From positions 29,448 to 93,447 of the forward strand of contig JBDKSP010000077.1 in assembly GCA_039680575.1 (NCBI GenBank): a stretch of 64,000 nt of DNA, given 5' to 3'. A program made the translations under genes and the position numbers. The notes below the pieces were generated by a model. The model searched no databases. It was not told the origin of the DNA and worked only from the letters and a program-made list of their open reading frames with translations. Source of the stretch: Armatimonadota bacterium (GTDB taxonomy: Bacteria; Armatimonadota; UBA5829; DTLH01). This document shows, piece after piece, positions 1 to 64,000 of the stretch (positions are counted from its first letter, which is position 1; each line of letters opens with the position of its first letter).

Positions 1-186
1 CCACCATAAGTCGGCACTTCCGAGGTAGCGATAGGCGATTAGGTCGATCCGGTCGCCTTCAATAACGGTGTGGAAAGTATCGTCGGGCTGTGGAGTCGTA
101 TCTATACGTTGTCGAGCGCCGAAAAACTCGTCGCCGCCATCTACGTAGAGTACGCAACCCGCATATCGTGAATCCGGGCCAATCAT
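1..186 (-). CDS. LysM/tail-X-like baseplate protein (truncated by window edge)
   Basis: Manual translation MIGPDSRYAGCVLYVDGGDEFFGARQRIDTTPQPDDTFHTVIEGDRIDLIAYRYLGSADLWW; HTVxxGDxxDxIAxxYxG..LWW is LysM/tail-X-like; ATGA overlap with the upstream gene. Confidence 0.75.
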   Translation of the reverse strand, partial: MIGPDSRYAGCVLYVDGGDEFFGARQRIDTTPQPDDTFHTVIEGDRIDLIAYRYLGSADLWW

Positions 187-653
187 TTTCTAACCTCCGA
201 ATAGCTAACCGACTTCTGCACTACCTCCTCAATGGTCAGGTCCACCTCGGCGTGCTGCGGGAGAAGACTGCTGCTGTCAAACATGTGAAAGTACCGAACC
301 CTCACCTGCCGCACAACGGAGAGGACCCCTGGATAGAGATCTCCAAAGAAGAACAGGACCTTGTGGGGAGCATTTCTCAAGACCGTCTTTGCGTGCTCAG
401 GATAGAGGAGAGATTGAAGCCACGCCACCTTCTCTTTAACCGGCCCCTTGAAGAAGGTGACCTTGAAAGTAATACGCCGGGCTTCCCCCGCCACATATTG
501 GTATCTTGGATGGCTCATCCCAGGTACCTTTATGGTCGCGAAGTCGGTGCTCTTCTCGTCTATGATCTCGTCCGGGTTGTGCTGGAACTCGAGTTTCTCC
601 CGCGTTACAACGTCCACCAGGTATCCGGTTGTAATCTTTACGTCAGTTGGCAA
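183..653 (-). CDS. Tail tube initiator / contractile-injection-system tube-like protein
   Basis: FQHNPDEI...VPGMSHPRYQYVAG pattern; lies between tape measure and LysM protein. Confidence 0.65.
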   Translation of the reverse strand: MPTDVKITTGYLVDVVTREKLEFQHNPDEIIDEKSTDFATIKVPGMSHPRYQYVAGEARRITFKVTFFKGPVKEKVAWLQSLLYPEHAKTVLRNAPHKVLFFFGDLYPGVLSVVRQVRVRYFHMFDSSSLLPQHAEVDLTIEEVVQKSVSYSEVRK

Positions 654-988
654 TCTGTTAGCTCCTGAATCTCCATGATGGGTTTGCCAAGCCTGTGGGC
701 ACGCTCCGTTTCAGTCTGCATGCCTTCAGAAATGCCATTGCCCGTGTAGACCCACACCTCGTCGCAAGACTCCATGAACTTTAGCCCCAACCGTATGCCG
801 AGCACCCGTTGTTTCGGATCGTCATCGTCCAAGAACCGCGTGTAGAGAAGATGAGGAGCGAAGGGAGCATAGCCTGAGCGGATTGCCATCCGGCACAGAG
901 CCTTGGCGACCTCGACGTTCTTTTCCACGTCGCCGGCATACCGACTGCAGATAAAGACCTTCTTCCTGTATCCGTCAGAGCGTTTCAT
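638..988 (-). CDS. DUF4406/nucleoside 2-deoxyribosyltransferase-like small protein
   Basis: VFICSRYAG...PFAPHL...CDEVWVY...SEGMxxE motifs. Confidence 0.6.
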   Translation of the reverse strand: MKRSDGYRKKVFICSRYAGDVEKNVEVAKALCRMAIRSGYAPFAPHLLYTRFLDDDDPKQRVLGIRLGLKFMESCDEVWVYTGNGISEGMQTETERAHRLGKPIMEIQELTDCQLT

Positions 989-3900
989 AGTTCTTGACCC
1001 TCTGCTCCTTCATGTCTTTGTAGACTGCCCGGGCGATCTGCCGACCGTCGAGCTTCGTCGTAACCGACACCTCTATCGGCCGCTCGGACATGCCATCGAG
1101 TTTGGAGAGGATCGCTCCAAGGAGCGCTCGGACGTCAGCTGAGGGTTCACCCGGGGCTGCATTCTGTTCGGACGCGAGTGAGCCGCGCGTGACAGCCAGA
1201 AGCTGGGTTCTATCTTCACTTCTGCTGACTGGACCGGCTGTGTGTGGAGTCGAACCAGTGACCACCGGAGTGAGTGCTAGAGTGCCCGCAACCGCGCCTG
1301 CCGGAAGCCCTACACTAAGAAGGCTCCTCGCTGCCCCAAGACTGTTCGCGAGTACGCGAGCAGGTAAATCGGATGCTTGTGCAATTCCGGAGCTGAATGC
1401 CTCAAGAAGTGCCGATCCACTTCGAGTGATCGACGACAGTGGCCCTTCCTTCGCATCTGAAAATGGCAGAAGTCTCCGAAGCCTCGCGAGCGCTGATCTC
1501 GCCGCCTCAAAAGGCGCAGCCGCAGCGGACCTTATACCGTTGGCAATCGTAGTCATCACTGATCTACCGCTCTGGAAAGCTTGAGAGACCAGGTTCCTTG
1601 CGCTCGACATGATAGATGAGAAGGCTCCCGATACCGCGCTTGTGACAGTGCTCCAGGCAGAGGATGCTGCGCGGGCTAGGTTAGTGAAAGGTGCTCGGAG
1701 CCACCCAATAGCGGATGAAGCCATTGACCTAATACTCGACCATGCCGATGAAGCAATGGATGTGATCCACGACCACGCCGCTGTGGCATTACTTGCCACC
1801 CACCTGAACGGTGCGGCGACACTCTCGTATGCTGATGCGCCGATGGATGCGATTGTCCGCCAAGCCGCTCTCGCCATATCCCTTGCCCATAGAAATGGAG
1901 TCGCGAGATAGCTCATGACGGCGTCTCCAATGGCTCGGATGCCATTCACAACCGAGATGTTGCCTGTGATCATCTGCCAGACAGTATATATGACCCGACC
2001 GACTGTGACGAGCGCCTGGATGAGCATCTTTAGTGGCAGGAAGAGCTTGTAGACGTAGGGCGCGGCCGCCGTGAAAGCACCTGCTATGGTTCTCCCCAGC
2101 CAAACCACAGCCTTCACAACGAGCGTCACCACGCGGATGGTGAACACGAAGTTGTAGATCACGAACTTCAAGAGATATGCTCCCACCTGTGCAATCACGC
2201 CGAGTATCTTCCCGAGAGTCTGCCCCAGGCTCCGGTATGAGGAGGCATCGATGGCTGTTGCAGTCTTTCCGAAGATACCGAAGACCGACAGAAGCGCCTT
2301 CCCGAGTTCTGCAAACGCTCCCATCACAGCCCTTACGGCTGGCTCAAGGATGGTGCGGATCCTGCCGAAGACGGACGAGAACGCCTGCCAGAGCCCCGAG
2401 AGGAACTCCCGCACACGGTAGTAGACCTGAAAGACCGTCGTCACGAACTTCATAAGCCCGGCAGCTTCAAGCTTCTTCGCAAGATCCGCAGACATCTGCC
2501 CTGTGCCGCCGGAGAGCGACACGATGAGCGCGCGGATACCCTGGAACGCGAGCGAAACCTTGTTCCAGACGCCCATGATCGTGTCTCTGATACCGCCGAA
2601 GTTCGTCTCCCATGCTTTCTTCAGGAACACCACCGCAATAACCACAGCAGCGATGACTGCAACGACCGGCCAGAAATACGCCGATACGGCGGCTCCGACA
2701 CCTGCGAGCATCGGAGTTATGGCGGCAAGTCCGGCTTCAAGGGCAGGAAGAAGAATGCCGATGGTGCCTATAGCGGATATGATCGTGCCGCCGACCACCA
2801 AGAGTATCCCGAGAGCAGCGCAGACTGTGAGTATGGCTCTCGTTACCCCGGGTGTGGACTTGGCCACACCCTGCAGGTAGAGGATAAACCGCGATATCCC
2901 CTGGAATAGCGGGGTGACTACCGGAAGAAGTGTCCTTCCGAGTATCTCCGCCAAGTTCTGGACCTGCTGCTTGACGATGCCATACTGCGAGCCGATGTCC
3001 ATGTTCATCGCACGGGCCATCTCAAGCGTTACGGCAGTGCCGCCTTTCATAGCAGTCTCGATGCTCTTGATGTTACCTTCGAGCTGGTCAAGTCCCATAG
3101 ACATTTGAAGAAGGAACCGTACGGCCTCGTCCGAGCCGAACGCTTTCTTCAGCTTCACCTGTGCAGCTGCCTGAGACAGGTCAGGGAATCCCCGTTTCAG
3201 TTCCTCCAGTATTGGCACTATGCCCTTCAGTTTCCCAGTGGAGTCGACGAAAGAGAGACCGAGTTCCTTCCCCGCCTCGGCGACCTTAAGCATGAACGCC
3301 TTGTAGAGGGTGCCTGCCTCGCTTCCCGGCATTGTCGTCTGAAGCTGTCCGAGGATCGCCATCTGTTCCTGAAGGGGCACGTTGGATGCGGCCGCTATCG
3401 CGCCGATGTTCTTTATCGCCTCAGCCATCTGCGGACCGGTCGTCTTGAACACGCCGACAGTCTCCGAGAGTGCCCCGGAGAACATCCTCGCCCAGTCCAT
3501 GTCGGACATATCCTTCATGATGGGCTTGAATATTCCGTATGCCGTGGTGAAGGTCTCCACCATCTCCTGCGTTGTGGCTTTGGTCGCTTTACCGGTTATG
3601 GCCGCCATGGCAGCAAATGTGCCGACGGCTGTGTCAGAGAGATTGGCAAGCGCTGACTTTACGTCATACGCCGCGCCTATGAACTCGGCCTTGCTTGAGC
3701 CTGCCCACTTATTGGTAAACGACTCTGCCGCGTCTTCCATAGCATGAAAGTCCTTCACCCCAACAGAAGCGAGTTCTCCAAGTGCTTTCTGTGTTGCAGC
3801 GGTAGATGCGACAAGGCCCGCCGGGACAGCAAGAAGTGCAAGACCTGCGCCAATCATCATCGTGCCGCGCTCGATTAGGCCGAGGTTTCTGGTCATGTTC

Positions 3901-4016
3901 TCGGATGCCTTCGCGACTGATGAGTCGAGCGTCTCCATCGACGACTGAACACGCATCGCGTTCTGCGTAAAGGCGTCTTTGAGTGATACGATTATGCCAA
4001 GGCCAAGGTCATTCAT
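975..4016 (-). CDS. Phage tail tape measure protein
   Basis: About 1,013 aa, Ala/Gly-rich, TP901-like core (GSEAGT..KA), hydrophobic segments and Trp-periodic repeats; follows the tail chaperone. Confidence 0.92.
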   Translation of the reverse strand: MNDLGLGIIVSLKDAFTQNAMRVQSSMETLDSSVAKASENMTRNLGLIERGTMMIGAGLALLAVPAGLVASTAATQKALGELASVGVKDFHAMEDAAESFTNKWAGSSKAEFIGAAYDVKSALANLSDTAVGTFAAMAAITGKATKATTQEMVETFTTAYGIFKPIMKDMSDMDWARMFSGALSETVGVFKTTGPQMAEAIKNIGAIAAASNVPLQEQMAILGQLQTTMPGSEAGTLYKAFMLKVAEAGKELGLSFVDSTGKLKGIVPILEELKRGFPDLSQAAAQVKLKKAFGSDEAVRFLLQMSMGLDQLEGNIKSIETAMKGGTAVTLEMARAMNMDIGSQYGIVKQQVQNLAEILGRTLLPVVTPLFQGISRFILYLQGVAKSTPGVTRAILTVCAALGILLVVGGTIISAIGTIGILLPALEAGLAAITPMLAGVGAAVSAYFWPVVAVIAAVVIAVVFLKKAWETNFGGIRDTIMGVWNKVSLAFQGIRALIVSLSGGTGQMSADLAKKLEAAGLMKFVTTVFQVYYRVREFLSGLWQAFSSVFGRIRTILEPAVRAVMGAFAELGKALLSVFGIFGKTATAIDASSYRSLGQTLGKILGVIAQVGAYLLKFVIYNFVFTIRVVTLVVKAVVWLGRTIAGAFTAAAPYVYKLFLPLKMLIQALVTVGRVIYTVWQMITGNISVVNGIRAIGDAVMSYLATPFLWARDMARAAWRTIASIGASAYESVAAPFRWVASNATAAWSWITSIASSAWSSIRSMASSAIGWLRAPFTNLARAASSAWSTVTSAVSGAFSSIMSSARNLVSQAFQSGRSVMTTIANGIRSAAAAPFEAARSALARLRRLLPFSDAKEGPLSSITRSGSALLEAFSSGIAQASDLPARVLANSLGAARSLLSVGLPAGAVAGTLALTPVVTGSTPHTAGPVSRSEDRTQLLAVTRGSLASEQNAAPGEPSADVRALLGAILSKLDGMSERPIEVSVTTKLDGRQIARAVYKDMKEQRVKNYETL

Positions 4017-4192
4017 CACTTGCGGTGTCTATTCAAATCCTCTCGCTCGAAGTCGAGCTGATTCTCCAACGCCCGAACAAACTGTTGACGTTTGGAGATG
4101 GGAAGAGCGGAGACTTCTGAGTAACTCCAGTGAAGTCCCCCATAGGCAAGGAAGAAGGTGTCCCTTACGAGCGAACTCCTGGGAATAAAAAA
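4016..4192 (-). CDS. -1 frameshift extension of the tail chaperone (GT/E' form)
   Basis: TTTTTTA at 4192-4186; -1 frame open as FIPRSSLVRDTFFLAYGGLHWSYSEVSALPISKRQQFVRALENQLDFEREDLNRHRK*, stop overlapping the tape measure ATG (TGATG). Confidence 0.8.
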   Translation of the reverse strand, partial: FFIPRSSLVRDTFFLAYGGLHWSYSEVSALPISKRQQFVRALENQLDFEREDLNRHRK

Positions 4193-4842
4193 GCCGGTTC
4201 AGTCTCAAGTCTGGTCCTCAGCCTTGTGCCGCAGGACTCGCAGTCACATTCGATGGTCGTGTCAATCCCGGCATCCACCCGTAGCATCTCAGCACGAAGC
4301 GCACTGCGGTCTCGCATGGACATCTCGGAAAGGGCCTTCTTCGTGGGAGCAGAGCCGTCTATCTCTAGGATGCGGATCATCATTGCAGACGAGATGTTTG
4401 GCTCCTGCATTTGGGCCAGGCGTTTTTCCTTATGTCCATCAAGGTAGGTAAATCGGACCTTTCGGCCGGATCCCGGTAGTACAAACGTGAATTCCCGATC
4501 CTCTCCGTAGGAGGTAACCACGAGATCATCGATATTCACCGTGAGGCGGTTCTTGGCTCTGCACACAGGGTTTGGACAAGCAAGTTCAAGCTCGACTTCT
4601 TCGCCTAGTGAGACCTCTCTAAGTCTCACCAGGACAAAGAGCCTGTCGCCTGAGAGCATGTCGAGGACGTCCTTAGTAGATACATCCTCCCTGTCTCCCA
4701 GCCGGACTATGCAGTTAGCCAGAACCTGGTTCACTGCGTCACCGGAGCGGATCAGCCTCTGGTTTGTAAGGAGTTCCTCCTCGACCCCAGTCATCTCACG
4801 TAGCTCTATCTCAGTGCCACTTGGCAGTATAAATATATACAA
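4165..4842 (-). CDS. Tail assembly chaperone (G form), probable TTG start
   Basis: Between tube and tape measure; GGAGG RBS before TTG at 4842; two CxxC-type motifs; slippery T TTT TTA near the 3' end. Confidence 0.75.
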   Translation of the reverse strand: MYIFILPSGTEIELREMTGVEEELLTNQRLIRSGDAVNQVLANCIVRLGDREDVSTKDVLDMLSGDRLFVLVRLREVSLGEEVELELACPNPVCRAKNRLTVNIDDLVVTSYGEDREFTFVLPGSGRKVRFTYLDGHKEKRLAQMQEPNISSAMMIRILEIDGSAPTKKALSEMSMRDRSALRAEMLRVDAGIDTTIECDCESCGTRLRTRLETEPAFLFPGVRS

Positions 4843-4876
4843 GAATATCCTCCAGTCTTCTGCAAACCTGTACAGT

Positions 4877-5335
4877 TTAGTCCCAATACTGATAGCAGAT
4901 CGATATCTTCTCAATGGTGTTGTCGGAGCTTCCACCCTCGAGTTCGTCGTACTCTAGGGACTTAATCCATGCGCCATGTAGTGTCCACCTGCGGGTCTCG
5001 TTCCCGCTTCTGTCGTAGCGGACAATATCGATGTCTCGCATGTATTCATCCGGGAGCGCCCCGACACCGGCGTTTATGTCAGCCTGGAGCCTGACCCAGT
5101 CACGCGCGGATTCATCGGACCCATCGGCAAGGACTCCCTTCTCAAAGGTGATGTCTTCGAACTTGAGTCTTCCGGCGACCTTCTGGTCAAACATGGAGCC
5201 TGCGGGTGAGAAGGCGACCTCCTCAAACTCCGTCTTTGGCTCCTGGCCTTTTCTAAAAAGAGCCACATCAAAGCCGTTTATCTCGATGGCAAACTGCCAG
5301 TTCTGATAGAGACTCTGGGGCATTGTCACTTCCAC
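4877..5335 (-). CDS. Tail tube protein (T4 gp19-like)
   Basis: FxIEI.G...GRLKFEDITFEKG...RRWTLHGAW...IE motifs; follows the sheath gene. Confidence 0.88.
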   Translation of the reverse strand: MEVTMPQSLYQNWQFAIEINGFDVALFRKGQEPKTEFEEVAFSPAGSMFDQKVAGRLKFEDITFEKGVLADGSDESARDWVRLQADINAGVGALPDEYMRDIDIVRYDRSGNETRRWTLHGAWIKSLEYDELEGGSSDNTIEKISICYQYWD

Positions 5336-5350
5336 TTATCTCACCTCCTA

Positions 5351-6886
5351 TTAGTAGAGCTCTCTAAAGAGAGTCCCTGTCGCCGTCAGGACGAAAGAGA
5401 GTTCCACAAACTCTGCCGTCTTCGTCGGCTTCACGAACACCCTCGCAACCATCTGGTTCTGGTCTATCATAGCCGGTGTGTTCGTCTCATCGTCGCACTG
5501 GACTCTATAGTCATAAAACCCGCCACGGCTCTTGATATTTCCGAGGAACGGGTTAATGAGCCGGATGAGCCCGCGCCATGTCGCCTGGTTGTTAGGCTCG
5601 AAGACCACGAACTTGGCGGATTCTGAGATGGCCTCCTCGATATACATCATCAGGCGGCGAACATTGATGCGGTCCGTTGCGGACGGCTGACTCTGAAGTG
5701 TCTTCTGGCCCCAGATGTTGATGCCGGTATCAGGGAAGCTTGCGATAACGTTGATGCCCTCGGAGTAGAGCGCGTCACGCTCACCCCGACTTGTCTTGTA
5801 GCCAAGAGACAGCACTCCGAAGATCCTTCCCCGGTCAATCCCTGCAGGCGCGCACCAGACGTCTGTCTTCTCGTCCGACCGTGCGATGCAACCTGCAACC
5901 GCACCAGTGGGCGGAATGAGCTTCGTCTTTCCGGTCAGGGGATCGGAGATTTCCAGCCATGGATAGTAGAGCGCCGCGTATGATGAGTTGAAAGCTGCAT
6001 GTGTATAAGTTTCTTCGCCCTTCCTGAACTCAACCGCCTCAAGTGGCTCAAGGAGGATCGGCGTCTCCGCAATGAAGAGCAGATCCTTTCTGCCTTCTGC
6101 GTAGGTGATGCCGCCAGCTATAACCGTCGCTGTCGTCACACCAGGAACCGCAAGGATGTTCAAGGCATCTATTTCATCGAACGCATAAAGTCCGGTATGC
6201 TGGGACGAATCGCCGATGTAGTCTCCGTCCGCCATGCCGGTAATCCCGTCATCGCCAGCGGCAAGGTTGAACGTCCCCGCGGCCGGTCTGTTCTCCGCGG
6301 CGTTAGCCGCTCCCGAGAGGTCTTCTACGGTGATGAATTCAGACTTCTCACTCACGACAAGCTCGACGTGGTTTGGCTTCGACTCGTCCATCGAGAGGTT
6401 TCTGAACACCTCGACAGTCTCACCCTTATACTGGACAGTCAGATCGAACTCGTTTGCAGAGTCGGCCGTGCCATCCGCGATTTCCACCGAGATGCTATCG
6501 CCCCACTTGCCTTCGTTTATCGCCGTGGCGCGCAGTGTATCCTTGGCAGCTTCTCCGACCCCTCTGTCCTTGAGTGCGACGGTTGCACACTTGGCTGCAA
6601 GCGTCGTGCGGTCGGTCGGGTCAGTCTGGTGAGCCACGCGGTTTACATATAGTACCTGCCCACCGTTATCAAAGAAGGCACGTGCGGCGTACGCGAGGTA
6701 GCCATCAGCGATGTATGAGCCGAACTTCCTGACGAACTGCTCCCAGCTTGTCACAAGTGTCGGCTTGCTGATTGGACCTTTCTCAGCAAGCCCGACCATT
6801 CCGCAGGCAGAGGTCGATATCTGCTTTACGTAGTAGCTGAAGTCTACTTCTTTTGTGTAGACACCAGGTGAAAGATATGATGTCAT
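5351..6886 (-). CDS. Tail sheath protein
   Basis: YLSPGVY N-terminus; YYPW, IWGQKTL, INVRRL, FEPN, PTKTAEFV motifs. Confidence 0.95.
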   Translation of the reverse strand: MTSYLSPGVYTKEVDFSYYVKQISTSACGMVGLAEKGPISKPTLVTSWEQFVRKFGSYIADGYLAYAARAFFDNGGQVLYVNRVAHQTDPTDRTTLAAKCATVALKDRGVGEAAKDTLRATAINEGKWGDSISVEIADGTADSANEFDLTVQYKGETVEVFRNLSMDESKPNHVELVVSEKSEFITVEDLSGAANAAENRPAAGTFNLAAGDDGITGMADGDYIGDSSQHTGLYAFDEIDALNILAVPGVTTATVIAGGITYAEGRKDLLFIAETPILLEPLEAVEFRKGEETYTHAAFNSSYAALYYPWLEISDPLTGKTKLIPPTGAVAGCIARSDEKTDVWCAPAGIDRGRIFGVLSLGYKTSRGERDALYSEGINVIASFPDTGINIWGQKTLQSQPSATDRINVRRLMMYIEEAISESAKFVVFEPNNQATWRGLIRLINPFLGNIKSRGGFYDYRVQCDDETNTPAMIDQNQMVARVFVKPTKTAEFVELSFVLTATGTLFRELY

Positions 6887-7134
6887 CGAGTCCTTCCTCT
6901 CTTCTGCTCAGTCTGCTCGAACATCGCCTCCGGCTTCTCTCCTGTGCTGCTGTCCTCCGGCGCTACCGCCTTCTCGATCAGTGAGACCAGGCCGCGCCGA
7001 GCCGCAAGTCGAATCTCATTGGAAATCCGGTCCTTCAGTATCTGCCGACACTCCCTTGCCGAAAGGTGTAGCCCTTCACCGTCGCCCGCCAGATGAAGCG
7101 CGAGCGGCTGGAAGAGCAGGTTCTTTATCTTCAT
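6883..7134 (-). CDS. Hypothetical phage protein (pre-sheath)
   Basis: Operonic, overlaps the sheath start. Confidence 0.6.
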   Translation of the reverse strand: MKIKNLLFQPLALHLAGDGEGLHLSARECRQILKDRISNEIRLAARRGLVSLIEKAVAPEDSSTGEKPEAMFEQTEQKRGRTR

Positions 7135-7146
7135 AGAGATTGCTCC

Positions 7147-7665
7147 TTATATGCCAAGTTCCAGTTTGAGGCCGGTCGCGAGCTTCCCGCTCACCACCCG
7201 GCCATCGTAGATGGGGCAGTCCTCGATCCGGCATTTGCCGGACGCCTGCCGCAGGTTCGACAGGTTCACCCGCCTAAGTCCTCCAAGCGGGACAAGTTCA
7301 GTGACCGCAAGTGCCCCGCGATCCGGCACGTCAAGTGTCGGATGAAGCTGATAGAACCGAGCTATACGCTCTGTCAGGTCCAGGAGATCAGCCTCCTTAC
7401 CACAGGTGACGATGACATCGAAGTCAAGATGATACAGCCTCGGGGCTTTTCGCTGCTCGAACGTCAACTCTGCCTCGTTTCGAAGGACGAGCATTGCTGG
7501 CGTCCGGCGTAGAGCATCTTCACTGATCGTTGGTCCTTGGAAGACTACGCTCGGTACGTTGGTCACCTCGAACATATCATCTGCCGCAACCAGCAATGCG
7601 CCAGGGTCAATCTCCGACTTCGCAAGCCGGATGAAAGCCTCGACCACCTCGCGGATAAGCTCCAC
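7147..7665 (-). CDS. Putative tail terminator/completion protein
   Basis: Position between neck genes and sheath; 172 aa. Confidence 0.5.
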   Translation of the reverse strand: MELIREVVEAFIRLAKSEIDPGALLVAADDMFEVTNVPSVVFQGPTISEDALRRTPAMLVLRNEAELTFEQRKAPRLYHLDFDVIVTCGKEADLLDLTERIARFYQLHPTLDVPDRGALAVTELVPLGGLRRVNLSNLRQASGKCRIEDCPIYDGRVVSGKLATGLKLELGI

Positions 7666-7674
7666 ATCGTCACC

Positions 7675-8163
7675 TCACTTCAGGACCGAGAGGAGCGCCT
7701 CACGGTAGTTCCCTATAACCTGGTCTCGATACTTCTCCATCGTCGGATGCAGAAACGGCCTTGGCGGGATAACTATCACGGCACCTGATGGGTGGTTGAT
7801 GGTCGCCCCGTACTCCATGATCGCGGCGATGTTCGCGACGCTCTCCCCGTCCCTGTAGACACTCGCCCGAAGAAGTCCCACGAAGGCACCATCTGAGAGT
7901 ATCTTCTGGGTGATGCTGTTTATCAGGAATCCTGTGTCGATGAGGGCCTTCGAGGACCCTTTTCGGTCAATGGTCACCTGCGCGAGTGGCGCGAACGCCT
8001 CGCCGCCTGGTGCCTGATCTCGAATCCCTCGCTTTATCTCCCGCACGAGAAGCACGGCGTTTTTGACGGTCGCCTGCCGAATCGCTCGCGCGAGCCGTTG
8101 ATTGAACCCGTCCGTGAGGAGCGCCTTTGCCCTCTCCCAGTCTCCAAACCGCCTAACCGCCAT
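7675..8163 (-). CDS. Virion morphogenesis protein (HK97 gp10/Mu gpG-like)
   Basis: LIDTG.L..SI, A..MEYG, IPPRPFL motifs. Confidence 0.8.
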   Translation of the reverse strand: MAVRRFGDWERAKALLTDGFNQRLARAIRQATVKNAVLLVREIKRGIRDQAPGGEAFAPLAQVTIDRKGSSKALIDTGFLINSITQKILSDGAFVGLLRASVYRDGESVANIAAIMEYGATINHPSGAVIVIPPRPFLHPTMEKYRDQVIGNYREALLSVLK

Positions 8164-8515
8164 GAAGCCTCACCAACTCAAGGATCTTGTGAGTCACGAT
8201 CCCAAAGAGCGACTGGGGTACAACAGTCTGCACCCGGTAGTCCTGGCGCTCAAAACGAACACGATCCTCCACGCGCACATCAAGCTCCGGGAGAACACAA
8301 GCTGTGGCATCCGTTCTCTTTGCCAGGTCGACCGGCGGAGTCAGCGAAACTTCGACCGCGAACGCACAGACTTCCGAAAACTCGCCATCATCAGAGCCGT
8401 AAAGGGACTCACCAGCCTGCTTTCTGAGGAGCACTGCCGTCTGACCTGACGCCGTGATGAGTTCACGAACCTCCGATGCCACTGCTGTCTTCTCCGTATC
8501 AGTGAGTATGGTCAT
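8153..8515 (-). CDS. Putative head closure/head-tail adaptor
   Basis: 120 aa, beta-rich, neck position. Confidence 0.55.
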   Translation of the reverse strand: MTILTDTEKTAVASEVRELITASGQTAVLLRKQAGESLYGSDDGEFSEVCAFAVEVSLTPPVDLAKRTDATACVLPELDVRVEDRVRFERQDYRVQTVVPQSLFGIVTHKILELVRLHGG

Positions 8516-8972
8516 GGTGATGATGATGCCACCGTCCCTGCTCGTATATCACGGGCCTGAGCGGCTTCGGCGTGATGATCGAGCCGTCATCGACTGTTGC
8601 ATCAGGCTTCATCTCGCGAAGCCGCTCGTGATATGTTGCCGTCAGGTCTGATTCAAGCTTTGCCCAGTGCTCCGGCTGGCTCGTCTTGTCCACACGTTTG
8701 TCGCCGGATGAAAACGAGAAAGCGTTCGCGGTAGCAGCGCGCATGACCTGGCACGCCGCGATCTGCGCCTGAATCAAGAGAAGCTCAAGCGCCTCTCCAA
8801 CCGGCTCCGGTACGACCTCGCCGCCCGAGACAGACATCTCTAATCCGAGATCCCTCCCGACAGGAAAGGCGCTCTTCAGAATGCAGCGCGTGAGCACTTC
8901 ATCCGAAAAGCGTTCCGCTCCCGGGTCGGCAAGATCGGTCCTGAGTGTGCCGACGAGATCAGCGAGAGCCAT
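8499..8972 (-). CDS. Putative head-tail connector protein
   Basis: LRxxLxD...FSDE N-terminus; position after capsid genes; start moved to MALADLV. Confidence 0.6.
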   Translation of the reverse strand: MALADLVGTLRTDLADPGAERFSDEVLTRCILKSAFPVGRDLGLEMSVSGGEVVPEPVGEALELLLIQAQIAACQVMRAATANAFSFSSGDKRVDKTSQPEHWAKLESDLTATYHERLREMKPDATVDDGSIITPKPLRPVIYEQGRWHHHHHDHTH

Positions 8973-9273
8973 CGGCTTCCTCAGTAGAGCCACTGTCCGC
9001 AGCATCTCCCGTGGCAGGCGGTGTTACACCCGTCTGCTCCTCGCCCTTTGGCTCCGGTTTCTGTACCGCCGTCCTGGCGGGTGCCTTCGCCTTCAGCTTA
9101 GCCTCGGGCTTTGCCTCTGCCTGGGTTTCCACAGTCGCGAGCATTCCCGCATCGATGGCTTTCGACATCTGCGGGGTCAGCTTCTCAAGCTCTACGACTT
9201 CACCGGGGGCGAGTTTCAGCCCGGCATCAGCAATGATCACGATGCCGGGCCTGATGTTCTTTACCTTGGTCAC
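8959..9273 (-). CDS. Hypothetical phage protein
   Basis: Follows the capsid gene with an RBS; low-complexity C-terminus. Confidence 0.6.
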   Translation of the reverse strand: MTKVKNIRPGIVIIADAGLKLAPGEVVELEKLTPQMSKAIDAGMLATVETQAEAKPEAKLKAKAPARTAVQKPEPKGEEQTGVTPPATGDAADSGSTEEADGSR

Positions 9274-9285
9274 TTCATGTCCTCC

Positions 9286-10146
9286 TTAGGGCTTCACCAC
9301 GATCTTCGCGAGAATCTCCGGTCGGGTGATGCCTTGGCCAAGCTCCGACCAGACGAGCCATCCGGTCTTGAAGCGGGTCTTCTGCTCGATTGCCTCCGTC
9401 TTCAGTGACTCCCGGATCGGCATCTTCCCGACCTCGTCATCCGGAACGATAAGGATCTCGTTGATGTCAGCCGACGCCGTGAGAAGAATCCCGCCGGTGC
9501 CGTAGTTCTTGATGACACCCTTCGTGCGCAGCTCGGCTCTCGTCTCCGGGTCGAGGTCCCAGTCCCTCATATCGTTGAAGCGGCGTCCCCGCATCACGAT
9601 GTACTTCACCGAGAGTTCCAGATCCTCAATGATGGAGATGGCCTCGTTAAGAGCCGTGTCAGTGAGCTTGCCACCGGTGACCTCTATTGTGTTCGCCGCC
9701 GGCACTGCCGCCGAGAGCACTGTGAGTGTTCTTCGGTCGATTTCCTTCCGTATCTCGTCGGCTGAGGACGTCTGGATGTCCATCAGGGTCCCGATGTTGC
9801 CGTTCTTCAGGACCGAGACATCAACCATAGGGGTCGAGTGGATCCTGTTTGTCGGGAACTCCACCTCGTCCTGGCCCAGTTCCTGTTCTCTTGCCTCTCC
9901 CTCTGTGCTGATCCAGTAAGCCTTCACCTTCGGCTTCTTCTGGTAGACGGGCCGCTCGCCTTTCGGGAGGGTGTGCTGCGTGAGGAGAAGCGAAGTGATT
10001 TCCTTCCGCTTTATCTCCTGCTCGATGGGTGCCGCTATCGCTGCTGCGAGGGCGCGCATCCCTTCGGGAGACTCCAAGGCCTCGCTCATGAGGCGAGCCA
10101 TTGTCTCCATGTATTCCTGGCTGTGAATGTTTGTCTTGTTCTTCAA
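9286..10146 (-). CDS. Major capsid protein (probable HK97 fold)
   Basis: 286 aa; follows the protease/scaffold and decoration genes; AYWISTEGE motif. Confidence 0.75.
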   Translation of the reverse strand: MKNKTNIHSQEYMETMARLMSEALESPEGMRALAAAIAAPIEQEIKRKEITSLLLTQHTLPKGERPVYQKKPKVKAYWISTEGEAREQELGQDEVEFPTNRIHSTPMVDVSVLKNGNIGTLMDIQTSSADEIRKEIDRRTLTVLSAAVPAANTIEVTGGKLTDTALNEAISIIEDLELSVKYIVMRGRRFNDMRDWDLDPETRAELRTKGVIKNYGTGGILLTASADINEILIVPDDEVGKMPIRESLKTEAIEQKTRFKTGWLVWSELGQGITRPEILAKIVVKP

Positions 10147-10156
10147 GCGCTCCCTC

Positions 10157-10519
10157 CTATATCAAGAGCAGAAACTTCAGCGTCCCGCTTGCCGAGGATA
10201 TGGCGCGGGCCACGACTACGTCGCCTACACCGGCACCGGCAGTAAGCTTTCCCGCAGCAGATACCTTCAGGTCGTCCCCGGCGTTGATGACGCCTTCAAA
10301 GACGTCGGTTTCATAGATGCCTCCCATGCAGAAGATTCCGGGCATGTCGCCTGCCTTGTAGTCCTTGATGAGGATGCCGAAGCTCTTCGCGGTCGGATCG
10401 GTGTTAACGGCAAAGAGGTCGTTTCCGGCAAGCTTCACGAACTGGCCGCACGACCCCGCGCCCTGCATGTAGCCGTCGCCATAGGCGAGGCCGCGATGGT
10501 TAGGATTGAGATATGCCAA
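10157..10519 (-). CDS. Capsid decoration/cement protein
   Basis: Gly-rich 120 aa (AGDDLKVSAAGKL) between scaffold and capsid genes. Confidence 0.6.
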   Translation of the reverse strand: MAYLNPNHRGLAYGDGYMQGAGSCGQFVKLAGNDLFAVNTDPTAKSFGILIKDYKAGDMPGIFCMGGIYETDVFEGVINAGDDLKVSAAGKLTAGAGVGDVVVARAISSASGTLKFLLLI

Positions 10520-10536
10520 CTCTTGGTCCTTCCTTT

Positions 10537-13500
10537 CTAGTTCTCGGAGTGGTCCCCGACGCGTTCGCGGTACGCAGTCATGAAGCCGTCGCGGAGCTTG
10601 TCCTCAAGGCTCATCTTCCTGTCGTCCACGTCCGCAGGCCGTACACCAGCCGCAGTCCTCATGGGCGGCGCAGAAGACGCGGACGCGTTCGGCTTCTCTG
10701 CTGATCCCTTGTCCTCAGACTTTTCGGAGCAGCCGCATCCGGACTTCGTCTGGATGGCCCGCTCATACGCGGCTTCCGTCGCGGCGAAGGCATCGTCGGA
10801 AAGCTCCGCGAGTCTCCCAAGCTCCTTCTCCCGCTCATCGTCGGACGCAAACGGCATGCCGGACTTCTCGAGCTTTACGATGAGCTTGCCTGCGCGGGTC
10901 TTGTTGGCAGCAGCCTTGCTTTCCGCTTGGAGGTCCTGGACCTGCTTCTGGAGGTCGAGAACCTGCTGTTTCAGGTCCTTGTTCTCCGCCTCAAGCTCCC
11001 TTATGCGGGCCTTGTCGTCTACTGGGGGTGCGCCGCCTCCACCTGGTGGTGCGGCTTTCTTGGCAGCATCCTCGTGCTGCTCATCAGTCTTCTCTTTCTC
11101 TTTATCTTCCAATGAGTCGCCTCCTGAAGGTGATTGATCGGTCTGCCTCTCTGAGGCGACCTGAGTGATACGTGCGTTTTCGTCCGCCCCTTTTCGGTCG
11201 AGGAGTCCGAGGCCGGTGAACGTGACTCCGTGCAGGATCTCAAAGACCGGCTTCCCTTGATACTCCGCGCCTTTGAACTTCCGAAGGTGTACGCAGTAGT
11301 CGTTCTTGTTTGAGACGGTCTTCCCGCAGATGGAGCACTCACCGGCCTCGTAGTCGCACTCCATGGAAACCTGGGCGATGATGCCGCGTTTCATGAGCTT
11401 GTAGGCGAGCGCGGCTGTAGGGGAGTCGGCCGTATATAGCTCGCCTGCGCACTCGACGCGTCCACCGGTCTCGTCCTCCACGAACTCGGAGGAGACGATC
11501 CCGCCTACGATGTCCGTGAGGTCCTGGGAGTGCTTGAGGTCAATCTTCTTGTTGATAGCCGTCGTGTAGCGGGCCGCAAGTTCGTCGGGAGTGAAATGGT
11601 CCCCGTTCCTGTTGGTCCCGGCCCGGCACATGATGAACGCAAACTGCGGATCTGCGGCGTTCTGGTTAAGATCAATAGCCGACGCCGAAAGCGCACTGCC
11701 CGAGAGAGCAACATCCACCGGAATGGATGTATGGCAGTTGGCGGCAAGCGAAGCCGCAGCCGATTTGGGAGCCGACCTTCCGCCGGATGCTATGAAGAGC
11801 AACTCGCGGGCGTTCTTTCCGCCGCCTCCGTCACCGGAGACGATGTTATACTCGATGTCCATTCCCTTGATCCGCACCTGCCCGAAGCGATCCGCGAAGA
11901 TATCGTGGATCTCCTTCTCCGTCGGGTACGCTCTGTCACGGTAGGACATGATGACGGTCTTGTACTTGCCGTGCGACTCGGAGGCGAGGCTGTCGATAAG
12001 GGAGTGCATACTTTCCTTGTCGTAAGCAGTTCTCGACTTGTAGCTTCGCCTGCCGTCATCGAGGAGTTCCTTATCCGCCCAGCAGTTCATAAGCCCCTCG
12101 ATGAAGTGCATCGCGCCTTCATAGTCGTTGCTGTTGAACTCCGTTACGTACGGAGGGTCGAGATACAGCACGTCCGCGCCGAACTTTCTAACCGCTTCAA
12201 CAGCGTCACCCCGATAGGCCTTGCACTCCACACCACTGTCGAACACGAGCCTGTTCAGCTGGCTTGCGTAACGCTTGAAGCTCTCGACCATCCTGGAGAC
12301 GGGCACGTTCTTAAGCTGGCTTTCCTGGAGACCCGCCATAGCGTCAAGGTCTGCTCTCGTGTTGCGCTTCGAGCGGTGGAACTGCCCGAATGCGCTTTTG
12401 GCCTTCACCGTGTTGCCGAGAGCCGCCAGGGCGAGGTCCTTCTTGTAGCCGGAGAGCTTCTGGATGTTCGCCCAGACCTGGTCCAGCCAGAAGAGGACCT
12501 TCTTCGTGTAGTAGTAGCCGTAGAAGTTGTCGACGATGAAGGTACCGGCATCCGGATTTGGAGCCAGTATCCGCTCAATATCTTCATCCGAGAGCGTCTC
12601 ATGCGAGTTCTCCACGACAGCTCGGGCAACGTGGTATGGAAAGAGCAGAAGGTCGTTCGCAATGACCTTCATGCCCCTGCGCTTCATGTGGTAAGCCACG
12701 TTCGCCCCGCCGGAGAATGCATCGAGGAACGTCTTCGCGTCCTTCGGCACTTGCCGCTCGATCCAGCCGAGCATCATATACTTGTTGCCCATGAACCCCG
12801 TGACCCGGACCGGGTCCATCCCAGCCTGGCATGAGAGTAGATCGAGGTCATCACCATACGGCGCATCAGCGAGTGCAGCCATGTTCTCTTCTATGCGCGC
12901 AGTGACCTCGGGTGAACAGTCGTCTTCATCATCGGCCTGCGCCGATCGTCCGGATTTCGTGCAAACGAAAAGCCGCTCCATGGCGACTGAGTTCTCGGAA
13001 TGCTTAGATGAGATATGGTACTTGTGCTCCATCGACTGCATCCGGCTCTCTTTGCCGTTTGCAGAGATGATGTCTTTCATCTCCGACTCGTTCGGGTAGG
13101 CGTGGTCGCGGTAGGAGATGAGCCAGTTCGGGATGTGCTTGGCGCTTGTGAGAAACGTCGTGAAGAACTCACCGGCATTTGCCTTGGTGACCGTCTTATG
13201 GTCCGTCTCGTAGTGATGGGTCTTTGAGTCCGAGACGATCTTCAGGCCGTCCCAATAGGTCATCAGACCCTCGACGAAATGATAGCTCTTCTCGTAGTTC
13301 GTCGTCGAAAACTCGGTCGCGTAAGGCGGGTCGAAGTAGGCGAGGTCCACTTTTGCCGCCGGAAGCGCCTCGTTGATGTCTTTGTTCTCTGCCTTGCACT
13401 CCTTACCGGAGTCAAAGATGAGCGCGTTGATGCGGGCGATATTGTCCGCAAACCGCTCCTTGAACTCCTCGGGCGTGTCCTGGCGCTTCCCGTAGTCTGT

Positions 13501-14076
13501 GGATGAGGAAAAGTGGCCGAAGCCGCCCTTGCCGGACATGCAGGTCTTCCCGAGAGCGAAGAGAGCGATGTCCTTCTTGTACCCCTCGAGGTTATCAGCG
13601 TTTGCCCTAATCTGATCGATGACGCCGTGCACTCCCTTGGCGAAGAAAATCCCTTTGAAGTTGTCACGGACAAAGGTCCCAGCCTTTGGATTATCCGCAA
13701 GGAGTGCCGAGAGTTCATCTTCAGATATCCGGACATTCTTGTTCTCTACGATGGCCCGGGCAGCGTGGTAGCTGTAGCGAAGCCTATCGTTGGCGATGAC
13801 CGAGAGACCCTTGGTCTTGTACATATAGGCGACGACCCCGGAGCCTGAGAATGCATCGATAACCGAATCCACTCCCTCAGGAGTGTGCTTCCAGATCCAG
13901 TCGATTAGCTTCTGCTTACTTCCGATATAGTTGGTTATGTATTTCGGACGCTTGTCTTCCGGCAGCTCCTCCGTGACAAGCTCTGCGCCCTCGGCAACAA
14001 GCTCGTCGAGGCGGCGGGACGCGTCTGTCTCAAGAAGAAATGCCAGCCGGTCGCGGTCCGTGACAAATAGCTGCAT
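10537..14076 (-). CDS. Tandem D12-class (Dam/FokI-like) DNA adenine methyltransferase fused to a prohead protease-like domain and coiled-coil scaffold
   Basis: Two MTase domains (NYIGSK/DAFSGSG/DPPY and FMGNK/DAFSGGA/DPPY), then NRNGD.F...IDLKH...VSMEC...CSIC...C.H...GAD..A.I and a heptad-rich acidic/basic tail. Confidence 0.8.
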   Translation of the reverse strand: MQLFVTDRDRLAFLLETDASRRLDELVAEGAELVTEELPEDKRPKYITNYIGSKQKLIDWIWKHTPEGVDSVIDAFSGSGVVAYMYKTKGLSVIANDRLRYSYHAARAIVENKNVRISEDELSALLADNPKAGTFVRDNFKGIFFAKGVHGVIDQIRANADNLEGYKKDIALFALGKTCMSGKGGFGHFSSSTDYGKRQDTPEEFKERFADNIARINALIFDSGKECKAENKDINEALPAAKVDLAYFDPPYATEFSTTNYEKSYHFVEGLMTYWDGLKIVSDSKTHHYETDHKTVTKANAGEFFTTFLTSAKHIPNWLISYRDHAYPNESEMKDIISANGKESRMQSMEHKYHISSKHSENSVAMERLFVCTKSGRSAQADDEDDCSPEVTARIEENMAALADAPYGDDLDLLSCQAGMDPVRVTGFMGNKYMMLGWIERQVPKDAKTFLDAFSGGANVAYHMKRRGMKVIANDLLLFPYHVARAVVENSHETLSDEDIERILAPNPDAGTFIVDNFYGYYYTKKVLFWLDQVWANIQKLSGYKKDLALAALGNTVKAKSAFGQFHRSKRNTRADLDAMAGLQESQLKNVPVSRMVESFKRYASQLNRLVFDSGVECKAYRGDAVEAVRKFGADVLYLDPPYVTEFNSNDYEGAMHFIEGLMNCWADKELLDDGRRSYKSRTAYDKESMHSLIDSLASESHGKYKTVIMSYRDRAYPTEKEIHDIFADRFGQVRIKGMDIEYNIVSGDGGGGKNARELLFIASGGRSAPKSAAASLAANCHTSIPVDVALSGSALSASAIDLNQNAADPQFAFIMCRAGTNRNGDHFTPDELAARYTTAINKKIDLKHSQDLTDIVGGIVSSEFVEDETGGRVECAGELYTADSPTAALAYKLMKRGIIAQVSMECDYEAGECSICGKTVSNKNDYCVHLRKFKGAEYQGKPVFEILHGVTFTGLGLLDRKGADENARITQVASERQTDQSPSGGDSLEDKEKEKTDEQHEDAAKKAAPPGGGGAPPVDDKARIRELEAENKDLKQQVLDLQKQVQDLQAESKAAANKTRAGKLIVKLEKSGMPFASDDEREKELGRLAELSDDAFAATEAAYERAIQTKSGCGCSEKSEDKGSAEKPNASASSAPPMRTAAGVRPADVDDRKMSLEDKLRDGFMTAYRERVGDHSEN

Positions 14077-14119
14077 GAATCACTCCGACACTGGTGAGGC
14101 CCACTATATGGCCTTCTAC

Positions 14120-14153
14120 TTGATATGTACTTCTGGAAACCAGGAAGTGTCGG
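14120..14153 (-). promoter_or_regulatory. Putative phage-specific promoter, copy 1 (head/tail operon)
   Basis: CCGACA-N15-AAGTACATATCAA, about 44 nt upstream of the 14076 start. Confidence 0.7.
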
Positions 14154-14577
14154 AGGATACCAGACGTGGTCTTTGATCGGAGTTGGGAGGAGCATCCCAG
14201 CCCCTAGAGGGGTCTGGTTCAACCTCCACTATACGCAAAGTTGCTCGACATGCAGTCAGGCGTGGTCTGCCCAAGGACTACCGGATGGCACAACCATTCG
14301 TGGGAATGGACACTTCTTGGGAGTTTACGCGAATGAAAGCTGCGGGCATCGAAACCCAGAAGAAACAGGCAGGCTGGCCCCATTTGTATCTTCCGGCATG
14401 GATAGAAATACCCGCAGATGTCAACAAATGTGGGTGATGCTATCATGCGAACAGTGATGCGGCGTGAAGTGGCGGTCGAGTGCCGGATAAGTGCGCGATT
14501 GAACGCTTACCACAAGAGCCTGCCCCATTGTCCTGACCGCTCCACGCATTCCCACAGTACGCTGTATAATGGCACTG

Positions 14578-15651
14578 ATGGAACGAACACGCATTTACCC
14601 AATCTTGCAGGCTGTTCTGGCCGCGGTTCTGTTTGGCGCAAGCACTCCATTTGCGAAGCTGCTTCTGGGCAGTGTGCATCCACTGGCGTTGGCGGGCTTG
14701 CTGTATCTTGGAAGTGGCATCGGCTCGGCACTACTCATGCTGGCGCGACGCTTGATGCGCCAGAGGGATCAGGCAGAAGCACCTCTGACACGGAGTGACC
14801 TACCGTGGCTTTTTGGAGCCGTCGCCGCAGGAGGAGTGGCTGCACCTATCACACTGATGCTGAGCCTGAAGGTAACAGCTGCCGCGACTGCATCTCTGTT
14901 GCTCAACTTCGAGGGGGTGGCGACAGTCCTCATAGCTGTCTGGTTTCTCCGAGAAGCCGTCGGACGACGTGTCTGGGCGGCCGCAGCGTGCGTCACTGTC
15001 GCAGGTGCATTGCTCTCTGTCGATCTCTCAGGCAGATGGGGTATCTCGCCTGGAGCCATCGGGGTAGTAGTAGCCTGCATCTTCTGGGGAATAGACAACA
15101 ACCTGACGCGCAATATCTCCGCGAAAGACCCTCTCCAGATAGTGGCAGCTAAGGGATTGTCTGCGGGGCTGTTTTCGCTCTCGCTGGCGACAGTGATCGG
15201 ACAGCGACTTCCCACTCTCGGAAGTGCGGTGACGGCCATGCTCCTTGGCTTTGTGAGCTATGGAGCCAGCATTATGCTCTTTGTTCTTGCCTTGCGCGGC
15301 CTGGGGGCGGCGAGGACGAGTTCGTATTTCGGAGCGGCTCCGTTCATAGGTGCCATGCTGTCTTTCGTTCTGTTCAGAATGCTGCCGAATGCTTTCTTTG
15401 CCCTGTCGATCCCGTTCATGGTGGTCGGAGTTGCCCTGCTTCTCACTGAGGAACACGCACACGCACACCAACACCTCGCCATAGAGCATGAGCACCGTCA
15501 TCGACACGATGGGCTGCACCACGCACATTCGCACGAAGAAGAGGTGAGGGCAGAGGAGATCCATTCGCACCGACATCGACACGAAGGGAATCGACATTCA
15601 CATCCTCACGCGCCGGACATTCATCATCGCCATGAGCACGAATCGCCGTAG
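14578..15651 (+). CDS. EamA/DMT family transporter with His-rich C-terminal tail
   Basis: About 10 hydrophobic helices, LFGASTP and WGIDNNLTR motifs, His-rich tail; TATAAT 7 nt before the ATG at 14578 (ORF track start is 14569). Confidence 0.88.
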   Translation: MERTRIYPILQAVLAAVLFGASTPFAKLLLGSVHPLALAGLLYLGSGIGSALLMLARRLMRQRDQAEAPLTRSDLPWLFGAVAAGGVAAPITLMLSLKVTAAATASLLLNFEGVATVLIAVWFLREAVGRRVWAAAACVTVAGALLSVDLSGRWGISPGAIGVVVACIFWGIDNNLTRNISAKDPLQIVAAKGLSAGLFSLSLATVIGQRLPTLGSAVTAMLLGFVSYGASIMLFVLALRGLGAARTSSYFGAAPFIGAMLSFVLFRMLPNAFFALSIPFMVVGVALLLTEEHAHAHQHLAIEHEHRHRHDGLHHAHSHEEEVRAEEIHSHRHRHEGNRHSHPHAPDIHHRHEHESP

Positions 15652-15696
15652 CGTTAGCCAGGCCGCTTACCGCCTGCCAGATGGGCATGTGTCGGT

Positions 15697-16032
15697 TCAT
15701 TGACGCCCAAGGCCAGCAAGCACTCTCGTCGCGCACTCTTCCGCCGTGACAAACTCCTCAGTTTCTGAAATCTCCCCGCACATCCCGCGATACGGCGACA
15801 TCGCCGCCCGGTGATACTCCGGGAAGTCCTCCGGCAGACTCTTGACGCCGTTCTCCACCAGCCGGTTGATGACCCAGTCTGCTTCTTCCTGAGCGTCATC
15901 ATTCCCCGGCAGATACTCCATCAGGATATCGAGCCCCGGCCCGGGCCCCTGCACCCAGACGCCGATTGGCTCATAGTGCGGGCTGGTGTCTCGATCCCGA
16001 AGAGCATATTCAACCATATATCTCAGCTTCAT
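15697..16032 (-). CDS. Hypothetical protein, candidate immunity protein 2
   Basis: ATGA-coupled to the upstream gene; start MKLRYMVEY. Confidence 0.6.
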   Translation of the reverse strand: MKLRYMVEYALRDRDTSPHYEPIGVWVQGPGPGLDILMEYLPGNDDAQEEADWVINRLVENGVKSLPEDFPEYHRAAMSPYRGMCGEISETEEFVTAEECATRVLAGLGRQ

Positions 16033-16505
16033 TCCCACGTCTCCGCTATCCGCACGTGCTCCTCCATAAGCTCTAGGTCTATCTCCTCGAACATCTGCTG
16101 GTTCGCTGCCTTGTAGCTCTGCCAAGTCCTCCAATCCAACACCATGTCGTGCTCTGAAACATCCATGATGAGTTCGATGTGGAACCTGCGGCCCCGGTCA
16201 TCAGTCAGATCGAGGAGGTAGGTATCATCCCGGCTCCAAGCGACGACCTTTATCGTGTGGGAATACTGCCAGCCGTTGTGGTAGCCCGCGGACTTGAAGA
16301 GGAGCCAGAAGTCGATCTTGGTCACGTTGCCCGAACTATCGAAATGTGGCGAAACTCGTGTAACGATGTAGCTGTCGATTAGGCCAAACTCAAGCGGTTC
16401 GTCTCTACCTTCCCGCATATCCATCCAGGAGCCGTCCCTGTTGAACGCATCAAAGAGCGACTGTAGCTTTGCTTTTTCCTCTGCTATGAAGTCTTTCATC
16501 ATCAC
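16029..16505 (-). CDS. Hypothetical protein, candidate immunity protein 1
   Basis: Acidic 158 aa; overlaps the stop of the MuF gene. Confidence 0.65.
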   Translation of the reverse strand: MMMKDFIAEEKAKLQSLFDAFNRDGSWMDMREGRDEPLEFGLIDSYIVTRVSPHFDSSGNVTKIDFWLLFKSAGYHNGWQYSHTIKVVAWSRDDTYLLDLTDDRGRRFHIELIMDVSEHDMVLDWRTWQSYKAANQQMFEEIDLELMEEHVRIAETWE

Positions 16506-19500
16506 CTCGTAAGGACTACTTCCTCAACCTTGCGTCCATCCGGCAGCACCGATACCCCGTGCTTTCTGAACACGTCGAGGACGCTTCTTCTCTCACTCTC
16601 GCTCCCGACAACGATGTGCTCCACGTTATCGAGGAGAGTCACTGAGTACTTGAGGATGGTCTCGTTGCTCGAGTTGCGGGAGAAGTCCTTCCAGGACCTG
16701 GGATCGGAACCACGGTGCTGGACCACATAGTCGTCCTTCACCTTGCCGAAAGCATCGTGGTCGTAGCTTATCGCGTCCATTCGCCTAAGGAGCCGCTTCT
16801 TGAAGTAGATGCCTGTGTTTCTGTCTCCGCCAGAGACGGGCGACTTCCTGATCCTGGTGAAGACATAGGTCGCGCCGCCGCTATTCATATCCTCCTCCGG
16901 CGACATCCCTCCAGGAGCCACACCAGACCGCAGTTTCTCAACCGTGCTTATCATCGCGCCGTTGTTCTCTAACGCCGTATCGATGAAGGAACTCATGGAG
17001 TTGCCGTTGGTAAGACTATGGTATAGGGTGTAGCCTTTCATCTCCTTCTCAAGGTCCGCGTCGGAGAGATCGAAACGATACTGGTGCCGGTAGCCGCCGG
17101 CGAGCGACTTGTCCTTGAACCCGAGCTGATACTCACCTACGGGGTCATAACCAGACATCCGTGTGATGTCGGACACACCAAGCCGCTTCTCCCAGTACGA
17201 CCGCATCGCCTGGACCCGCTCGGGCTTACTCGCTCCCCGCTGGTCGAGCCCTGAGAGCATCTGGGCGTAATCATTCTCACGGTCGGCTTTGCTTAGATAC
17301 GCCTGTTTCGTCAGATACATCAGCTCTGCATCCTCGGAGGTGGCGACGTTCGCTTTCAGCCCGAGCTTCTCCACGTGCTGAAGCGCCCGGTCCAGGCTCT
17401 TCGGATCGGGGCGCTCCGGGACGACCAGCTCAAACTCGCCCTGCTGGGCGTAGTGGTTCTTGTCAGACCAGGGACGATACACCGCCCGGACACCGTCACC
17501 GAAGTCTATCTCATACTGCTCGCCTGCCTTCATCGTGCGGCCCCGGAAAAAGGATGTGTTGTTGGCGTCCTCCCGTTCGACCGACAACTCGCCTTTCTTC
17601 AGGGCGCGCTTGGTCAAAAGCACCTTGCTCTTGCGGACCGTGAAGTCGACCTTCGCCTCCTTCTTCTTCGGAGAAGCGTGCTTCTTCAGATACGCCGAGA
17701 ACATCTCGGGGATCGGCTTTCTCTCCTTTGCAGCCTGCTTAACCTGCTCTATCCAGCCGATGTAACTCTCTGCCATCTCGCGCACGTCCGGGTCCGCCGA
17801 CTTCGCAAGCTCTCGAAGAGCGTCCAAGTGCTTTGCGGCTCTATCGATGGTGGACTGGTTGTAAGCACCGTCTCCTGCGTGGTGGTTGATGGTCTTCACC
17901 GCACCGAGGATATCGTCCGAGAAGGAATCCTCGGGAAGCGTCTGCCCGACCTTCGTTGCCGTCACCTGCCGATCCGCTTTCCTAAGCTGCGGCAGGATCT
18001 TCGACTCTGCTTCGGGTCGGACTTTCATCTTGATCACGGTCCGGGTCTGCCCGTTCAGAGTTTCCGTGAAGATGAGCGCGTTCTGGTCCTCGATATCGCT
18101 CTCGTCAATCGGGAGAGCCTTCCCTTGCCATCCCAGCACCCGTGCCTCCTCGATAATCTGCTCCTCTGCCTTCCCAATCCGGTCCACTGCTTGCGGTTCG
18201 ACTGCATCCTCAAATCGGAAGCCAGGCTTCTTCAGGATGTCCGCATAGAAGCCCTCGAAGTTGCTTCTCAGGCTGTGCTTCCTTGCGATGGCCAGATCAT
18301 AGAAGGCCTTCTGCTGTGCCGCATTTCCCTTGAACCTGCCCTCCACATAAGGTCTAAGTAGCGAGAGGTAATCATCGTCAGATATCCGCTCGACCTCCCG
18401 GATGTAACGCAGCGTCACCGAGGGATCGACCTTTACCTTACCCTGCTTTGCCGCACGGAAGAGGGTGTTGTAGAACGGCTCACTCTCTCCGCAGGCGGCA
18501 TTCGGGTGGTAGTCTATCGAGAGCTTGTCTGACCCTAAAAACTTGAAAAGCTGTCCCTTGTCGATGCCATAAACGTGGCCGTCTTTCCCTCTGATGAACT
18601 GCTTTGAGTGTCCATCGTGGTTTGAGATGAGCCAGTCGATGACATGCTCCCTCTGGACCTGGGTGATCTCATCCGCTGAAAGCTCCGCGATATCGAAGCT
18701 GGAGAAGTCATACTTCGAGGCAAGGTCGGTGCGCCATTTCTGGATGGAGCCTGTGCGGCTGTTCAGGCTGATGACTCTGACCTCAATAGCGTCAGGGTCA
18801 ATGAGCCTGCCGATTTTGTATGCCGCCTCTTCACCTTGGGCGATGAAGTCATCACTGGTCTTTCCGAGCGGCTTGAACATCCACTTCTCGCCGGCCTCAT
18901 CGATCCAGAACTCTTTCTCATGCGCGCCGCCGACACTTGCCTTGCCGTCAAACTTGAACTGCTCAGGCTTACCGGTGGCTCCCCAGGCGACGTCCACTGA
19001 CTCGAACTCCGAACCCTTCTTCGCAAATGTGTTCGAAGAGGCGACCGTGACAGGTTGCTGGATGGGCTGTGCTGGCTGAGGCTTGGGTTTGGCGGGTGCT
19101 GCAGTCGGCGTCTTCGCCAGGTGCTTCTCGGCCCATTTCGCGTGCTTTGCCTCAATACCGTCTGTAGCTTTCGAGACCTTTGCCTGGTCGGTCTCCGTGA
19201 AGACAGCCACCAACTCATCCTTTGACGCCCACTGCCAGTGCTTGACCTTCGTCTCTTTCGCCAGCGACTTCAGGTCTCCGACTTTCATCGCCGATATCTG
19301 CTGCTGGAACGCGAGCTTCTTTAGCGCGACTTCTTTCGCGTGCGCCTCAAGGACAGATGCAGGAAGTCCGGAGCCCTTGGCTAGTTCCGTTTCAGCCGAT
19401 TTCACCGAATCTAGGAAACCGGAGTAGCTGGAAGGCGATGATGGCAGCACGACCTGTGCCGTGGCATCCTTCAGTGCTTGCTCGGCCTTCTTCAGGGCCT

Positions 19501-21094
19501 GCTGTTTCGCCGCATCAAGAGCCTGCTGCTTTGCCTGCTCGGCCATCTGCTGACCGGCGGACTTCTGAAGCGCCTTGACGAGCTGCTCCTTGTTTTTGAG
19601 GGGTGGAATCCCGAACTTGGTCTTAGCAGCGATGAGAGTCTTGCCGGAATAGTTGTAGTGATCGATGTGCGGCTCAAGCGCGTCCAGCATCTCGATCACC
19701 TCGCTCTTTGTGAGGTTCAACGACACCCCGTGCTGCTTCGCAATATCCTTCAGCTGGACCATCGTAAGACCCGACAGGTCCGCCTGAGGCGATGCTGCCT
19801 TTGCCGCTTCCTCCAAGAGCTTCGCCTGCTTTACCGCCGCTTGTTTATCAGCCAGAAGCTTCGCCAGATCGTCCTTGCTTCGGAGGGCCGCGATGTTGTA
19901 CTGCTTGACCTTGGACATGAGGGCAGATCCGGAGAGATCCATGTGATGGACACCCGGCTCCGCCGCGTCGAGGAGCTTTATGAAGTCCGCCTTGGTGCGT
20001 GCGATGGAGATGCCGTTCTGCTTGGCGAGCGTCTGGAGCTGCTTTACCGTGAGCGCTGAGAGGTCCGAGATCTGACCCGACTCAAACGCGTCCTTGAGCT
20101 TCTTCTCTTCCTCGGCCTTCTGCTTGGCCTCTGCATCAATTGCCTGTGGCGGAAGGATACACGCTTTGGTTTCGCTGGCTGCACTAGCTCCCAGTTCGCC
20201 GCCACAGATGACCAACGGCCACGCGACGACGCTCGTGCATCGGCAGTTGGGATGCGCCGGCTGACTGGGGAAGTGGTCGGTGTCAAAAACCTTGCCGTCA
20301 AGACCACCGCAGACCGGGCAGGTCCGCTCATCCTCCATCGTCAGCCACTCGAGCCTCGAGACTCCGACTTGGCTGTGGAACTTGATGCGGCCCTGGTTGT
20401 GCGCGCGGAGCACTTCCGTCCGGGCAATCATCTCCATCCGGTACTGCGCCTTCGTGAACACCTTGCTCCCGGCGTGGCGGAAACTCTCCTTGTCCTCGAT
20501 CACGATCCCCATTTCCCGGACGATGTCCCGGACGCTCTTTCCGCTCGTTATCCCGGAGAGGATGGTCCGCTTGATGCCGGAGGCAAGTTCCGTGTGCACG
20601 TCCCCGAGAAGCACAAGGTTGTAGTTTGCCATGAAGTCGAGCGCGTCGGTGTCGATAAGCGTGAAGACTGATGTGGTGAGCTTATCGATTCCCTGTGGTG
20701 TGAGATCCTTGTAGAATGGCATCTGCGCCGATGCGAACTCTTCGATGCCTCGATAGACGCCGGAGCGGAATGATGCTTGCCCAGCCTTCCTGAACATCAG
20801 GCTCTGCTCCCGCTTAAGCGCCTTCATCGCCTCCGCAATCTCGGCGTCCAGCTTCTCCAGACTATTCACCACCGCAAGTTTGTTCTCGGGAAGCGACCCA
20901 ACGCTGCCATAGCCCAGAAGTGCCTTATGGACCTGATCCTGTGCGGACTTGAGCCCCCCGGTAAGCTGGAACACGACCTGTTCTGCGTACAGGTCCCGAG
21001 CCATCAGGCTCTTGTCCGTGGCTTCTCGTATTGCCTGGGCCTGCGCGGTGGTGTCGGCAATCGCACACATCATCGGTGTGGCGTCTGCGGTCAC
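16502..21094 (-). CDS. Minor head protein (MuF/SPP1 gp7) with long extension: SAP/HeH-like repeats, HipA/PI3K-like kinase, putative ART-like domain
   Basis: IARTE...DERTCPVC...HPNCRC MuF signature; LxxLTxxQLxxxAKxxG repeats; WMFKP...E...DWLISNHDGH...IDKG; LYH...GGATYVFTR...NE; GTG start overlaps the portal stop. Confidence 0.82.
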   Translation of the reverse strand: MTADATPMMCAIADTTAQAQAIREATDKSLMARDLYAEQVVFQLTGGLKSAQDQVHKALLGYGSVGSLPENKLAVVNSLEKLDAEIAEAMKALKREQSLMFRKAGQASFRSGVYRGIEEFASAQMPFYKDLTPQGIDKLTTSVFTLIDTDALDFMANYNLVLLGDVHTELASGIKRTILSGITSGKSVRDIVREMGIVIEDKESFRHAGSKVFTKAQYRMEMIARTEVLRAHNQGRIKFHSQVGVSRLEWLTMEDERTCPVCGGLDGKVFDTDHFPSQPAHPNCRCTSVVAWPLVICGGELGASAASETKACILPPQAIDAEAKQKAEEEKKLKDAFESGQISDLSALTVKQLQTLAKQNGISIARTKADFIKLLDAAEPGVHHMDLSGSALMSKVKQYNIAALRSKDDLAKLLADKQAAVKQAKLLEEAAKAASPQADLSGLTMVQLKDIAKQHGVSLNLTKSEVIEMLDALEPHIDHYNYSGKTLIAAKTKFGIPPLKNKEQLVKALQKSAGQQMAEQAKQQALDAAKQQALKKAEQALKDATAQVVLPSSPSSYSGFLDSVKSAETELAKGSGLPASVLEAHAKEVALKKLAFQQQISAMKVGDLKSLAKETKVKHWQWASKDELVAVFTETDQAKVSKATDGIEAKHAKWAEKHLAKTPTAAPAKPKPQPAQPIQQPVTVASSNTFAKKGSEFESVDVAWGATGKPEQFKFDGKASVGGAHEKEFWIDEAGEKWMFKPLGKTSDDFIAQGEEAAYKIGRLIDPDAIEVRVISLNSRTGSIQKWRTDLASKYDFSSFDIAELSADEITQVQREHVIDWLISNHDGHSKQFIRGKDGHVYGIDKGQLFKFLGSDKLSIDYHPNAACGESEPFYNTLFRAAKQGKVKVDPSVTLRYIREVERISDDDYLSLLRPYVEGRFKGNAAQQKAFYDLAIARKHSLRSNFEGFYADILKKPGFRFEDAVEPQAVDRIGKAEEQIIEEARVLGWQGKALPIDESDIEDQNALIFTETLNGQTRTVIKMKVRPEAESKILPQLRKADRQVTATKVGQTLPEDSFSDDILGAVKTINHHAGDGAYNQSTIDRAAKHLDALRELAKSADPDVREMAESYIGWIEQVKQAAKERKPIPEMFSAYLKKHASPKKKEAKVDFTVRKSKVLLTKRALKKGELSVEREDANNTSFFRGRTMKAGEQYEIDFGDGVRAVYRPWSDKNHYAQQGEFELVVPERPDPKSLDRALQHVEKLGLKANVATSEDAELMYLTKQAYLSKADRENDYAQMLSGLDQRGASKPERVQAMRSYWEKRLGVSDITRMSGYDPVGEYQLGFKDKSLAGGYRHQYRFDLSDADLEKEMKGYTLYHSLTNGNSMSSFIDTALENNGAMISTVEKLRSGVAPGGMSPEEDMNSGGATYVFTRIRKSPVSGGDRNTGIYFKKRLLRRMDAISYDHDAFGKVKDDYVVQHRGSDPRSWKDFSRNSSNETILKYSVTLLDNVEHIVVGSESERRSVLDVFRKHGVSVLPDGRKVEEVVLTR

Positions 21095-22578
21095 TCGACC
21101 CTCCCGCGCCTGATGAACCTGCATGCCGGACTGTCGAAGGTGACATCGGCCCCGGTAACGCCGCACTTGTTCCTGTCGCCCTCGAAGAAACCGCAGGTGT
21201 CACATACCTCGTCAGCGTAAGCTGAAGCCTGTGAGGAAGGCCGGTTCTTCGCGGGATCGAGTCCGAGCATTTCCTGAGCTGCCTCGATGCTCATTATGCC
21301 GGCGACGACCATATCGACGATTGGTTTCACCTGCTTCTCATCGAGGATGTCCACGGACTTCTCTTCGCTCTCCCGGTTAGCCTCCTCGATGTCCGGGTCG
21401 AGGTCCATCTTAATCTGAAGGCTGGACCGGCTGATGAGCTTCCTGTCGTAGAGCTCAATCAAGAGCTTCTTTACGTCCACTGCGTCCGTCGGGTCAAGGT
21501 CGTTGAAGACAAACTGAACGTTCTTCCCGGAGTGACCTGATAACTCTAGCCAGTCGCAGTAGATCCAGTCGAGGATTGTTCGTGCCGCGTGCTTTATCTC
21601 CCGGATCATGATGATCATCTTCTGCATAGAGACAGAGGCTGTTGCGAAGTTGGGACCATCTCCCGCGACAAGAGAGCGGGACAGTCCGAGCGCGATCACG
21701 ATGTCTTCCTTGACCTCCTTTACCTTGTCCTCGACATTCAGGACCTGTCCTTCGGTGCCGTGGGTCTCCACCGTCACGTAGAAAGGAACGACCAGGCCGC
21801 TTTTCAGGTCCATCTTGTTCACCATGTCGCGGACGCTCTCAAGCATCTTCTGGTCGGGCATCACCATCTTGGCTCCGTATGCCCCTCCCACCTTTAACAG
21901 CCGAAAGGGCGTCGCCCAGCGCTTGGCTATCGCCTTTTCTGCCCGCCGATAGTCACGCAGGAGTTCGATTGACTCGAAGGCGGGAAGGACGAGCGAGTTG
22001 CCGCGCGGAGAGAACTCAGGTGCATCCCATTTCAGGTGTATGGTCTGCTCGACCGGAAGTTCGAGCCCTTCTCCGGCTGCAGGTGTATCCTCGGGATACT
22101 GCCTTACCTCGATAAGCTCTCCGTGAGCATACTTGACTTTGATAGAGACGGGGTTTACGCAGGTGAGGTCTTCGATGCCCTTGCCGTCTTTCGTGAAGCG
22201 TTTGAACCCAACGCAGTCGCCCTTAACAAGTAGCTGGAGGATCATATCCTTCACGAACTCAGAGACACCCAACCGGTCGGCAAGCGTGTTCGCTTCTTCC
22301 TTCACTCCCTCATCGTCACTCGTGATCTTTATCTCGTCCCCCACAGCGAACGTCCGCCAGGAGTTGATGCAGTTCTTGACGAGCGGCTCCTCGACGTAAT
22401 ACTCCCACGCACGCCTTGCCCGGTCTTCCCATGACTCGGGAATAGCGCAGGTGGCATGAAGACTGCCAAATGCCGATGAGTCGAGGGCAGCGGCAGTTGC
22501 CATTGGGGAGACCACTACTGCGTATGCATGGTTCTCCTCAGATGAGAACCCTTGAGCTTCCATGTTATTGCTGTCCAA
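21091..22578 (-). CDS. Portal protein
   Basis: Between terminase and MuF; IHLK...RGxS, NFATASV motifs; C-terminal CxxC..C..C. Confidence 0.8.
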   Translation of the reverse strand: MDSNNMEAQGFSSEENHAYAVVVSPMATAAALDSSAFGSLHATCAIPESWEDRARRAWEYYVEEPLVKNCINSWRTFAVGDEIKITSDDEGVKEEANTLADRLGVSEFVKDMILQLLVKGDCVGFKRFTKDGKGIEDLTCVNPVSIKVKYAHGELIEVRQYPEDTPAAGEGLELPVEQTIHLKWDAPEFSPRGNSLVLPAFESIELLRDYRRAEKAIAKRWATPFRLLKVGGAYGAKMVMPDQKMLESVRDMVNKMDLKSGLVVPFYVTVETHGTEGQVLNVEDKVKEVKEDIVIALGLSRSLVAGDGPNFATASVSMQKMIIMIREIKHAARTILDWIYCDWLELSGHSGKNVQFVFNDLDPTDAVDVKKLLIELYDRKLISRSSLQIKMDLDPDIEEANRESEEKSVDILDEKQVKPIVDMVVAGIMSIEAAQEMLGLDPAKNRPSSQASAYADEVCDTCGFFEGDRNKCGVTGADVTFDSPACRFIRRGRVE

Positions 22579-22708
22579 TCCATTCCTCCGATTGCGGTAA
22601 GCTTAGCGTTTGTTCGCGCCACGTCGCCGAACGTAGCGCGGAAGCGTCTCTCTTCGATAGATGAGCCGGACGCCTGTTCTTGTCGCGACACAGGCGGCTT
22701 GGCGCGCA

Positions 22709-24235
22709 TCAGATGAAGACAGGGTTTGTGAGGACCGGCATCACTGAAACCGTCTCCTCACTGACAGAATCTAGCGTCCCCTGTTCGTGGGAGAGCATTG
22801 CGCAGCGGACCGCATCGACGATGTGGTCGTTGCCCTTCGAGTAGATGATGTTCCCGTTTGAGAGCGTATAGGTGTGAGTCGTGAACTGGTCCTCCACCTC
22901 AGAGTCCTCTGCCGGGAGTATCATCTGCCGTCTCTGGAGCGCGCCATTGATGAGGCTAGTCATAAGCTCCTTGGTGCGCTTCCGGATCTCCCGGCCGTCC
23001 CGGATGGCAAGGGTTGTCATGCCGCCGAAGTCGAAGCCTTTGAGCCTCCCCTCAAGCTGCAGTAGTCGATACTTGTCGAGCATGAGGAGTTCCTGCACAA
23101 CCGCCAAGCCGTTCCCGCCGTTATCGACGCCGATTCCGACCGGCGTGAAGTACCGCTCAAGGAGCGCGATGGTCTGGGCGATGTGCGGATACGAGACGTG
23201 CTCCATATGGATCCGGAGCACCATACTCATAACCGACCGATCTCCCGCCTCAGACTCTCGGAAGACCACGATCTCCGTAGGGTCGTTCGTGTAACCAAGG
23301 TCTCCGCCGATCCAGAACACTCCTGTCTGCGGCACGAGATTAAGGAGCATCTCCAGTCGGTCGTAGGATTCTTCTTCGGTCTCGCACGAGCTTAGGTCTT
23401 CACCAAGGATCGTGACCTTGCGATATTCCAGAACCTCCTGCCGGCAGATGTTCAGGTTCTCCATGCTGAACGCGCCGTATGAGGGCTTGCCGTGTTCGCC
23501 CGCGACCTCGTGCTGCCATCCGGCTGTATCCCTGCCTCCGTAGAACTCCAATAGCTCCTGTTCGCGAGCCTCGTCCCAGTTGGGGTTGAGCCAGGACGGC
23601 CAGCGGAACACCTTGAACTGGGAAGAGCTCGTAAGCCGGTAGTAAGTCGTGTCCCGAAGGCCGTTTGGTGTGGAGTAGATACGGAGCTTGCCGCCCGCCT
23701 TTAGGCATTGTCTGAGCGCCTTCCATGCCTTCTCCGAAAGCCACGCGCCTTCGTCAACCCATACGCGCTCTACGTGCAGCGACCGGAAGGCATCTCCGTA
23801 AGCGCCTGCGGGCCGGAAATAGAGGACGCTTCCGTTCGTGAACTCCAGCCTGAAGTAAGGCTTTCGATATATCTTGGGCTTGCTGTACTTGGTGATCGCA
23901 ATGCTTCCCATAAGGTCAGGGTTCGCATCAAGCTGAAACTCTATCTCCTCGATAAGCGTGTCGAGATGTCCCTGGTGGGGTGCTGCGACGAGCCCTTGGC
24001 CACCGCGAGTCGTGAAGGCGAAGTGCAGAGCGTCTGTCGTAAGCGATATCGACTTGCCCGAATCCCTCCCGTCGAGGTGGATGATGTTCCTCTCCTCACA
24101 CTGGAGGTCCTCCACCTGGTGCGGCCAGTACCCGCGGGAAGAGCCGTCCCGGTTCCTAAGATAGCTCTGGCCCCAGAGGATCGGGTCCCGAAGGGACATC
24201 CCCAGTCGCTCTTCTTCCTGTGTTACCTGACTCAA
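22709..24235 (-). CDS. terL: Terminase large subunit
   Basis: Walker A GRDSGKS, Walker B VWVDE, STPNG, nuclease GGDLG...DHIVDA; probable TTG start after AAGGAG. Confidence 0.88.
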   Translation of the reverse strand: MSQVTQEEERLGMSLRDPILWGQSYLRNRDGSSRGYWPHQVEDLQCEERNIIHLDGRDSGKSISLTTDALHFAFTTRGGQGLVAAPHQGHLDTLIEEIEFQLDANPDLMGSIAITKYSKPKIYRKPYFRLEFTNGSVLYFRPAGAYGDAFRSLHVERVWVDEGAWLSEKAWKALRQCLKAGGKLRIYSTPNGLRDTTYYRLTSSSQFKVFRWPSWLNPNWDEAREQELLEFYGGRDTAGWQHEVAGEHGKPSYGAFSMENLNICRQEVLEYRKVTILGEDLSSCETEEESYDRLEMLLNLVPQTGVFWIGGDLGYTNDPTEIVVFRESEAGDRSVMSMVLRIHMEHVSYPHIAQTIALLERYFTPVGIGVDNGGNGLAVVQELLMLDKYRLLQLEGRLKGFDFGGMTTLAIRDGREIRKRTKELMTSLINGALQRRQMILPAEDSEVEDQFTTHTYTLSNGNIIYSKGNDHIVDAVRCAMLSHEQGTLDSVSEETVSVMPVLTNPVFI

Positions 24236-24344
24236 ACTTTTCTCCTTCACTTTGATGCACATCTGGGCACGTATGAGACTTGACTTCATATGCCGATAAG
24301 AGCGTGAATGTGACTCACACAAACCACACCAGGAGGTAACTCAC

Positions 24345-24731
24345 ATGGCAGATAAGACTCTGCAAGACGCCCTTCAGGAATACCTGGACCACCTGAAAGA
24401 TCAGGGCAAGAGCGAAAGCACGCTCTACACCTATAACAAGGATGCCGAACAGATCGTCTCGTTCTTCGGAGCGGACAAGAAGCTCACATCGATCCTCATC
24501 CCGCACGTCTCGGGGTTCCTCAAGTCAGATGCGCTCCTCAAGCTCCCGAGTGGGAAAGACCGCTCCGAGCCAACGGTCCGGAAAACCATCCGGGTATTCC
24601 GGATGTTTCTCGTCTGGGCTCTCGAGCAGGGCTACATCACCAATCTACCACTCCCAAAGGAGATGCCGATGGGAAGAAGCTCCACTACCAGATCGGAGGC
24701 AGACGATGCAGACAACGCTTCGGCTGTTTGA
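24345..24731 (+). CDS. Stand-alone integrase N-terminal SAM-like (core-binding) domain protein
   Basis: YLDHLKDQGKSESTLYTY...IRVFRMFLVWA pattern; no catalytic domain. Confidence 0.7.
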   Translation: MADKTLQDALQEYLDHLKDQGKSESTLYTYNKDAEQIVSFFGADKKLTSILIPHVSGFLKSDALLKLPSGKDRSEPTVRKTIRVFRMFLVWALEQGYITNLPLPKEMPMGRSSTTRSEADDADNASAV

Positions 24732-25623
24732 GCCGGCTGATGACATTCAATCCCAGGTAGCAGGCTTTGCGGTAAGGCTCCAGGCGCAGGGTAGCTCGGA
24801 GCACACCATCTCCGCTTATCTACGCGACCTCACATGCTTCACACAGGCGCTTCCTGCCGTCACCATCCACGATATCACCCCGGCGATGATCGACGCGGCA
24901 CTCACGGATCCTGCGGTTGCCACGTCGAGCGATGGCAGGCAGAAGTCCCCGGCTACAATGCATCGCATGAAGGCTGTCGTCCGGTCCTTCTTTGTCTGGG
25001 CAACCGAAAGCGGTCTCATCGACTCCAGCCCGGCCTCGTCGGTGACCACAAAACGCCTCTCGCGCAAGCCCCCGGAGTTCCTGACCGAATCCGAGAAGCG
25101 CAAGCTCCTCAAAGAACTCCACGACCGGTCGAACCCGCTTGCCCGACGCGACCGTGTTATCTTCGAGCTCTTCCTCGGGACCGGCATCCGACTTGCCGAA
25201 CTGGTAAACTTGGACATAGAGGATGTCGATCTCGACGGAAAACACATCCGCATCATGGGCAAGGGTAACGTCCCGCAGGTCAAGTTCCTGAAGACGACTC
25301 TCAGGATGCTGCTGAGGGATTACCTCAAGGAACGCCGTCGGCTCACAACCGGAAGCTATCGCGCGCTCTTCGTCTCCTCTCGCAGCACTAGACTTTGTGA
25401 TAGGCAGATCGCAGAGCGCCTGAAGCACTGGCTGGACAAAGCCGGCATCAGGAAAAACATCTCGCCTCACGGACTCCGGCACACGTTTGCGACCCACCTC
25501 TACGCGAGCACCTCTGACCTGCTCCTCGTGAAGCGCGCACTCGGACACCGAGACATCTCGACGACCGAAATCTACACTCACCTTGCCGACGAGGTGCTGG
25601 AGGATGCACTCGAACGCATCTGA
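24706..25623 (+). CDS. XerC/D-like tyrosine recombinase
   Basis: TGIRLAEL, GKG, HGLRHTFATH, LGH..ISTTEIY: complete R-K-H-R-H-Y set; start moved to ATG after GGAGG. Confidence 0.92.
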   Translation: MQTTLRLFEPADDIQSQVAGFAVRLQAQGSSEHTISAYLRDLTCFTQALPAVTIHDITPAMIDAALTDPAVATSSDGRQKSPATMHRMKAVVRSFFVWATESGLIDSSPASSVTTKRLSRKPPEFLTESEKRKLLKELHDRSNPLARRDRVIFELFLGTGIRLAELVNLDIEDVDLDGKHIRIMGKGNVPQVKFLKTTLRMLLRDYLKERRRLTTGSYRALFVSSRSTRLCDRQIAERLKHWLDKAGIRKNISPHGLRHTFATHLYASTSDLLLVKRALGHRDISTTEIYTHLADEVLEDALERI

Positions 25624-25631
25624 CGAGTCGT

Positions 25632-25664
25632 TTGACATGAGAGATAGTTGGTGATACATTGTAT
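25632..25664 (+). promoter_or_regulatory. Sigma70 promoter and operator of the TA operon
   Basis: TTGACA-N17-TACATT with palindrome ATACATTGTAT over the -10. Confidence 0.6.
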
Positions 25665-25695
25665 GTACGGAATAACCTGTTGAAGGAGCCTGACT

Positions 25696-25923
25696 ATGAT
25701 TAAGAAACTCACCAAACACGGCAACAGCATGGCACTGGTCATTGAGCGCAGTGTGCTCGATCTGCTGAAGATTGATACCGACACTCCGGTTGAAGTCACG
25801 ACCGACGGAAGTGTGCTCATAATCACGCCGGTACGGGATGAAGCCCACGCAGCTAAGTTCAAGGAAGCCCTTGAGAAGACGAACCGCAAGTATGGGCGTG
25901 CCCTGAAGAACCTGGCGGACTAA
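25696..25923 (+). CDS. AbrB/MazE-family antitoxin
   Basis: KKLTKHGNSMALVI signature. Confidence 0.88.
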   Translation: MIKKLTKHGNSMALVIERSVLDLLKIDTDTPVEVTTDGSVLIITPVRDEAHAAKFKEALEKTNRKYGRALKNLAD

Positions 25924-26313
25924 ATGGCTGATATAGAGTTTCTCGGTCTTGATGAGGTTCTCGAAATCCATCGAGACCAGATCGAGCGCTACGGTGGATC
26001 GGCTGGCATACGAGACATGGGACTCTTGCAGTCCGCGGTCGCAATGCCTGCTGCCGGGTTCGGCGAGCGATATCTGCACGAAGACATGTCCGAGATGGCT
26101 GCGGCGTACCTGTTTCACATCACGCAGAACCATCCATTTGTGGATGGTAACAAGCGAACTGGAGCCGTTGCAGCAATCGTCTTCCTTGAGATCAACGGCG
26201 TTGAACTGAACGCTGACGAGGACGAACTGGAGACCCTTGTCCGTAGTGTGGCAACGGGACAATCGGACAAGGTTGCCGTCGCCGTGTTCTTCAGACACAA
26301 CTGCCGCAAGTAA
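25924..26313 (+). CDS. doc: Doc/Fic-family toxin
   Basis: HPFVDGNKRTG motif; GIRDMGLLQSA. Confidence 0.92.
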   Translation: MADIEFLGLDEVLEIHRDQIERYGGSAGIRDMGLLQSAVAMPAAGFGERYLHEDMSEMAAAYLFHITQNHPFVDGNKRTGAVAAIVFLEINGVELNADEDELETLVRSVATGQSDKVAVAVFFRHNCRK

Positions 26314-26417
26314 TGTGAGACGCAACCAACAGCCGGGGAGAGGAACACACAGAAGCTTCTCCTCGGCTTCCATTTGCCCCAGCCATTGTTCCGCCAAGCC
26401 ATTTGCACCTGCAGACA

Positions 26418-26445
26418 AGTTCCGAGAACACGTCTTATCCGAACT
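26418..26445. other. dif-like tyrosine recombinase site (11-6-11)
   Basis: AGTTCCGAGAA-CACGTC-TTATCCGAACT; arms 9/11 inverted; second arm copy at 26510-26520. Confidence 0.6.
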
Positions 26446-26519
26446 CCGTCCGTCAATCGAACTGAAAGCCACGCGTGAATTTGGCCGAGCCGTCACGGCA
26501 GCGCCGGTGTTATCCGAAC

Positions 26520-27026
26520 TCATTCCTGCGTTTTCTCCGATCCTGACTCGCTTCGTGTGTTCTCAGCCGCGGCCAGCTTCTCAAGTAGCGCCGTGGCCCA
26601 CTCGGCAGGAGTAGTCTCAGCACCCTTCGGCTCCTCACCCTCACGGGCAATCTTGGTCGCCTTCAGGTCCTTCAAGTGGCAGCGGATCATCCGGTCCAGC
26701 CGCTCAGCAGCATCCCAGTCTCCAGCCTCCTGCGCACGTCCAAGCTTCAAGAAGTACACCGCAACGAGTTCCACCTGCATAAAGTCAGAGCTCTTGTTGA
26801 ACACGAAGTCCTCGTGGAGCTGAGCAATGATGGCGTCGAAGAGCGGCTTCTCTTCAGGCGAGAGGAACCGGTCCGCATAGATGCCGTGCTTTAGTGCGTT
26901 GGTGTTGCCTTCGGGAGCGCCGCCCTTGCCTGTGGCTCCGCTGTTTCTTCGCCATCGGCTGCTTCCGGCCTGGTCGCGAACGCCGATGGCCGCTTGGGTC
27001 TCTTCGGTTATCTTATTTTCAGTCAT
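26520..27026 (-). CDS. Probable terminase small subunit
   Basis: GGAPEGNTNALKHG motif typical of TerS; start MTENK. Confidence 0.65.
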   Translation of the reverse strand: MTENKITEETQAAIGVRDQAGSSRWRRNSGATGKGGAPEGNTNALKHGIYADRFLSPEEKPLFDAIIAQLHEDFVFNKSSDFMQVELVAVYFLKLGRAQEAGDWDAAERLDRMIRCHLKDLKATKIAREGEEPKGAETTPAEWATALLEKLAAAENTRSESGSEKTQE

Positions 27027-27102
27027 AAATGTGTTCCTATCGAGTCTGTTGTTACGGCAAGTCGGAGATGGGCGGGGAAGGCATTTCTCGCCTCCAGAAC
27101 GC

Positions 27103-27918
27103 TCACGCCGCCGCCTCTGTATCGAAGAGAGACTGCTGAAGAGCCGCTGCAGGCACGACGTCGCCGCCCGGTTTCCTGATGCCAAACGGACCATTATCCC
27201 CAGGCACCACTTTGCCGCCGAACACACGCTTTACCTCGCATACCGTCTTCAGCGCTTCGGGCTCAATGCCGACAAGCTCTTTCACTTCATCCAGAGTGAA
27301 CGTAACCCTCTCTGACCACTTGGCCGGGATGAAAACAGTCTCGTCTCTTGCGATGACGATCACATCATCGAAGATACTCGTCCGCAGGACTGCGTAACCT
27401 TGTGTGGAAAGCCGTAGCCACAGATTCCTGGCTTCGGGAGATGACGGTGTGCCGAAGGAAGCGGTTCTTCGATAGTCTTCGTATGTCTTCTCGGATGGAG
27501 GAGTGTATGTGCTGGGCTTAAGCGCTCCAACTGCCCGCAAAAGTTCCTCTTCACCTATATGCTTTACCGCCCATTTGTGGATCGCATTGAACCGGGTCCG
27601 CAGTTCCTCGAAGATCTCCGGCTTCATCCGGCTAGCATCATGAGCCTTCTTCACCTGAGTCATCTTGTCTCGAAGCCAGGCATAGTAAGGAGGGTCGAGC
27701 TGTCTGTAGCATACATCCGCCATCAGCTCATATCCGTAACGGACGTCGTCGGCATCGAAGGAGTCGAGGTTGGTGGCGACAAACAGGATGTCGCGCGCGT
27801 AAGGGTTCGGTGTGGCGTTCTCCTTCACTTGGGAATCTGCTGGTTCGGTCTGTATCGTATCTGCCTTCTCGACGCTCTCGACAAGCGGAAGACTGTTCAT
27901 CAGGCTCACTCGTATCAC
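27103..27918 (-). CDS. Hypothetical phage protein
   Basis: First ORF after promoter copy 2; exact start uncertain. Confidence 0.65.
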   Translation of the reverse strand: MIRVSLMNSLPLVESVEKADTIQTEPADSQVKENATPNPYARDILFVATNLDSFDADDVRYGYELMADVCYRQLDPPYYAWLRDKMTQVKKAHDASRMKPEIFEELRTRFNAIHKWAVKHIGEEELLRAVGALKPSTYTPPSEKTYEDYRRTASFGTPSSPEARNLWLRLSTQGYAVLRTSIFDDVIVIARDETVFIPAKWSERVTFTLDEVKELVGIEPEALKTVCEVKRVFGGKVVPGDNGPFGIRKPGGDVVPAAALQQSLFDTEAAA

Positions 27919-27938
27919 CTCGTTGGGGACATCCCCAA

Positions 27939-27972
27939 TTGATATGTACTTGCGAAAACTACGGGGTGTCGG
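27939..27972 (-). promoter_or_regulatory. Putative phage-specific promoter, copy 2 (packaging operon)
   Basis: CCGACA-N15-AAGTACATATCAA. Confidence 0.7.
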
Positions 27973-27987
27973 GATTTTTCGCCGAGG

Positions 27988-28383
27988 GGAAAGGTGGCAC
28001 TGAAAGGTGGAGGCGAAAGGGGTGAAAGGTTATTAGGCCTGAGAACAACCTTTCACCCGACCCTTTCACCGGCCCAAGAAAGCCTCATTTGAGCTCTTTT
28101 TCCTTACCTCTATCTCTATAAAGGTGAAAGGGTGAAAGGTTATTAGTATATACACACCTACATGCGCGCGTGCATGTAATACAGGTGCGCACGCATGCAT
28201 GAGAAGGGGGATAGAGGATATATTTATTCGCGCGTGTAGATAGGGGTGCGTTTCCGCCGGAACCTTTCACCCTTTCACCCATGAGGCCGGAACATGGGCG
28301 GATTTGAGCGTGAAATGCTCTCCTTTGCCCGAGTGAAAGGGTTCCGAAGACCTTTCACCCGGCTATCGTAAGAAAGTGAAAGG
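27988..28383. repeat. Iteron-like array, putative phage replication origin
   Basis: 10 exact GTGAAAGG/CCTTTCAC copies in both orientations plus degenerate copies; inverted repeat TACATGC-N6-GCATGTA at 28159-28178. Confidence 0.7.
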
Positions 28384-28710
28384 TCCCCGGATTCTCAAGG
28401 GTCGATTAAGCTATGTCAAAGGTTCGGACATAGTCGGCACCGTCATTCATCCTCACGATGAATCGCGCGTCCTACATGGTCTTCATATCGTTTGCCGCGC
28501 TATTCACAAAACGCAACAACCTTTTGACCTGAGACAACGCTACTGTACGATTTGCGGAGTGAACAATTTCTCCACCAAATTGGAAGATAGAATTTGGATA
28601 TTCGAGGGCCACGCTCATTTGTGCCGATGTGAGCGTGGTTTTGCTTTGTACGGGGCCTGAGTCTGTGACGAGCTCCTCTGGACTGGGTTGAGGTGGATGT
28701 CACCCCAAAC

Positions 28711-29419
28711 TTACTCAACAGATTTTCTTTCTATCAGCTTTTCTTTGTTCTCTCTTATGGCCAACGCAGTAATTTCACGAACCATATCTGACTTACCATC
28801 AATGTACGATTGACGATCGTCATTAAACTACTTGCATAACCCCACTTTGTGCTTTGATAGTTTCTCTACCCATTCAGGATGGCCACGCATGAAATCACGG
28901 AAAAGCAAATGGTCGCGCAATGCAGCAGCGCCGGTAATACACACGTAGAAATGGTGAGGCGGTAAGGATTGCTGCAATTGAGGGTCGGTCAGCGTGAACG
29001 CTTCGCGGTCTGGAATGTCTAGATCTCCTAGTGCAGTTTCCAAAAAGTAGTTGTTAATTTCCAGATGGCAACATGCTCTCTGCGATATCGGATCAACAGG
29101 CCACTCTGAGATCAAAATAACCGTTAGCCCGCCTTCAACGATTGCATGCCAGAAATGTAATGTTATTTACTGGAAAATGCACTAGACGAACATATCCGAT
29201 CGTCGCCAGGCAATCTCTGACTGTTGGGAATAGATCACTATCCACAATTACATCGATATCAATAATGGGTTTTGCAGTCATCCCTGGAACGGCAGTGCTT
29301 CCAACGTGTTGAATCATATAAGGCACGCTGGCTAGAGAGGGTTCCACAAATGCTTTTACTCTTTCGAACCAATGAGGCCATTCATCATTATAGGGCTGAA
29401 CCAGGGTAACTCCATTCAT
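28711..29419 (-). pseudogene. GrpB-family nucleotidyltransferase pseudogene (MITE insertion plus in-frame TAG)
   Basis: HVGSTAVPG..AKPIIDID N-terminus; frame restored by removing 154 bp (GYVRLGDLDIPDREAF); TAG at 28830-28828 precedes DRQSYIDGK. Confidence 0.85.
29028..29185. mobile_element. About 150-bp non-autonomous element (MITE) with terminal inverted repeats at a CTAG target
   Basis: CTAGTGCAGTTTCCA ... TGGAAAATGCACTAG; no transposase ORF. Confidence 0.85.
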
Positions 29420-30009
29420 AACATATGTCTCTTTCCATCGTAATGACTATTGCTCTTATATGAGAATAAGCAACGCAATTATACATTGATTCGTTCCAGA
29501 CCACCAAGCTCTAAAGGCCCTACTGTATAGCGAGAGGGCGGAAGTCCCAGGACTCTCTTGCGAGCAACTAATGTTTTCGATAAGTCCCCATCTGTTTCAG
29601 CTAGGCCATCGGTAGGTCATAGCCAAGGCATTCAATAGAATTGGACTTGATGACACCTATGACGAGCAGGCACTTGTTCCTAACGCGTAACTGAACTCCT
29701 CGACATACCAAACAACTTGACCCTACACCCTGATAATCAGCGCTCAAGCGAGCTTCTCGCATATGGTCATCTTTTTTGTCTAGGTTGCTTCGAATAGATC
29801 TTCGTTTAGACTTTCAAGCACAAAGCAATGCTCGTGCAAAGTGGCAACACACCCAGTGTCTCAGTAGCACCTGTCGTTCTGTGAAAACGACCGAGCGTCC
29901 ACAATTTGTATGTTGGACAAGACTGGAATCCTTTATTGCCTTCTTCTTTTGTCGGAATGCAGTTTCAATAAATAGGAGCAGAGCACCTATTGTCCGATAT
30001 TTGATATAT

Positions 30010-30038
30010 TTGACAATTCAGACTACCTGCTGTAAATT
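30010..30038 (+). promoter_or_regulatory. Sigma70-type promoter for the KAP NTPase
   Basis: TTGACA-N17-TAAATT. Confidence 0.5.
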
Positions 30039-30148
30039 ACTTTATGAGCCCTAGGTAGTTTGAGGACTGCTGTTGGGCTATTTTCGTATTACCTTCTGCC
30101 ATGAATCGCGATTGGGCGTAATAGATTACACACAATGGAGGAATCGCT

Positions 30149-33100
30149 ATGTCTGAAGATGCGGATCTTATGCATAGCCTACTGGACCGAGAGATCAGCA
30201 CGGAGTCAGCTGATGAATTCGGTCACAGACACTTTGCAAAGGCACTTCAGAGCCTTATTGAGTTGCCGAACAAACCGCCATATAGCATAGGTCTTCTGGG
30301 CAAGTGGGGCACAGGCAAGAGCTCAATCAAAGAGCTGTACCGCGCTTGTTTGGAGGATGATGCCGCAAGATCCAAAGCAATAAAGCCAATCACTTTCAAC
30401 GCCTGGAGGCACGGCGGTGAAGATATTAAGCGGGCTCTATTGCGGCACGTGTTTATGGAATTGAACGGCAATGAGGATGAGTTGCTTGATGCGCTTTCTC
30501 GACACGTCCAGACCGTGATACCGCAGCACAAGAGCTTCCGAATGGTCTTGCGCGACGTGGCGTTGAGGATACCTATCGCGCTTAGTTTGCTGATTATAGC
30601 AATATTGGTCAGCGCGTCAGCAACTTGGTACCTGAAGTGGCTACTAAATCTATCTGAAAAGCCAACATTAACACTTATCGCAGGTGCTATGGGGGTTGCC
30701 ATTACATTTCTGATCGGTAAACTCCTCGAGATTGGTAATTCTACGAACATTACCCGCATAGAGCCGCCCAGTTCTACAGCGGAAGATTACGAACGTTTCC
30801 TTCTAAAGCAGATGCATACTTTTAAGGACGCGAACGGTGCGGATTGTACCAGACTTGTTGTGTTCGTGGACGATCTAGATCGTCTCGGACCTGAAGAGAT
30901 GGTGCGTGGATTGGATGCGATTCGCACTTTTATGGAGATTCCAACAAATCGAATACCTGCCGGGCTAGGTGTAGTATTTGTGATATCGTGTGACGAAGAA
31001 CGCGTGGCAAAGGTTTTGTCGGACCGTGACTGTAAACCAGGCGCCAGCCTGCCGGGCACAGTGTCTACACTCGGTGATGCTCACCGTTTCTTGGACCGCA
31101 TTTTTCAATTTCGGCTCGATATACCGCCATTTCCTAAGCGCGACATGCGCACCTACGCAAAGAAACGACTTTGCCAAGATTTGCCTGAAATCGCTGCCGA
31201 ACTTAATAAGCGAGGTGTGCTCGAAGAGGTCGTCAGCAGATTGATACATGTCGGAGTGCAGAGCCCGAGAAATGCAGTCCAACTTCTGAATATGTTTGCT
31301 CAGTGTTGGTGGCTGGCTAAGACGCGTGAAAGAGATGGATCGGGAACCGAGCGAACTGGTGGTCTACGGCAAGGAGCTGTCACCAGTCATCCAATCACCC
31401 TAGCGGTCGTCTGTGTACTTCGTGTTGACTTTCCCGACTTCTATGAAGATCTTCTGCAAGAACCAGAGTTAGTAGATTCATTCACTAAAGTCTGCATTCG
31501 CGGAGGAGCTTTCGGCGAGCAAGCAGAATCAGTACAAAGAATCTTAAGGAAGTATTTCAATCCTGAAACAAATGATTTAACGAACGAAGACTATCGTCCA
31601 CTGCTGCGCTATATCAACAGCCTTCAGGAACTCGTATGGCCCTCATCCAAGATGCCACTGCTGCTATTATCTCAAGACCCGCTGACTCGTAAGGTTGGTG
31701 ATAGGGGCCCGAGGCTCAATGATGCGCTTGTTTCTGCAGATCATCGTGAGGTGCTGAGAATTCTCGGTCATGATAAGGATGCCAAACCATTATCTCAGGA
31801 TGATATTGACCAACTTCACGAAGTTATGGAGGACTTCATAGAAGACGAATCAATCGACCGACGTAGAAATGCGGATGTAGCAATCGCAGCTCTATTAGAC
31901 CGATTGCCGGAAAAACACTCGGACAAGCTGCTGATACGTCTTATCCGCCGTTTGATTCAATACCCTGAACTGCGATGGAGGCTGGGCATTGTCAAGATAG
32001 GTCATGTCCTTAGTCGAGGGCACACTGGTGACCGAAGAGAATTGGCACGCATACTAGTAGATAGTGTACTCAAAACGGAAGGTGAGATCGGTTTTCGACG
32101 TACAGTTGAGAATGCTCTAACACTAGATGAGGCCATATCAGTGGCACGAGAAACGTGCAGCATAGTATTAGAAGTCCGTGCGAAGGACGGTCTGGACAAT
32201 CAGTCAGAGACGGCCTTACTCAACTGGCTCGAAAAGCGGCATGTTATGGTCGGTGGAGAAGAAGGCCATCTGCAAATCCAGGATTTGGAGCAATGGATGT
32301 CCGAGTACGAAGACGGTTTACTGTTACCGATGGGGGCAAGCTACACTCGTTCATTGCTGGAAGAACTGGATGCCGGACACCCAGTTGAAAACGATGCTAT
32401 AGATCGGGCTCGGTGTGTGTTTGAGATGCTTCGAGGAGGGGATGCATTTGAGCAAGCGGAGCTTTGGGCACAGCTCTGTCGGTACGTTGCCGTGGTTCAA
32501 CCACAAGCAGTTACACTCGCGCATGAATGTGCAAGCAAGAACGTGGGAAATGCGGACGAGAAAACGATCTCGGCGTTCACGAAATCATTTGCCGACCGTA
32601 TAGCTAGGCATGCCGTCAAGAATCAAAAGCGCTACGCAATCGACGACTTAACGCAGGGTCATACGCTGCTCAATCTTATCAGGCAGCGACCAGAATCGCT
32701 CGATGAAGAATGCCGGCAGGCACTAATTCCACTTGCTAAGTCATGGGGAACGACTGCAGAAAAAGCCAATATGGCGATAGGCATTCTTGATGTGTTGTGT
32801 GAGCTAGACAAGCGAAGCAGCCAAATAATATCGGATTGGATCGAAAGGCTATTGAACGACTTGCCTGAGCCATGTCTTGACTGGCTAAGCCAGCATTTCA
32901 CGGACAAGCTTACTAATAGTCAGCGCACTGGCATAACGGACCAGATGCGCGTCCTCTGTGGCCGAGATGATATCTCGAAGGACGAAGGCAAGCGGTATTG
33001 CCGAATACTCAAGACAATGTCGCCTGAGTCCATCAAGTCAAAGCCTATGCAGGATCATCTTGCATTTCTTCTTGACCAGATTGGGGAGCGCTGTATCAGT

Positions 33101-34162
33101 CTTGATGGATTCTTCTATCGTGTATTCGAGGCCGTACCACCATTACTATCTAGCATTCCGTCGACAATTGTTGGGCCAATGCTGCAAAAGGTGTTTGATG
33201 GCCTGATTAATGAGCATGTTGCGTACGGTTGGGCTCATTATTGGATGGTGTCCTACTGGCCGCTTCCAAGTGATAAGCTGCAACCGTATAACCCACAGCA
33301 TATCTTCGAACAAGGGCCCGTCGTGCTTGGCCAGTTTCCGGCTGACAAATGGGATTGGGCCGTTCATATTGTGACTTCTATGGAGAAGATGATGGAGCGT
33401 GGGGTTGTTAGCAACGAGAATGCCGGGTCTTTAGTTGAGGCTGCTTGCCTTCTGTGGCCTTACAAGCAGGAAAAGGCTCTTAACACCATAACCGGGCAGG
33501 ACGTTTCGCCTGATGTTCGCAAGATCGCCGGTCTTATGAACGGTATTGACTTCACCAACGAGGAACAACGTGACCGTTTGTGTGAAGCTTGGCGGCATTT
33601 TGCAGGGCTGATCACTGAAGACGAAAGCCGCTTGGTAGCGAAGTCCATTCTACAAAGTGCTCCTTTAGGAACGGAGCGTGACCCAGACTTGGCCCTTCAG
33701 GTGTGGGTGGACGAGAACCAAGTTCATCAATCGATTTTGCTTGATGGTTTGCTGCGTGATCTCGATCTCAATGATGACCAACGACAGAGAGTCTGGTTGC
33801 AGACTGAACGCCTTGCTCCTCATGTGGGTCTGAGCGTCTTCATTACTGTTCTTCCAGGGTTGCTTGGACTGCAGGACATTCCGAACACAACGAAGGCAGT
33901 GATTGAAGCACAGACGACGTTGACCAGATTGTGTGTAAATGACAGGGATCGAATTAAACTCGGAACGGCGCTGCTAGATGCCTTCTTGCGTACATCATCT
34001 TTAGACTTAAAGAATAAGCTGGCTCTATGGATAAAGGAGGCCAAGGCCGCTTCCTCGCTTAACCAGATGCAAAAATTGGGTAATCCGACTAAGGATGATA
34101 TTCAGATACTTAAGAGTTACTTTCCTGGTTCTCGCGCACTTAAGAAGTACAAGAACATATAA
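30149..34162 (+). CDS. KAP-family P-loop NTPase with two TM helices and long helical C-terminus
   Basis: GLLGKWGTGKSS, FNAWRH, two TM segments inside the NTPase, VFVDDLDR, SPR. Confidence 0.88.
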   Translation: MSEDADLMHSLLDREISTESADEFGHRHFAKALQSLIELPNKPPYSIGLLGKWGTGKSSIKELYRACLEDDAARSKAIKPITFNAWRHGGEDIKRALLRHVFMELNGNEDELLDALSRHVQTVIPQHKSFRMVLRDVALRIPIALSLLIIAILVSASATWYLKWLLNLSEKPTLTLIAGAMGVAITFLIGKLLEIGNSTNITRIEPPSSTAEDYERFLLKQMHTFKDANGADCTRLVVFVDDLDRLGPEEMVRGLDAIRTFMEIPTNRIPAGLGVVFVISCDEERVAKVLSDRDCKPGASLPGTVSTLGDAHRFLDRIFQFRLDIPPFPKRDMRTYAKKRLCQDLPEIAAELNKRGVLEEVVSRLIHVGVQSPRNAVQLLNMFAQCWWLAKTRERDGSGTERTGGLRQGAVTSHPITLAVVCVLRVDFPDFYEDLLQEPELVDSFTKVCIRGGAFGEQAESVQRILRKYFNPETNDLTNEDYRPLLRYINSLQELVWPSSKMPLLLLSQDPLTRKVGDRGPRLNDALVSADHREVLRILGHDKDAKPLSQDDIDQLHEVMEDFIEDESIDRRRNADVAIAALLDRLPEKHSDKLLIRLIRRLIQYPELRWRLGIVKIGHVLSRGHTGDRRELARILVDSVLKTEGEIGFRRTVENALTLDEAISVARETCSIVLEVRAKDGLDNQSETALLNWLEKRHVMVGGEEGHLQIQDLEQWMSEYEDGLLLPMGASYTRSLLEELDAGHPVENDAIDRARCVFEMLRGGDAFEQAELWAQLCRYVAVVQPQAVTLAHECASKNVGNADEKTISAFTKSFADRIARHAVKNQKRYAIDDLTQGHTLLNLIRQRPESLDEECRQALIPLAKSWGTTAEKANMAIGILDVLCELDKRSSQIISDWIERLLNDLPEPCLDWLSQHFTDKLTNSQRTGITDQMRVLCGRDDISKDEGKRYCRILKTMSPESIKSKPMQDHLAFLLDQIGERCISLDGFFYRVFEAVPPLLSSIPSTIVGPMLQKVFDGLINEHVAYGWAHYWMVSYWPLPSDKLQPYNPQHIFEQGPVVLGQFPADKWDWAVHIVTSMEKMMERGVVSNENAGSLVEAACLLWPYKQEKALNTITGQDVSPDVRKIAGLMNGIDFTNEEQRDRLCEAWRHFAGLITEDESRLVAKSILQSAPLGTERDPDLALQVWVDENQVHQSILLDGLLRDLDLNDDQRQRVWLQTERLAPHVGLSVFITVLPGLLGLQDIPNTTKAVIEAQTTLTRLCVNDRDRIKLGTALLDAFLRTSSLDLKNKLALWIKEAKAASSLNQMQKLGNPTKDDIQILKSYFPGSRALKKYKNI

Positions 34163-34249
34163 AGGCAGCGTGCTATGGCACGGCGATGGATTTGTCTACT
34201 CAGACCAGATAAAGCCTGCTACACAATGATGAGGTCGTGGCGTTACCTC

Positions 34250-36277
34250 TTACTGACTTGAGATTAAGGAGCCAGATGTGGGAACTGCAGCGGCTGTGTT
34301 CTGGGGCAGTGACATCAAGATCTCATCGGCAGAATCCTTATCCGATAACAGTGCATCCCTGCGAAGCTGCAGTTTGTCGAGCACGAACTTGTGGCGCAGT
34401 TCTACGTTCGTCCATACCTCACTCCATCTCAGCACGTATACTTTGTAGCGGCCGATCTTGTGCGCTAGATGCTTCTCGCCGTGTGGCTTGCAGTTTTCGA
34501 TCTCCTGCTCAATGTGCTTGTCATAATCCTTGCCGATGAGGTAAAACTCCCAATGCATATTCCCGGCGTTGAACTGAGGAATATCAAGGATAGTGTTCAT
34601 ATACCGTTTGACCTGCGCAAGCTGCTCTTCCCCAAGGGTGATCGATGGATGCTTCAGCTCAACGACGATATTTTCGATCATGTCAGTATCGTGAAGCCAC
34701 CTCACAGCAAATATGTCCATCTGCTTTCGCTTATCAGGATGGTCCAGGCTCACTTGTTGCTTCTCACCTCTGAGTATATACATGTAATCCTTGAGCGCCC
34801 GCTCAAAACCCACTTCCGCTGCCGCCACAAGGTGGTACTGCTCACCAAACATCCAATAGTGTCGCTCCATAAAGCTTTGAAGGTGAGTCACTTCGTCAGC
34901 GTAGAATTGCGGGTCGATGACCATTTGCTTGAGCTCATTCAGGGCAACAAACCTATCCTCAATCAGACGGACTGTCGATACTATGTTAGACATCTCTGTC
35001 TTTTTAAGCAGTCTCGCAAGATCTTCTCGCTGCTCGCTGTCCATCTGCACGACTTGCTGGAGTATATCGAAGAGGGCATCGCGTTCATCAGAGTCGATGA
35101 TTAGGTGCAGCAGCCCGACGAGCGTCCGTGTTTGCTTCTCGCTAAGGCTGGCAAAAATGGCTGGCTCAAGTATGTAGAGCTCCTCCACCACCTTTAGGAG
35201 TGTATCGCGACGCATCTGATCCCAGGGATTCTCGCTGAAGTCCGGAGCGATTCTCTTCTGCTGCAGTCCTTCAGTGTAGGATCTTGCCTTCGTCCTCAAA
35301 AACGGTTTTCTTTTGCGTGAAAGGTAGTTGTGCAGGAACTCCTGCAGATCCCGAAATGCATCTTTGTCGGCTTTATCCTCGAAACCCAGCGGAAGCTGAT
35401 CAGTGCCGTTGTCACCTGCTATGCCAACAACTGTTCCCATTCTACTGAAGAGTGGGCTCTGCACGTACACGCTGTGGTAGAAGCCATCGCCTTTCTGGTT
35501 CAGGGTAGTGTATTGGTTGGATACTTCAACACCCGACTCGTCGATAAAGTAGTAGCGAGAGTACTCATCATGAAGCTTCTGTGTCCACTGCACGTAATGA
35601 ATATCAATCATTACCTGGTCGATCTGTCGCTGGCAGCGATCCTGCTCACCGATGAGCCAGGGATAGGTCAATGGCTGGCCGTTGATCACGATCTTTCGTT
35701 GGATTGGTGAAGGCAGTTCCAGAAACCAGGCGAACTCCAACGCTAAGTGGTGCTGTAGCTCGTGATCAAGATCCTCGGCAAACAAGTTGTGGCACCCGGA
35801 GAACTCAACGCACGTTCCCGTGCGTTGTGCAGAGCTGATAGGGTCACCCGCTTCGTATCGATGGAGCGATTGGCTGCGAACAGTTATCTGGTATTGCTGG
35901 TTGCCCTTGTCTGATCGGCACGTTGTTGTCCAGCAGGCTCTCTCAGCGAAACAGAAGAAAGTGAGACGTCCATAGCCGTTCTTGCCGTGCACAGAAGATA
36001 ATCCATAACGGCGATTGGCGGGGTCGGCAGCTTTATGAGTATCGTAGAACGGTCTAAACCTGTCGTCTAGCTCGCAGTAATCAATGCCAGAGCCATCGTC
36101 TACGACAGTGATGCTGTCAATTCCTCCAAGGTCATTTGGTTGCCAGTCGATGCGAACCTCACTCGCCCCTGCGTCGAAACCATTCCACACATATTCGGCG
36201 ATTGCAGACAATGGTTTGTACTTGCGTAGCGTGCGCCGAATCCCTGGTGTAGAGATGACAATCTCATTCGTCTTCAT
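34250..36277 (-). CDS. GHKL (MORC/HATPase) ATPase fused to a C-terminal PD-(D/E)XK nuclease
   Basis: EYVWNGFDA, DDGSGI, GKNGYGR, GT; MDIF...VVELK...Q..RY; start moved to MKTNEI. Confidence 0.8.
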   Translation of the reverse strand: MKTNEIVISTPGIRRTLRKYKPLSAIAEYVWNGFDAGASEVRIDWQPNDLGGIDSITVVDDGSGIDYCELDDRFRPFYDTHKAADPANRRYGLSSVHGKNGYGRLTFFCFAERACWTTTCRSDKGNQQYQITVRSQSLHRYEAGDPISSAQRTGTCVEFSGCHNLFAEDLDHELQHHLALEFAWFLELPSPIQRKIVINGQPLTYPWLIGEQDRCQRQIDQVMIDIHYVQWTQKLHDEYSRYYFIDESGVEVSNQYTTLNQKGDGFYHSVYVQSPLFSRMGTVVGIAGDNGTDQLPLGFEDKADKDAFRDLQEFLHNYLSRKRKPFLRTKARSYTEGLQQKRIAPDFSENPWDQMRRDTLLKVVEELYILEPAIFASLSEKQTRTLVGLLHLIIDSDERDALFDILQQVVQMDSEQREDLARLLKKTEMSNIVSTVRLIEDRFVALNELKQMVIDPQFYADEVTHLQSFMERHYWMFGEQYHLVAAAEVGFERALKDYMYILRGEKQQVSLDHPDKRKQMDIFAVRWLHDTDMIENIVVELKHPSITLGEEQLAQVKRYMNTILDIPQFNAGNMHWEFYLIGKDYDKHIEQEIENCKPHGEKHLAHKIGRYKVYVLRWSEVWTNVELRHKFVLDKLQLRRDALLSDKDSADEILMSLPQNTAAAVPTSGSLISSQ

Positions 36278-36580
36278 GGTCTGCCTGTAGCCTACCTCAC
36301 AATGTTCACAATAACCTACCTTTAACATTATTCTATGGCTCCTTGGCTGTTTCCTGCATGCACGACAGAATGGATCCAATTGATTTGTGTGCCGTGTCTT
36401 GTGGTGGTGATGGCAGCACCATCTACTTGGGCTTGGATGTTGATTCGCGATAGTCGCTGCGGGGCTCCCGCGCGAGGTCCGACGCTGACTTGAACTTCCC
36501 TTCCTCAAGAAGCTTCTTTCACCGGTAAGCCCAGATATCGCGACAACCAGCGCTTCTTGTTGGGAGCGGAACATCATGGA

Positions 36581-39500
36581 TTACAGGCCGGTCCCTAGGC
36601 CAACCAGACAAATATCATAGGCCCGGACGCGGTGTGCTCCGTTAGTGATCGTCACCTTGAAGCCAGCGTCCTCTATAGTCTTCATATCGTTTGCGAACCG
36701 CTGGACGAACTGCTGCACGCTGTTCATGTCGAACGACAGGCTGTATTCCTTTGCCACGCGCTTTAGGGCAATGAAAAGCTCACGTGCGAGCACTCCCCTT
36801 ATGGATGCCTCATCTTCAAACTCGATCTGGTAGCGCTCCGTGAAGATCGACCTGGCCGACCTCCCCGACGGCGACAGATATGACTGCGCATCCGACTTCA
36901 CCGCGTTCGCATAGGCCTTGAACAGACCGCCAAGCGCGGTCGCGATGGGGTTTGATTCTCTTGCGGCGTCATTTGTGACCATGTTGAGCGCCGTGATGAT
37001 GTCGGAGAACCTCGGATCGATAGCGTTCATCGCGCTCTCCACGTCCTCCTCCGGCATTCCGGCGATCCCCATCAGGTACATGAGGCTCAGGTAATCATTG
37101 CAGCGTCGCTTGCTGTGGTTTCCGAGATCCCGCTGGAGGAGTTCCATCACCCGCTCCTGGGCATCATCCCGGAGCATCGCGAGCACCCAGCTCGTCCGCT
37201 TCATTATGACCGAGAGGATCGTGTTCCTGTGGTGCCGGATCTTCGCGAGCACCTTTGCCTCAAGGAAACACTTGTCTCCCGCGTCACCGAGCTCGAACCG
37301 CAGGATAAACGAGCGCGAGAGGATCTCCGTCAGGTGGGTCGCTAGCGGCTCTATCCCGGTCGTGTTAATGAGACACCTCGGGCGCTCTATCACCGTATCG
37401 GTGTCAGAGCCGGTCTTCCGTTTCTCCTTCGCTATCCCCGTGATGCTCGTCAGGAGGAAGTTTACGAAGTCCTCCGAGACATCGTTTGACTCCACGTTGT
37501 CGAGCGAAAGGAGTGGGTTCTTCGAGCCGTCCGAGTAGTTCGCGGCGTCGGTCGCCTTTTTCTGCTGTGGCTGTCCGTAGATGAGCGCTGTGATGAGCTT
37601 CGCAGCCGAAGTCTTCCCGGATGATGAACTGCCCTCAAAGCGTGTCATGGGACGTGTCCCTGCGAAATCTATCAGGAGAAAGCATGAGAGCCAAGCAAGG
37701 ATGAGGAACCGGTTTGGCGATGAGCACGTCAGATTGTCTCCCACGAGTTCCGCAAGGAGCCGATCAGCCTCATGATCGTCCGCGTCGGGCAGGAACGTGA
37801 TAGGCTCAAGCTTCTCGGATGAGTCCAGAATCACCCCGTCCGCGTTTCCGCCGTTCTTCATAATCTCCACGCCGTCCGGCGTTATCTTCGCAATTTCATG
37901 GCGCTCGTTATTCAGGTTGAAGTACACCGCATGGTTTGCCATGTCGGTATGAAGCCACGAGAACTGGTCCCGAACCTCTCCCTTGATGGCCGCGACGTTC
38001 GCGAGCACTTCCATAAGAGTGCGGCCCCCGTTCGTGGTTGATACGAGACCGGTCGAGTTGTAGATGACGGCTGAGTAGAGCCTTCTCCTCGTGCGCTCGG
38101 AAGAGTCCATCCAGAGCATCACATCGTCATAGAACATGAATGGTTCGCTCTGACGCGTCCGAAAGAAGCGCGCGCCGTTAGATGCGAACCATTCATAGGC
38201 GGCCTCGGCAGCCATTGCGTAGTCTGGACTCCCGGTCTCAGCTTCGGTATCGAGGAGCACCTGCTCAACACACGCCCGACAGGACCCTGACGGTGCAGTG
38301 CTAACACGCTTCTCCTGCCTGCGAGCCTCTCGAATCCGCGCGGATTTCTCCCGCTGTATGGCCTTTATCTGCTCCTTCAGCGTCCCGACGGAAAGCCCTG
38401 ACTTCCCGCACCGCTCTACGATCCGACGAAGTTCTCTTGACTGGTCAAGCGGCGAGAGTTCAGCTACCTCGCGGAGCACCGAATCGATGAGCCTGTTCCG
38501 CTCTGCTTCAGGAAGATCTGCTGGAATCCTGTCGATGCTGTACTCAAGCGGCGTGACTGCGCGCGCCATGAGCGACTCGAATTCCTCCGCTGAGTGCCGA
38601 GCAAGGAAGAACTCGTTTACATCGACTTTCGCCTCCGATAGGAGCCGCTCCGCCTCTTTGAGGTCTTCCGGCGGCTTCCCCGAAAGCCGTTTCGCAAGCT
38701 CCCTCGGCCCGACCGCAGCGTCCAGCCCGAACCGATCCCTTAGAGCCAGCCGCGCCGTCTCGTGCTTTTCATCAAGGGGCAGGACCACAAGCCGTGTCTC
38801 TATCCCGGCAGAGGCAAGGTGCCGCGCAGTCTTTAGCGCGCCCCGCATACCTACCTCGGAGACTTCGTTGTCCTGGCAGATATAGACCGTCTTCACCCCC
38901 GCAAGCTTCGGGAGTATTCGCTGCCAGTCGTCGTCTTTTATCTGCACCGTGACAGGGGAGACCGCCTCGAACCCCCGCTCCATAAGCGAGATGCAGTCGG
39001 TCACGCCTTCAGTGATGATGACGCGCCCGGGTCCTATCGCAAGGCAGCCTTCGTTGTAGAGGGAGCTGTTCGTGATACATGGGGCTATGTGCCGGCGGGA
39101 GTGTTCGTCATGGCACTTCAGCTTCTTGTACTTGCCCTGCTCCCAGTTGCTGTCCGGCGTCCACGGGGTCTTTCTCCCAATCATAAAGACCACCCGGCCA
39201 CGGCTCCAGTATGGGAAGACGATCCGATTCACGAACCCTGGGACCAGATCGTCGTTACTGGTCGGGTTGAACGCTCCGGTAGCAGCAAGCTCCCTTAGAG
39301 TAAAGGGTGACTTACCTGATGTAAGAGCCGAGACTATACCCGGATGCTTCGTCCCGGCGCTGTCGACAAAGGGCATATTGTCCGCGTATCCAATAAGGAG
39401 GGAATCAATGGTCTCAAGCGATATGCCATAATGCGCCGTGAACCATTCCAAGACCTGCGGCGAGGACTTCAGCCGCTCGTTGTAGTAGCGCGCAACAGCC

Positions 39501-39931
39501 GTAAGCGCCGCCTGGACCCGAAGCTCAAAGGCTCTCTCGGCCTCCGTCTCAGCCAGCTTCTCCGGTGAGAGCCCATAGCTTGAGAGCGGCGGAAGGCCGG
39601 CCTTTTCCGCGAGAAAGTCCCGCGCCTGCTGATGCGAGTCGGGCATGGGGCCGGTGACGCCAGCGGTGACGCGCCCGGACTGGACGAACTCCACAAGCTG
39701 GAGCACGTCACCGCCCACGCCGCAGCCGAAGCAGAACCAGCACTGCTTGTCGATCTGGATATGAAGGGACCGCTTTGACTGACTCTTGTGGTTCGGGCAG
39801 TCGCACTGAAGAAGACCCTCCGACTCCTGGGTGATGCGACCGGGGAGAAGTTCCCTCGCGACAAGTCCGATATCGGTCTCGGTTATCAGCTTATAATACT
39901 CTATTACATTGTCGGGTCTTTCCACCCCCAT
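36581..39931 (-). CDS. Primase (CHC2 Zn finger + TOPRIM) fused to a P-loop helicase-like domain
   Basis: CPNH...CFGC, ITEGVTD, CQDNE, GSSSSGKTS, LDN. Confidence 0.88.
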   Translation of the reverse strand: MGVERPDNVIEYYKLITETDIGLVARELLPGRITQESEGLLQCDCPNHKSQSKRSLHIQIDKQCWFCFGCGVGGDVLQLVEFVQSGRVTAGVTGPMPDSHQQARDFLAEKAGLPPLSSYGLSPEKLAETEAERAFELRVQAALTAVARYYNERLKSSPQVLEWFTAHYGISLETIDSLLIGYADNMPFVDSAGTKHPGIVSALTSGKSPFTLRELAATGAFNPTSNDDLVPGFVNRIVFPYWSRGRVVFMIGRKTPWTPDSNWEQGKYKKLKCHDEHSRRHIAPCITNSSLYNEGCLAIGPGRVIITEGVTDCISLMERGFEAVSPVTVQIKDDDWQRILPKLAGVKTVYICQDNEVSEVGMRGALKTARHLASAGIETRLVVLPLDEKHETARLALRDRFGLDAAVGPRELAKRLSGKPPEDLKEAERLLSEAKVDVNEFFLARHSAEEFESLMARAVTPLEYSIDRIPADLPEAERNRLIDSVLREVAELSPLDQSRELRRIVERCGKSGLSVGTLKEQIKAIQREKSARIREARRQEKRVSTAPSGSCRACVEQVLLDTEAETGSPDYAMAAEAAYEWFASNGARFFRTRQSEPFMFYDDVMLWMDSSERTRRRLYSAVIYNSTGLVSTTNGGRTLMEVLANVAAIKGEVRDQFSWLHTDMANHAVYFNLNNERHEIAKITPDGVEIMKNGGNADGVILDSSEKLEPITFLPDADDHEADRLLAELVGDNLTCSSPNRFLILAWLSCFLLIDFAGTRPMTRFEGSSSSGKTSAAKLITALIYGQPQQKKATDAANYSDGSKNPLLSLDNVESNDVSEDFVNFLLTSITGIAKEKRKTGSDTDTVIERPRCLINTTGIEPLATHLTEILSRSFILRFELGDAGDKCFLEAKVLAKIRHHRNTILSVIMKRTSWVLAMLRDDAQERVMELLQRDLGNHSKRRCNDYLSLMYLMGIAGMPEEDVESAMNAIDPRFSDIITALNMVTNDAARESNPIATALGGLFKAYANAVKSDAQSYLSPSGRSARSIFTERYQIEFEDEASIRGVLARELFIALKRVAKEYSLSFDMNSVQQFVQRFANDMKTIEDAGFKVTITNGAHRVRAYDICLVGLGTGL

Positions 39932-39932
39932 A

Positions 39933-42122
39933 TTACTTGCTCCATTTGCCCGTATCCAGCGGCCGCGTAAGAAGAAGCGAGAGAAACGTCTTTCGCTCCT
40001 CGACCTGCTTCACCTTTGCGCAGTGCCCGATCCCCCAGCGGTCTCCCACGATGATCGCAGACTTCGAGGCGCGGGTGACCCCGGTATAGAGGAGGTTCCT
40101 GTGGTGCTGAAACGCGTGCGACTTGTGCACGACTACTATCGAGCAGGGGTATTCCGAGCCCTGCGCCTTGTGTATGGTGAGCGCATATGCGAGCTGGATC
40201 TGGATAAGCTCAGGAGCGCCTTTCTCGAAGCTGACCCTCGTCCCTTCGAAGTCGACCGTTACTTCACCGTCTTCACTCACTTCCATAACGGTGCCGACTG
40301 CACCGTTCATAACTCCGGTCGTGTAGTTGTTCCGTGTCTGGATCACCCTATCGTGCGGGTAGAGCTTTGGACGGCGGCCCGGCTCGGGAGACTCCACGAG
40401 CGTGTTCCAGAGCTTCCTCTGGATGAGACGCTGGAGCAGGATGTTCAACTCCTGGGTGCCCAAGGGTCCCTTATGTGTAGGAGTCAGCACCTGCACGTCC
40501 GAGAGAATATCAAAGGAGAGCCGCTCGGAGAGGACCTTATCGAATAGCTCGAGTATGAATCCTTGCGCCTCTCGAGGATCCGTGAACTGGTCCACCACGT
40601 ACCAGTCGCGCCTGCCGTCCGGCTTCTTCTCCGAGGTCTTCCTCACCTCTCCCGAAAGAACTGCGATGCTGTTTTCCTTCAGGACTCCGGCCTGCCGCTG
40701 AACGCCGTCCAGGATCACGGTCGGGATCACCCGCGAGCGGACAAGGTCGCGAAGGATGTTGCCAGGTCCGACAGGCGGGAGCTGGTTATGATCTCCAACG
40801 AGAACTACGGCAGTGCGCGAGAGGTCTATCGCCTGGAAAAGGTGCCATGCAAGCGGCACATCGAGCATCGAGACCTCGTCAACTATGATGACATCAGCCG
40901 TTACTTCCTCGCCCGAGAACTCCGTTCCGTTGTAGCCAAGGAGCCGGTGGATCGTCTGTGCTTCCATACCGACTACCTGCTCCATCCGCTTTGCCGCCTT
41001 GCCCGTGGGAGCCGCAAGCACCACGGAGAGATCATACTCATCAAGGATCCCGACAAGCGCCGATATCGTGAATGTCTTCCCGCTGCCCGCGCCTCCGGAG
41101 ATGAGTGTTATGGAGTGAGTGATGGCCGTCGTGACAGCGTCGTGCTGCCAGGTCTTCAGCTTCGGCGCGCTTCGCCAGACGACCTCGTCTAGGGTATCAG
41201 ACGCAAGATGCGGGAAGCGCGGATGGGGTTTCCCTCCCTGCCGGAATACTTCCGCAAGGCCCTCTTCCATCTCCCTGATGCGCGGGATCGCGACGAGGAG
41301 CCGGCTCTCAGCCCCGTAGCAAGACAGGACTTTCTCGTTGATGAGCTCTTCCAGAGCATGTTCTATCCGCTCCCGGCTGTCCAGGCAGTCCATCACGAGA
41401 AGCGCATTTGCCCGGTCGATCAGGTCCTCGTACTCGACCCAGCAGTTCCCCTGATCAAGCGCGTCCTCCACGCAGAAGACGACGCCTGCGCGGATGCGTC
41501 CTGGGATCTCCTTCGGGACATCCATCTTCTCGCGCGCGATCTTATCGATCCGCTTGAAGGAGAAGCCCGGCACCATCCGGACGATTGCATAAGGGTCGCT
41601 TTTCAGAAGCCCGACTGCAGCGCTTCCGAACTTCTTTACAAGGCTTGTGACCTGCAAGTGGCTCAGGCCAAAGGCAGACACCGCCGTCATCGCCTGGTTC
41701 ACCTTGGCCGTCTCCTGCCAGACGTCCCTCAGATGTTCGATAGCCTCAAGCGGTAGATGGACCGCCCGGGCGATCTCTTCGGGCTCCTCGGTAAGGAACC
41801 TATCAAAGTCGCGCCCGAACCGCTCCGCTATTACCCGCGCCTTTGATGGTCCTATCCCCTTGATATCCGGATGCTTTGCTATGTAGTTGGCGAGCCCCTC
41901 CATGTCGAGGTCCTGATCGTACTCCATGCTCTCGACCTCGAACTGACGTCCGAACTTCGGGTGCTTGACCCATCTGCCGCAGAGGATAACGCGGTCGCCG
42001 TCCTGAACGAATATGGGACCGGCGAAAGAGATCTTCTCGCCGCTCGTGGTCTTCATTTTCCCAGCCGAGAAAGTGGGGCTTGCGAAAAATACGGCCACGA
42101 CCCGACCTTTTAGTCTTGTCAT
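39933..42122 (-). CDS. recD2: RecD2-like SF1B helicase
   Basis: HPKFGRQF, GIGP, GGAGSGKT, APTGKAA, DEVSM, GDHNQLPPVGPG, TIHKAQGSE, YTGVTRA. Confidence 0.92.
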   Translation of the reverse strand: MTRLKGRVVAVFFASPTFSAGKMKTTSGEKISFAGPIFVQDGDRVILCGRWVKHPKFGRQFEVESMEYDQDLDMEGLANYIAKHPDIKGIGPSKARVIAERFGRDFDRFLTEEPEEIARAVHLPLEAIEHLRDVWQETAKVNQAMTAVSAFGLSHLQVTSLVKKFGSAAVGLLKSDPYAIVRMVPGFSFKRIDKIAREKMDVPKEIPGRIRAGVVFCVEDALDQGNCWVEYEDLIDRANALLVMDCLDSRERIEHALEELINEKVLSCYGAESRLLVAIPRIREMEEGLAEVFRQGGKPHPRFPHLASDTLDEVVWRSAPKLKTWQHDAVTTAITHSITLISGGAGSGKTFTISALVGILDEYDLSVVLAAPTGKAAKRMEQVVGMEAQTIHRLLGYNGTEFSGEEVTADVIIVDEVSMLDVPLAWHLFQAIDLSRTAVVLVGDHNQLPPVGPGNILRDLVRSRVIPTVILDGVQRQAGVLKENSIAVLSGEVRKTSEKKPDGRRDWYVVDQFTDPREAQGFILELFDKVLSERLSFDILSDVQVLTPTHKGPLGTQELNILLQRLIQRKLWNTLVESPEPGRRPKLYPHDRVIQTRNNYTTGVMNGAVGTVMEVSEDGEVTVDFEGTRVSFEKGAPELIQIQLAYALTIHKAQGSEYPCSIVVVHKSHAFQHHRNLLYTGVTRASKSAIIVGDRWGIGHCAKVKQVEERKTFLSLLLTRPLDTGKWSK

Positions 42123-42583
42123 GGCTCCTCTTTGGCTTGTTGGCATATGGCATCTACCTTTCCGCTTAGTTTGATCAGCAGTTCCTCGACGAACAGTCGC
42201 GCCGCTTGTCTGTTCGCACAGAAGAAGACGGGGATCTGGTAGTCGACGATGATAGAGAGTATGGATCCGAGGACGGAGTTCGGGTGGGCATCCGAGCGGT
42301 AGCTCCCGGTGAGGACGTCCATCAGGCTCCCTTCGATGACCACACAGGCGAAGTCACACTCTCGAAGCTTCAGGAGTTCCCGCCGGAATCGTTCGCGCCC
42401 GCGGATGACGGTTCCAACGAAGTCCTCCAGGCTCTTTCGCTCTATGGCGAAAGAAGATTCCAGCCCGGAAAGAGAGTAGTCGCCTGCTGGTATCGCGCGG
42501 CGGACCACCTCGACCCGGGCTGGATCGAACGCATACGGCTCCTTCTCCCGTGTGTCGACGACTACGACGGGCTTCGCCTTCAC
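42119..42583 (-). CDS. ERCC4-domain nuclease
   Basis: VDTRE, GDY, IERKS motifs. Confidence 0.9.
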   Translation of the reverse strand: MKAKPVVVVDTREKEPYAFDPARVEVVRRAIPAGDYSLSGLESSFAIERKSLEDFVGTVIRGRERFRRELLKLRECDFACVVIEGSLMDVLTGSYRSDAHPNSVLGSILSIIVDYQIPVFFCANRQAARLFVEELLIKLSGKVDAICQQAKEEP

Positions 42584-43053
42584 TAGAAGGGAGCCAGAGC
42601 AGACTGATCGACTGCCCCCGTGTCCTCGATGACGATGCGGCGGTTCAGGTAGACGCTCTCGCTCTCGCCCCGGGTGCGCTTGGTGACCTCAAGCTTCACG
42701 TCGAGAAGGTCGTGCACTCTCGAAGGGAGCTCCGAGAGCTTTGAGAGGGTGACCCCGCAGGTGTGGAGGTCGGTCTTCAGCCACTTGAGGCTATCGTTTG
42801 TGATGACATTGTTTCGCCAGAGGAGCCTGCCGGCGAACTTCGGTCCGAGGATCTTCAAGGTCCACTTGAGCATAGGGTTTCCGGATGTCTGGGAGCGGGT
42901 GAGTTCCACCTTCTCAACATTCACCTGATACTTGCCGTCGGGGATGTCCTCAAACTCACGCTCCTCCACGGGAGCCTCGTCATAGCCTCCATCAAACTGG
43001 GCGAGGTCGAAGTTGTCGATATCGGTGTCGCTTGGGTAATAACCGTTGTCCAT
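42583..43053 (-). CDS. DUF669 family phage single-stranded DNA-binding protein
   Basis: IPDGKY.V...S.GNPML; C-terminal PF. Confidence 0.8.
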   Translation of the reverse strand: MDNGYYPSDTDIDNFDLAQFDGGYDEAPVEEREFEDIPDGKYQVNVEKVELTRSQTSGNPMLKWTLKILGPKFAGRLLWRNNVITNDSLKWLKTDLHTCGVTLSKLSELPSRVHDLLDVKLEVTKRTRGESESVYLNRRIVIEDTGAVDQSALAPF

Positions 43054-43073
43054 ACTGTTCTCCTTTTTGAGCT

Positions 43074-43784
43074 TTAGTTGTCGCCCGAAGAGGCGTTGAA
43101 TGCCTGGCTGAATCTTTCGAAGTCGAGGTCAATGACCTCGGGGAGTCTCCCGGTCCTGTCCCCGGCCTCATAGTAGAGGCTTGGTTTTGTCCTCATGACA
43201 CGCCGTGCGATGACCCTGTTATCCGGCCCGGGCGTGCTCTCGATGTCGCAGTAGAGGATCATATCGACGAGTCCCAGGACAATCTTTCGCGCCTTCTCAG
43301 GCAAGGTCGGGACGGTCTTCGTATACTTGCCGGTCCTCGTCTCAACCTCGATATTCTGCGAGTGGGAAACGAGGAAGAGCCCGTAGGGCATGAACGCGAG
43401 CTTGTTTAGGACCCGCTGGAACTCACCCTGGACGAGCGCGTAGCCTTTGCCGTAGGAGAGGTCTGCCTCATGTTCGACCTTGAACTTCCGGCATACATAG
43501 TCCGCGCACATCCGGTAGGCGTTATCTATGGTGTCGATGATGACGGTCTTGAACCCGTGGTCCCCTTCGGCTATCTCGCCGCATGCCGTGAGGAGTTCAT
43601 CCCACGACCGGATCGGAACCTGGAACACCTCCAGGGAGTTCAGACCCGGCTCGGTCGAGAGGAAAAGTGCGCCCTCGGCCTTAGAGCACCAGGTCGACTT
43701 CCCGATTTTCGTCGGGCCGTATACAAGCACCGTGAGGTCCGCGAGATCTGACCTTTGTGGTGTCTTTTCGGCTGGTAAGAGCAT
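43074..43784 (-). CDS. AAA ATPase (Sak4-like recombination protein)
   Basis: YGPTKIGKST, VIIDT, SH motifs; adjacent to SSB and exonuclease. Confidence 0.8.
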   Translation of the reverse strand: MLLPAEKTPQRSDLADLTVLVYGPTKIGKSTWCSKAEGALFLSTEPGLNSLEVFQVPIRSWDELLTACGEIAEGDHGFKTVIIDTIDNAYRMCADYVCRKFKVEHEADLSYGKGYALVQGEFQRVLNKLAFMPYGLFLVSHSQNIEVETRTGKYTKTVPTLPEKARKIVLGLVDMILYCDIESTPGPDNRVIARRVMRTKPSLYYEAGDRTGRLPEVIDLDFERFSQAFNASSGDN

Positions 43785-44804
43785 CTAGAATGCCTCCTTG
43801 TCTTGTTCGTATCTATCGTCCGTCCGCAGCTCTTCGTGCGGCGGCTTTACCTCGTAGAAGTTCTCGATAACGTTCTCGCTTCCGTTCGAGCGGCAGAGCG
43901 GGAAGTACGCGCAAGGCCTGTGATACTGAAAGCAGAACGATGTGTTCCGGTAGAACACACCGCGCCGCCTGCAGTCGAGAAACTGCTGGGTAAGCTCCCA
44001 GAGGTCGCGGGCCAGCATGTCGAACTGGTCACGCGAGAGGTAAAGCATCTCCCGGTGGAACATGTCAGGCTCCGCGTACTTCAAGAGGAGCCGCGACTGG
44101 AAGTCCTCATCAGACTCGGGCATCTTCCGGGTCGCGGTCGTCTTCCCGGCCTTCGACTTTGCGAGAAGCTCCGCGCGCCTTGCCTCAAACTCGGCTTGTG
44201 TTTCGCCCTTCCCCTGCTGGAGTTTGGCCTTGATGAGCACGTTGTAGATGACGCCCGCGATCCTGATGCCCACTGTTTCCTCGATGTAGTGCGAGTAAAG
44301 CGTCACCTGGAAATCGCACCAGAGCTTCTCAAGGTAGTCTCCGTCAAGCCCGGCTGCCGTCTTATGCTCAAGGAGATAATGCTCCCGCCCGAGTCTTACG
44401 ATCCCGTCCACCTTGCCAGCTAAGGTGAAGGTGCGGGATGTCGCGCCGGTCGCGGGGTTCGTGATCCTGCCCATAAACGTCTTCTCAAGTGCGACTACCT
44501 CGAAGTCCTCGGTCCCGTAGCGAGCTCCGTAGCCGCTCATCATTGCCCGCGCCAGATGCCAGTCGGACTTCTCTGCATCATCCATCGCCCGGTTGGGAAG
44601 TGACCTGTCTATGTGGTCCAAGACCAGTGAGAAATCCCGGTCAGCATGCCACTTCTCAAGGCACTCGTGAATGAGAGTCCCGAAGGAGAGCTTGTGGTCT
44701 TTCTGAAGTGGAACCAGCTCCCGGACGTACCGCCACTCGCAGGCTTTCCGGCAGTTCCTGAAGAGGTTCCACATCGAGTAGGTGGTGATCATAGGTGCGC
44801 TCAC
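43785..44804 (-). CDS. PD-(D/E)XK (Cas4/RecB-like) exonuclease
   Basis: C..GTLIH...E...GKVD...EHKT...Q..LY and C-terminal Cys cluster. Confidence 0.85.
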   Translation of the reverse strand: MSAPMITTYSMWNLFRNCRKACEWRYVRELVPLQKDHKLSFGTLIHECLEKWHADRDFSLVLDHIDRSLPNRAMDDAEKSDWHLARAMMSGYGARYGTEDFEVVALEKTFMGRITNPATGATSRTFTLAGKVDGIVRLGREHYLLEHKTAAGLDGDYLEKLWCDFQVTLYSHYIEETVGIRIAGVIYNVLIKAKLQQGKGETQAEFEARRAELLAKSKAGKTTATRKMPESDEDFQSRLLLKYAEPDMFHREMLYLSRDQFDMLARDLWELTQQFLDCRRRGVFYRNTSFCFQYHRPCAYFPLCRSNGSENVIENFYEVKPPHEELRTDDRYEQDKEAF

Positions 44805-45124
44805 AGGAGGACCCTCTCCATAAGTTCCTGGTCACTTACCCGCAGGTATTCCTCGGTCTTTGTGACAACGAAGCTCTTCTCACCGAAGTCGCTTACCATG
44901 AAGCCCATAAACATCTTCGCAAGGTCGACTCCGACCTCTGTCTCGGCATCGATTGTCACTGTGCGGGACCTCGAGCTAAGCCTTGCTGCACCGTCCAGGC
45001 GCACCGCATTCCGCCCGTAAAGGCTCTCAGCCGCCCGCGCCGCCGTCATCAGGTGGAAGTCCACCATACCGACGGGCAGCTCGCCCGCAAACTGGATCTT
45101 GTAGACTGTTCTGTTCAAATCCAT
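44801..45124 (-). CDS. Hypothetical protein, first gene of the replication operon
   Basis: GGAGG RBS then MDLNRTVY. Confidence 0.6.
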   Translation of the reverse strand: MDLNRTVYKIQFAGELPVGMVDFHLMTAARAAESLYGRNAVRLDGAARLSSRSRTVTIDAETEVGVDLAKMFMGFMVSDFGEKSFVVTKTEEYLRVSDQELMERVLL

Positions 45125-45193
45125 CCTCCGAATCTTTCTGTCCGGGGAGTATGGCGCGCCTGGAAGAGAAGCCCCCGTGGTTTCCGCATCCAC

Positions 45194-45228
45194 TTGATAT
45201 GTACTTCCGGGGAAGCGGCATGTGTCGG
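45194..45228 (-). promoter_or_regulatory. Putative phage-specific promoter, copy 3 (replication operon)
   Basis: CCGACA-N16-AAGTACATATCAA. Confidence 0.7.
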
Positions 45229-45260
45229 GGAAATTCTCAGGGCGCAATGTTCCATGTGGG

Positions 45261-45290
45261 TTGACCGCACAGATGTTCGATTGATATAAT
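45261..45290 (+). promoter_or_regulatory. Sigma70 promoter with LexA-like box in the spacer
   Basis: TTGACC-N18-TATAAT with TGn extension; CGCACAGATGTTCG at 45266-45279. Confidence 0.55.
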
Positions 45291-45422
45291 ATTGAGGCTG
45301 CATACTTAAAGTCAGGAACGAATCAACGTGTTCTGGCGTCAGAACATATGGTAGGTTGTTAACTGGCCACTGCCGCGCACGAGGCGGCTGTTTTCTTGTA
45401 CGGGGATATAATTGGAGGTGGC

Positions 45423-46649
45423 ATGGCTCGGCAATATTCGCTCAAGGGCTTTCTTCGACATGCTCCCAACAGACTGCTTGAAGCTTACTTTGAGCGGCTG
45501 GGACTGGGAGAAGATATAGACTGGGAGTATCTTCCCGAAACAGATATAGAACCGGTATTCGCCGCGATCCAGGCGGCGGATGTATCGGCGCAGGAGAGGA
45601 TGGGACTCGACTTCCACTCTATCCACGACCTGGCGGATGAGGCAGGAATCCAGACGCTCATACAAGAGGCGGAGGAGTCCTATCCGGCGCTCGACCTTGC
45701 GGGCGCGCTCTCGGAGATGAACGGCTTCTATGAAAAGGCCTTCTGGGTCTTTATAGAACACCCGGAGGTCTTCCGTATAGCAAGGATCATCGACGGATTC
45801 AGTACGAGGAGCGCAGTGAAGCAGATAGGCTTTCCGCTCCTTCCAGGGGAGCCGGATAAAGAGTCCACCGAGAAGCTAGGTGAGGCGCTCTCGGCCTATT
45901 ACCTCAAGAAGGACGGTCGCGGGCAGGGGTATCATGTGGACTACTACAAGCGCGGCGACCGCCACTACTGGTTTGCCTACCTCGAAGGCTTTGCGAACTC
46001 GCTTCTTGTCTACGACGGAGACCACCAGCTCGATCTGCAGACCAACCGGCCCGCTTTCGAGATAATCTTCCGCTACAATGAAGCTGAGCGGTCTCTGGAG
46101 CTTCGGGGGGTGACGGGAAAGCACTCCGTGCGGGATGTGCAGATGATCTTCTCACGCGCCATTCTGAAAAACGATGTTCACCTGCCGGAGGACGCTATCA
46201 CCTACCAGCTTGAGGCGCTCAGGAACAGGGACATCGAGTTCCGGGTCGAGCCGGGTTACGGCATAGAAAGCGTCCGGCTGACGAAGCTCAAGGTAAATGT
46301 CCTGGGGCGGCAGGGTATCTCGGTCACGCTCGAGGCAGGTAGCAGGTATGGCAGGGACAGGATTTATGATCTCCTCGAGGATCTGCTTGCAAGCGGCAAG
46401 ATCCCTGTGGAGCTTCTCACCGTGTCGATGGTGGGTTTCCAGCTTACGTTCTACCCGGAGAACGGCAGGAGGAAGGGGAAGACCATGAGCTTCTGGGTGT
46501 CGAGCCCGCACTCGACGTCTCTTAAGTCCGGTGAGAAATACGAGATAGCGAGAATGTGCTTAAAGAGGTGGGGAATCGATGTATCAGGAACTACTGAGGA
46601 CGGCGCTCCTCAACCTGCACTTGCAGCCCAGGCCATCTTTGACATATGA
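45423..46649 (+). CDS. Hypothetical protein (early/regulatory region)
   Basis: 408-aa ORF with GGAGG RBS. Confidence 0.75.
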   Translation: MARQYSLKGFLRHAPNRLLEAYFERLGLGEDIDWEYLPETDIEPVFAAIQAADVSAQERMGLDFHSIHDLADEAGIQTLIQEAEESYPALDLAGALSEMNGFYEKAFWVFIEHPEVFRIARIIDGFSTRSAVKQIGFPLLPGEPDKESTEKLGEALSAYYLKKDGRGQGYHVDYYKRGDRHYWFAYLEGFANSLLVYDGDHQLDLQTNRPAFEIIFRYNEAERSLELRGVTGKHSVRDVQMIFSRAILKNDVHLPEDAITYQLEALRNRDIEFRVEPGYGIESVRLTKLKVNVLGRQGISVTLEAGSRYGRDRIYDLLEDLLASGKIPVELLTVSMVGFQLTFYPENGRRKGKTMSFWVSSPHSTSLKSGEKYEIARMCLKRWGIDVSGTTEDGAPQPALAAQAIFDI

Positions 46650-47535
46650 GGAGGTAGAGCGGTTCGGACCGCTCCACCTCAAGGCTCTCACTGACTGCGG
46701 AATCCTCGTCAGGTCGTTTCCCGCCGACACCGTCGTCTGCAGCGAATGTGAGCTGCGCTGCGCACAGGATGTCGAGGTTATATACGGTCCGGACGGCAAA
46801 GTCACCGGAGCCTCTATCTACTGTGATGGCCGCGACGATCTTCCCCGAAAGATCCCGGTGGATCTCGACCGGCTGCAGTACTGGCGCATCAGCGCATCCG
46901 GGCTCGCCGATGCGCTCAGAGACAACATGCGCCTTGGGTCAACGCCGCAGGAGATAGTAGCGGGCAGGTTCTGGCGGCTCGGCGCGGTAAAGAGCGCGAC
47001 CGGACGTATCGACGTCTTCATGGCCGTCGGCGTATCGGCGCGTGACTTCTCACGCGTTATGGCGAAAGGGCTCCCGGCGATGGAAGAATGCACGAGTGCA
47101 GCGCTCCTTACCCCGGCTGAGTACGCAGGCCGCCGCAATCTCGCGCACGGAATACATGCGTTATCCCTTACCAGGCTCCTCACAGTAGAAGACGGCGCTC
47201 TTTCCTTCGATCTCGATGAACTGCTCGCCGCGTCCGGTGCTCCCCGCGCGAGTGCAAAAGAGACCATGGGTGACTTCCGCTTCTCAGAAGGCTTCGTGTC
47301 CGTATCCCTGCGTGGCGAGACCTACAAGCTTTCGCGGCAGCAGAGAATGGTCATAAAGGCTTTGTACGAGGCACATATGAACGGCACTCCATGGCTCGGC
47401 AAAGATCAGCTACTCGTCGATCTGCTTGAGAGCAACCTCGACCGACTGAGGGACGTCTTCAAGAGCAATATGGAAGCCTGGAAGGGTCTGATCGTCGGAG
47501 ACAACAAAGGAAATTATCGCCTGAAGGTCGACTGA
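46579..47535 (+). CDS. Hypothetical protein with Cys motif and C-terminal winged-helix-like domain
   Basis: CSEC..C...C; LSRQQ..VI..L...RLRDVFK...GNYRL. Confidence 0.7.
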   Translation: MYQELLRTALLNLHLQPRPSLTYEEVERFGPLHLKALTDCGILVRSFPADTVVCSECELRCAQDVEVIYGPDGKVTGASIYCDGRDDLPRKIPVDLDRLQYWRISASGLADALRDNMRLGSTPQEIVAGRFWRLGAVKSATGRIDVFMAVGVSARDFSRVMAKGLPAMEECTSAALLTPAEYAGRRNLAHGIHALSLTRLLTVEDGALSFDLDELLAASGAPRASAKETMGDFRFSEGFVSVSLRGETYKLSRQQRMVIKALYEAHMNGTPWLGKDQLLVDLLESNLDRLRDVFKSNMEAWKGLIVGDNKGNYRLKVD

Positions 47536-47779
47536 TCAAACGCTTATCCCGCATTTCCACAGAAGTACCCCACCTGCGTCACCACTTGCTTCCCCCCTCA
47601 CCTTGCTAAACTGATATCAGACAGGCAAACACTCCATCCTGCAAAAAACCCGGCACTCCGTGGATTGCAGTAGTAAATAACTAAGTGGGAGTGAATGGCC
47701 GTCTCACCAAAACAGTTGCCCTACGCCGGATGCCGTTTAGTCACCCGGTTGATATCAGAGAGCTATGCGAGGAGGAAGT

Positions 47780-48109
47780 ATGAACAACTGCCAGATGAAA
47801 TCATCACTCGACGACCCCGAGAGGTGGCTTGTCGAAGCTATGAGTAAGCTCCGCTTCGGCAGGGTCGAGGGACTTCACGTCAAAGACAAGAGGCCGCTCC
47901 GCTACCCCGCGCCGATGTTCGTGCGCAGCCGGAAGTTCACAAAGAACGAGGGTACCCGAACAGCGGAAGAGAGGGACTTTGCCCTGAAAGCACAGGTATC
48001 CTGGCTCATCTCGGAGATCGCTGAGGTGGGAGACGGCATCATCAGGTCCGTAACCGTGCAGGACGGGCTGCCGGTCCTTGTGGACTGGGAGTCACGCACG
48101 GAGCTGTAG
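47780..48109 (+). CDS. Hypothetical protein
   Basis: GGAGG RBS; FG..E.L.V..G..I..V.VQDGLP. Confidence 0.65.
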   Translation: MNNCQMKSSLDDPERWLVEAMSKLRFGRVEGLHVKDKRPLRYPAPMFVRSRKFTKNEGTRTAEERDFALKAQVSWLISEIAEVGDGIIRSVTVQDGLPVLVDWESRTEL

Positions 48110-48174
48110 CTAACCGCCGCAGCCATTAAAATAACCATTTTCGGAAACATCACCAGACAATTGACTGACCGTAA

Positions 48175-48235
48175 GGCGGAGGTCGTTGTGGGTGTCGCCA
48201 GTTTGGCGGCATCGCAATGCCTCCGCCCTTTTTTT
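48175..48235 (+). terminator. Long G-U-rich hairpin plus T-tract upstream of the sigma gene (terminator/attenuator)
   Basis: GGCGGAGG..GTTGTG..GTGTCGCC / GGCGGCAT..CGCAAT..CCTCCGCC followed by T7. Confidence 0.65.
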
Positions 48236-48306
48236 GTTTGGCAGTAAGCGAAGCCCAAAGAGCGTGTGACACCCACAGCGGTCTCCTCCGGAAAAGCGAG
48301 GAGACT

Positions 48307-48894
48307 ATGGGAAACACAAACGCATTCGAGGGCCTGGATAGCTACTCGGTAAACCTGATCCACTACAAATCACGCCGGCTTATCGGCTACCTCGGGATGA
48401 CCGAGTCCGACAGGGAAGACATCGAGCAGGATCTTGCGATCCACCTCCGGCAGAGCCTTCCGAAGCACGATCCCTCTCGCGGGAGCGTGAAGACGTTCAT
48501 CAACTGCGTGCTCGACAACCGCATCCGAGCGATCATCAAGTCGAGAAGCTCTTCGGTGTTCGACTGCCGTGTGCATGCATATTCGCTCGATGCCGTCGTG
48601 CAGGATGAGGACGCCGACGCGATGACCAGGGGCGACATGCTCGATGCTGATGAGTATCAGATGGCGCTCGGAAACGCCGGTCGGCCCACCATAGAAACGA
48701 TAGAGCTCAGGATAGACGTGGCGCGCGCCGTTGCATCGCTTCCGCCTGACATGCGGGATGTGTGCATACTTCTTTCGAGGACGACCGTAGCGGCAGCCGC
48801 ACGCGAGCTTGGAATTAGTCGGGCGAAGCTCTACGACATAATGCGCAGACTCCGCGACATGCTCCGTGACCACGGGATCGACCAGTACCTTTAG
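48307..48894 (+). CDS. Phage-encoded sigma-70/ECF-like factor
   Basis: DREDIEQD...HDPSRGS.KTF region 2; SLD; LPP..R...AARELGISR region 4 HTH. Confidence 0.85.
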   Translation: MGNTNAFEGLDSYSVNLIHYKSRRLIGYLGMTESDREDIEQDLAIHLRQSLPKHDPSRGSVKTFINCVLDNRIRAIIKSRSSSVFDCRVHAYSLDAVVQDEDADAMTRGDMLDADEYQMALGNAGRPTIETIELRIDVARAVASLPPDMRDVCILLSRTTVAAAARELGISRAKLYDIMRRLRDMLRDHGIDQYL

Positions 48895-48902
48895 AAGAAA
48901 GT

Positions 48903-48937
48903 CGGACAGGTGCCTGGTCACCAGAAGTACATATCAA
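48903..48937 (+). promoter_or_regulatory. Putative phage-specific promoter, copy 4 (peptidase/recombinase operon)
   Basis: CGGACA-N16-AAGTACATATCAA. Confidence 0.7.
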
Positions 48938-48982
48938 CTGGGAGTCACGCGCTCCCAGCCACACCGAAAGAGAGGTAGATAG

Positions 48983-49174
48983 ATGAAACGCGCGATGGGA
49001 ACATGCGGCCGCAACTGTGCAAGTGACGTGGCCGAGATACTGGCGGCGGGCTTTCTCCGCAGGATAGAGAAGCAAACCGGCGGGACTCCGGGATGTCCGC
49101 CCGGCGGACTTGATGTTTTCGAAGATGTGAGCATTCATTGTGACAGACCGGGTGCGAAAGGAGAAGGTCGATGA
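48983..49174 (+). CDS. Small hypothetical protein
   Basis: GAGG RBS, VAEILAAG.LR motif, ATGA-coupled to the peptidase. Confidence 0.5.
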   Translation: MKRAMGTCGRNCASDVAEILAAGFLRRIEKQTGGTPGCPPGGLDVFEDVSIHCDRPGAKGEGR

Positions 49175-49578
49175 GCGCGTCCAGGATAGGGCTTGACCCG
49201 GAATTCGCAAGGAAGCTCGGACGCTTCGAGGCTAGGCTTGCCGAGAAGGGAATCAAAGTCGTCCTCACCTGGGGCTATCGTTCCATCACGGAACAGAACA
49301 GGCTTTACACTATCGGCAGGACCACACCAGGCAAGAAGGTGACCAATGCCCGGGGCGGCTATTCCTGGCACAACTTCGGGCTTGCGGCGGACTACGCGTT
49401 TATCGTGAGCGGCAAGGTGACCTGGAATGGACCCTGGGATGTATTCGGGAAGACCGCCCGTGAGTGCGGGCTCGAGTGGGGCGGCGACTTCAAGACGATT
49501 CTTGACAGGCCGCACGTCCAGTGGACCAGAGGAAAGACGCTCGCGCAGATGCGGCAGGCGGCACTTCAGAAGAAGTGA
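49171..49578 (+). CDS. M15 family metallopeptidase (L-Ala-D-Glu endopeptidase-like endolysin)
   Basis: GYRS..EQ..LY, S.HNFGLA.D, WGGDF...D.PH. Confidence 0.9.
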   Translation: MSASRIGLDPEFARKLGRFEARLAEKGIKVVLTWGYRSITEQNRLYTIGRTTPGKKVTNARGGYSWHNFGLAADYAFIVSGKVTWNGPWDVFGKTARECGLEWGGDFKTILDRPHVQWTRGKTLAQMRQAALQKK

Positions 49579-49638
49579 TACTGCTCAGCCCGTGGAACCT
49601 GATTCCTTTCGCCCGAAACACATTGACGAGGTAAGACG

Positions 49639-50097
49639 ATGACGACAGTAGCAAGGCAGGTGGCAGACCTGCAGAACCTATCCCACGAGGAACTCATCGC
49701 TCTTTGGGGGACGCTCTGCGGCGGGAAGCCGCCGGCATACAACCGTGTATACATTATAAAGAGGCTCGCGTACCGCATCCAAGAGATTGCCTACGGCGGA
49801 CTCTCGGAGGAGGCGCATCAGAAGATGGACGAAGTGCTCGCGCGCCACGGCTACGATGAGAACGGCGTGCCCATGCGCAAGCCCGGTCGGAGGATCGGGA
49901 GCGCCAAACCCATGCCGGTGATAGGGAGTAGGTTCGTCCGAGAGTGGAACGGCAGACGCTACGAGGTGACGGCTCTTATAGATGGGTTCGAGTTCAACGG
50001 TCGGAAGTACAAATCACTGTCGGCGGTCGCGAAAGTTATAACGGGCACGCACTGGAATGGCCGCGCCTTCTTCGGGCTTAACGGGAGGGACAGGTAG
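49639..50097 (+). CDS. DUF2924 domain protein
   Basis: LAYRIQE.AYGGL, REWNG, YKSLSAVA..ITGTHWNG..FFGL. Confidence 0.9.
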   Translation: MTTVARQVADLQNLSHEELIALWGTLCGGKPPAYNRVYIIKRLAYRIQEIAYGGLSEEAHQKMDEVLARHGYDENGVPMRKPGRRIGSAKPMPVIGSRFVREWNGRRYEVTALIDGFEFNGRKYKSLSAVAKVITGTHWNGRAFFGLNGRDR

Positions 50098-51635
50098 TGG
50101 AGAATACCAGCGTGCGTTGCGCGATCTACACAAGGAAGTCCACCGAGAAGGGTCTCGAACAGGAGTTCAACTCGCTTCACGCCCAGAGGGAGGCCTGTGA
50201 GGCATACATCGCAAGCCAGCGCCACGAGGGCTGGCTTGGACTCTCCGATCACTACGACGACCCAGGCTTCTCCGGCGGGAGCATGGAGCGCCCGGGGCTA
50301 AAGAAGCTCATGCGGGACATCGAGCGGGGGAAGGTGGACTGCGTGGTCTTCTACAAGCTCGATAGACTCTCGCGGTCTCTTATGGACTTCGTGAAGCTCG
50401 CGGAGTTCTTCGATACTCACAACGTGACGTTCGTTTCGATCACTCAGCAGTTCTCGAGCACGACAGCGATGGGCCGGCTCACGCTGAACATCCTCCTTTC
50501 GTTTGCGGAGTTCGAGCGAGCCATAACGACCGAAAGGGTCAGGGACAAGATTGCCGCTGCAAAGAAGAAAGGCAGATACCTTGGCGGTACCCCGGCTTAC
50601 GGTTATAACGTCGACTACTCCGCAGGCAAGCTTGTTGTAAACCCAGAGGAGGCGAAGATTGTACGGCGCATCTTCAAGCGCTTCATCGAGAACGGCTCCT
50701 GTCTCGGTATAGCTAAGGAACTGAACGCCGAGGGCATAACGACCAAGACCTGGACCACGAAGAACGGCTCGTTCCACCAGGGCGGGGACTGGAGCACACA
50801 GCACGTCTACCGCGTCCTCAATAACCGGACCTACATTGGCGAGACCGTGCACAACGGTGAATCCTATCCTGGACTACATGAGGCGATAGTATCGAGGCAG
50901 GTCTGGGATAAGGTCCAGCGCATATTTGCCGACGGCACCGCGAGAAAGAGGAATCAGGAGACCCACGAGGTCAAGGCACTGCTGCGGGGCATCATCCGCT
51001 GCGGCCACTGCGGGAGATCCATGATCTGCTCCTATACCAAGGCCAAGAACAAGATCTACAGGTACTATATCTGCAATGGCGCGATGCGCTTTGGCTACGC
51101 CTCCTGCCAGGTCAAAAGTGTGCCGGCAGGTGAGGTGGAGAAGGCCGTGTTAGGTCAGCTTCGGGCGCTCCTCTCATCGCCGGAGGTGATCGCCGAGACT
51201 TTCCGGGCGGCGAAGGAACTGGAAGCCCGGGAGATAGAGGCGCTCGGCGAAGAAAAGTCTGCGCTTGAGATGCGCATAGTGGAGCTTAGGGCTTCCGCAA
51301 GCAATCTTGTCGCCTACGATGACAACGGGACCGCCGAGCAGTATGCGGAATTGAATGATGCGATACGACAGGCACGGCGGCAGCTATCGGACGTGGAGTC
51401 GCGGATAACTAGTGTCCGGGATAGGGTGTTCAGTGAGCAGGACGTCGCCGGCGCTCTCCGCAAGCTCGGCCCGGTTTGGGATGAGCTCTTCCCAAACGAG
51501 CAGCACCGCATCTTCCGAGCACTGGTGGAGTGCGTCACCGTCTCATCAAACGGCCTCGACATACGCCTCCGGGCGGACGGCATCCACTCAGTGGTGGCCG
51601 AATTGAGAGACGATGAAAAGGCAGTAGCTGTATGA
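50097..51635 (+). CDS. Large serine recombinase (integrase)
   Basis: CAIYTRKST, DRLSR, recombinase domain, CGHCG...C...C Zn ribbon, coiled coil. Confidence 0.93.
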   Translation: MENTSVRCAIYTRKSTEKGLEQEFNSLHAQREACEAYIASQRHEGWLGLSDHYDDPGFSGGSMERPGLKKLMRDIERGKVDCVVFYKLDRLSRSLMDFVKLAEFFDTHNVTFVSITQQFSSTTAMGRLTLNILLSFAEFERAITTERVRDKIAAAKKKGRYLGGTPAYGYNVDYSAGKLVVNPEEAKIVRRIFKRFIENGSCLGIAKELNAEGITTKTWTTKNGSFHQGGDWSTQHVYRVLNNRTYIGETVHNGESYPGLHEAIVSRQVWDKVQRIFADGTARKRNQETHEVKALLRGIIRCGHCGRSMICSYTKAKNKIYRYYICNGAMRFGYASCQVKSVPAGEVEKAVLGQLRALLSSPEVIAETFRAAKELEAREIEALGEEKSALEMRIVELRASASNLVAYDDNGTAEQYAELNDAIRQARRQLSDVESRITSVRDRVFSEQDVAGALRKLGPVWDELFPNEQHRIFRALVECVTVSSNGLDIRLRADGIHSVVAELRDDEKAVAV

Positions 51636-52057
51636 GTAGAGTAAGTTTGGTGGAGAACGATGAGGGAGTCAGGGTCCACGTCCCGATGACATTCAGAAAG
51701 CGCTCTGGCCGCAAGGAAATAGTGGTGTCGGGCGGCTTGGAGAACGCAGAGGACAACGGTCCCGACTATCACGAAGCCATGGTTATCGCCATATCCCGCG
51801 CACATCGCTGGAAGAAGCTGCTGGACGAGGGCAGGTACGACTCGATAGCCGAACTGGCGCAGGCGGTCAAGGTGAACCGCCACTATCTGGCGCGACTGCT
51901 CCAGCTTACGCTGCTTGCACCGGATATTGTGGAAGCCATTCTGGACGGTGACGAGGCAGACGGACTATCGCTCGAGACACTGCGGAGGCCAATGCCTATG
52001 CTGTGGGAGGCGCAGGAAATGTCGCTTGGTTCTGGCAATGGGAAATTGGCTAAGTGA
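51632..52057 (+). CDS. Recombinase-associated HTH protein
   Basis: RAHRW..LL..G...SIAELA...LAPDIVEAIL.G pattern. Confidence 0.75.
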   Translation: MSRVSLVENDEGVRVHVPMTFRKRSGRKEIVVSGGLENAEDNGPDYHEAMVIAISRAHRWKKLLDEGRYDSIAELAQAVKVNRHYLARLLQLTLLAPDIVEAILDGDEADGLSLETLRRPMPMLWEAQEMSLGSGNGKLAK

Positions 52058-54146
52058 TAGAACGGCGCTGGATCACACCATCGATATCAAGGCATACTTG
52101 CCCGTTATCCCTATACACATAATTGCTGACTATCCGAATGTCGCTGTCCCATCGAGACCCAAGATGATCGCGAAGCTTCTGAATCTTCTGCTGGTCATCT
52201 GCTCTCTTCCTATTGATGTCCTGCTCTATGGTGACGCCCCAAATCCAGACCTCTACGGACTTATCCTTCTTGCGTATGAAAGAAACAACATCATATTCGT
52301 TTTCTACTGAGCCATCGTCCTTTAGGACCTTCAGATTTGGCAAAGTAATGCCAAACACCACCTGGTTCGCGGGGCTATGAAGAGCTTCCAGGAACGTGTA
52401 TACCTCAAGTAGGCGTGCGGCTGTGTCGGCATCCACTCCGTTCAGGACTTCTGCAAGCACGTCCTGCTGTACTCTGTCGATCAAATCCTTGGTGCTCTTG
52501 GTCTGCTTCTTGCCGAAATACATCGGCTGCCAGAGGAGCATATGGAACCAAAGGCTCTCTGCCGCCATATTCTGCGAGATGCCGATCTTCTTGCGTACGT
52601 CTTCGTTAGCGGTGAGCGCTGCATGCATAAGTGCAAGCTGGATGTCCATCGGGTCGTTTAGTGGACTATCATATCCGAGAACACTCACGCTTACGACGCC
52701 TAGATCGGCGTCTGGAGACGCAGTGCCTCTCTTCTTGACTATGCCAGCAGCACCCTTCAGCAAGTCTGTGGCCGACTGAGAATAGTCAGCCAGTGACTTC
52801 GGGTATTCCGAAAGTCCGTGCTTGATGGGCTTGCCGATTATGCCTTCGAACACCAAGCTTATCACGTGGTTCGGATTAATGGCGGGATATCTGTTCTCGA
52901 TCAGCTTATCGCACGTGACCGCAAAGTCGTACGAAGAGGGTCGCTCAACCAGGCTTCGGTGGCACACCGATACTGCCAATGAATTGGCCTTCGAGAGCTT
53001 GTGACAGAAGACTCTCGACTTGAACGGTGCATGCAGATAGTTGGCGGATTTCTTGAGGAGAAATTCCATCTCGATTTCGGCCGCCGTGCGCTGTTTATCC
53101 ACTGAGGCAGCAACCTCCCAAGTTGACCATCCGGTTCGAAGCTCGGACTGGAAAACCTCTTTGCCAAACTTGTTGCGGTACATGGTCTCAAACAAATCAT
53201 CTTCCGATAGAGCCGTGCCAGCGTCGATCCCGAATAGCTCCTCCAAACCAAGCTTTCGCTTCGTCATAAGATCGGCAACCACGCGTTGGTAGAGAGCTAC
53301 AGCAGTTTGCGTCTCTAGCTTCGAGTAGAGAGAGTCGATCAGGTAGTCATTTAGGACATTGACCAGGCTCCAGTCCCTTGCGAATTCCACATCCGCCAAC
53401 AGGCCATCTACATCAAGCTGAATACTAACGGTTCCTGAGAATGCGAGGTCGCGCACGACTGAGTCCAGTGTGTTCAGCTTGCGCACCATGCCGCCCCATT
53501 CACAGCCTGGGCAAATCATGATCTTGAAAGCTTCCGCTTCAGCAAAACCCGGATCTGCGCCGCCAGCACGTTGTCCAGTCAGAATGCCCATAAGGACGCG
53601 ATTCTGAGTCAATTTGAGCGCAGCGACCCACCGGTGCAACTGCCTCCATCTATTCCTGTCGATCAGCGTGTCAAGCCAGTCTATAGCTTCGGTTTTTCCC
53701 GCGTCCTTGCCATCGCAGTTCCGTCCACAGGTGGAACAAGCGACTATTCTGTCTGCCACCGGCAACAGAAAGTCCCGCAGAACCAACCTGAACTCCTGGT
53801 CTACCTGGGCAGCCAACAACACCGCTTTCTCAGTGTCGTACGAGAAGACTGCATGGCCAGTCTGACCGAAACACAGACGTGGCCAGAACGACCAGAGAAA
53901 ATCCCGAGGAAAACCATCGCCGCCTGTCATTCCGCGCAGCTTCTCGAAAAGGCGGAACAGGCCTATCTGGTGGTGGTAGCGTGTGTGGAATGCGATGTCT
54001 GTAATGTGGGATGTTATTCCGAGGATCCTGAGCTGTTTGAGTCTATCGAATTGTGGTTGCGCCGATTCATAGAGCGCCTTCGACTGATTGCGCAACACCA
54101 CTTCACAGGCGAACGAAGGGTCTATGAATCGGACGTCTTTGGCCAC
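52050..54146 (-). CDS. Degenerate HD/dNTPase-like protein with possible C-terminal nuclease-like domain
   Basis: PQFDRLKQLRILG, HTRYHH, GQTGHAVFSY (for HDIGHGPFSH), LD..VRD; C-terminal NEYDVV; coupled to hsdS. Confidence 0.6.
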   Translation of the reverse strand: MAKDVRFIDPSFACEVVLRNQSKALYESAQPQFDRLKQLRILGITSHITDIAFHTRYHHQIGLFRLFEKLRGMTGGDGFPRDFLWSFWPRLCFGQTGHAVFSYDTEKAVLLAAQVDQEFRLVLRDFLLPVADRIVACSTCGRNCDGKDAGKTEAIDWLDTLIDRNRWRQLHRWVAALKLTQNRVLMGILTGQRAGGADPGFAEAEAFKIMICPGCEWGGMVRKLNTLDSVVRDLAFSGTVSIQLDVDGLLADVEFARDWSLVNVLNDYLIDSLYSKLETQTAVALYQRVVADLMTKRKLGLEELFGIDAGTALSEDDLFETMYRNKFGKEVFQSELRTGWSTWEVAASVDKQRTAAEIEMEFLLKKSANYLHAPFKSRVFCHKLSKANSLAVSVCHRSLVERPSSYDFAVTCDKLIENRYPAINPNHVISLVFEGIIGKPIKHGLSEYPKSLADYSQSATDLLKGAAGIVKKRGTASPDADLGVVSVSVLGYDSPLNDPMDIQLALMHAALTANEDVRKKIGISQNMAAESLWFHMLLWQPMYFGKKQTKSTKDLIDRVQQDVLAEVLNGVDADTAARLLEVYTFLEALHSPANQVVFGITLPNLKVLKDDGSVENEYDVVSFIRKKDKSVEVWIWGVTIEQDINRKRADDQQKIQKLRDHLGSRWDSDIRIVSNYVYRDNGQVCLDIDGVIQRRSIT

Positions 54147-55291
54147 TAGAGTTCGCCTCTTAACGCCCGGTCGAGGATTGCGGGGACCAACGCGTCCAGT
54201 TCGGCGGTAGTCTCAGACTGCAGCAGCTTCAGCGCGTCCACCTCGTGACATATCTTGTCAAACCAGAGTTGCTGTTCATAAGATGGGACTGGAATCATGA
54301 TCTGGAGCAGACCTTTTGCACTCAGTGTGCGATTGCGGTCGGCGCTGCCCGGCGAAGCCTGCCCAACTTCATACAGGCCTTCAGTCGTCAGCAGATGAAA
54401 GCAGATGAATCGAGCAGTGGCCACCGACGGTTTTGGCACGCAGGTCAGATAGCGATGGGAGCCGACGCGTCCGTCGTCATTGTCTGACGCGACGGCAATG
54501 GCACCTTCCCAGGCCTTGATGTTGCTGATCAGAATGTCTCCCGCTTCGACCCTAAATGGTTTCTGCCAAGTCACTGCGCCGCCCTGGAGGGGGGGCTTGT
54601 GGAATGTGCCCCTGCCGAAAGAGCGAACGGCGATTTGCGGGTATTCCTTCTCGGGGTCGACGGCGACCGGGCGCCTGATCAGCGGAGCCACGTGGCCCAA
54701 AGGTTGGCGTGGGGCATTCTCGGCGATGCGTCGATAGGCTCCCGCCAGGAGGATTTCCTGTTCCGCCTCGACCTCGTCCCGGATTCTCGCAGCTTCCTCA
54801 ATCTTTGCGGACAACTCTTCCATTCGTGCCACTATCCGCCGCTGCTCCGCCAGTGGAGGCAGGGGGATTTCGTAGCCGAGAACGTCGGAAGGGCGTATCG
54901 CGGCGTAGTTCGTAGAGCCTTGTGCAGCTACTTGTTCCCTAAACGCGGGAGTCTTGATGAACCAGTGCAGGAAGCGCAGATCGAGAGCGTGTTCGTTCAC
55001 GACGAAGAGGAAGTAGTGACCGCTTACCGCGGCGGCGTCCAACTCCGGGGGGACAACCCCAAAGCCGCCGACTTTTGCGTCAATCTCCGCAACAAGGAAC
55101 TCGCCAGCGCGACAGACCTGCTGCTTCTTTGTCTTGATCTGTGCACCATGCACCCTGTCGCGCAGCACTATCCCCTGCGCGTGGAGTTGAACCCGTGGCC
55201 GCTGGTAGGTCTGGAGGTCGTCGATAATGATGAACTCCTTACGGTGACGCAGCACCTCCCCCAACCGCACTTTGGGCCAATTCGTGGTCAT
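54146..55291 (-). CDS. hsdS: Type I R-M specificity subunit
   Basis: Two TRDs with IPLPPLAEQRRIV and IPVPSYEQQ conserved regions. Confidence 0.92.
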   Translation of the reverse strand: MTTNWPKVRLGEVLRHRKEFIIIDDLQTYQRPRVQLHAQGIVLRDRVHGAQIKTKKQQVCRAGEFLVAEIDAKVGGFGVVPPELDAAAVSGHYFLFVVNEHALDLRFLHWFIKTPAFREQVAAQGSTNYAAIRPSDVLGYEIPLPPLAEQRRIVARMEELSAKIEEAARIRDEVEAEQEILLAGAYRRIAENAPRQPLGHVAPLIRRPVAVDPEKEYPQIAVRSFGRGTFHKPPLQGGAVTWQKPFRVEAGDILISNIKAWEGAIAVASDNDDGRVGSHRYLTCVPKPSVATARFICFHLLTTEGLYEVGQASPGSADRNRTLSAKGLLQIMIPVPSYEQQLWFDKICHEVDALKLLQSETTAELDALVPAILDRALRGEL

Positions 55292-56823
55292 ATAGCTTCA
55301 CCCAAGACCCTTTTGATTTCCGCCACGATGCCCGCTATCCGCTGTTCCTTCTGGAGGATGCTGTCGGCGAGTTGCTCAGGCGGTAGGTGCTCAATATCTT
55401 CCTTGGCGTGCGGGTTCTGGCGGTCGAGGTTGCAGCCATTGGCAAGGAGTTCGGCGGCGGACACTTTCCACGCGTGGTCGTTCTCCTCACGGTTGGCATA
55501 CCAGCTCAGGCAGTCGGCGAACTCCTCGTACTGCATCGATTGAGTTTTGGTGTAGTTCTTACGGCCTCGCGGGAGTGGCTGTTCGTAGTACCATACGTCT
55601 TGCGTCGGACCGGAGCAGTCGAAGAAAAGGAGATTCGTGGGGATGCCGGTATAGGGCGCGAAGACCCCGTTGGGCAGCCGAACTATGGTGTGCAGGTTGA
55701 ACTCCTTCAGAAGGTCTTCCTTGACGCGGACACACACACCGTCGCCAAACAGGACGCCATTCGGTACAACAACTGCCGCTCGCCCTGGCCGTGGAACTCG
55801 GTGGAGCTTGCGCATGATCAGCTGGAGGAATAGCAGTGCAGTATCAGAGGTCTGTCTATCTTCCGGAAAGTTGCCGAGTATGCCGCGTTCCTCTTCACCG
55901 CCGAAAGGTGGATTTGTGAGTATCACGTCGACTCGTTGCCGTTCTCCAATCTCCCTCAGCGGGAATCTCAGGCTATTCCCTGGATCAATCTTGGGATACT
56001 CGAGCCCGTGGAGCAGTAAGTTCATCTGCGCAAGAAGGTATGGTAATGGCTTGGCCTCTCCGCCATAAATGCTCTGTCTTTGGAGCACTTCATGGTCCTC
56101 AACTGTCGTGACTTGGGCTTCAAGATGAGTATAGGCCTCCACGAGGAACCCACCGGTTCCGCATGCCGGGTCGAGAACTGTCTCGCCCAACTGCGGATCT
56201 AACGCAGTCACCATAAAACGCACGACGGCTCTGGGAGTGTAGAACTCACCGGAGTCCCCGGCCGCGTCGCGCATATCCTTCAAGAGCGATTCGTAGAGAT
56301 GACTGAGCGTATGCACTTCCTCACTAGAGGTGAAGTGGATACCATTCACTTTGTTGATTACATCGCGCAGAAGATAGCCGCTAACCATGCGGTTGACAAC
56401 ACCATTGAAAACGGTCGCAATGACATCGCGTCTGTCGCCGCCGTTTTCGCCTTGCAGCGCACGCAAGTAAGCGAATAATCCAGGGCCACGATTACCGTCG
56501 GGTCTAACGGCTTCGTCGTTATTGATGAATGCAATTAGTTCTTCGCCGGTAATCCCGTCGTCTTGCTCTGCCCAATCCCGCCAGCGATAAGGAGGTTCTA
56601 TAGCCGGTCTAAAGCGCTCGCCTGAAAGGTCGGCCTCCTCCTCGCGCACGCGTTCCATGTCATCCAGGAACTTCAGGAACATGATCCATGTCAGTATCGG
56701 CAGCCGGTCGATGTCGCCGTTGAGTCCCTTATCCTTGCGCATGATGTCTCGTGATGTCTTTACTATACTACTCAGCTGTTGCGCGGTTGTCTGAGGCTGA
56801 GACGTCTTCCTTGTTCTTGCCAT
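55288..56823 (-). CDS. hsdM: Type I R-M methyltransferase subunit
   Basis: GEFYTPR, DPACGTGGF, NPPF. Confidence 0.96.
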   Translation of the reverse strand: MARTRKTSQPQTTAQQLSSIVKTSRDIMRKDKGLNGDIDRLPILTWIMFLKFLDDMERVREEEADLSGERFRPAIEPPYRWRDWAEQDDGITGEELIAFINNDEAVRPDGNRGPGLFAYLRALQGENGGDRRDVIATVFNGVVNRMVSGYLLRDVINKVNGIHFTSSEEVHTLSHLYESLLKDMRDAAGDSGEFYTPRAVVRFMVTALDPQLGETVLDPACGTGGFLVEAYTHLEAQVTTVEDHEVLQRQSIYGGEAKPLPYLLAQMNLLLHGLEYPKIDPGNSLRFPLREIGERQRVDVILTNPPFGGEEERGILGNFPEDRQTSDTALLFLQLIMRKLHRVPRPGRAAVVVPNGVLFGDGVCVRVKEDLLKEFNLHTIVRLPNGVFAPYTGIPTNLLFFDCSGPTQDVWYYEQPLPRGRKNYTKTQSMQYEEFADCLSWYANREENDHAWKVSAAELLANGCNLDRQNPHAKEDIEHLPPEQLADSILQKEQRIAGIVAEIKRVLGEAI

Positions 56824-56832
56824 TGATACTCC

Positions 56833-59202
56833 CTAAGCGGCATATAGCAGCTCTTGCATGCGATTAACAGCTTGCCGCAAGTTCGCGGCCCCGCCGAAGA
56901 ACGCCGCTATTTCACTAACATTTCCATAGCCAGAGATCGGAGGGACTTTGAGAACGTCCGGAAGCGCGAACTGGGTTGTCCCGTGCGTCGCGTACTTCTC
57001 CAGGAGCGCTTCAAGAACTGACCGAGCTTCCGGAGCATATTGCTCAAAGAAATCCTTAGTATCCTTGCGCAGCCTGTCTGCCCGTTCCCTCCGTGTCCTG
57101 AGCGGGGCATTAAACGCCACGTGACACAGCAGATCAAAAGGATCCGACTCTGGATTGTTTGTCGCGGCGGCCAGCGTATCAAAATCAATGCCGCGCTCAC
57201 TAAGCATCTTCACTATTTCTGCTCGACTACTAGGATCACGCCATTGCGCCCGCAGCTCAGACGCAGACCGGTACATGGTACGCACTTTATCCGCTGTGTA
57301 ACGACTATACTGAACGACGCTCAATTGCGTTCCATCTGGCGCAAGCTCGTAGACTAGGTGAGCGGCAATGGTGATATGCCCGCCATCTACATATAGTTTG
57401 CGAGGCTGATCTGGACCGTCACCGATATCGGGCGGCAGTGGATCCGAAATCACTTCGCCATCCCCGCTATCAGGTTCTTCTGGGTCGACAACCACTGGCT
57501 CATCAACCGTATTACCTTCGTCGTCGATTTGCTGTTCTGTGCTAATCGCAGGATCACCATCGAAGGCAGGATCCGCGAACAGACGGGTGCTCTGTGTGTA
57601 ATCGAGAATGGTGAAGAACAGTTTGTTGTAGTCTTCCCTGACTCTGGTGCCACGACCTATGATCTGTTTGAACTCGGTGAGGGAGTTTACAACACGGGCT
57701 AGAACGACAACCTTGCACGTTGGTGCGTCAATCCCAGTTGTCAGCATCTGCGAAGTAGTCAGTATGGTTGGAGTTGTGGTCTCTATTTCCTGGAAACGCC
57801 CCAGATGCCCTCTACCTATATCGCCTTCGACTGCTGTAACGCGGCAGACGTAGTCGGGATGGTTCTGTACCAGATCAGTATTCAAGTTCGCCAATGCCCG
57901 GCGCATCTCGTCGGCATGTTCCTGATCCACGCAAAAGACAATCGTCTTTGCGAACCGATCAGTCGACTTGAGGAAATCAGTTATGTGTTTCGCGATGGCT
58001 TCAGTGCGCACTTTGAGCGCAACAACACGTTCGAAATCGTTAGTCTGATATTCCTCGTCGGGTATCTCTCGACCATATCTATCGATCTCCCCCTGACTGG
58101 GTCGCCATCCGGCTGCATCGAAAGTAGTGATAACACGATGCACTCGGTAAGGCGCAAGAAATCCGTCATCTATCCCTTGGCGGAGGCTGTACTGATAGAT
58201 GGGATCACCAAAGTAAGAGTATGTATCCCTAGTTTCATCCCGCAGCGGTGTCGCCGTCATGCCTAACTGGTAGGCCGGTTCGAAATACTCCAATATCTCT
58301 CGCCAGTTGCTGTCATCGCGTGCACTACCACGGTGGCACTCATCAACGACGATTAGGTCGAAAAAGTCCCTAGGGTACTCACGGAAAAGCCCAACCCTGT
58401 TCTGGTCTTCGGCAAGTGATTGATAGAGAGCGAAGTAAATCTCGCGGCTCTTGACCACTTCGCCACTTTCAATCTTGAACCTGGCCTCACCGAACGGAGC
58501 AAATGTCTTGTCCTTTGGGTCATCGACCAAAACGTGCCGATCTGCCAAAAAGAGAATCTTCGGTCGACGATGCTCGCCCGTTCTGTTCCATCGTGCATTC
58601 CAAAGCTTCCAGCACACCTGAAAAGCCACAACCGTCTTGCCTGTTCCAGTGGCCATGGTCAAGAGAATGCGTGGCTGACCTTTGAGAACCGCCTCGATTG
58701 AGCGGTTTATGGCGATTTCCTGGTAGTAACGAGGCGTCTTGTCCGATAGATGATGGGCAGGGGTAAGCAGCTTCGAAGCTGCATTCTCGGCCAGACCACA
58801 GTGAGTTCGGTATCTGGCCCAAAGGTCACTCGGGGATGGGAACTCAGTAAGAACCGTCTCAACACCGCTGGTGTAGTCGAATTCGATTATCTCTTGACCG
58901 TTGGTGGCATAGGCGTACGGAAGCCCCAGGATTTCAGCATAGTCTTTGGCCTGCTGCAATCCGTCTCCTGCAGTCTTGTATGCCGCTTTAGCCTCAATCA
59001 CAGCAAGGGAGAAGTCACGCGTATAGCGTAGTATGAAGTCTGCCCTTTTCTGAGGACGCCGACGGACCTTGTCACCAGTGACGACAATTCTCCCGTCAGT
59101 GAAAGTCCTCTGCTCCGTGAATGAGTGAGGCTCCGTGTCCCACCCGGCAGCTACAAGCCTTGGTATAACTAGTTTTCTACAAGTGTCAGCTTCGTTGGTC
59201 AA
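56833..59202 (-). CDS. hsdR: Type I R-M restriction subunit (EcoAI/EcoEI-like)
   Basis: NEADTC, D...IEAK, ATGTGKT, DECHR, TATP, QIIGRGTR. Confidence 0.95.
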   Translation of the reverse strand: MTNEADTCRKLVIPRLVAAGWDTEPHSFTEQRTFTDGRIVVTGDKVRRRPQKRADFILRYTRDFSLAVIEAKAAYKTAGDGLQQAKDYAEILGLPYAYATNGQEIIEFDYTSGVETVLTEFPSPSDLWARYRTHCGLAENAASKLLTPAHHLSDKTPRYYQEIAINRSIEAVLKGQPRILLTMATGTGKTVVAFQVCWKLWNARWNRTGEHRRPKILFLADRHVLVDDPKDKTFAPFGEARFKIESGEVVKSREIYFALYQSLAEDQNRVGLFREYPRDFFDLIVVDECHRGSARDDSNWREILEYFEPAYQLGMTATPLRDETRDTYSYFGDPIYQYSLRQGIDDGFLAPYRVHRVITTFDAAGWRPSQGEIDRYGREIPDEEYQTNDFERVVALKVRTEAIAKHITDFLKSTDRFAKTIVFCVDQEHADEMRRALANLNTDLVQNHPDYVCRVTAVEGDIGRGHLGRFQEIETTTPTILTTSQMLTTGIDAPTCKVVVLARVVNSLTEFKQIIGRGTRVREDYNKLFFTILDYTQSTRLFADPAFDGDPAISTEQQIDDEGNTVDEPVVVDPEEPDSGDGEVISDPLPPDIGDGPDQPRKLYVDGGHITIAAHLVYELAPDGTQLSVVQYSRYTADKVRTMYRSASELRAQWRDPSSRAEIVKMLSERGIDFDTLAAATNNPESDPFDLLCHVAFNAPLRTRRERADRLRKDTKDFFEQYAPEARSVLEALLEKYATHGTTQFALPDVLKVPPISGYGNVSEIAAFFGGAANLRQAVNRMQELLYAA

Positions 59203-59359
59203 TTGTAATCGTCCCTGAGCTTGGTTGCTCCAGTCATTATACTACAAAGCTATGGTGTTTCTCCATTTGCGGTTCAGTGGGAAAATGGCAGCCTTGTGCT
59301 CGGCACGGCTATAGATACAAGACAGCGTTGGTTTGGAAAGCTCTGTCCGTGTGATTGTG

Positions 59360-60823
59360 TCATGCGTTGGGACCCAGTATCTGCCATACGCACTTGGCTA
59401 AGTCATCTCTGTTCATGCCGTCTGGGATACCCATTTCGTCATTCCAATTACTTGGGTACAGCGGTGCGCCCCCAACCATCACGTGCTGTTCAGGGAACGA
59501 CGGGAGGTAGGCATGCATGTGAAATGTCCAATATGCCAGATTAGTGCCGTCCATGTTTCTGACCATCTCATTCCATGAGGGCCAGCTTGGCCAGAAGCCT
59601 TTCTGACGAGCTTGGTGTGTGGGGTCAGTCTTGAGCACAGGGTTCATAAGAACTCCAAGCATGTTCTGTGTTCCAGGAATACTATGGGTTCTGACCCATT
59701 GTATATGCTCGTCCAGCCCTGCAACCACTATGCACTTCTGCTTCGCAACTTCAGCCTTATACAATACCGCTGCCAGTGACAGCGCCGGCCGCAGACAGTC
59801 TAGAGTTGCCGACTTGGATATCTCCTCTTTGACTTCAGAGTTGTAAGCCTTATTGTTGATGTCAAGTAGATCCTGAAGAGTTAGCTCTGACGCGATCTTC
59901 CTGAACACCGTCTGGACCTTGTCGTAGTCCTTGAATAACGGATCGTATAGATCAGATAGAAATGTGGAATCGACTGCGCCTACACCACGGCTCTCCAAGT
60001 ACTTCATCAATTCTGACCGAAACTTCTCAGAATCCGTTCTACTGTAGTTGTCTTGAGCGCCGCAATCTGCGATCAGCAGTTCTACTTTCCAACCTAACAT
60101 AGCGAGCAAGCGAATAATCTCAGTTTGTCCTCTATGTATCGCCGTTACTATGTTTCGAGGTACCACTGGCCAGATGACAACGCCTGGGCTTGCCAAATCC
60201 CGAGACTCCAAGTTCGATGGTTCAACCTTAGCCTGTTGAAGATGCTCATATACAAGCTTGCACAGACCTAGCTCCGGGTTGTCAGTGCCATACCTCTCCC
60301 AGTCGAAATAGAACAACTCTTGCTCCGGGGGATCCGCGATCCCCTTCAGCTCATGCTTGCCGGCGGAGCTGAAGTAGGTGCTTGCAGTGTCCACACCCCA
60401 TATCTTCTTCATTGCATCGACAATGCTGCTGTTAACGATAACCTCACCCGGCTGTGCTTTGCCTTGAACACGTGCAGCTTGGTTGACAGCTGACCCGAAT
60501 ATGTCCGCTGCAGTAGATTCGACTACTCCAAGGAAGAGCCCAACTTTGACGGCAAGTGGTGGTCGCGACACACAAGGCAGCTCCCTGTAGTACTGCTGAA
60601 GGCTCAGTGCGAAGGCAAGAGCTTCCTCCGGCACCTCATATTCCACGACGTGAGCGTCTCCGACGTTCTTGATATAGCGGCCTCCCACGGATTCTGCCAA
60701 ACACTTCCCAACGTTGAGGTGCTCCTGCAAGTGGGGTAGAAATCCATTATGGCCCAGCTTTTCGAAAAGATCGGTAGATCCTTTTAGATCGGTAAAGCAT
60801 ATAACCTTAATTTTGCTGGCCAT
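59360..60823 (-). CDS. Class III nucleotide cyclase fused to a TyrRS-like (class Ic aaRS/HUP) domain
   Basis: FTDLKGST, KNVGDA, DIFGSAVNQAARV, LKG; then VP...TAIH, GWKVELLIAD, VVAGLDE, MNPVL. Confidence 0.7.
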   Translation of the reverse strand: MASKIKVICFTDLKGSTDLFEKLGHNGFLPHLQEHLNVGKCLAESVGGRYIKNVGDAHVVEYEVPEEALAFALSLQQYYRELPCVSRPPLAVKVGLFLGVVESTAADIFGSAVNQAARVQGKAQPGEVIVNSSIVDAMKKIWGVDTASTYFSSAGKHELKGIADPPEQELFYFDWERYGTDNPELGLCKLVYEHLQQAKVEPSNLESRDLASPGVVIWPVVPRNIVTAIHRGQTEIIRLLAMLGWKVELLIADCGAQDNYSRTDSEKFRSELMKYLESRGVGAVDSTFLSDLYDPLFKDYDKVQTVFRKIASELTLQDLLDINNKAYNSEVKEEISKSATLDCLRPALSLAAVLYKAEVAKQKCIVVAGLDEHIQWVRTHSIPGTQNMLGVLMNPVLKTDPTHQARQKGFWPSWPSWNEMVRNMDGTNLAYWTFHMHAYLPSFPEQHVMVGGAPLYPSNWNDEMGIPDGMNRDDLAKCVWQILGPNA

Positions 60824-60845
60824 CCATTTTCTCTCCTGTTTCTGT

Positions 60846-62036
60846 TTAGTCCTGACCAAGATTCAAGTATCGTTCTGCGTGAGCAAGTAGATTGACGTTA
60901 GACTTTATAGACTGCAGAGACGGGTTGTATGGATCTCGCTCGTCAAGAACAACCTTGCAGATCGACACATTTGACTCCGTGTAGAAGCGCCCATCGGGTC
61001 CCACCAACACCACGGAATTCCTGGTGCTGCTTTCAACAATCTCAACCGACATTCCCCGTTGCCATGTTCCATCTGCCGCTTCGCGCAGCTTCCTGAATAC
61101 ATATTCATAAGGACCTTGTGCCAGCTTTCCCGTAATGCGCTTGCCCGTGTCCGTGAACTCACCGCATAGCTTCCGGTAGCCAGCTAGGCTGGACTTTGAA
61201 GGTGCAATCTTCAGGACACGCCAAGAACGCAGCCCCAGCCTGAAGAGCTTGTCGCCTAGAGCAAGAAGGTCGTTTGCCGTCTTCTTTGTAGCCACCGACT
61301 GGACTGTGACACAGAGACCAGCATCCAGGCAATCACATAGAGCTCGCACCGCGGCCATAGCACTGCTGCTGCCCCGACGGATCGCAGTAGGCCGCTGCAA
61401 GTCATTGACCCGAGGGCGTTCCGAATCAAGTGAGATTCGGAGGACTACGTTGTTCTCTTTGAAGAGTTCCAAGCTGCGGGCAGAGAATGTGTAGGCGCTC
61501 GTATCAACGACCACTCCGACTCTCGGAGACAGCAAGCGTATAGCATGTGCCAGGTGTGGACTGACAAGCGGGTCACCACCGGTGAGGACCACCACCAGAG
61601 GGTCAAGATCGAGTATACGATGGGCGATCTCTTCTACCCGATGATCATCTGGCTCCACATCCTCGCATCGCATTAGGTCCTCAGCGTAACAATACATGCA
61701 CTTGAGAGGGCAGCGACCCGTTAGCAGCCAATTGATCACGATAGGCTTGTGAGGAGTGGGTAGATTGGTCCACGCATCCTTGTTAGGCAGCAGGTGAGGA
61801 GAGCTATATCGACCTTCAGTCAGCGGGATCATCCAGCCTGCACCCAAGCAGCGCTCATATCGTTCCAAGTTGGGACAATCTGCCTTACCATCGAGCCAAC
61901 GCTTAACAGCGGCTGACTCAGTGGGGTGCACCACGTGGATCAGGCCTGAATATGGCGAGTAGACGAGGAGACCAAACTCCGCGTCATTGCGCACAAACAG
62001 GCCACTCTGTGTTCTGCTAGTGGAGCTAGTCAGCAT
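60846..62036 (-). CDS. Radical SAM enzyme, viperin-like features
   Basis: INW....CPLKCMYC, LTGGDPL, ISLDS, WRVL, SVVLVGPDGRFY; no Cys-rich SPASM tail. Confidence 0.8.
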   Translation of the reverse strand: MLTSSTSRTQSGLFVRNDAEFGLLVYSPYSGLIHVVHPTESAAVKRWLDGKADCPNLERYERCLGAGWMIPLTEGRYSSPHLLPNKDAWTNLPTPHKPIVINWLLTGRCPLKCMYCYAEDLMRCEDVEPDDHRVEEIAHRILDLDPLVVVLTGGDPLVSPHLAHAIRLLSPRVGVVVDTSAYTFSARSLELFKENNVVLRISLDSERPRVNDLQRPTAIRRGSSSAMAAVRALCDCLDAGLCVTVQSVATKKTANDLLALGDKLFRLGLRSWRVLKIAPSKSSLAGYRKLCGEFTDTGKRITGKLAQGPYEYVFRKLREAADGTWQRGMSVEIVESSTRNSVVLVGPDGRFYTESNVSICKVVLDERDPYNPSLQSIKSNVNLLAHAERYLNLGQD

Positions 62037-63286
62037 CGCCTTGCCACCCTTATCACGTATTCCGTATGCCTCGCACGAATGCCCCGTGACCTTGGGTTCT
62101 TAGTGCCAATGTGGAACGTTTCGTTCGAGTCGAATACCTCTGCCTCGAAGCCAAGGTTTTGCCAGATCTCAACGATTGCCTGGGCAACTGGAACGACTAC
62201 ACCTCTGTGCGTATTGTTCACTACGACTATGTATCCCTCAAACTCGTCTGCCAGCGAAGAGGAGATGTTGCTGTAGGCAGCCTCCAGATCAGCGAAGTAG
62301 TTGGAGAAGTACGGGACATAATAGACCTTGTCGTCATAAGCGGCACCACTACTCAGCTTTAGTCCCGCAACCCGCTCAAGAAAGCCAACAACTGCCGACG
62401 ACGTTGGCTTCCGGTGAATCTTCTGGGAGACGAATGCCGATCCAATAATCCGCTCAGGAGCTAGGTCTAAGTGAATGATTCCCTGCTGGATTAGCCACAT
62501 CAGGAATGCGTATTCAGGCTTGAACATCGATGAGAAGTCCATTCGATTGGGATACGGAGGCGAGGTGACCATTGCCTGGAATCGCTTGGCTGGGAAACTG
62601 AACGTTCTCGCATCGCCGAGGTGCAATTCGTGTTTTGAGACGCTATGGCACCGCCGGTTCTCGTCAAGCCGAGATGACAAGGCGAGGAGGTAATTGTTGA
62701 AGTCATCCTGCCAACCAGTGTATACACATAGCCCGCCGGGTTTGGTAAACGTGGAAATATTACCTGGAACAGAACTGGAAAGCCGCCCAACAAAGGGAAT
62801 CATCTGCGCAAGAGCAGCGTGGTCAATGTCAATGAACGGCGGAAAAGTGGCCGCAACAGCTTTCCTGGAAAGCTGGAAAAGCTGAGTCAGCAACCGATTG
62901 GACTCCTCGTGAAACCAGTTATCGCACACTGAAGCTCGGGTCGAAGCCCTGGGCCATTCGCTTCTCCACTTGAGCATGAGTTCTAGGCTGCCGAGGAAGA
63001 ACTCAGTGAGATTGGGCAACTGAATGAACTGCCAGTAATACTGTGGAACATTAAACTCAACGCAGTATGATGACACTCCATTTTCACTGCAGAAACGCGC
63101 CAACAAACCGTAGCCGGACATTGGGTCAAGAATCTCACCTTTATCTTTCAGTGATGTCACCAGCAGACGTTCTACATCAGTGAAAGCTGCATAGCTCCGG
63201 CCATTATTGATCAGTGTTCTGTAGACCTCACGTATCAGCGAAGTCCGACTCAGTATAGGTTGTGCATTGGTTCTCTCGTCAGCCAC
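62030..63286 (-). CDS. Amino-DNA methyltransferase-like protein (SPPY, m4C-type)
   Basis: LDPMSGYG (motif I), GDAR, VTSPPY (motif IV). Confidence 0.8.
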   Translation of the reverse strand: MADERTNAQPILSRTSLIREVYRTLINNGRSYAAFTDVERLLVTSLKDKGEILDPMSGYGLLARFCSENGVSSYCVEFNVPQYYWQFIQLPNLTEFFLGSLELMLKWRSEWPRASTRASVCDNWFHEESNRLLTQLFQLSRKAVAATFPPFIDIDHAALAQMIPFVGRLSSSVPGNISTFTKPGGLCVYTGWQDDFNNYLLALSSRLDENRRCHSVSKHELHLGDARTFSFPAKRFQAMVTSPPYPNRMDFSSMFKPEYAFLMWLIQQGIIHLDLAPERIIGSAFVSQKIHRKPTSSAVVGFLERVAGLKLSSGAAYDDKVYYVPYFSNYFADLEAAYSNISSSLADEFEGYIVVVNNTHRGVVVPVAQAIVEIWQNLGFEAEVFDSNETFHIGTKNPRSRGIRARHTEYVIRVARRC

Positions 63287-63700
63287 TTGATGCTAGTCGT
63301 CCACTCAATAGGTTATTCGACGTGTGTATAAGCGATGGGTATACGCCCAGTTACAGCAATTGTCCTGAAACAGACAAACTTTATTATAGGATCAAGGAAG
63401 CTCATCAGTCAACGCGTACCCCGTGCTCTCGTAGCTTACCGTGCTGCTTGGCCCAGCGAGATGCGCAGTGTTTCACCGTTGTGCCCTCTGTCCCTCAGGA
63501 ACTCACGCAACCGAATCACGTTACCGGGGCTAAGCCCGGTCCCGTGATTCAGAGAAAACCTGCCAGACAGAGACGAAATGTCCCTAGATGTGGGTTTGGG
63601 AGGCAAAGCCCGACCACAAGATGCGGTTCGGATAACACGGGGCAGTGAGGCGGTTTGAGCTCAGAAACACGCTGGAAATGGCTTTTCTGACCCAGATAGG

Positions 63701-63739
63701 AAAAAAGCGAGAAACCATCACTGAGACGGTTTCTCGCTT
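63701..63739 (-). terminator. Intrinsic terminator after the tRNA
   Basis: AAGCGAGAAACC / GGTTTCTCGCTT hairpin followed by T6 on the minus strand. Confidence 0.75.
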
Positions 63740-63745
63740 CACTTT

Positions 63746-63821
63746 TGGTAGCCCCGAAGGGATTCGAACCCTCGATCTCATGGCTGAGAACCACGCATCC
63801 TAACCGCTAGACGACGGGGCC
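63746..63821 (-). tRNA. tRNA-Glu (CTC)
   Basis: GGCCCCG acceptor stem, anticodon arm CGTGG-TTCTCAG-CCATG, GGTTCGAATCC T-loop, encoded CCA; 76 nt. Confidence 0.97.
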
Positions 63822-63840
63822 GTATTCTTACTGACAAAGA

Positions 63841-63869
63841 ATTATATCAATGACTACCCTCAGTGTCAA
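63841..63869 (-). promoter_or_regulatory. Consensus sigma70 promoter of the tRNA
   Basis: TTGACA-N17-TATAAT exact. Confidence 0.85.
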
Positions 63870-63876
63870 GAGGGCG

Positions 63877-63940
63877 CGTTGCCTCATCAAAAATCGTACC
63901 GAAAGTGAATCGTTGCCTCATTTAAGAATCGTACCGAAAG
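63877..63940. repeat. Two-copy direct repeat (about 29-30 bp)
   Basis: CGTTGCCTCATCAAAAATCGTACCGAAAG and CGTTGCCTCATTTAAGAATCGTACCGAAAG. Confidence 0.8.
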
Positions 63941-64000
63941 GTTGATATGCCGATGCTGTTTTTGTAGGAGGAAACGCATCGATGACCCAGCAAGCAAAGG

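Follow-up and report, generated by a model that had tools for sequence, protein, structure and literature searches.

Nested protease/scaffold genes, such as lambda C/Nu3, Mu I/Z and herpesvirus UL26/UL26.5, encode both proteins in one reading frame, with an internal start that supplies free scaffold. In phage T4, the prohead protease gp21 processes the portal, internal head proteins and its own chain, all at one short motif. Virion-borne antirestriction is, to our knowledge, well known only in a few phages, for example P1 and T4, in which the cargo uses targeting signals. The prohead protease of phage SPN3US is reported to cut portal, capsid and ejection proteins as well as itself at one short motif, and N-terminal propeptides in that phage, cut at several sites, are mostly cleared from the head (PMC10052503). 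DarB, a head protein of phage P1 that bears an adenine methylase, is reported to protect injected DNA (PMC5512222, PMC9024508 and PMC12810830). In polyvalent proteins, an assemblin-like peptidase follows the conflict enzymes in the chain and is proposed to process the protein during assembly (Iyer 2017, PMC5512222).

The P0001 gene lies in the 64,000-nt stretch of DNA that we analysed (the window) and encodes a predicted polyprotein of a leader, two methyltransferase (MTase) domains (MT1 and MT2), a protease and a scaffold. Its parts and neighbours, all on the minus strand, are:

14118..14132, minus strand: repeated promoter/operator-like box AAGTACATATCAAGT, putative function, upstream of the gene
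10537..14076, minus strand: whole P0001 gene, leader–MT1–MT2–protease–scaffold polyprotein, 1,179 aa
13948..14076, minus strand: acidic N-terminal leader, aa 1–43, with candidate tags LETDA (aa 15–19) and LVAEG (aa 26–30)
12961..13947, minus strand: MT1, predicted alpha-class (D12-like) DNA amino-methyltransferase, aa 44–372
12808..12960, minus strand: MT1–MT2 linker, aa 373–423, with tags MAALA (aa 399–403) and LSCQA (aa 414–418)
11782..12807, minus strand: MT2, predicted second alpha-class methyltransferase, aa 424–765
11155..11652, minus strand: predicted HK97-like prohead protease, aa 809–974
11530–11532, minus strand: His849 of the protease
11365–11367, minus strand: Ser904 of the protease
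10537..11125, minus strand: predicted nested scaffold gene, with AGGAGG at 11120–11125 and a TTG start at 11112 (aa 989), 191 aa
10157..10519, minus strand: decoration/cement-like protein gene, weak PF23982 and PF22758 matches
9286..10146, minus strand: major capsid protein gene, phrog_2522, E 5e-88

Like the nested protease/scaffold genes, P0001 has one frame, a predicted internal scaffold start and, ahead of its short C-terminal helix, a candidate cut site, but it carries 40–85 kDa of enzyme cargo ahead of the protease. Like DarB, it is a head gene product with a domain of the adenine-methylase type, which in DarB is proposed to shield incoming DNA from restriction (PMC9024508, PMC12810830 and PMC5512222). 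DarB, however, is encoded separately as a 250-kDa protein that includes a SWI2/SNF2 ATPase and is loaded by an N-terminal signal and helper proteins, whereas in P0001 the covalent link to the maturation protease would ensure loading; profile searches detected no SWI2/SNF2 helicase/ATPase domain in P0001. By architecture and synteny, P0001 shows the hallmark of the polyvalent proteins, a phage late-operon gene whose product combines conflict enzymes with an assemblin-like peptidase. The methylase of those proteins is of the DarB type, and the text of PMC5512222 mentions no D12 methylase–protease–scaffold fusion; our literature search, mostly of papers free of subscription and of the text of Iyer 2017, found no description of an MTase–protease–scaffold fusion.

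The P0001 frame is open throughout, with an ATG at 14076 and the Shine–Dalgarno sequence GGAG, and Pfam MethyltransfD12 (PF02086) has two matches in it (157.5 bits; cut-off 22), as expected from a first-pass annotation that had read one unbroken 1,179-aa ORF with two D12-type MTases. A single family, PHROG 27806, spans MTase, protease and scaffold in a profile match. With the protease alone as the query we found 160 loci, 135 of which carry the complete fusion (81 single-MTase and 54 double-MTase forms). Carriers are prophages of many bacterial groups, cultured anaerobes included; among the cultured hosts with the fusion are Desulfosarcina alkanivorans PL12, D. widdelii PP31 and Desulfobulbus rhabdoformis DSM 8777. 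We give practically no weight to the long frame being an assembly or annotation artefact: the same fusion occurs in 135 other loci, among them complete genomes of cultured strains, and this conservation, which the first-pass annotation had proposed to check, refutes that reading. On the proposed check of read support, contigs from run X1 span all three junctions (MT1/MT2, MT2/protease and protease/scaffold) with zero differences, but X1 may be the source sample. We inspected seven non-standard loci for a naturally separate MTase and protease and found none; six have frameshifts or stops and one (L139) is rearranged. In L155, one of the six, a stop lies at the MTase/protease junction and the decoration and capsid genes are broken too.

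An EamA transporter gene is one neighbour of the P0001 gene. Directly downstream are the decoration-like and major capsid genes, as in all 138 loci with enough flank. The box AAGTACATATCAAGT has four copies in the window against 0.03 expected, and a related bipartite motif lies upstream in 26 of 37 relatives compared with 1 of 370 coding windows. Thus, the phage promoter motif first suggested survives as a repeated element, but not as a late-gene-specific one, because its remaining copies fall outside the head operon.

MT1 and MT2 are approximately 38% identical, and each keeps the D12 order of motif I (FxGxG), target-recognition region and motif IV DPPY. Motif I reads DAFSGSG in MT1 (aa 74–80) and DAFSGG in MT2 (aa 452–457), followed by DPPY at aa 249–252 and 640–643, respectively. 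Motif I of MT1 is intact in 38 of 38 family representatives and the MT2 motifs in 23 of 23; with pN/pS values of 0.14 for MT1, 0.14 for MT2 and 0.12 for the protease, comparison of the sequences indicates that the catalytic motifs are under purifying selection. A target site could not be inferred from k-mer bias, and k-mer avoidance in the prophage matched that of the host. The missing motif would suit non-catalytic DNA-binding or space-filling core proteins, a role that we consider very improbable given that SAM-binding and DPPY residues are invariant in both paralogues and that MTase pN/pS is as low as that of the protease. In Foldseek searches the predicted model has the Dam fold (EcoDam, E 1e-6; DpnM; T4Dam; M.CbeI at rank 4), and Dam matches in PDB sequence searches were all sub-threshold. 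MT1 and MT2 are, by sequence and predicted structure, both intact Dam-fold methyltransferases. M.CbeI, although it contains DPPY and is annotated as D12, yields m4C, and by this precedent the base methylated by MT1 or MT2 may be other than adenine.

The first-pass annotation took the pair for a FokI-type double MTase acting on both strands, and tandem paralogous D12 domains in one chain do recall the FokI/AlwI arrangement, in which each domain would methylate one strand of a single asymmetric site. Moreover, the annotated cellular protein most similar to MT1 (32% identity) forms the second of two halves in a tandem type II methylase, of the kind of Geobacillus GKP08, beside an AlwI-family endonuclease. 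Those enzymes, however, have a restriction–modification partner, a Dam-like first domain and no capsid link, and are too distant for transfer of a target; the P0001 gene has no endonuclease gene next to it. With single-MTase forms in the majority (81 versus 54), the two-strand idea has little support. The MT1 recognition region is as similar between single and double forms as among single forms (identity 0.73 in both cases), and one form, P0138, has MT2 alone. A quick unrooted tree places MT1 and MT2 in one group, separate from the cellular enzymes (SH-aLRT 99), whereas in cellular tandem proteins one domain is Dam-like and the other of the MT1/MT2-group type. We regard the FokI-type pairing as improbable, and the earlier claim as not upheld.

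The C-terminal part of P0001 is supported as a predicted protease plus scaffold, as the first-pass annotation had it. In an hhalign comparison of residues 809–974 with an HK97 gp4/S78 profile (probability 94.8%, E 5e-8), His849 and Ser904 coincide with the His and Ser conserved in HK97 gp4, which we take to be its catalytic residues; both are kept in 38 of 38 representatives, and in a deep alignment the His is present in 121 and the Ser in 120 of 122 sequences. When single sequences were compared instead, the probability for HK97 gp4 was 3%, and matches to S78 (Pfam; 18 bits, cut-off 21) and TIGR01543 (NCBIfam; 20 bits, cut-off 59) lie below their cut-offs; 16 of 34 family members match phrog_18299. 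The full-length predicted model also matches predicted COG3740, XkdF and DUF2213 proteases (for example, rmsd 3.1 over 168 columns). The closest relatives of the protease in cultured phages (28–34%) are phage G gp19, Gordonia phage Pupper gp94 and Stormageddon gp13, in which, unlike in P0001, the protease is at or near the N terminus with no methylase ahead. Phage G gp19 (Foldseek E 1.8e-14) shares the Cys/His zinc-knuckle-like insert of the P0001 protease (aa 914–930). PDB sequence searches returned no protease match, and no solved protease appears among the PDB structure matches of the full-length model because methyltransferases filled the lists; a protease-only model from 38 close sequences had a pLDDT of 46.6.

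The predicted scaffold part has a long helix (aa 1021–1071) and a short C-terminal helix, and 37 of 38 representatives share its predicted internal start (strong Shine–Dalgarno sequence and start codon, aa 989). Separate translation of the C-terminal part, raised at the outset as an objection to the fusion, is thus predicted for the scaffold but not for the protease, ahead of which we found no conserved start in the 38 representatives. Because no such start precedes it, the protease is likely to be produced only with the MTases attached.

A five-residue tag, [LM]-x-[ASTC]-x-A, occurs at every domain junction of P0001 and ahead of the scaffold tail. We describe it here across the junctions, the MT2 loop, the portal and MuF. 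In addition to the leader and linker tags above, the candidate sites are:

12334..12348, minus strand: LDAMA in MT2, aa 577–581, in a length-variable loop of the target-recognition region
11677..11691, minus strand: LSASA just ahead of the protease, aa 796–800, in 37 of 37 linkers
10648..10662, minus strand: MRTAA, aa 1139–1143, before the conserved C-terminal scaffold helix, in 30 of 31
22489..22503, minus strand: MATAA near the portal N terminus, in 27 of 27 distinct portal N termini
20180..20194, minus strand: LGASA between the MuF domain and an approximately 1,230-aa extension

The tag is 4- to 14-fold above shuffles in the leader and linkers, ratios that are not P values because the tag was defined on the same linkers, is Ala-rich and comes from related sequences. 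Portal, MuF and more distant cluster sequences lie outside the defining set. A tag follows the MuF domain in 22 of 22 long MuF forms compared with 0 of 8 short forms, and 24 of 32 distant representatives have the pre-protease tag (4.9-fold enriched) and 24 of 32 the pre-tail tag (6.8-fold enriched). The tag is depleted in the protease core (0 versus 19.1 expected) and the scaffold body (1 versus 21.5 expected). In the full-length model, seven of the eight P0001 tags are in, or border, segments with pLDDT under 50, including leader aa 17–53 and MT2 loop aa 575–582. Folded regions are not free of the tag, which also lies at MT2 aa 663 and five times in the capsid protein (0.6 expected). Of 33 distant protease cores, 10 contain it (11 observed versus 8.1 expected). 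The sequence patterns make the tag a likely cleavage code of the prohead protease. Its use would be like that of SPN3US gp245, with one prohead protease and a short common motif in portal, itself and internal proteins; unlike P0001, gp245 is a T4-type protease with an AXE motif and separately encoded cargo (PMC10052503).

We hypothesize, with moderate confidence, that P0001 is loaded into the procapsid as a polyprotein and cuts itself at the tags, and that the freed MTases would stay in the head and protect the phage genome from host restriction by methylating it. The full-length protein would co-assemble with free scaffold through their common C terminus, as in nested protease/scaffold genes, and the protease would then cut after the Ala of the tag, trimming portal, MuF, scaffold and itself. 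Once cut, MT1 (approximately 42 kDa) would be too large to exit the head and would be retained, most likely to be ejected with the DNA like the P1 Dar proteins, although it may act during packaging as well. MT2 would be an add-on with a second specificity, its recognition loop nicked in maturation.

This loop tag (22 of 23 MT2 loops; 28 observed versus 1.8 expected; absent from the distant MT2-like domains P0128 and P0138) could signal destruction of MT2. Lying within the recognition region, it would also suit a scheme that we consider unlikely, in which the fusion sets only timing and dose: the MTases would methylate DNA in the cytoplasm before assembly, where SAM and DNA are readily accessible (general knowledge), and the tags would clear them at maturation, much as the multiply cut SPN3US propeptides are reported largely to exit the head (PMC10052503). 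MTase-free relatives are known too, and the MTase is dispensable for assembly because 14 of 32 scanned cluster representatives are without it. Yet a separate late gene would suffice for such a scheme, and 135 of 160 loci keep the fusion. MT1 is, moreover, a folded unit of approximately 330 aa with tags on either side and almost none within in close relatives (2 of 38 with a tag; the pattern fails in distant relatives), and the tag that divides MuF from its extension is the same, such extensions having been proposed as delivered effectors (PMC5512222).

The MTases might instead be freed in the procapsid and act there alone on incoming DNA, without being ejected, which we consider possible but doubtful. 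Methylation ahead of entry would, we infer, beat racing restriction enzymes, and confinement would spare the host a promiscuous enzyme. This sparing fits the ribosome-binding site, predicted to be blocked in read-through RNA in 29 of 38 cases. Against it, packaging is quick and dense, SAM would have to diffuse inward (general knowledge), and there is no sign here of MTase inactivity before cleavage. A bolder version, which we hold unlikely, makes the capsid a private methylation chamber. The acidic leader and the MT2 loop, lying across the DNA-recognition surface, would keep broad-specificity precursors off until the protease cuts in the procapsid; virion DNA alone would be marked, and the methylases would be injected with a MuF-borne effector freed by the same five-residue code.

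If our preferred reading of loading, self-cutting and methylation is true, an essential morphogenesis enzyme is the carrier, loading is guaranteed in every head, and a folded enzyme of approximately 40 kDa can be packaged through prohead protease fusion. The candidate cleavage code predicts fragment ends, the effects of one-residue mutants and other processed head proteins exactly and cheaply. Many relatives have an extra domain of approximately 100 aa in the MT1–MT2 linker, and its Atlas matches are all to unnamed viral clusters, at under 0.9.

The fusion is real and conserved. The minus-strand frame 14076-10537 runs for 1,179 codons with no stop, the single uninterrupted ORF that the first-pass annotation had described, and Pfam gives the two D12 methyltransferase (MTase) stretches proposed there (MT1 and MT2). 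Contigs of run X1, possibly the source sample, span the domain junctions with zero differences. Terminase, portal and a 1,554-aa MuF gene lie upstream and, as claimed, a decoration-like gene and the major capsid gene directly follow, then a contractile tail. PHROG 27806, annotated as DNA methyltransferase only, is a single 798-column family that spans one MTase and the entire C-terminal part.

That this C-terminal part is a prohead protease and scaffold is supported by profile alignment, conserved His and Ser residues and predicted-model matches. Direct family scores are weak, below curated cut-offs (TIGR01543, E 5e-4; PF04586, E 0.003; phrog_18299, E 4e-4). A 122-sequence profile aligns with an 11-sequence HK97 gp4/S78 profile (probability 94.8%, E 5e-8), and His849 and Ser904, kept in 121/122 and 120/122 aligned sequences, fall on its conserved His and Ser; a CxxC...CxH insert splits the protease domain. 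Matches to the full-length predicted model (mean pLDDT 75.5; blocks of 71-94 across aa 811-970) include phage G gp19 and proteases, themselves predicted, of the COG3740, XkdF and DUF2213 kinds. Phage G gp19 is named a head maturation protease in a source that is inconsistent on its detection in virions (PMC12484599).

Of 8,000 candidate proteins with lengths of 648-2,064 aa, 438 matched in a search with residues 780-1179; PF02086 occurs in all 120 matches listed, a length filter that shuts out MTase-free forms having been applied. A search with the protease domain only gave 146 viral and 136 genomic matches, of which the best 80 in each set make up 160 loci, and the fusion is complete in 135 of these closest matches, which confirms its conservation in related prophages: 81 are MT1-protease-scaffold, 45 MT1-insert-MT2-protease-scaffold and 9 window-like. 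The remaining 25 are broken or cut by contig ends (7 inspected). Because the 160 loci are the nearest relatives, with some redundancy among them, we reduced them to 38 sequences at <85% identity. By record title, the hosts of the best genomic matches include Armatimonadota, Desulfobacterota, Acidobacteriota, Nitrospirota, Planctomycetota, Chloroflexota, Hydrogenedentota and others; the closest relatives among the best matches are Armatimonadota (protease up to 90% identity), and an even sample of that host phylum gave matches in 6/201 genomes. Searching 50%-identity clusters with a profile returned 1,553 proteins at E 0.001. Thirty-two of the 150 cluster matches listed, picked as longer top matches, were scanned for domains: 16 have PF02086, 2 more have a truncated MTase (BLAST) and 14 have none. 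Most weaker matches have the protease near the N-terminus. Judged from these MTase-free and N-terminal-protease forms, the protease family is larger than the fusion, which is one of its branches and dispensable for assembly.

Both MTases look active: MT1 has motif I in 38/38 sequences and the strict DPPY context in 35/38, MT2 has its motifs in 23/23, and median pN/pS (55 pairs) is 0.14 for each, 0.12 for the protease and 0.30-0.38 for linkers and scaffold. The predicted fold is of the EcoDam, DpnM and T4Dam type. Adenine is the probable methylated base, not a certain one, because M.CbeI, fourth in the Foldseek ranking, produces m4C despite its DPPY motif and D12 annotation (PMC3425538). The nearest annotated cellular relatives, namely the second half of Geobacillus GKP08, which lies beside an AlwI-family endonuclease and has a dam-like pattern (PMC6098629), and single enzymes adjoining DpnII-family endonucleases, are ~30% identical and therefore too distant for target transfer. 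The first-pass annotation had also invoked a FokI-type pair, in which MT1 and MT2 would methylate both strands of an asymmetric site. This is weakly supported and we consider it very improbable: single-MTase forms outnumber double ones, the MT1 recognition region does not differ between them, an MT2-only protein exists (P0138), and in a quick unrooted tree MT1 and MT2 share one group (SH-aLRT 99) that excludes five cellular-type enzymes. Within that group MT2 forms a separate clade (support 100), and several stand-alone proteins also belong to the group. Nor is the fusion assigned to the type IIS methylases.

We scored all in-frame start codons for Shine–Dalgarno strength. One internal start, at aa 989, is strongly conserved (37/38 sequences; median -10.3 kcal/mol; AGGAGG, 7 nt, TTG in the window gene), and the MTase-protease linkers hold no conserved start (scattered strong candidates in 3/36 parsed). 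On internal translation, raised earlier as a possible refutation, this outcome favours the fusion, as the conserved start precedes the scaffold and not the protease. Because of this placing, the scaffold is likely to be made separately, in excess, and the protease is likely to be produced only with MTases attached. Nested protease/scaffold genes are a known phage arrangement; the fusion gene would work alike, but carries DarB-like cargo. P1 DarB has SWI2/SNF2, which the fusion protein lacks, hence it is not a DarB. A literature search aimed at MTase-protease-scaffold fusions found no description, and the fusion is apparently undescribed. Polyvalent proteins have assemblin-like peptidases at their C-termini (Iyer et al. 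2017, PMC5512222), and the family might be among the architectures catalogued there, in lists outside the scope of that search.

Wherever two domains meet, the alignment has a five-residue motif, [LM]-x-[ASTC]-x-[AG] (the tag; last position 92% Ala). We regard it as a candidate cleavage code, against which it counts that the tallies below come from related, non-independent sequences. Close relatives comprise 37 parsed sequences (locus L081 left out). Because the tag was defined on these same linkers, it was examined in other sequences, including 34 cluster representatives (41-75% identity), for which only tags ending in Ala were counted.

Sequences with the tag; tags observed against shuffled (close relatives) or against the comparison value (other rows)
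Close relatives, leader: 37/37; 77 against 12.9
Close relatives, MT1-MT2 linker: 22/22; 59 against 11.2
Close relatives, MTase-protease linker: 37/37; 55 against 13.1
Close relatives, before scaffold tail: 30/31; 30 against 2.1
Close relatives, protease core: 0/37; 0 against 19.1
Close relatives, scaffold body: 1/31; 1 against 21.5
Close relatives, MT1 core: 33/37; 37 against 34.1, nearly all one Gly-ending helix
Close relatives, MT2 core: 22/22; 75 against 26.9
Distant representatives, before protease: 24/32; 33 against 6.7
Distant representatives, before scaffold tail: 24/32; 26 against 3.8
Distant representatives, protease core: 10/33; 11 against 8.1
Distant representatives, scaffold body: 10/32; 10 against 22.6
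Portal N-terminus: 27/27; 47 against 8.1
Portal C-terminus: 17/25; 20 against 6.2
Just after MuF domain: 22/22 long forms; 23 against 7.0

Eight short MuF forms stop at the end of the MuF domain, without the tag. In the predicted model, seven tags (aa 15, 26, 399, 414, 577, 796 and 1139) fall within segments of pLDDT <50 or at their margins, and the tag at aa 663 lies in a confident region. A length-variable loop in the MT2 recognition region has the tag, sometimes twice, in 22/23 sequences (28 observed against 1.8); across 38 sequences, MT1 cores have 2 tags that end in Ala, where 21.8 would be expected. Further points against the cleavage-code reading are the 5 tags of the capsid protein (0.6 expected), some surely buried, the 3 tags each of the terminase and of an unrelated ATPase, the presence of tags in distant MT cores and the absence of the loop tag from two distant MT2-like domains. 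The side that is cut we infer by analogy. In SPN3US, one prohead protease cuts the portal, itself and ejection proteins at a single short motif (PMC10052503).

On the most likely reading, the polyprotein would enter the procapsid via the scaffold C-terminus, and the protease would trim scaffold, portal and MuF, release MT1 (~42 kDa) and nick MT2 into pieces of ~18 and ~24 kDa. The folded 42-kDa MT1 would stay behind when scaffold fragments leave, and afterwards either be ejected along with the genome, P1 Dar-like, or act during packaging. P1 Dar proteins are ejected with the phage genome (PMC12810830), and DarB is given as ~40 copies (PMC9024508). Methylation in the capsid only, compatible with this scheme, is possible though doubtful; protease-activated methylases acting on packaged DNA only seem unlikely, and we likewise think it improbable that methylation is late and cytoplasmic, with the tags used for disposal. 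The fusion reading is open to direct test.

Several tagged proteins have further features. The MuF gene (16502-21166, minus strand) encodes a ~1,230-aa extension that contains SAP/Rho_N-like repeats and weakly matches a HipA-like kinase; both long and short forms occur among its relatives, and the MuF gene is followed by two small conserved genes (15697-16505). Three tags (aa 13, 19 and 30) fall within the first 35 residues of the capsid protein (9286-10146, minus strand); trimming may thus extend to the N-terminus of this protein, or the stretch may simply be a conserved helix. A ~100-aa domain (W..T.NEIRYR.RDP..F...SFR; L001:2612-3046 and many relatives) lies between the two MTases or ahead of the protease, or is present twice, usually preceded by a tag; Pfam and NCBIfam gave no match to it, only unnamed viral clusters being found. 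In the distant relatives P0129, P0135 and P0151, other unnamed, tag-flanked domains occupy the cargo position before the protease.

The promoter-like motif reported upstream of the gene is present: its box occurs 4 times in the window, where 0.03 occurrences would be expected. Of 37 relatives, 26 have a related bipartite motif upstream, as does 1 of 370 coding windows used for comparison. The AAGTACATATCAA box recurs at 27937, 45192 and 48925, these three copies lying near other phage gene clusters, and a sigma-70 region 2-like gene is at 48217-48894. At 14066-14157 (minus strand), the gene's Shine–Dalgarno sequence pairs with the box in a predicted hairpin (-30.2 kcal/mol, z -2.6); the site pairs >35 nt upstream in 29/38 relatives, against 6-15 in shuffles and 4/37 for the scaffold start, and its pairing falls (median 0.8 to 0.5) in RNA beginning after the box. 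Read-through transcripts of the fusion gene are likely to be silenced, as are those of some T4 late genes. Inserted within the head operon, on the opposite strand, is a gene for an EamA-family transporter whose tail is His-rich (14569-15651, plus strand), at a spot variable among relatives. KAP NTPase and HATPase/HsdR-N-like genes lie inside the prophage (30149-36577), and a type I restriction-modification operon adjoins it (54146-59202, minus strand).
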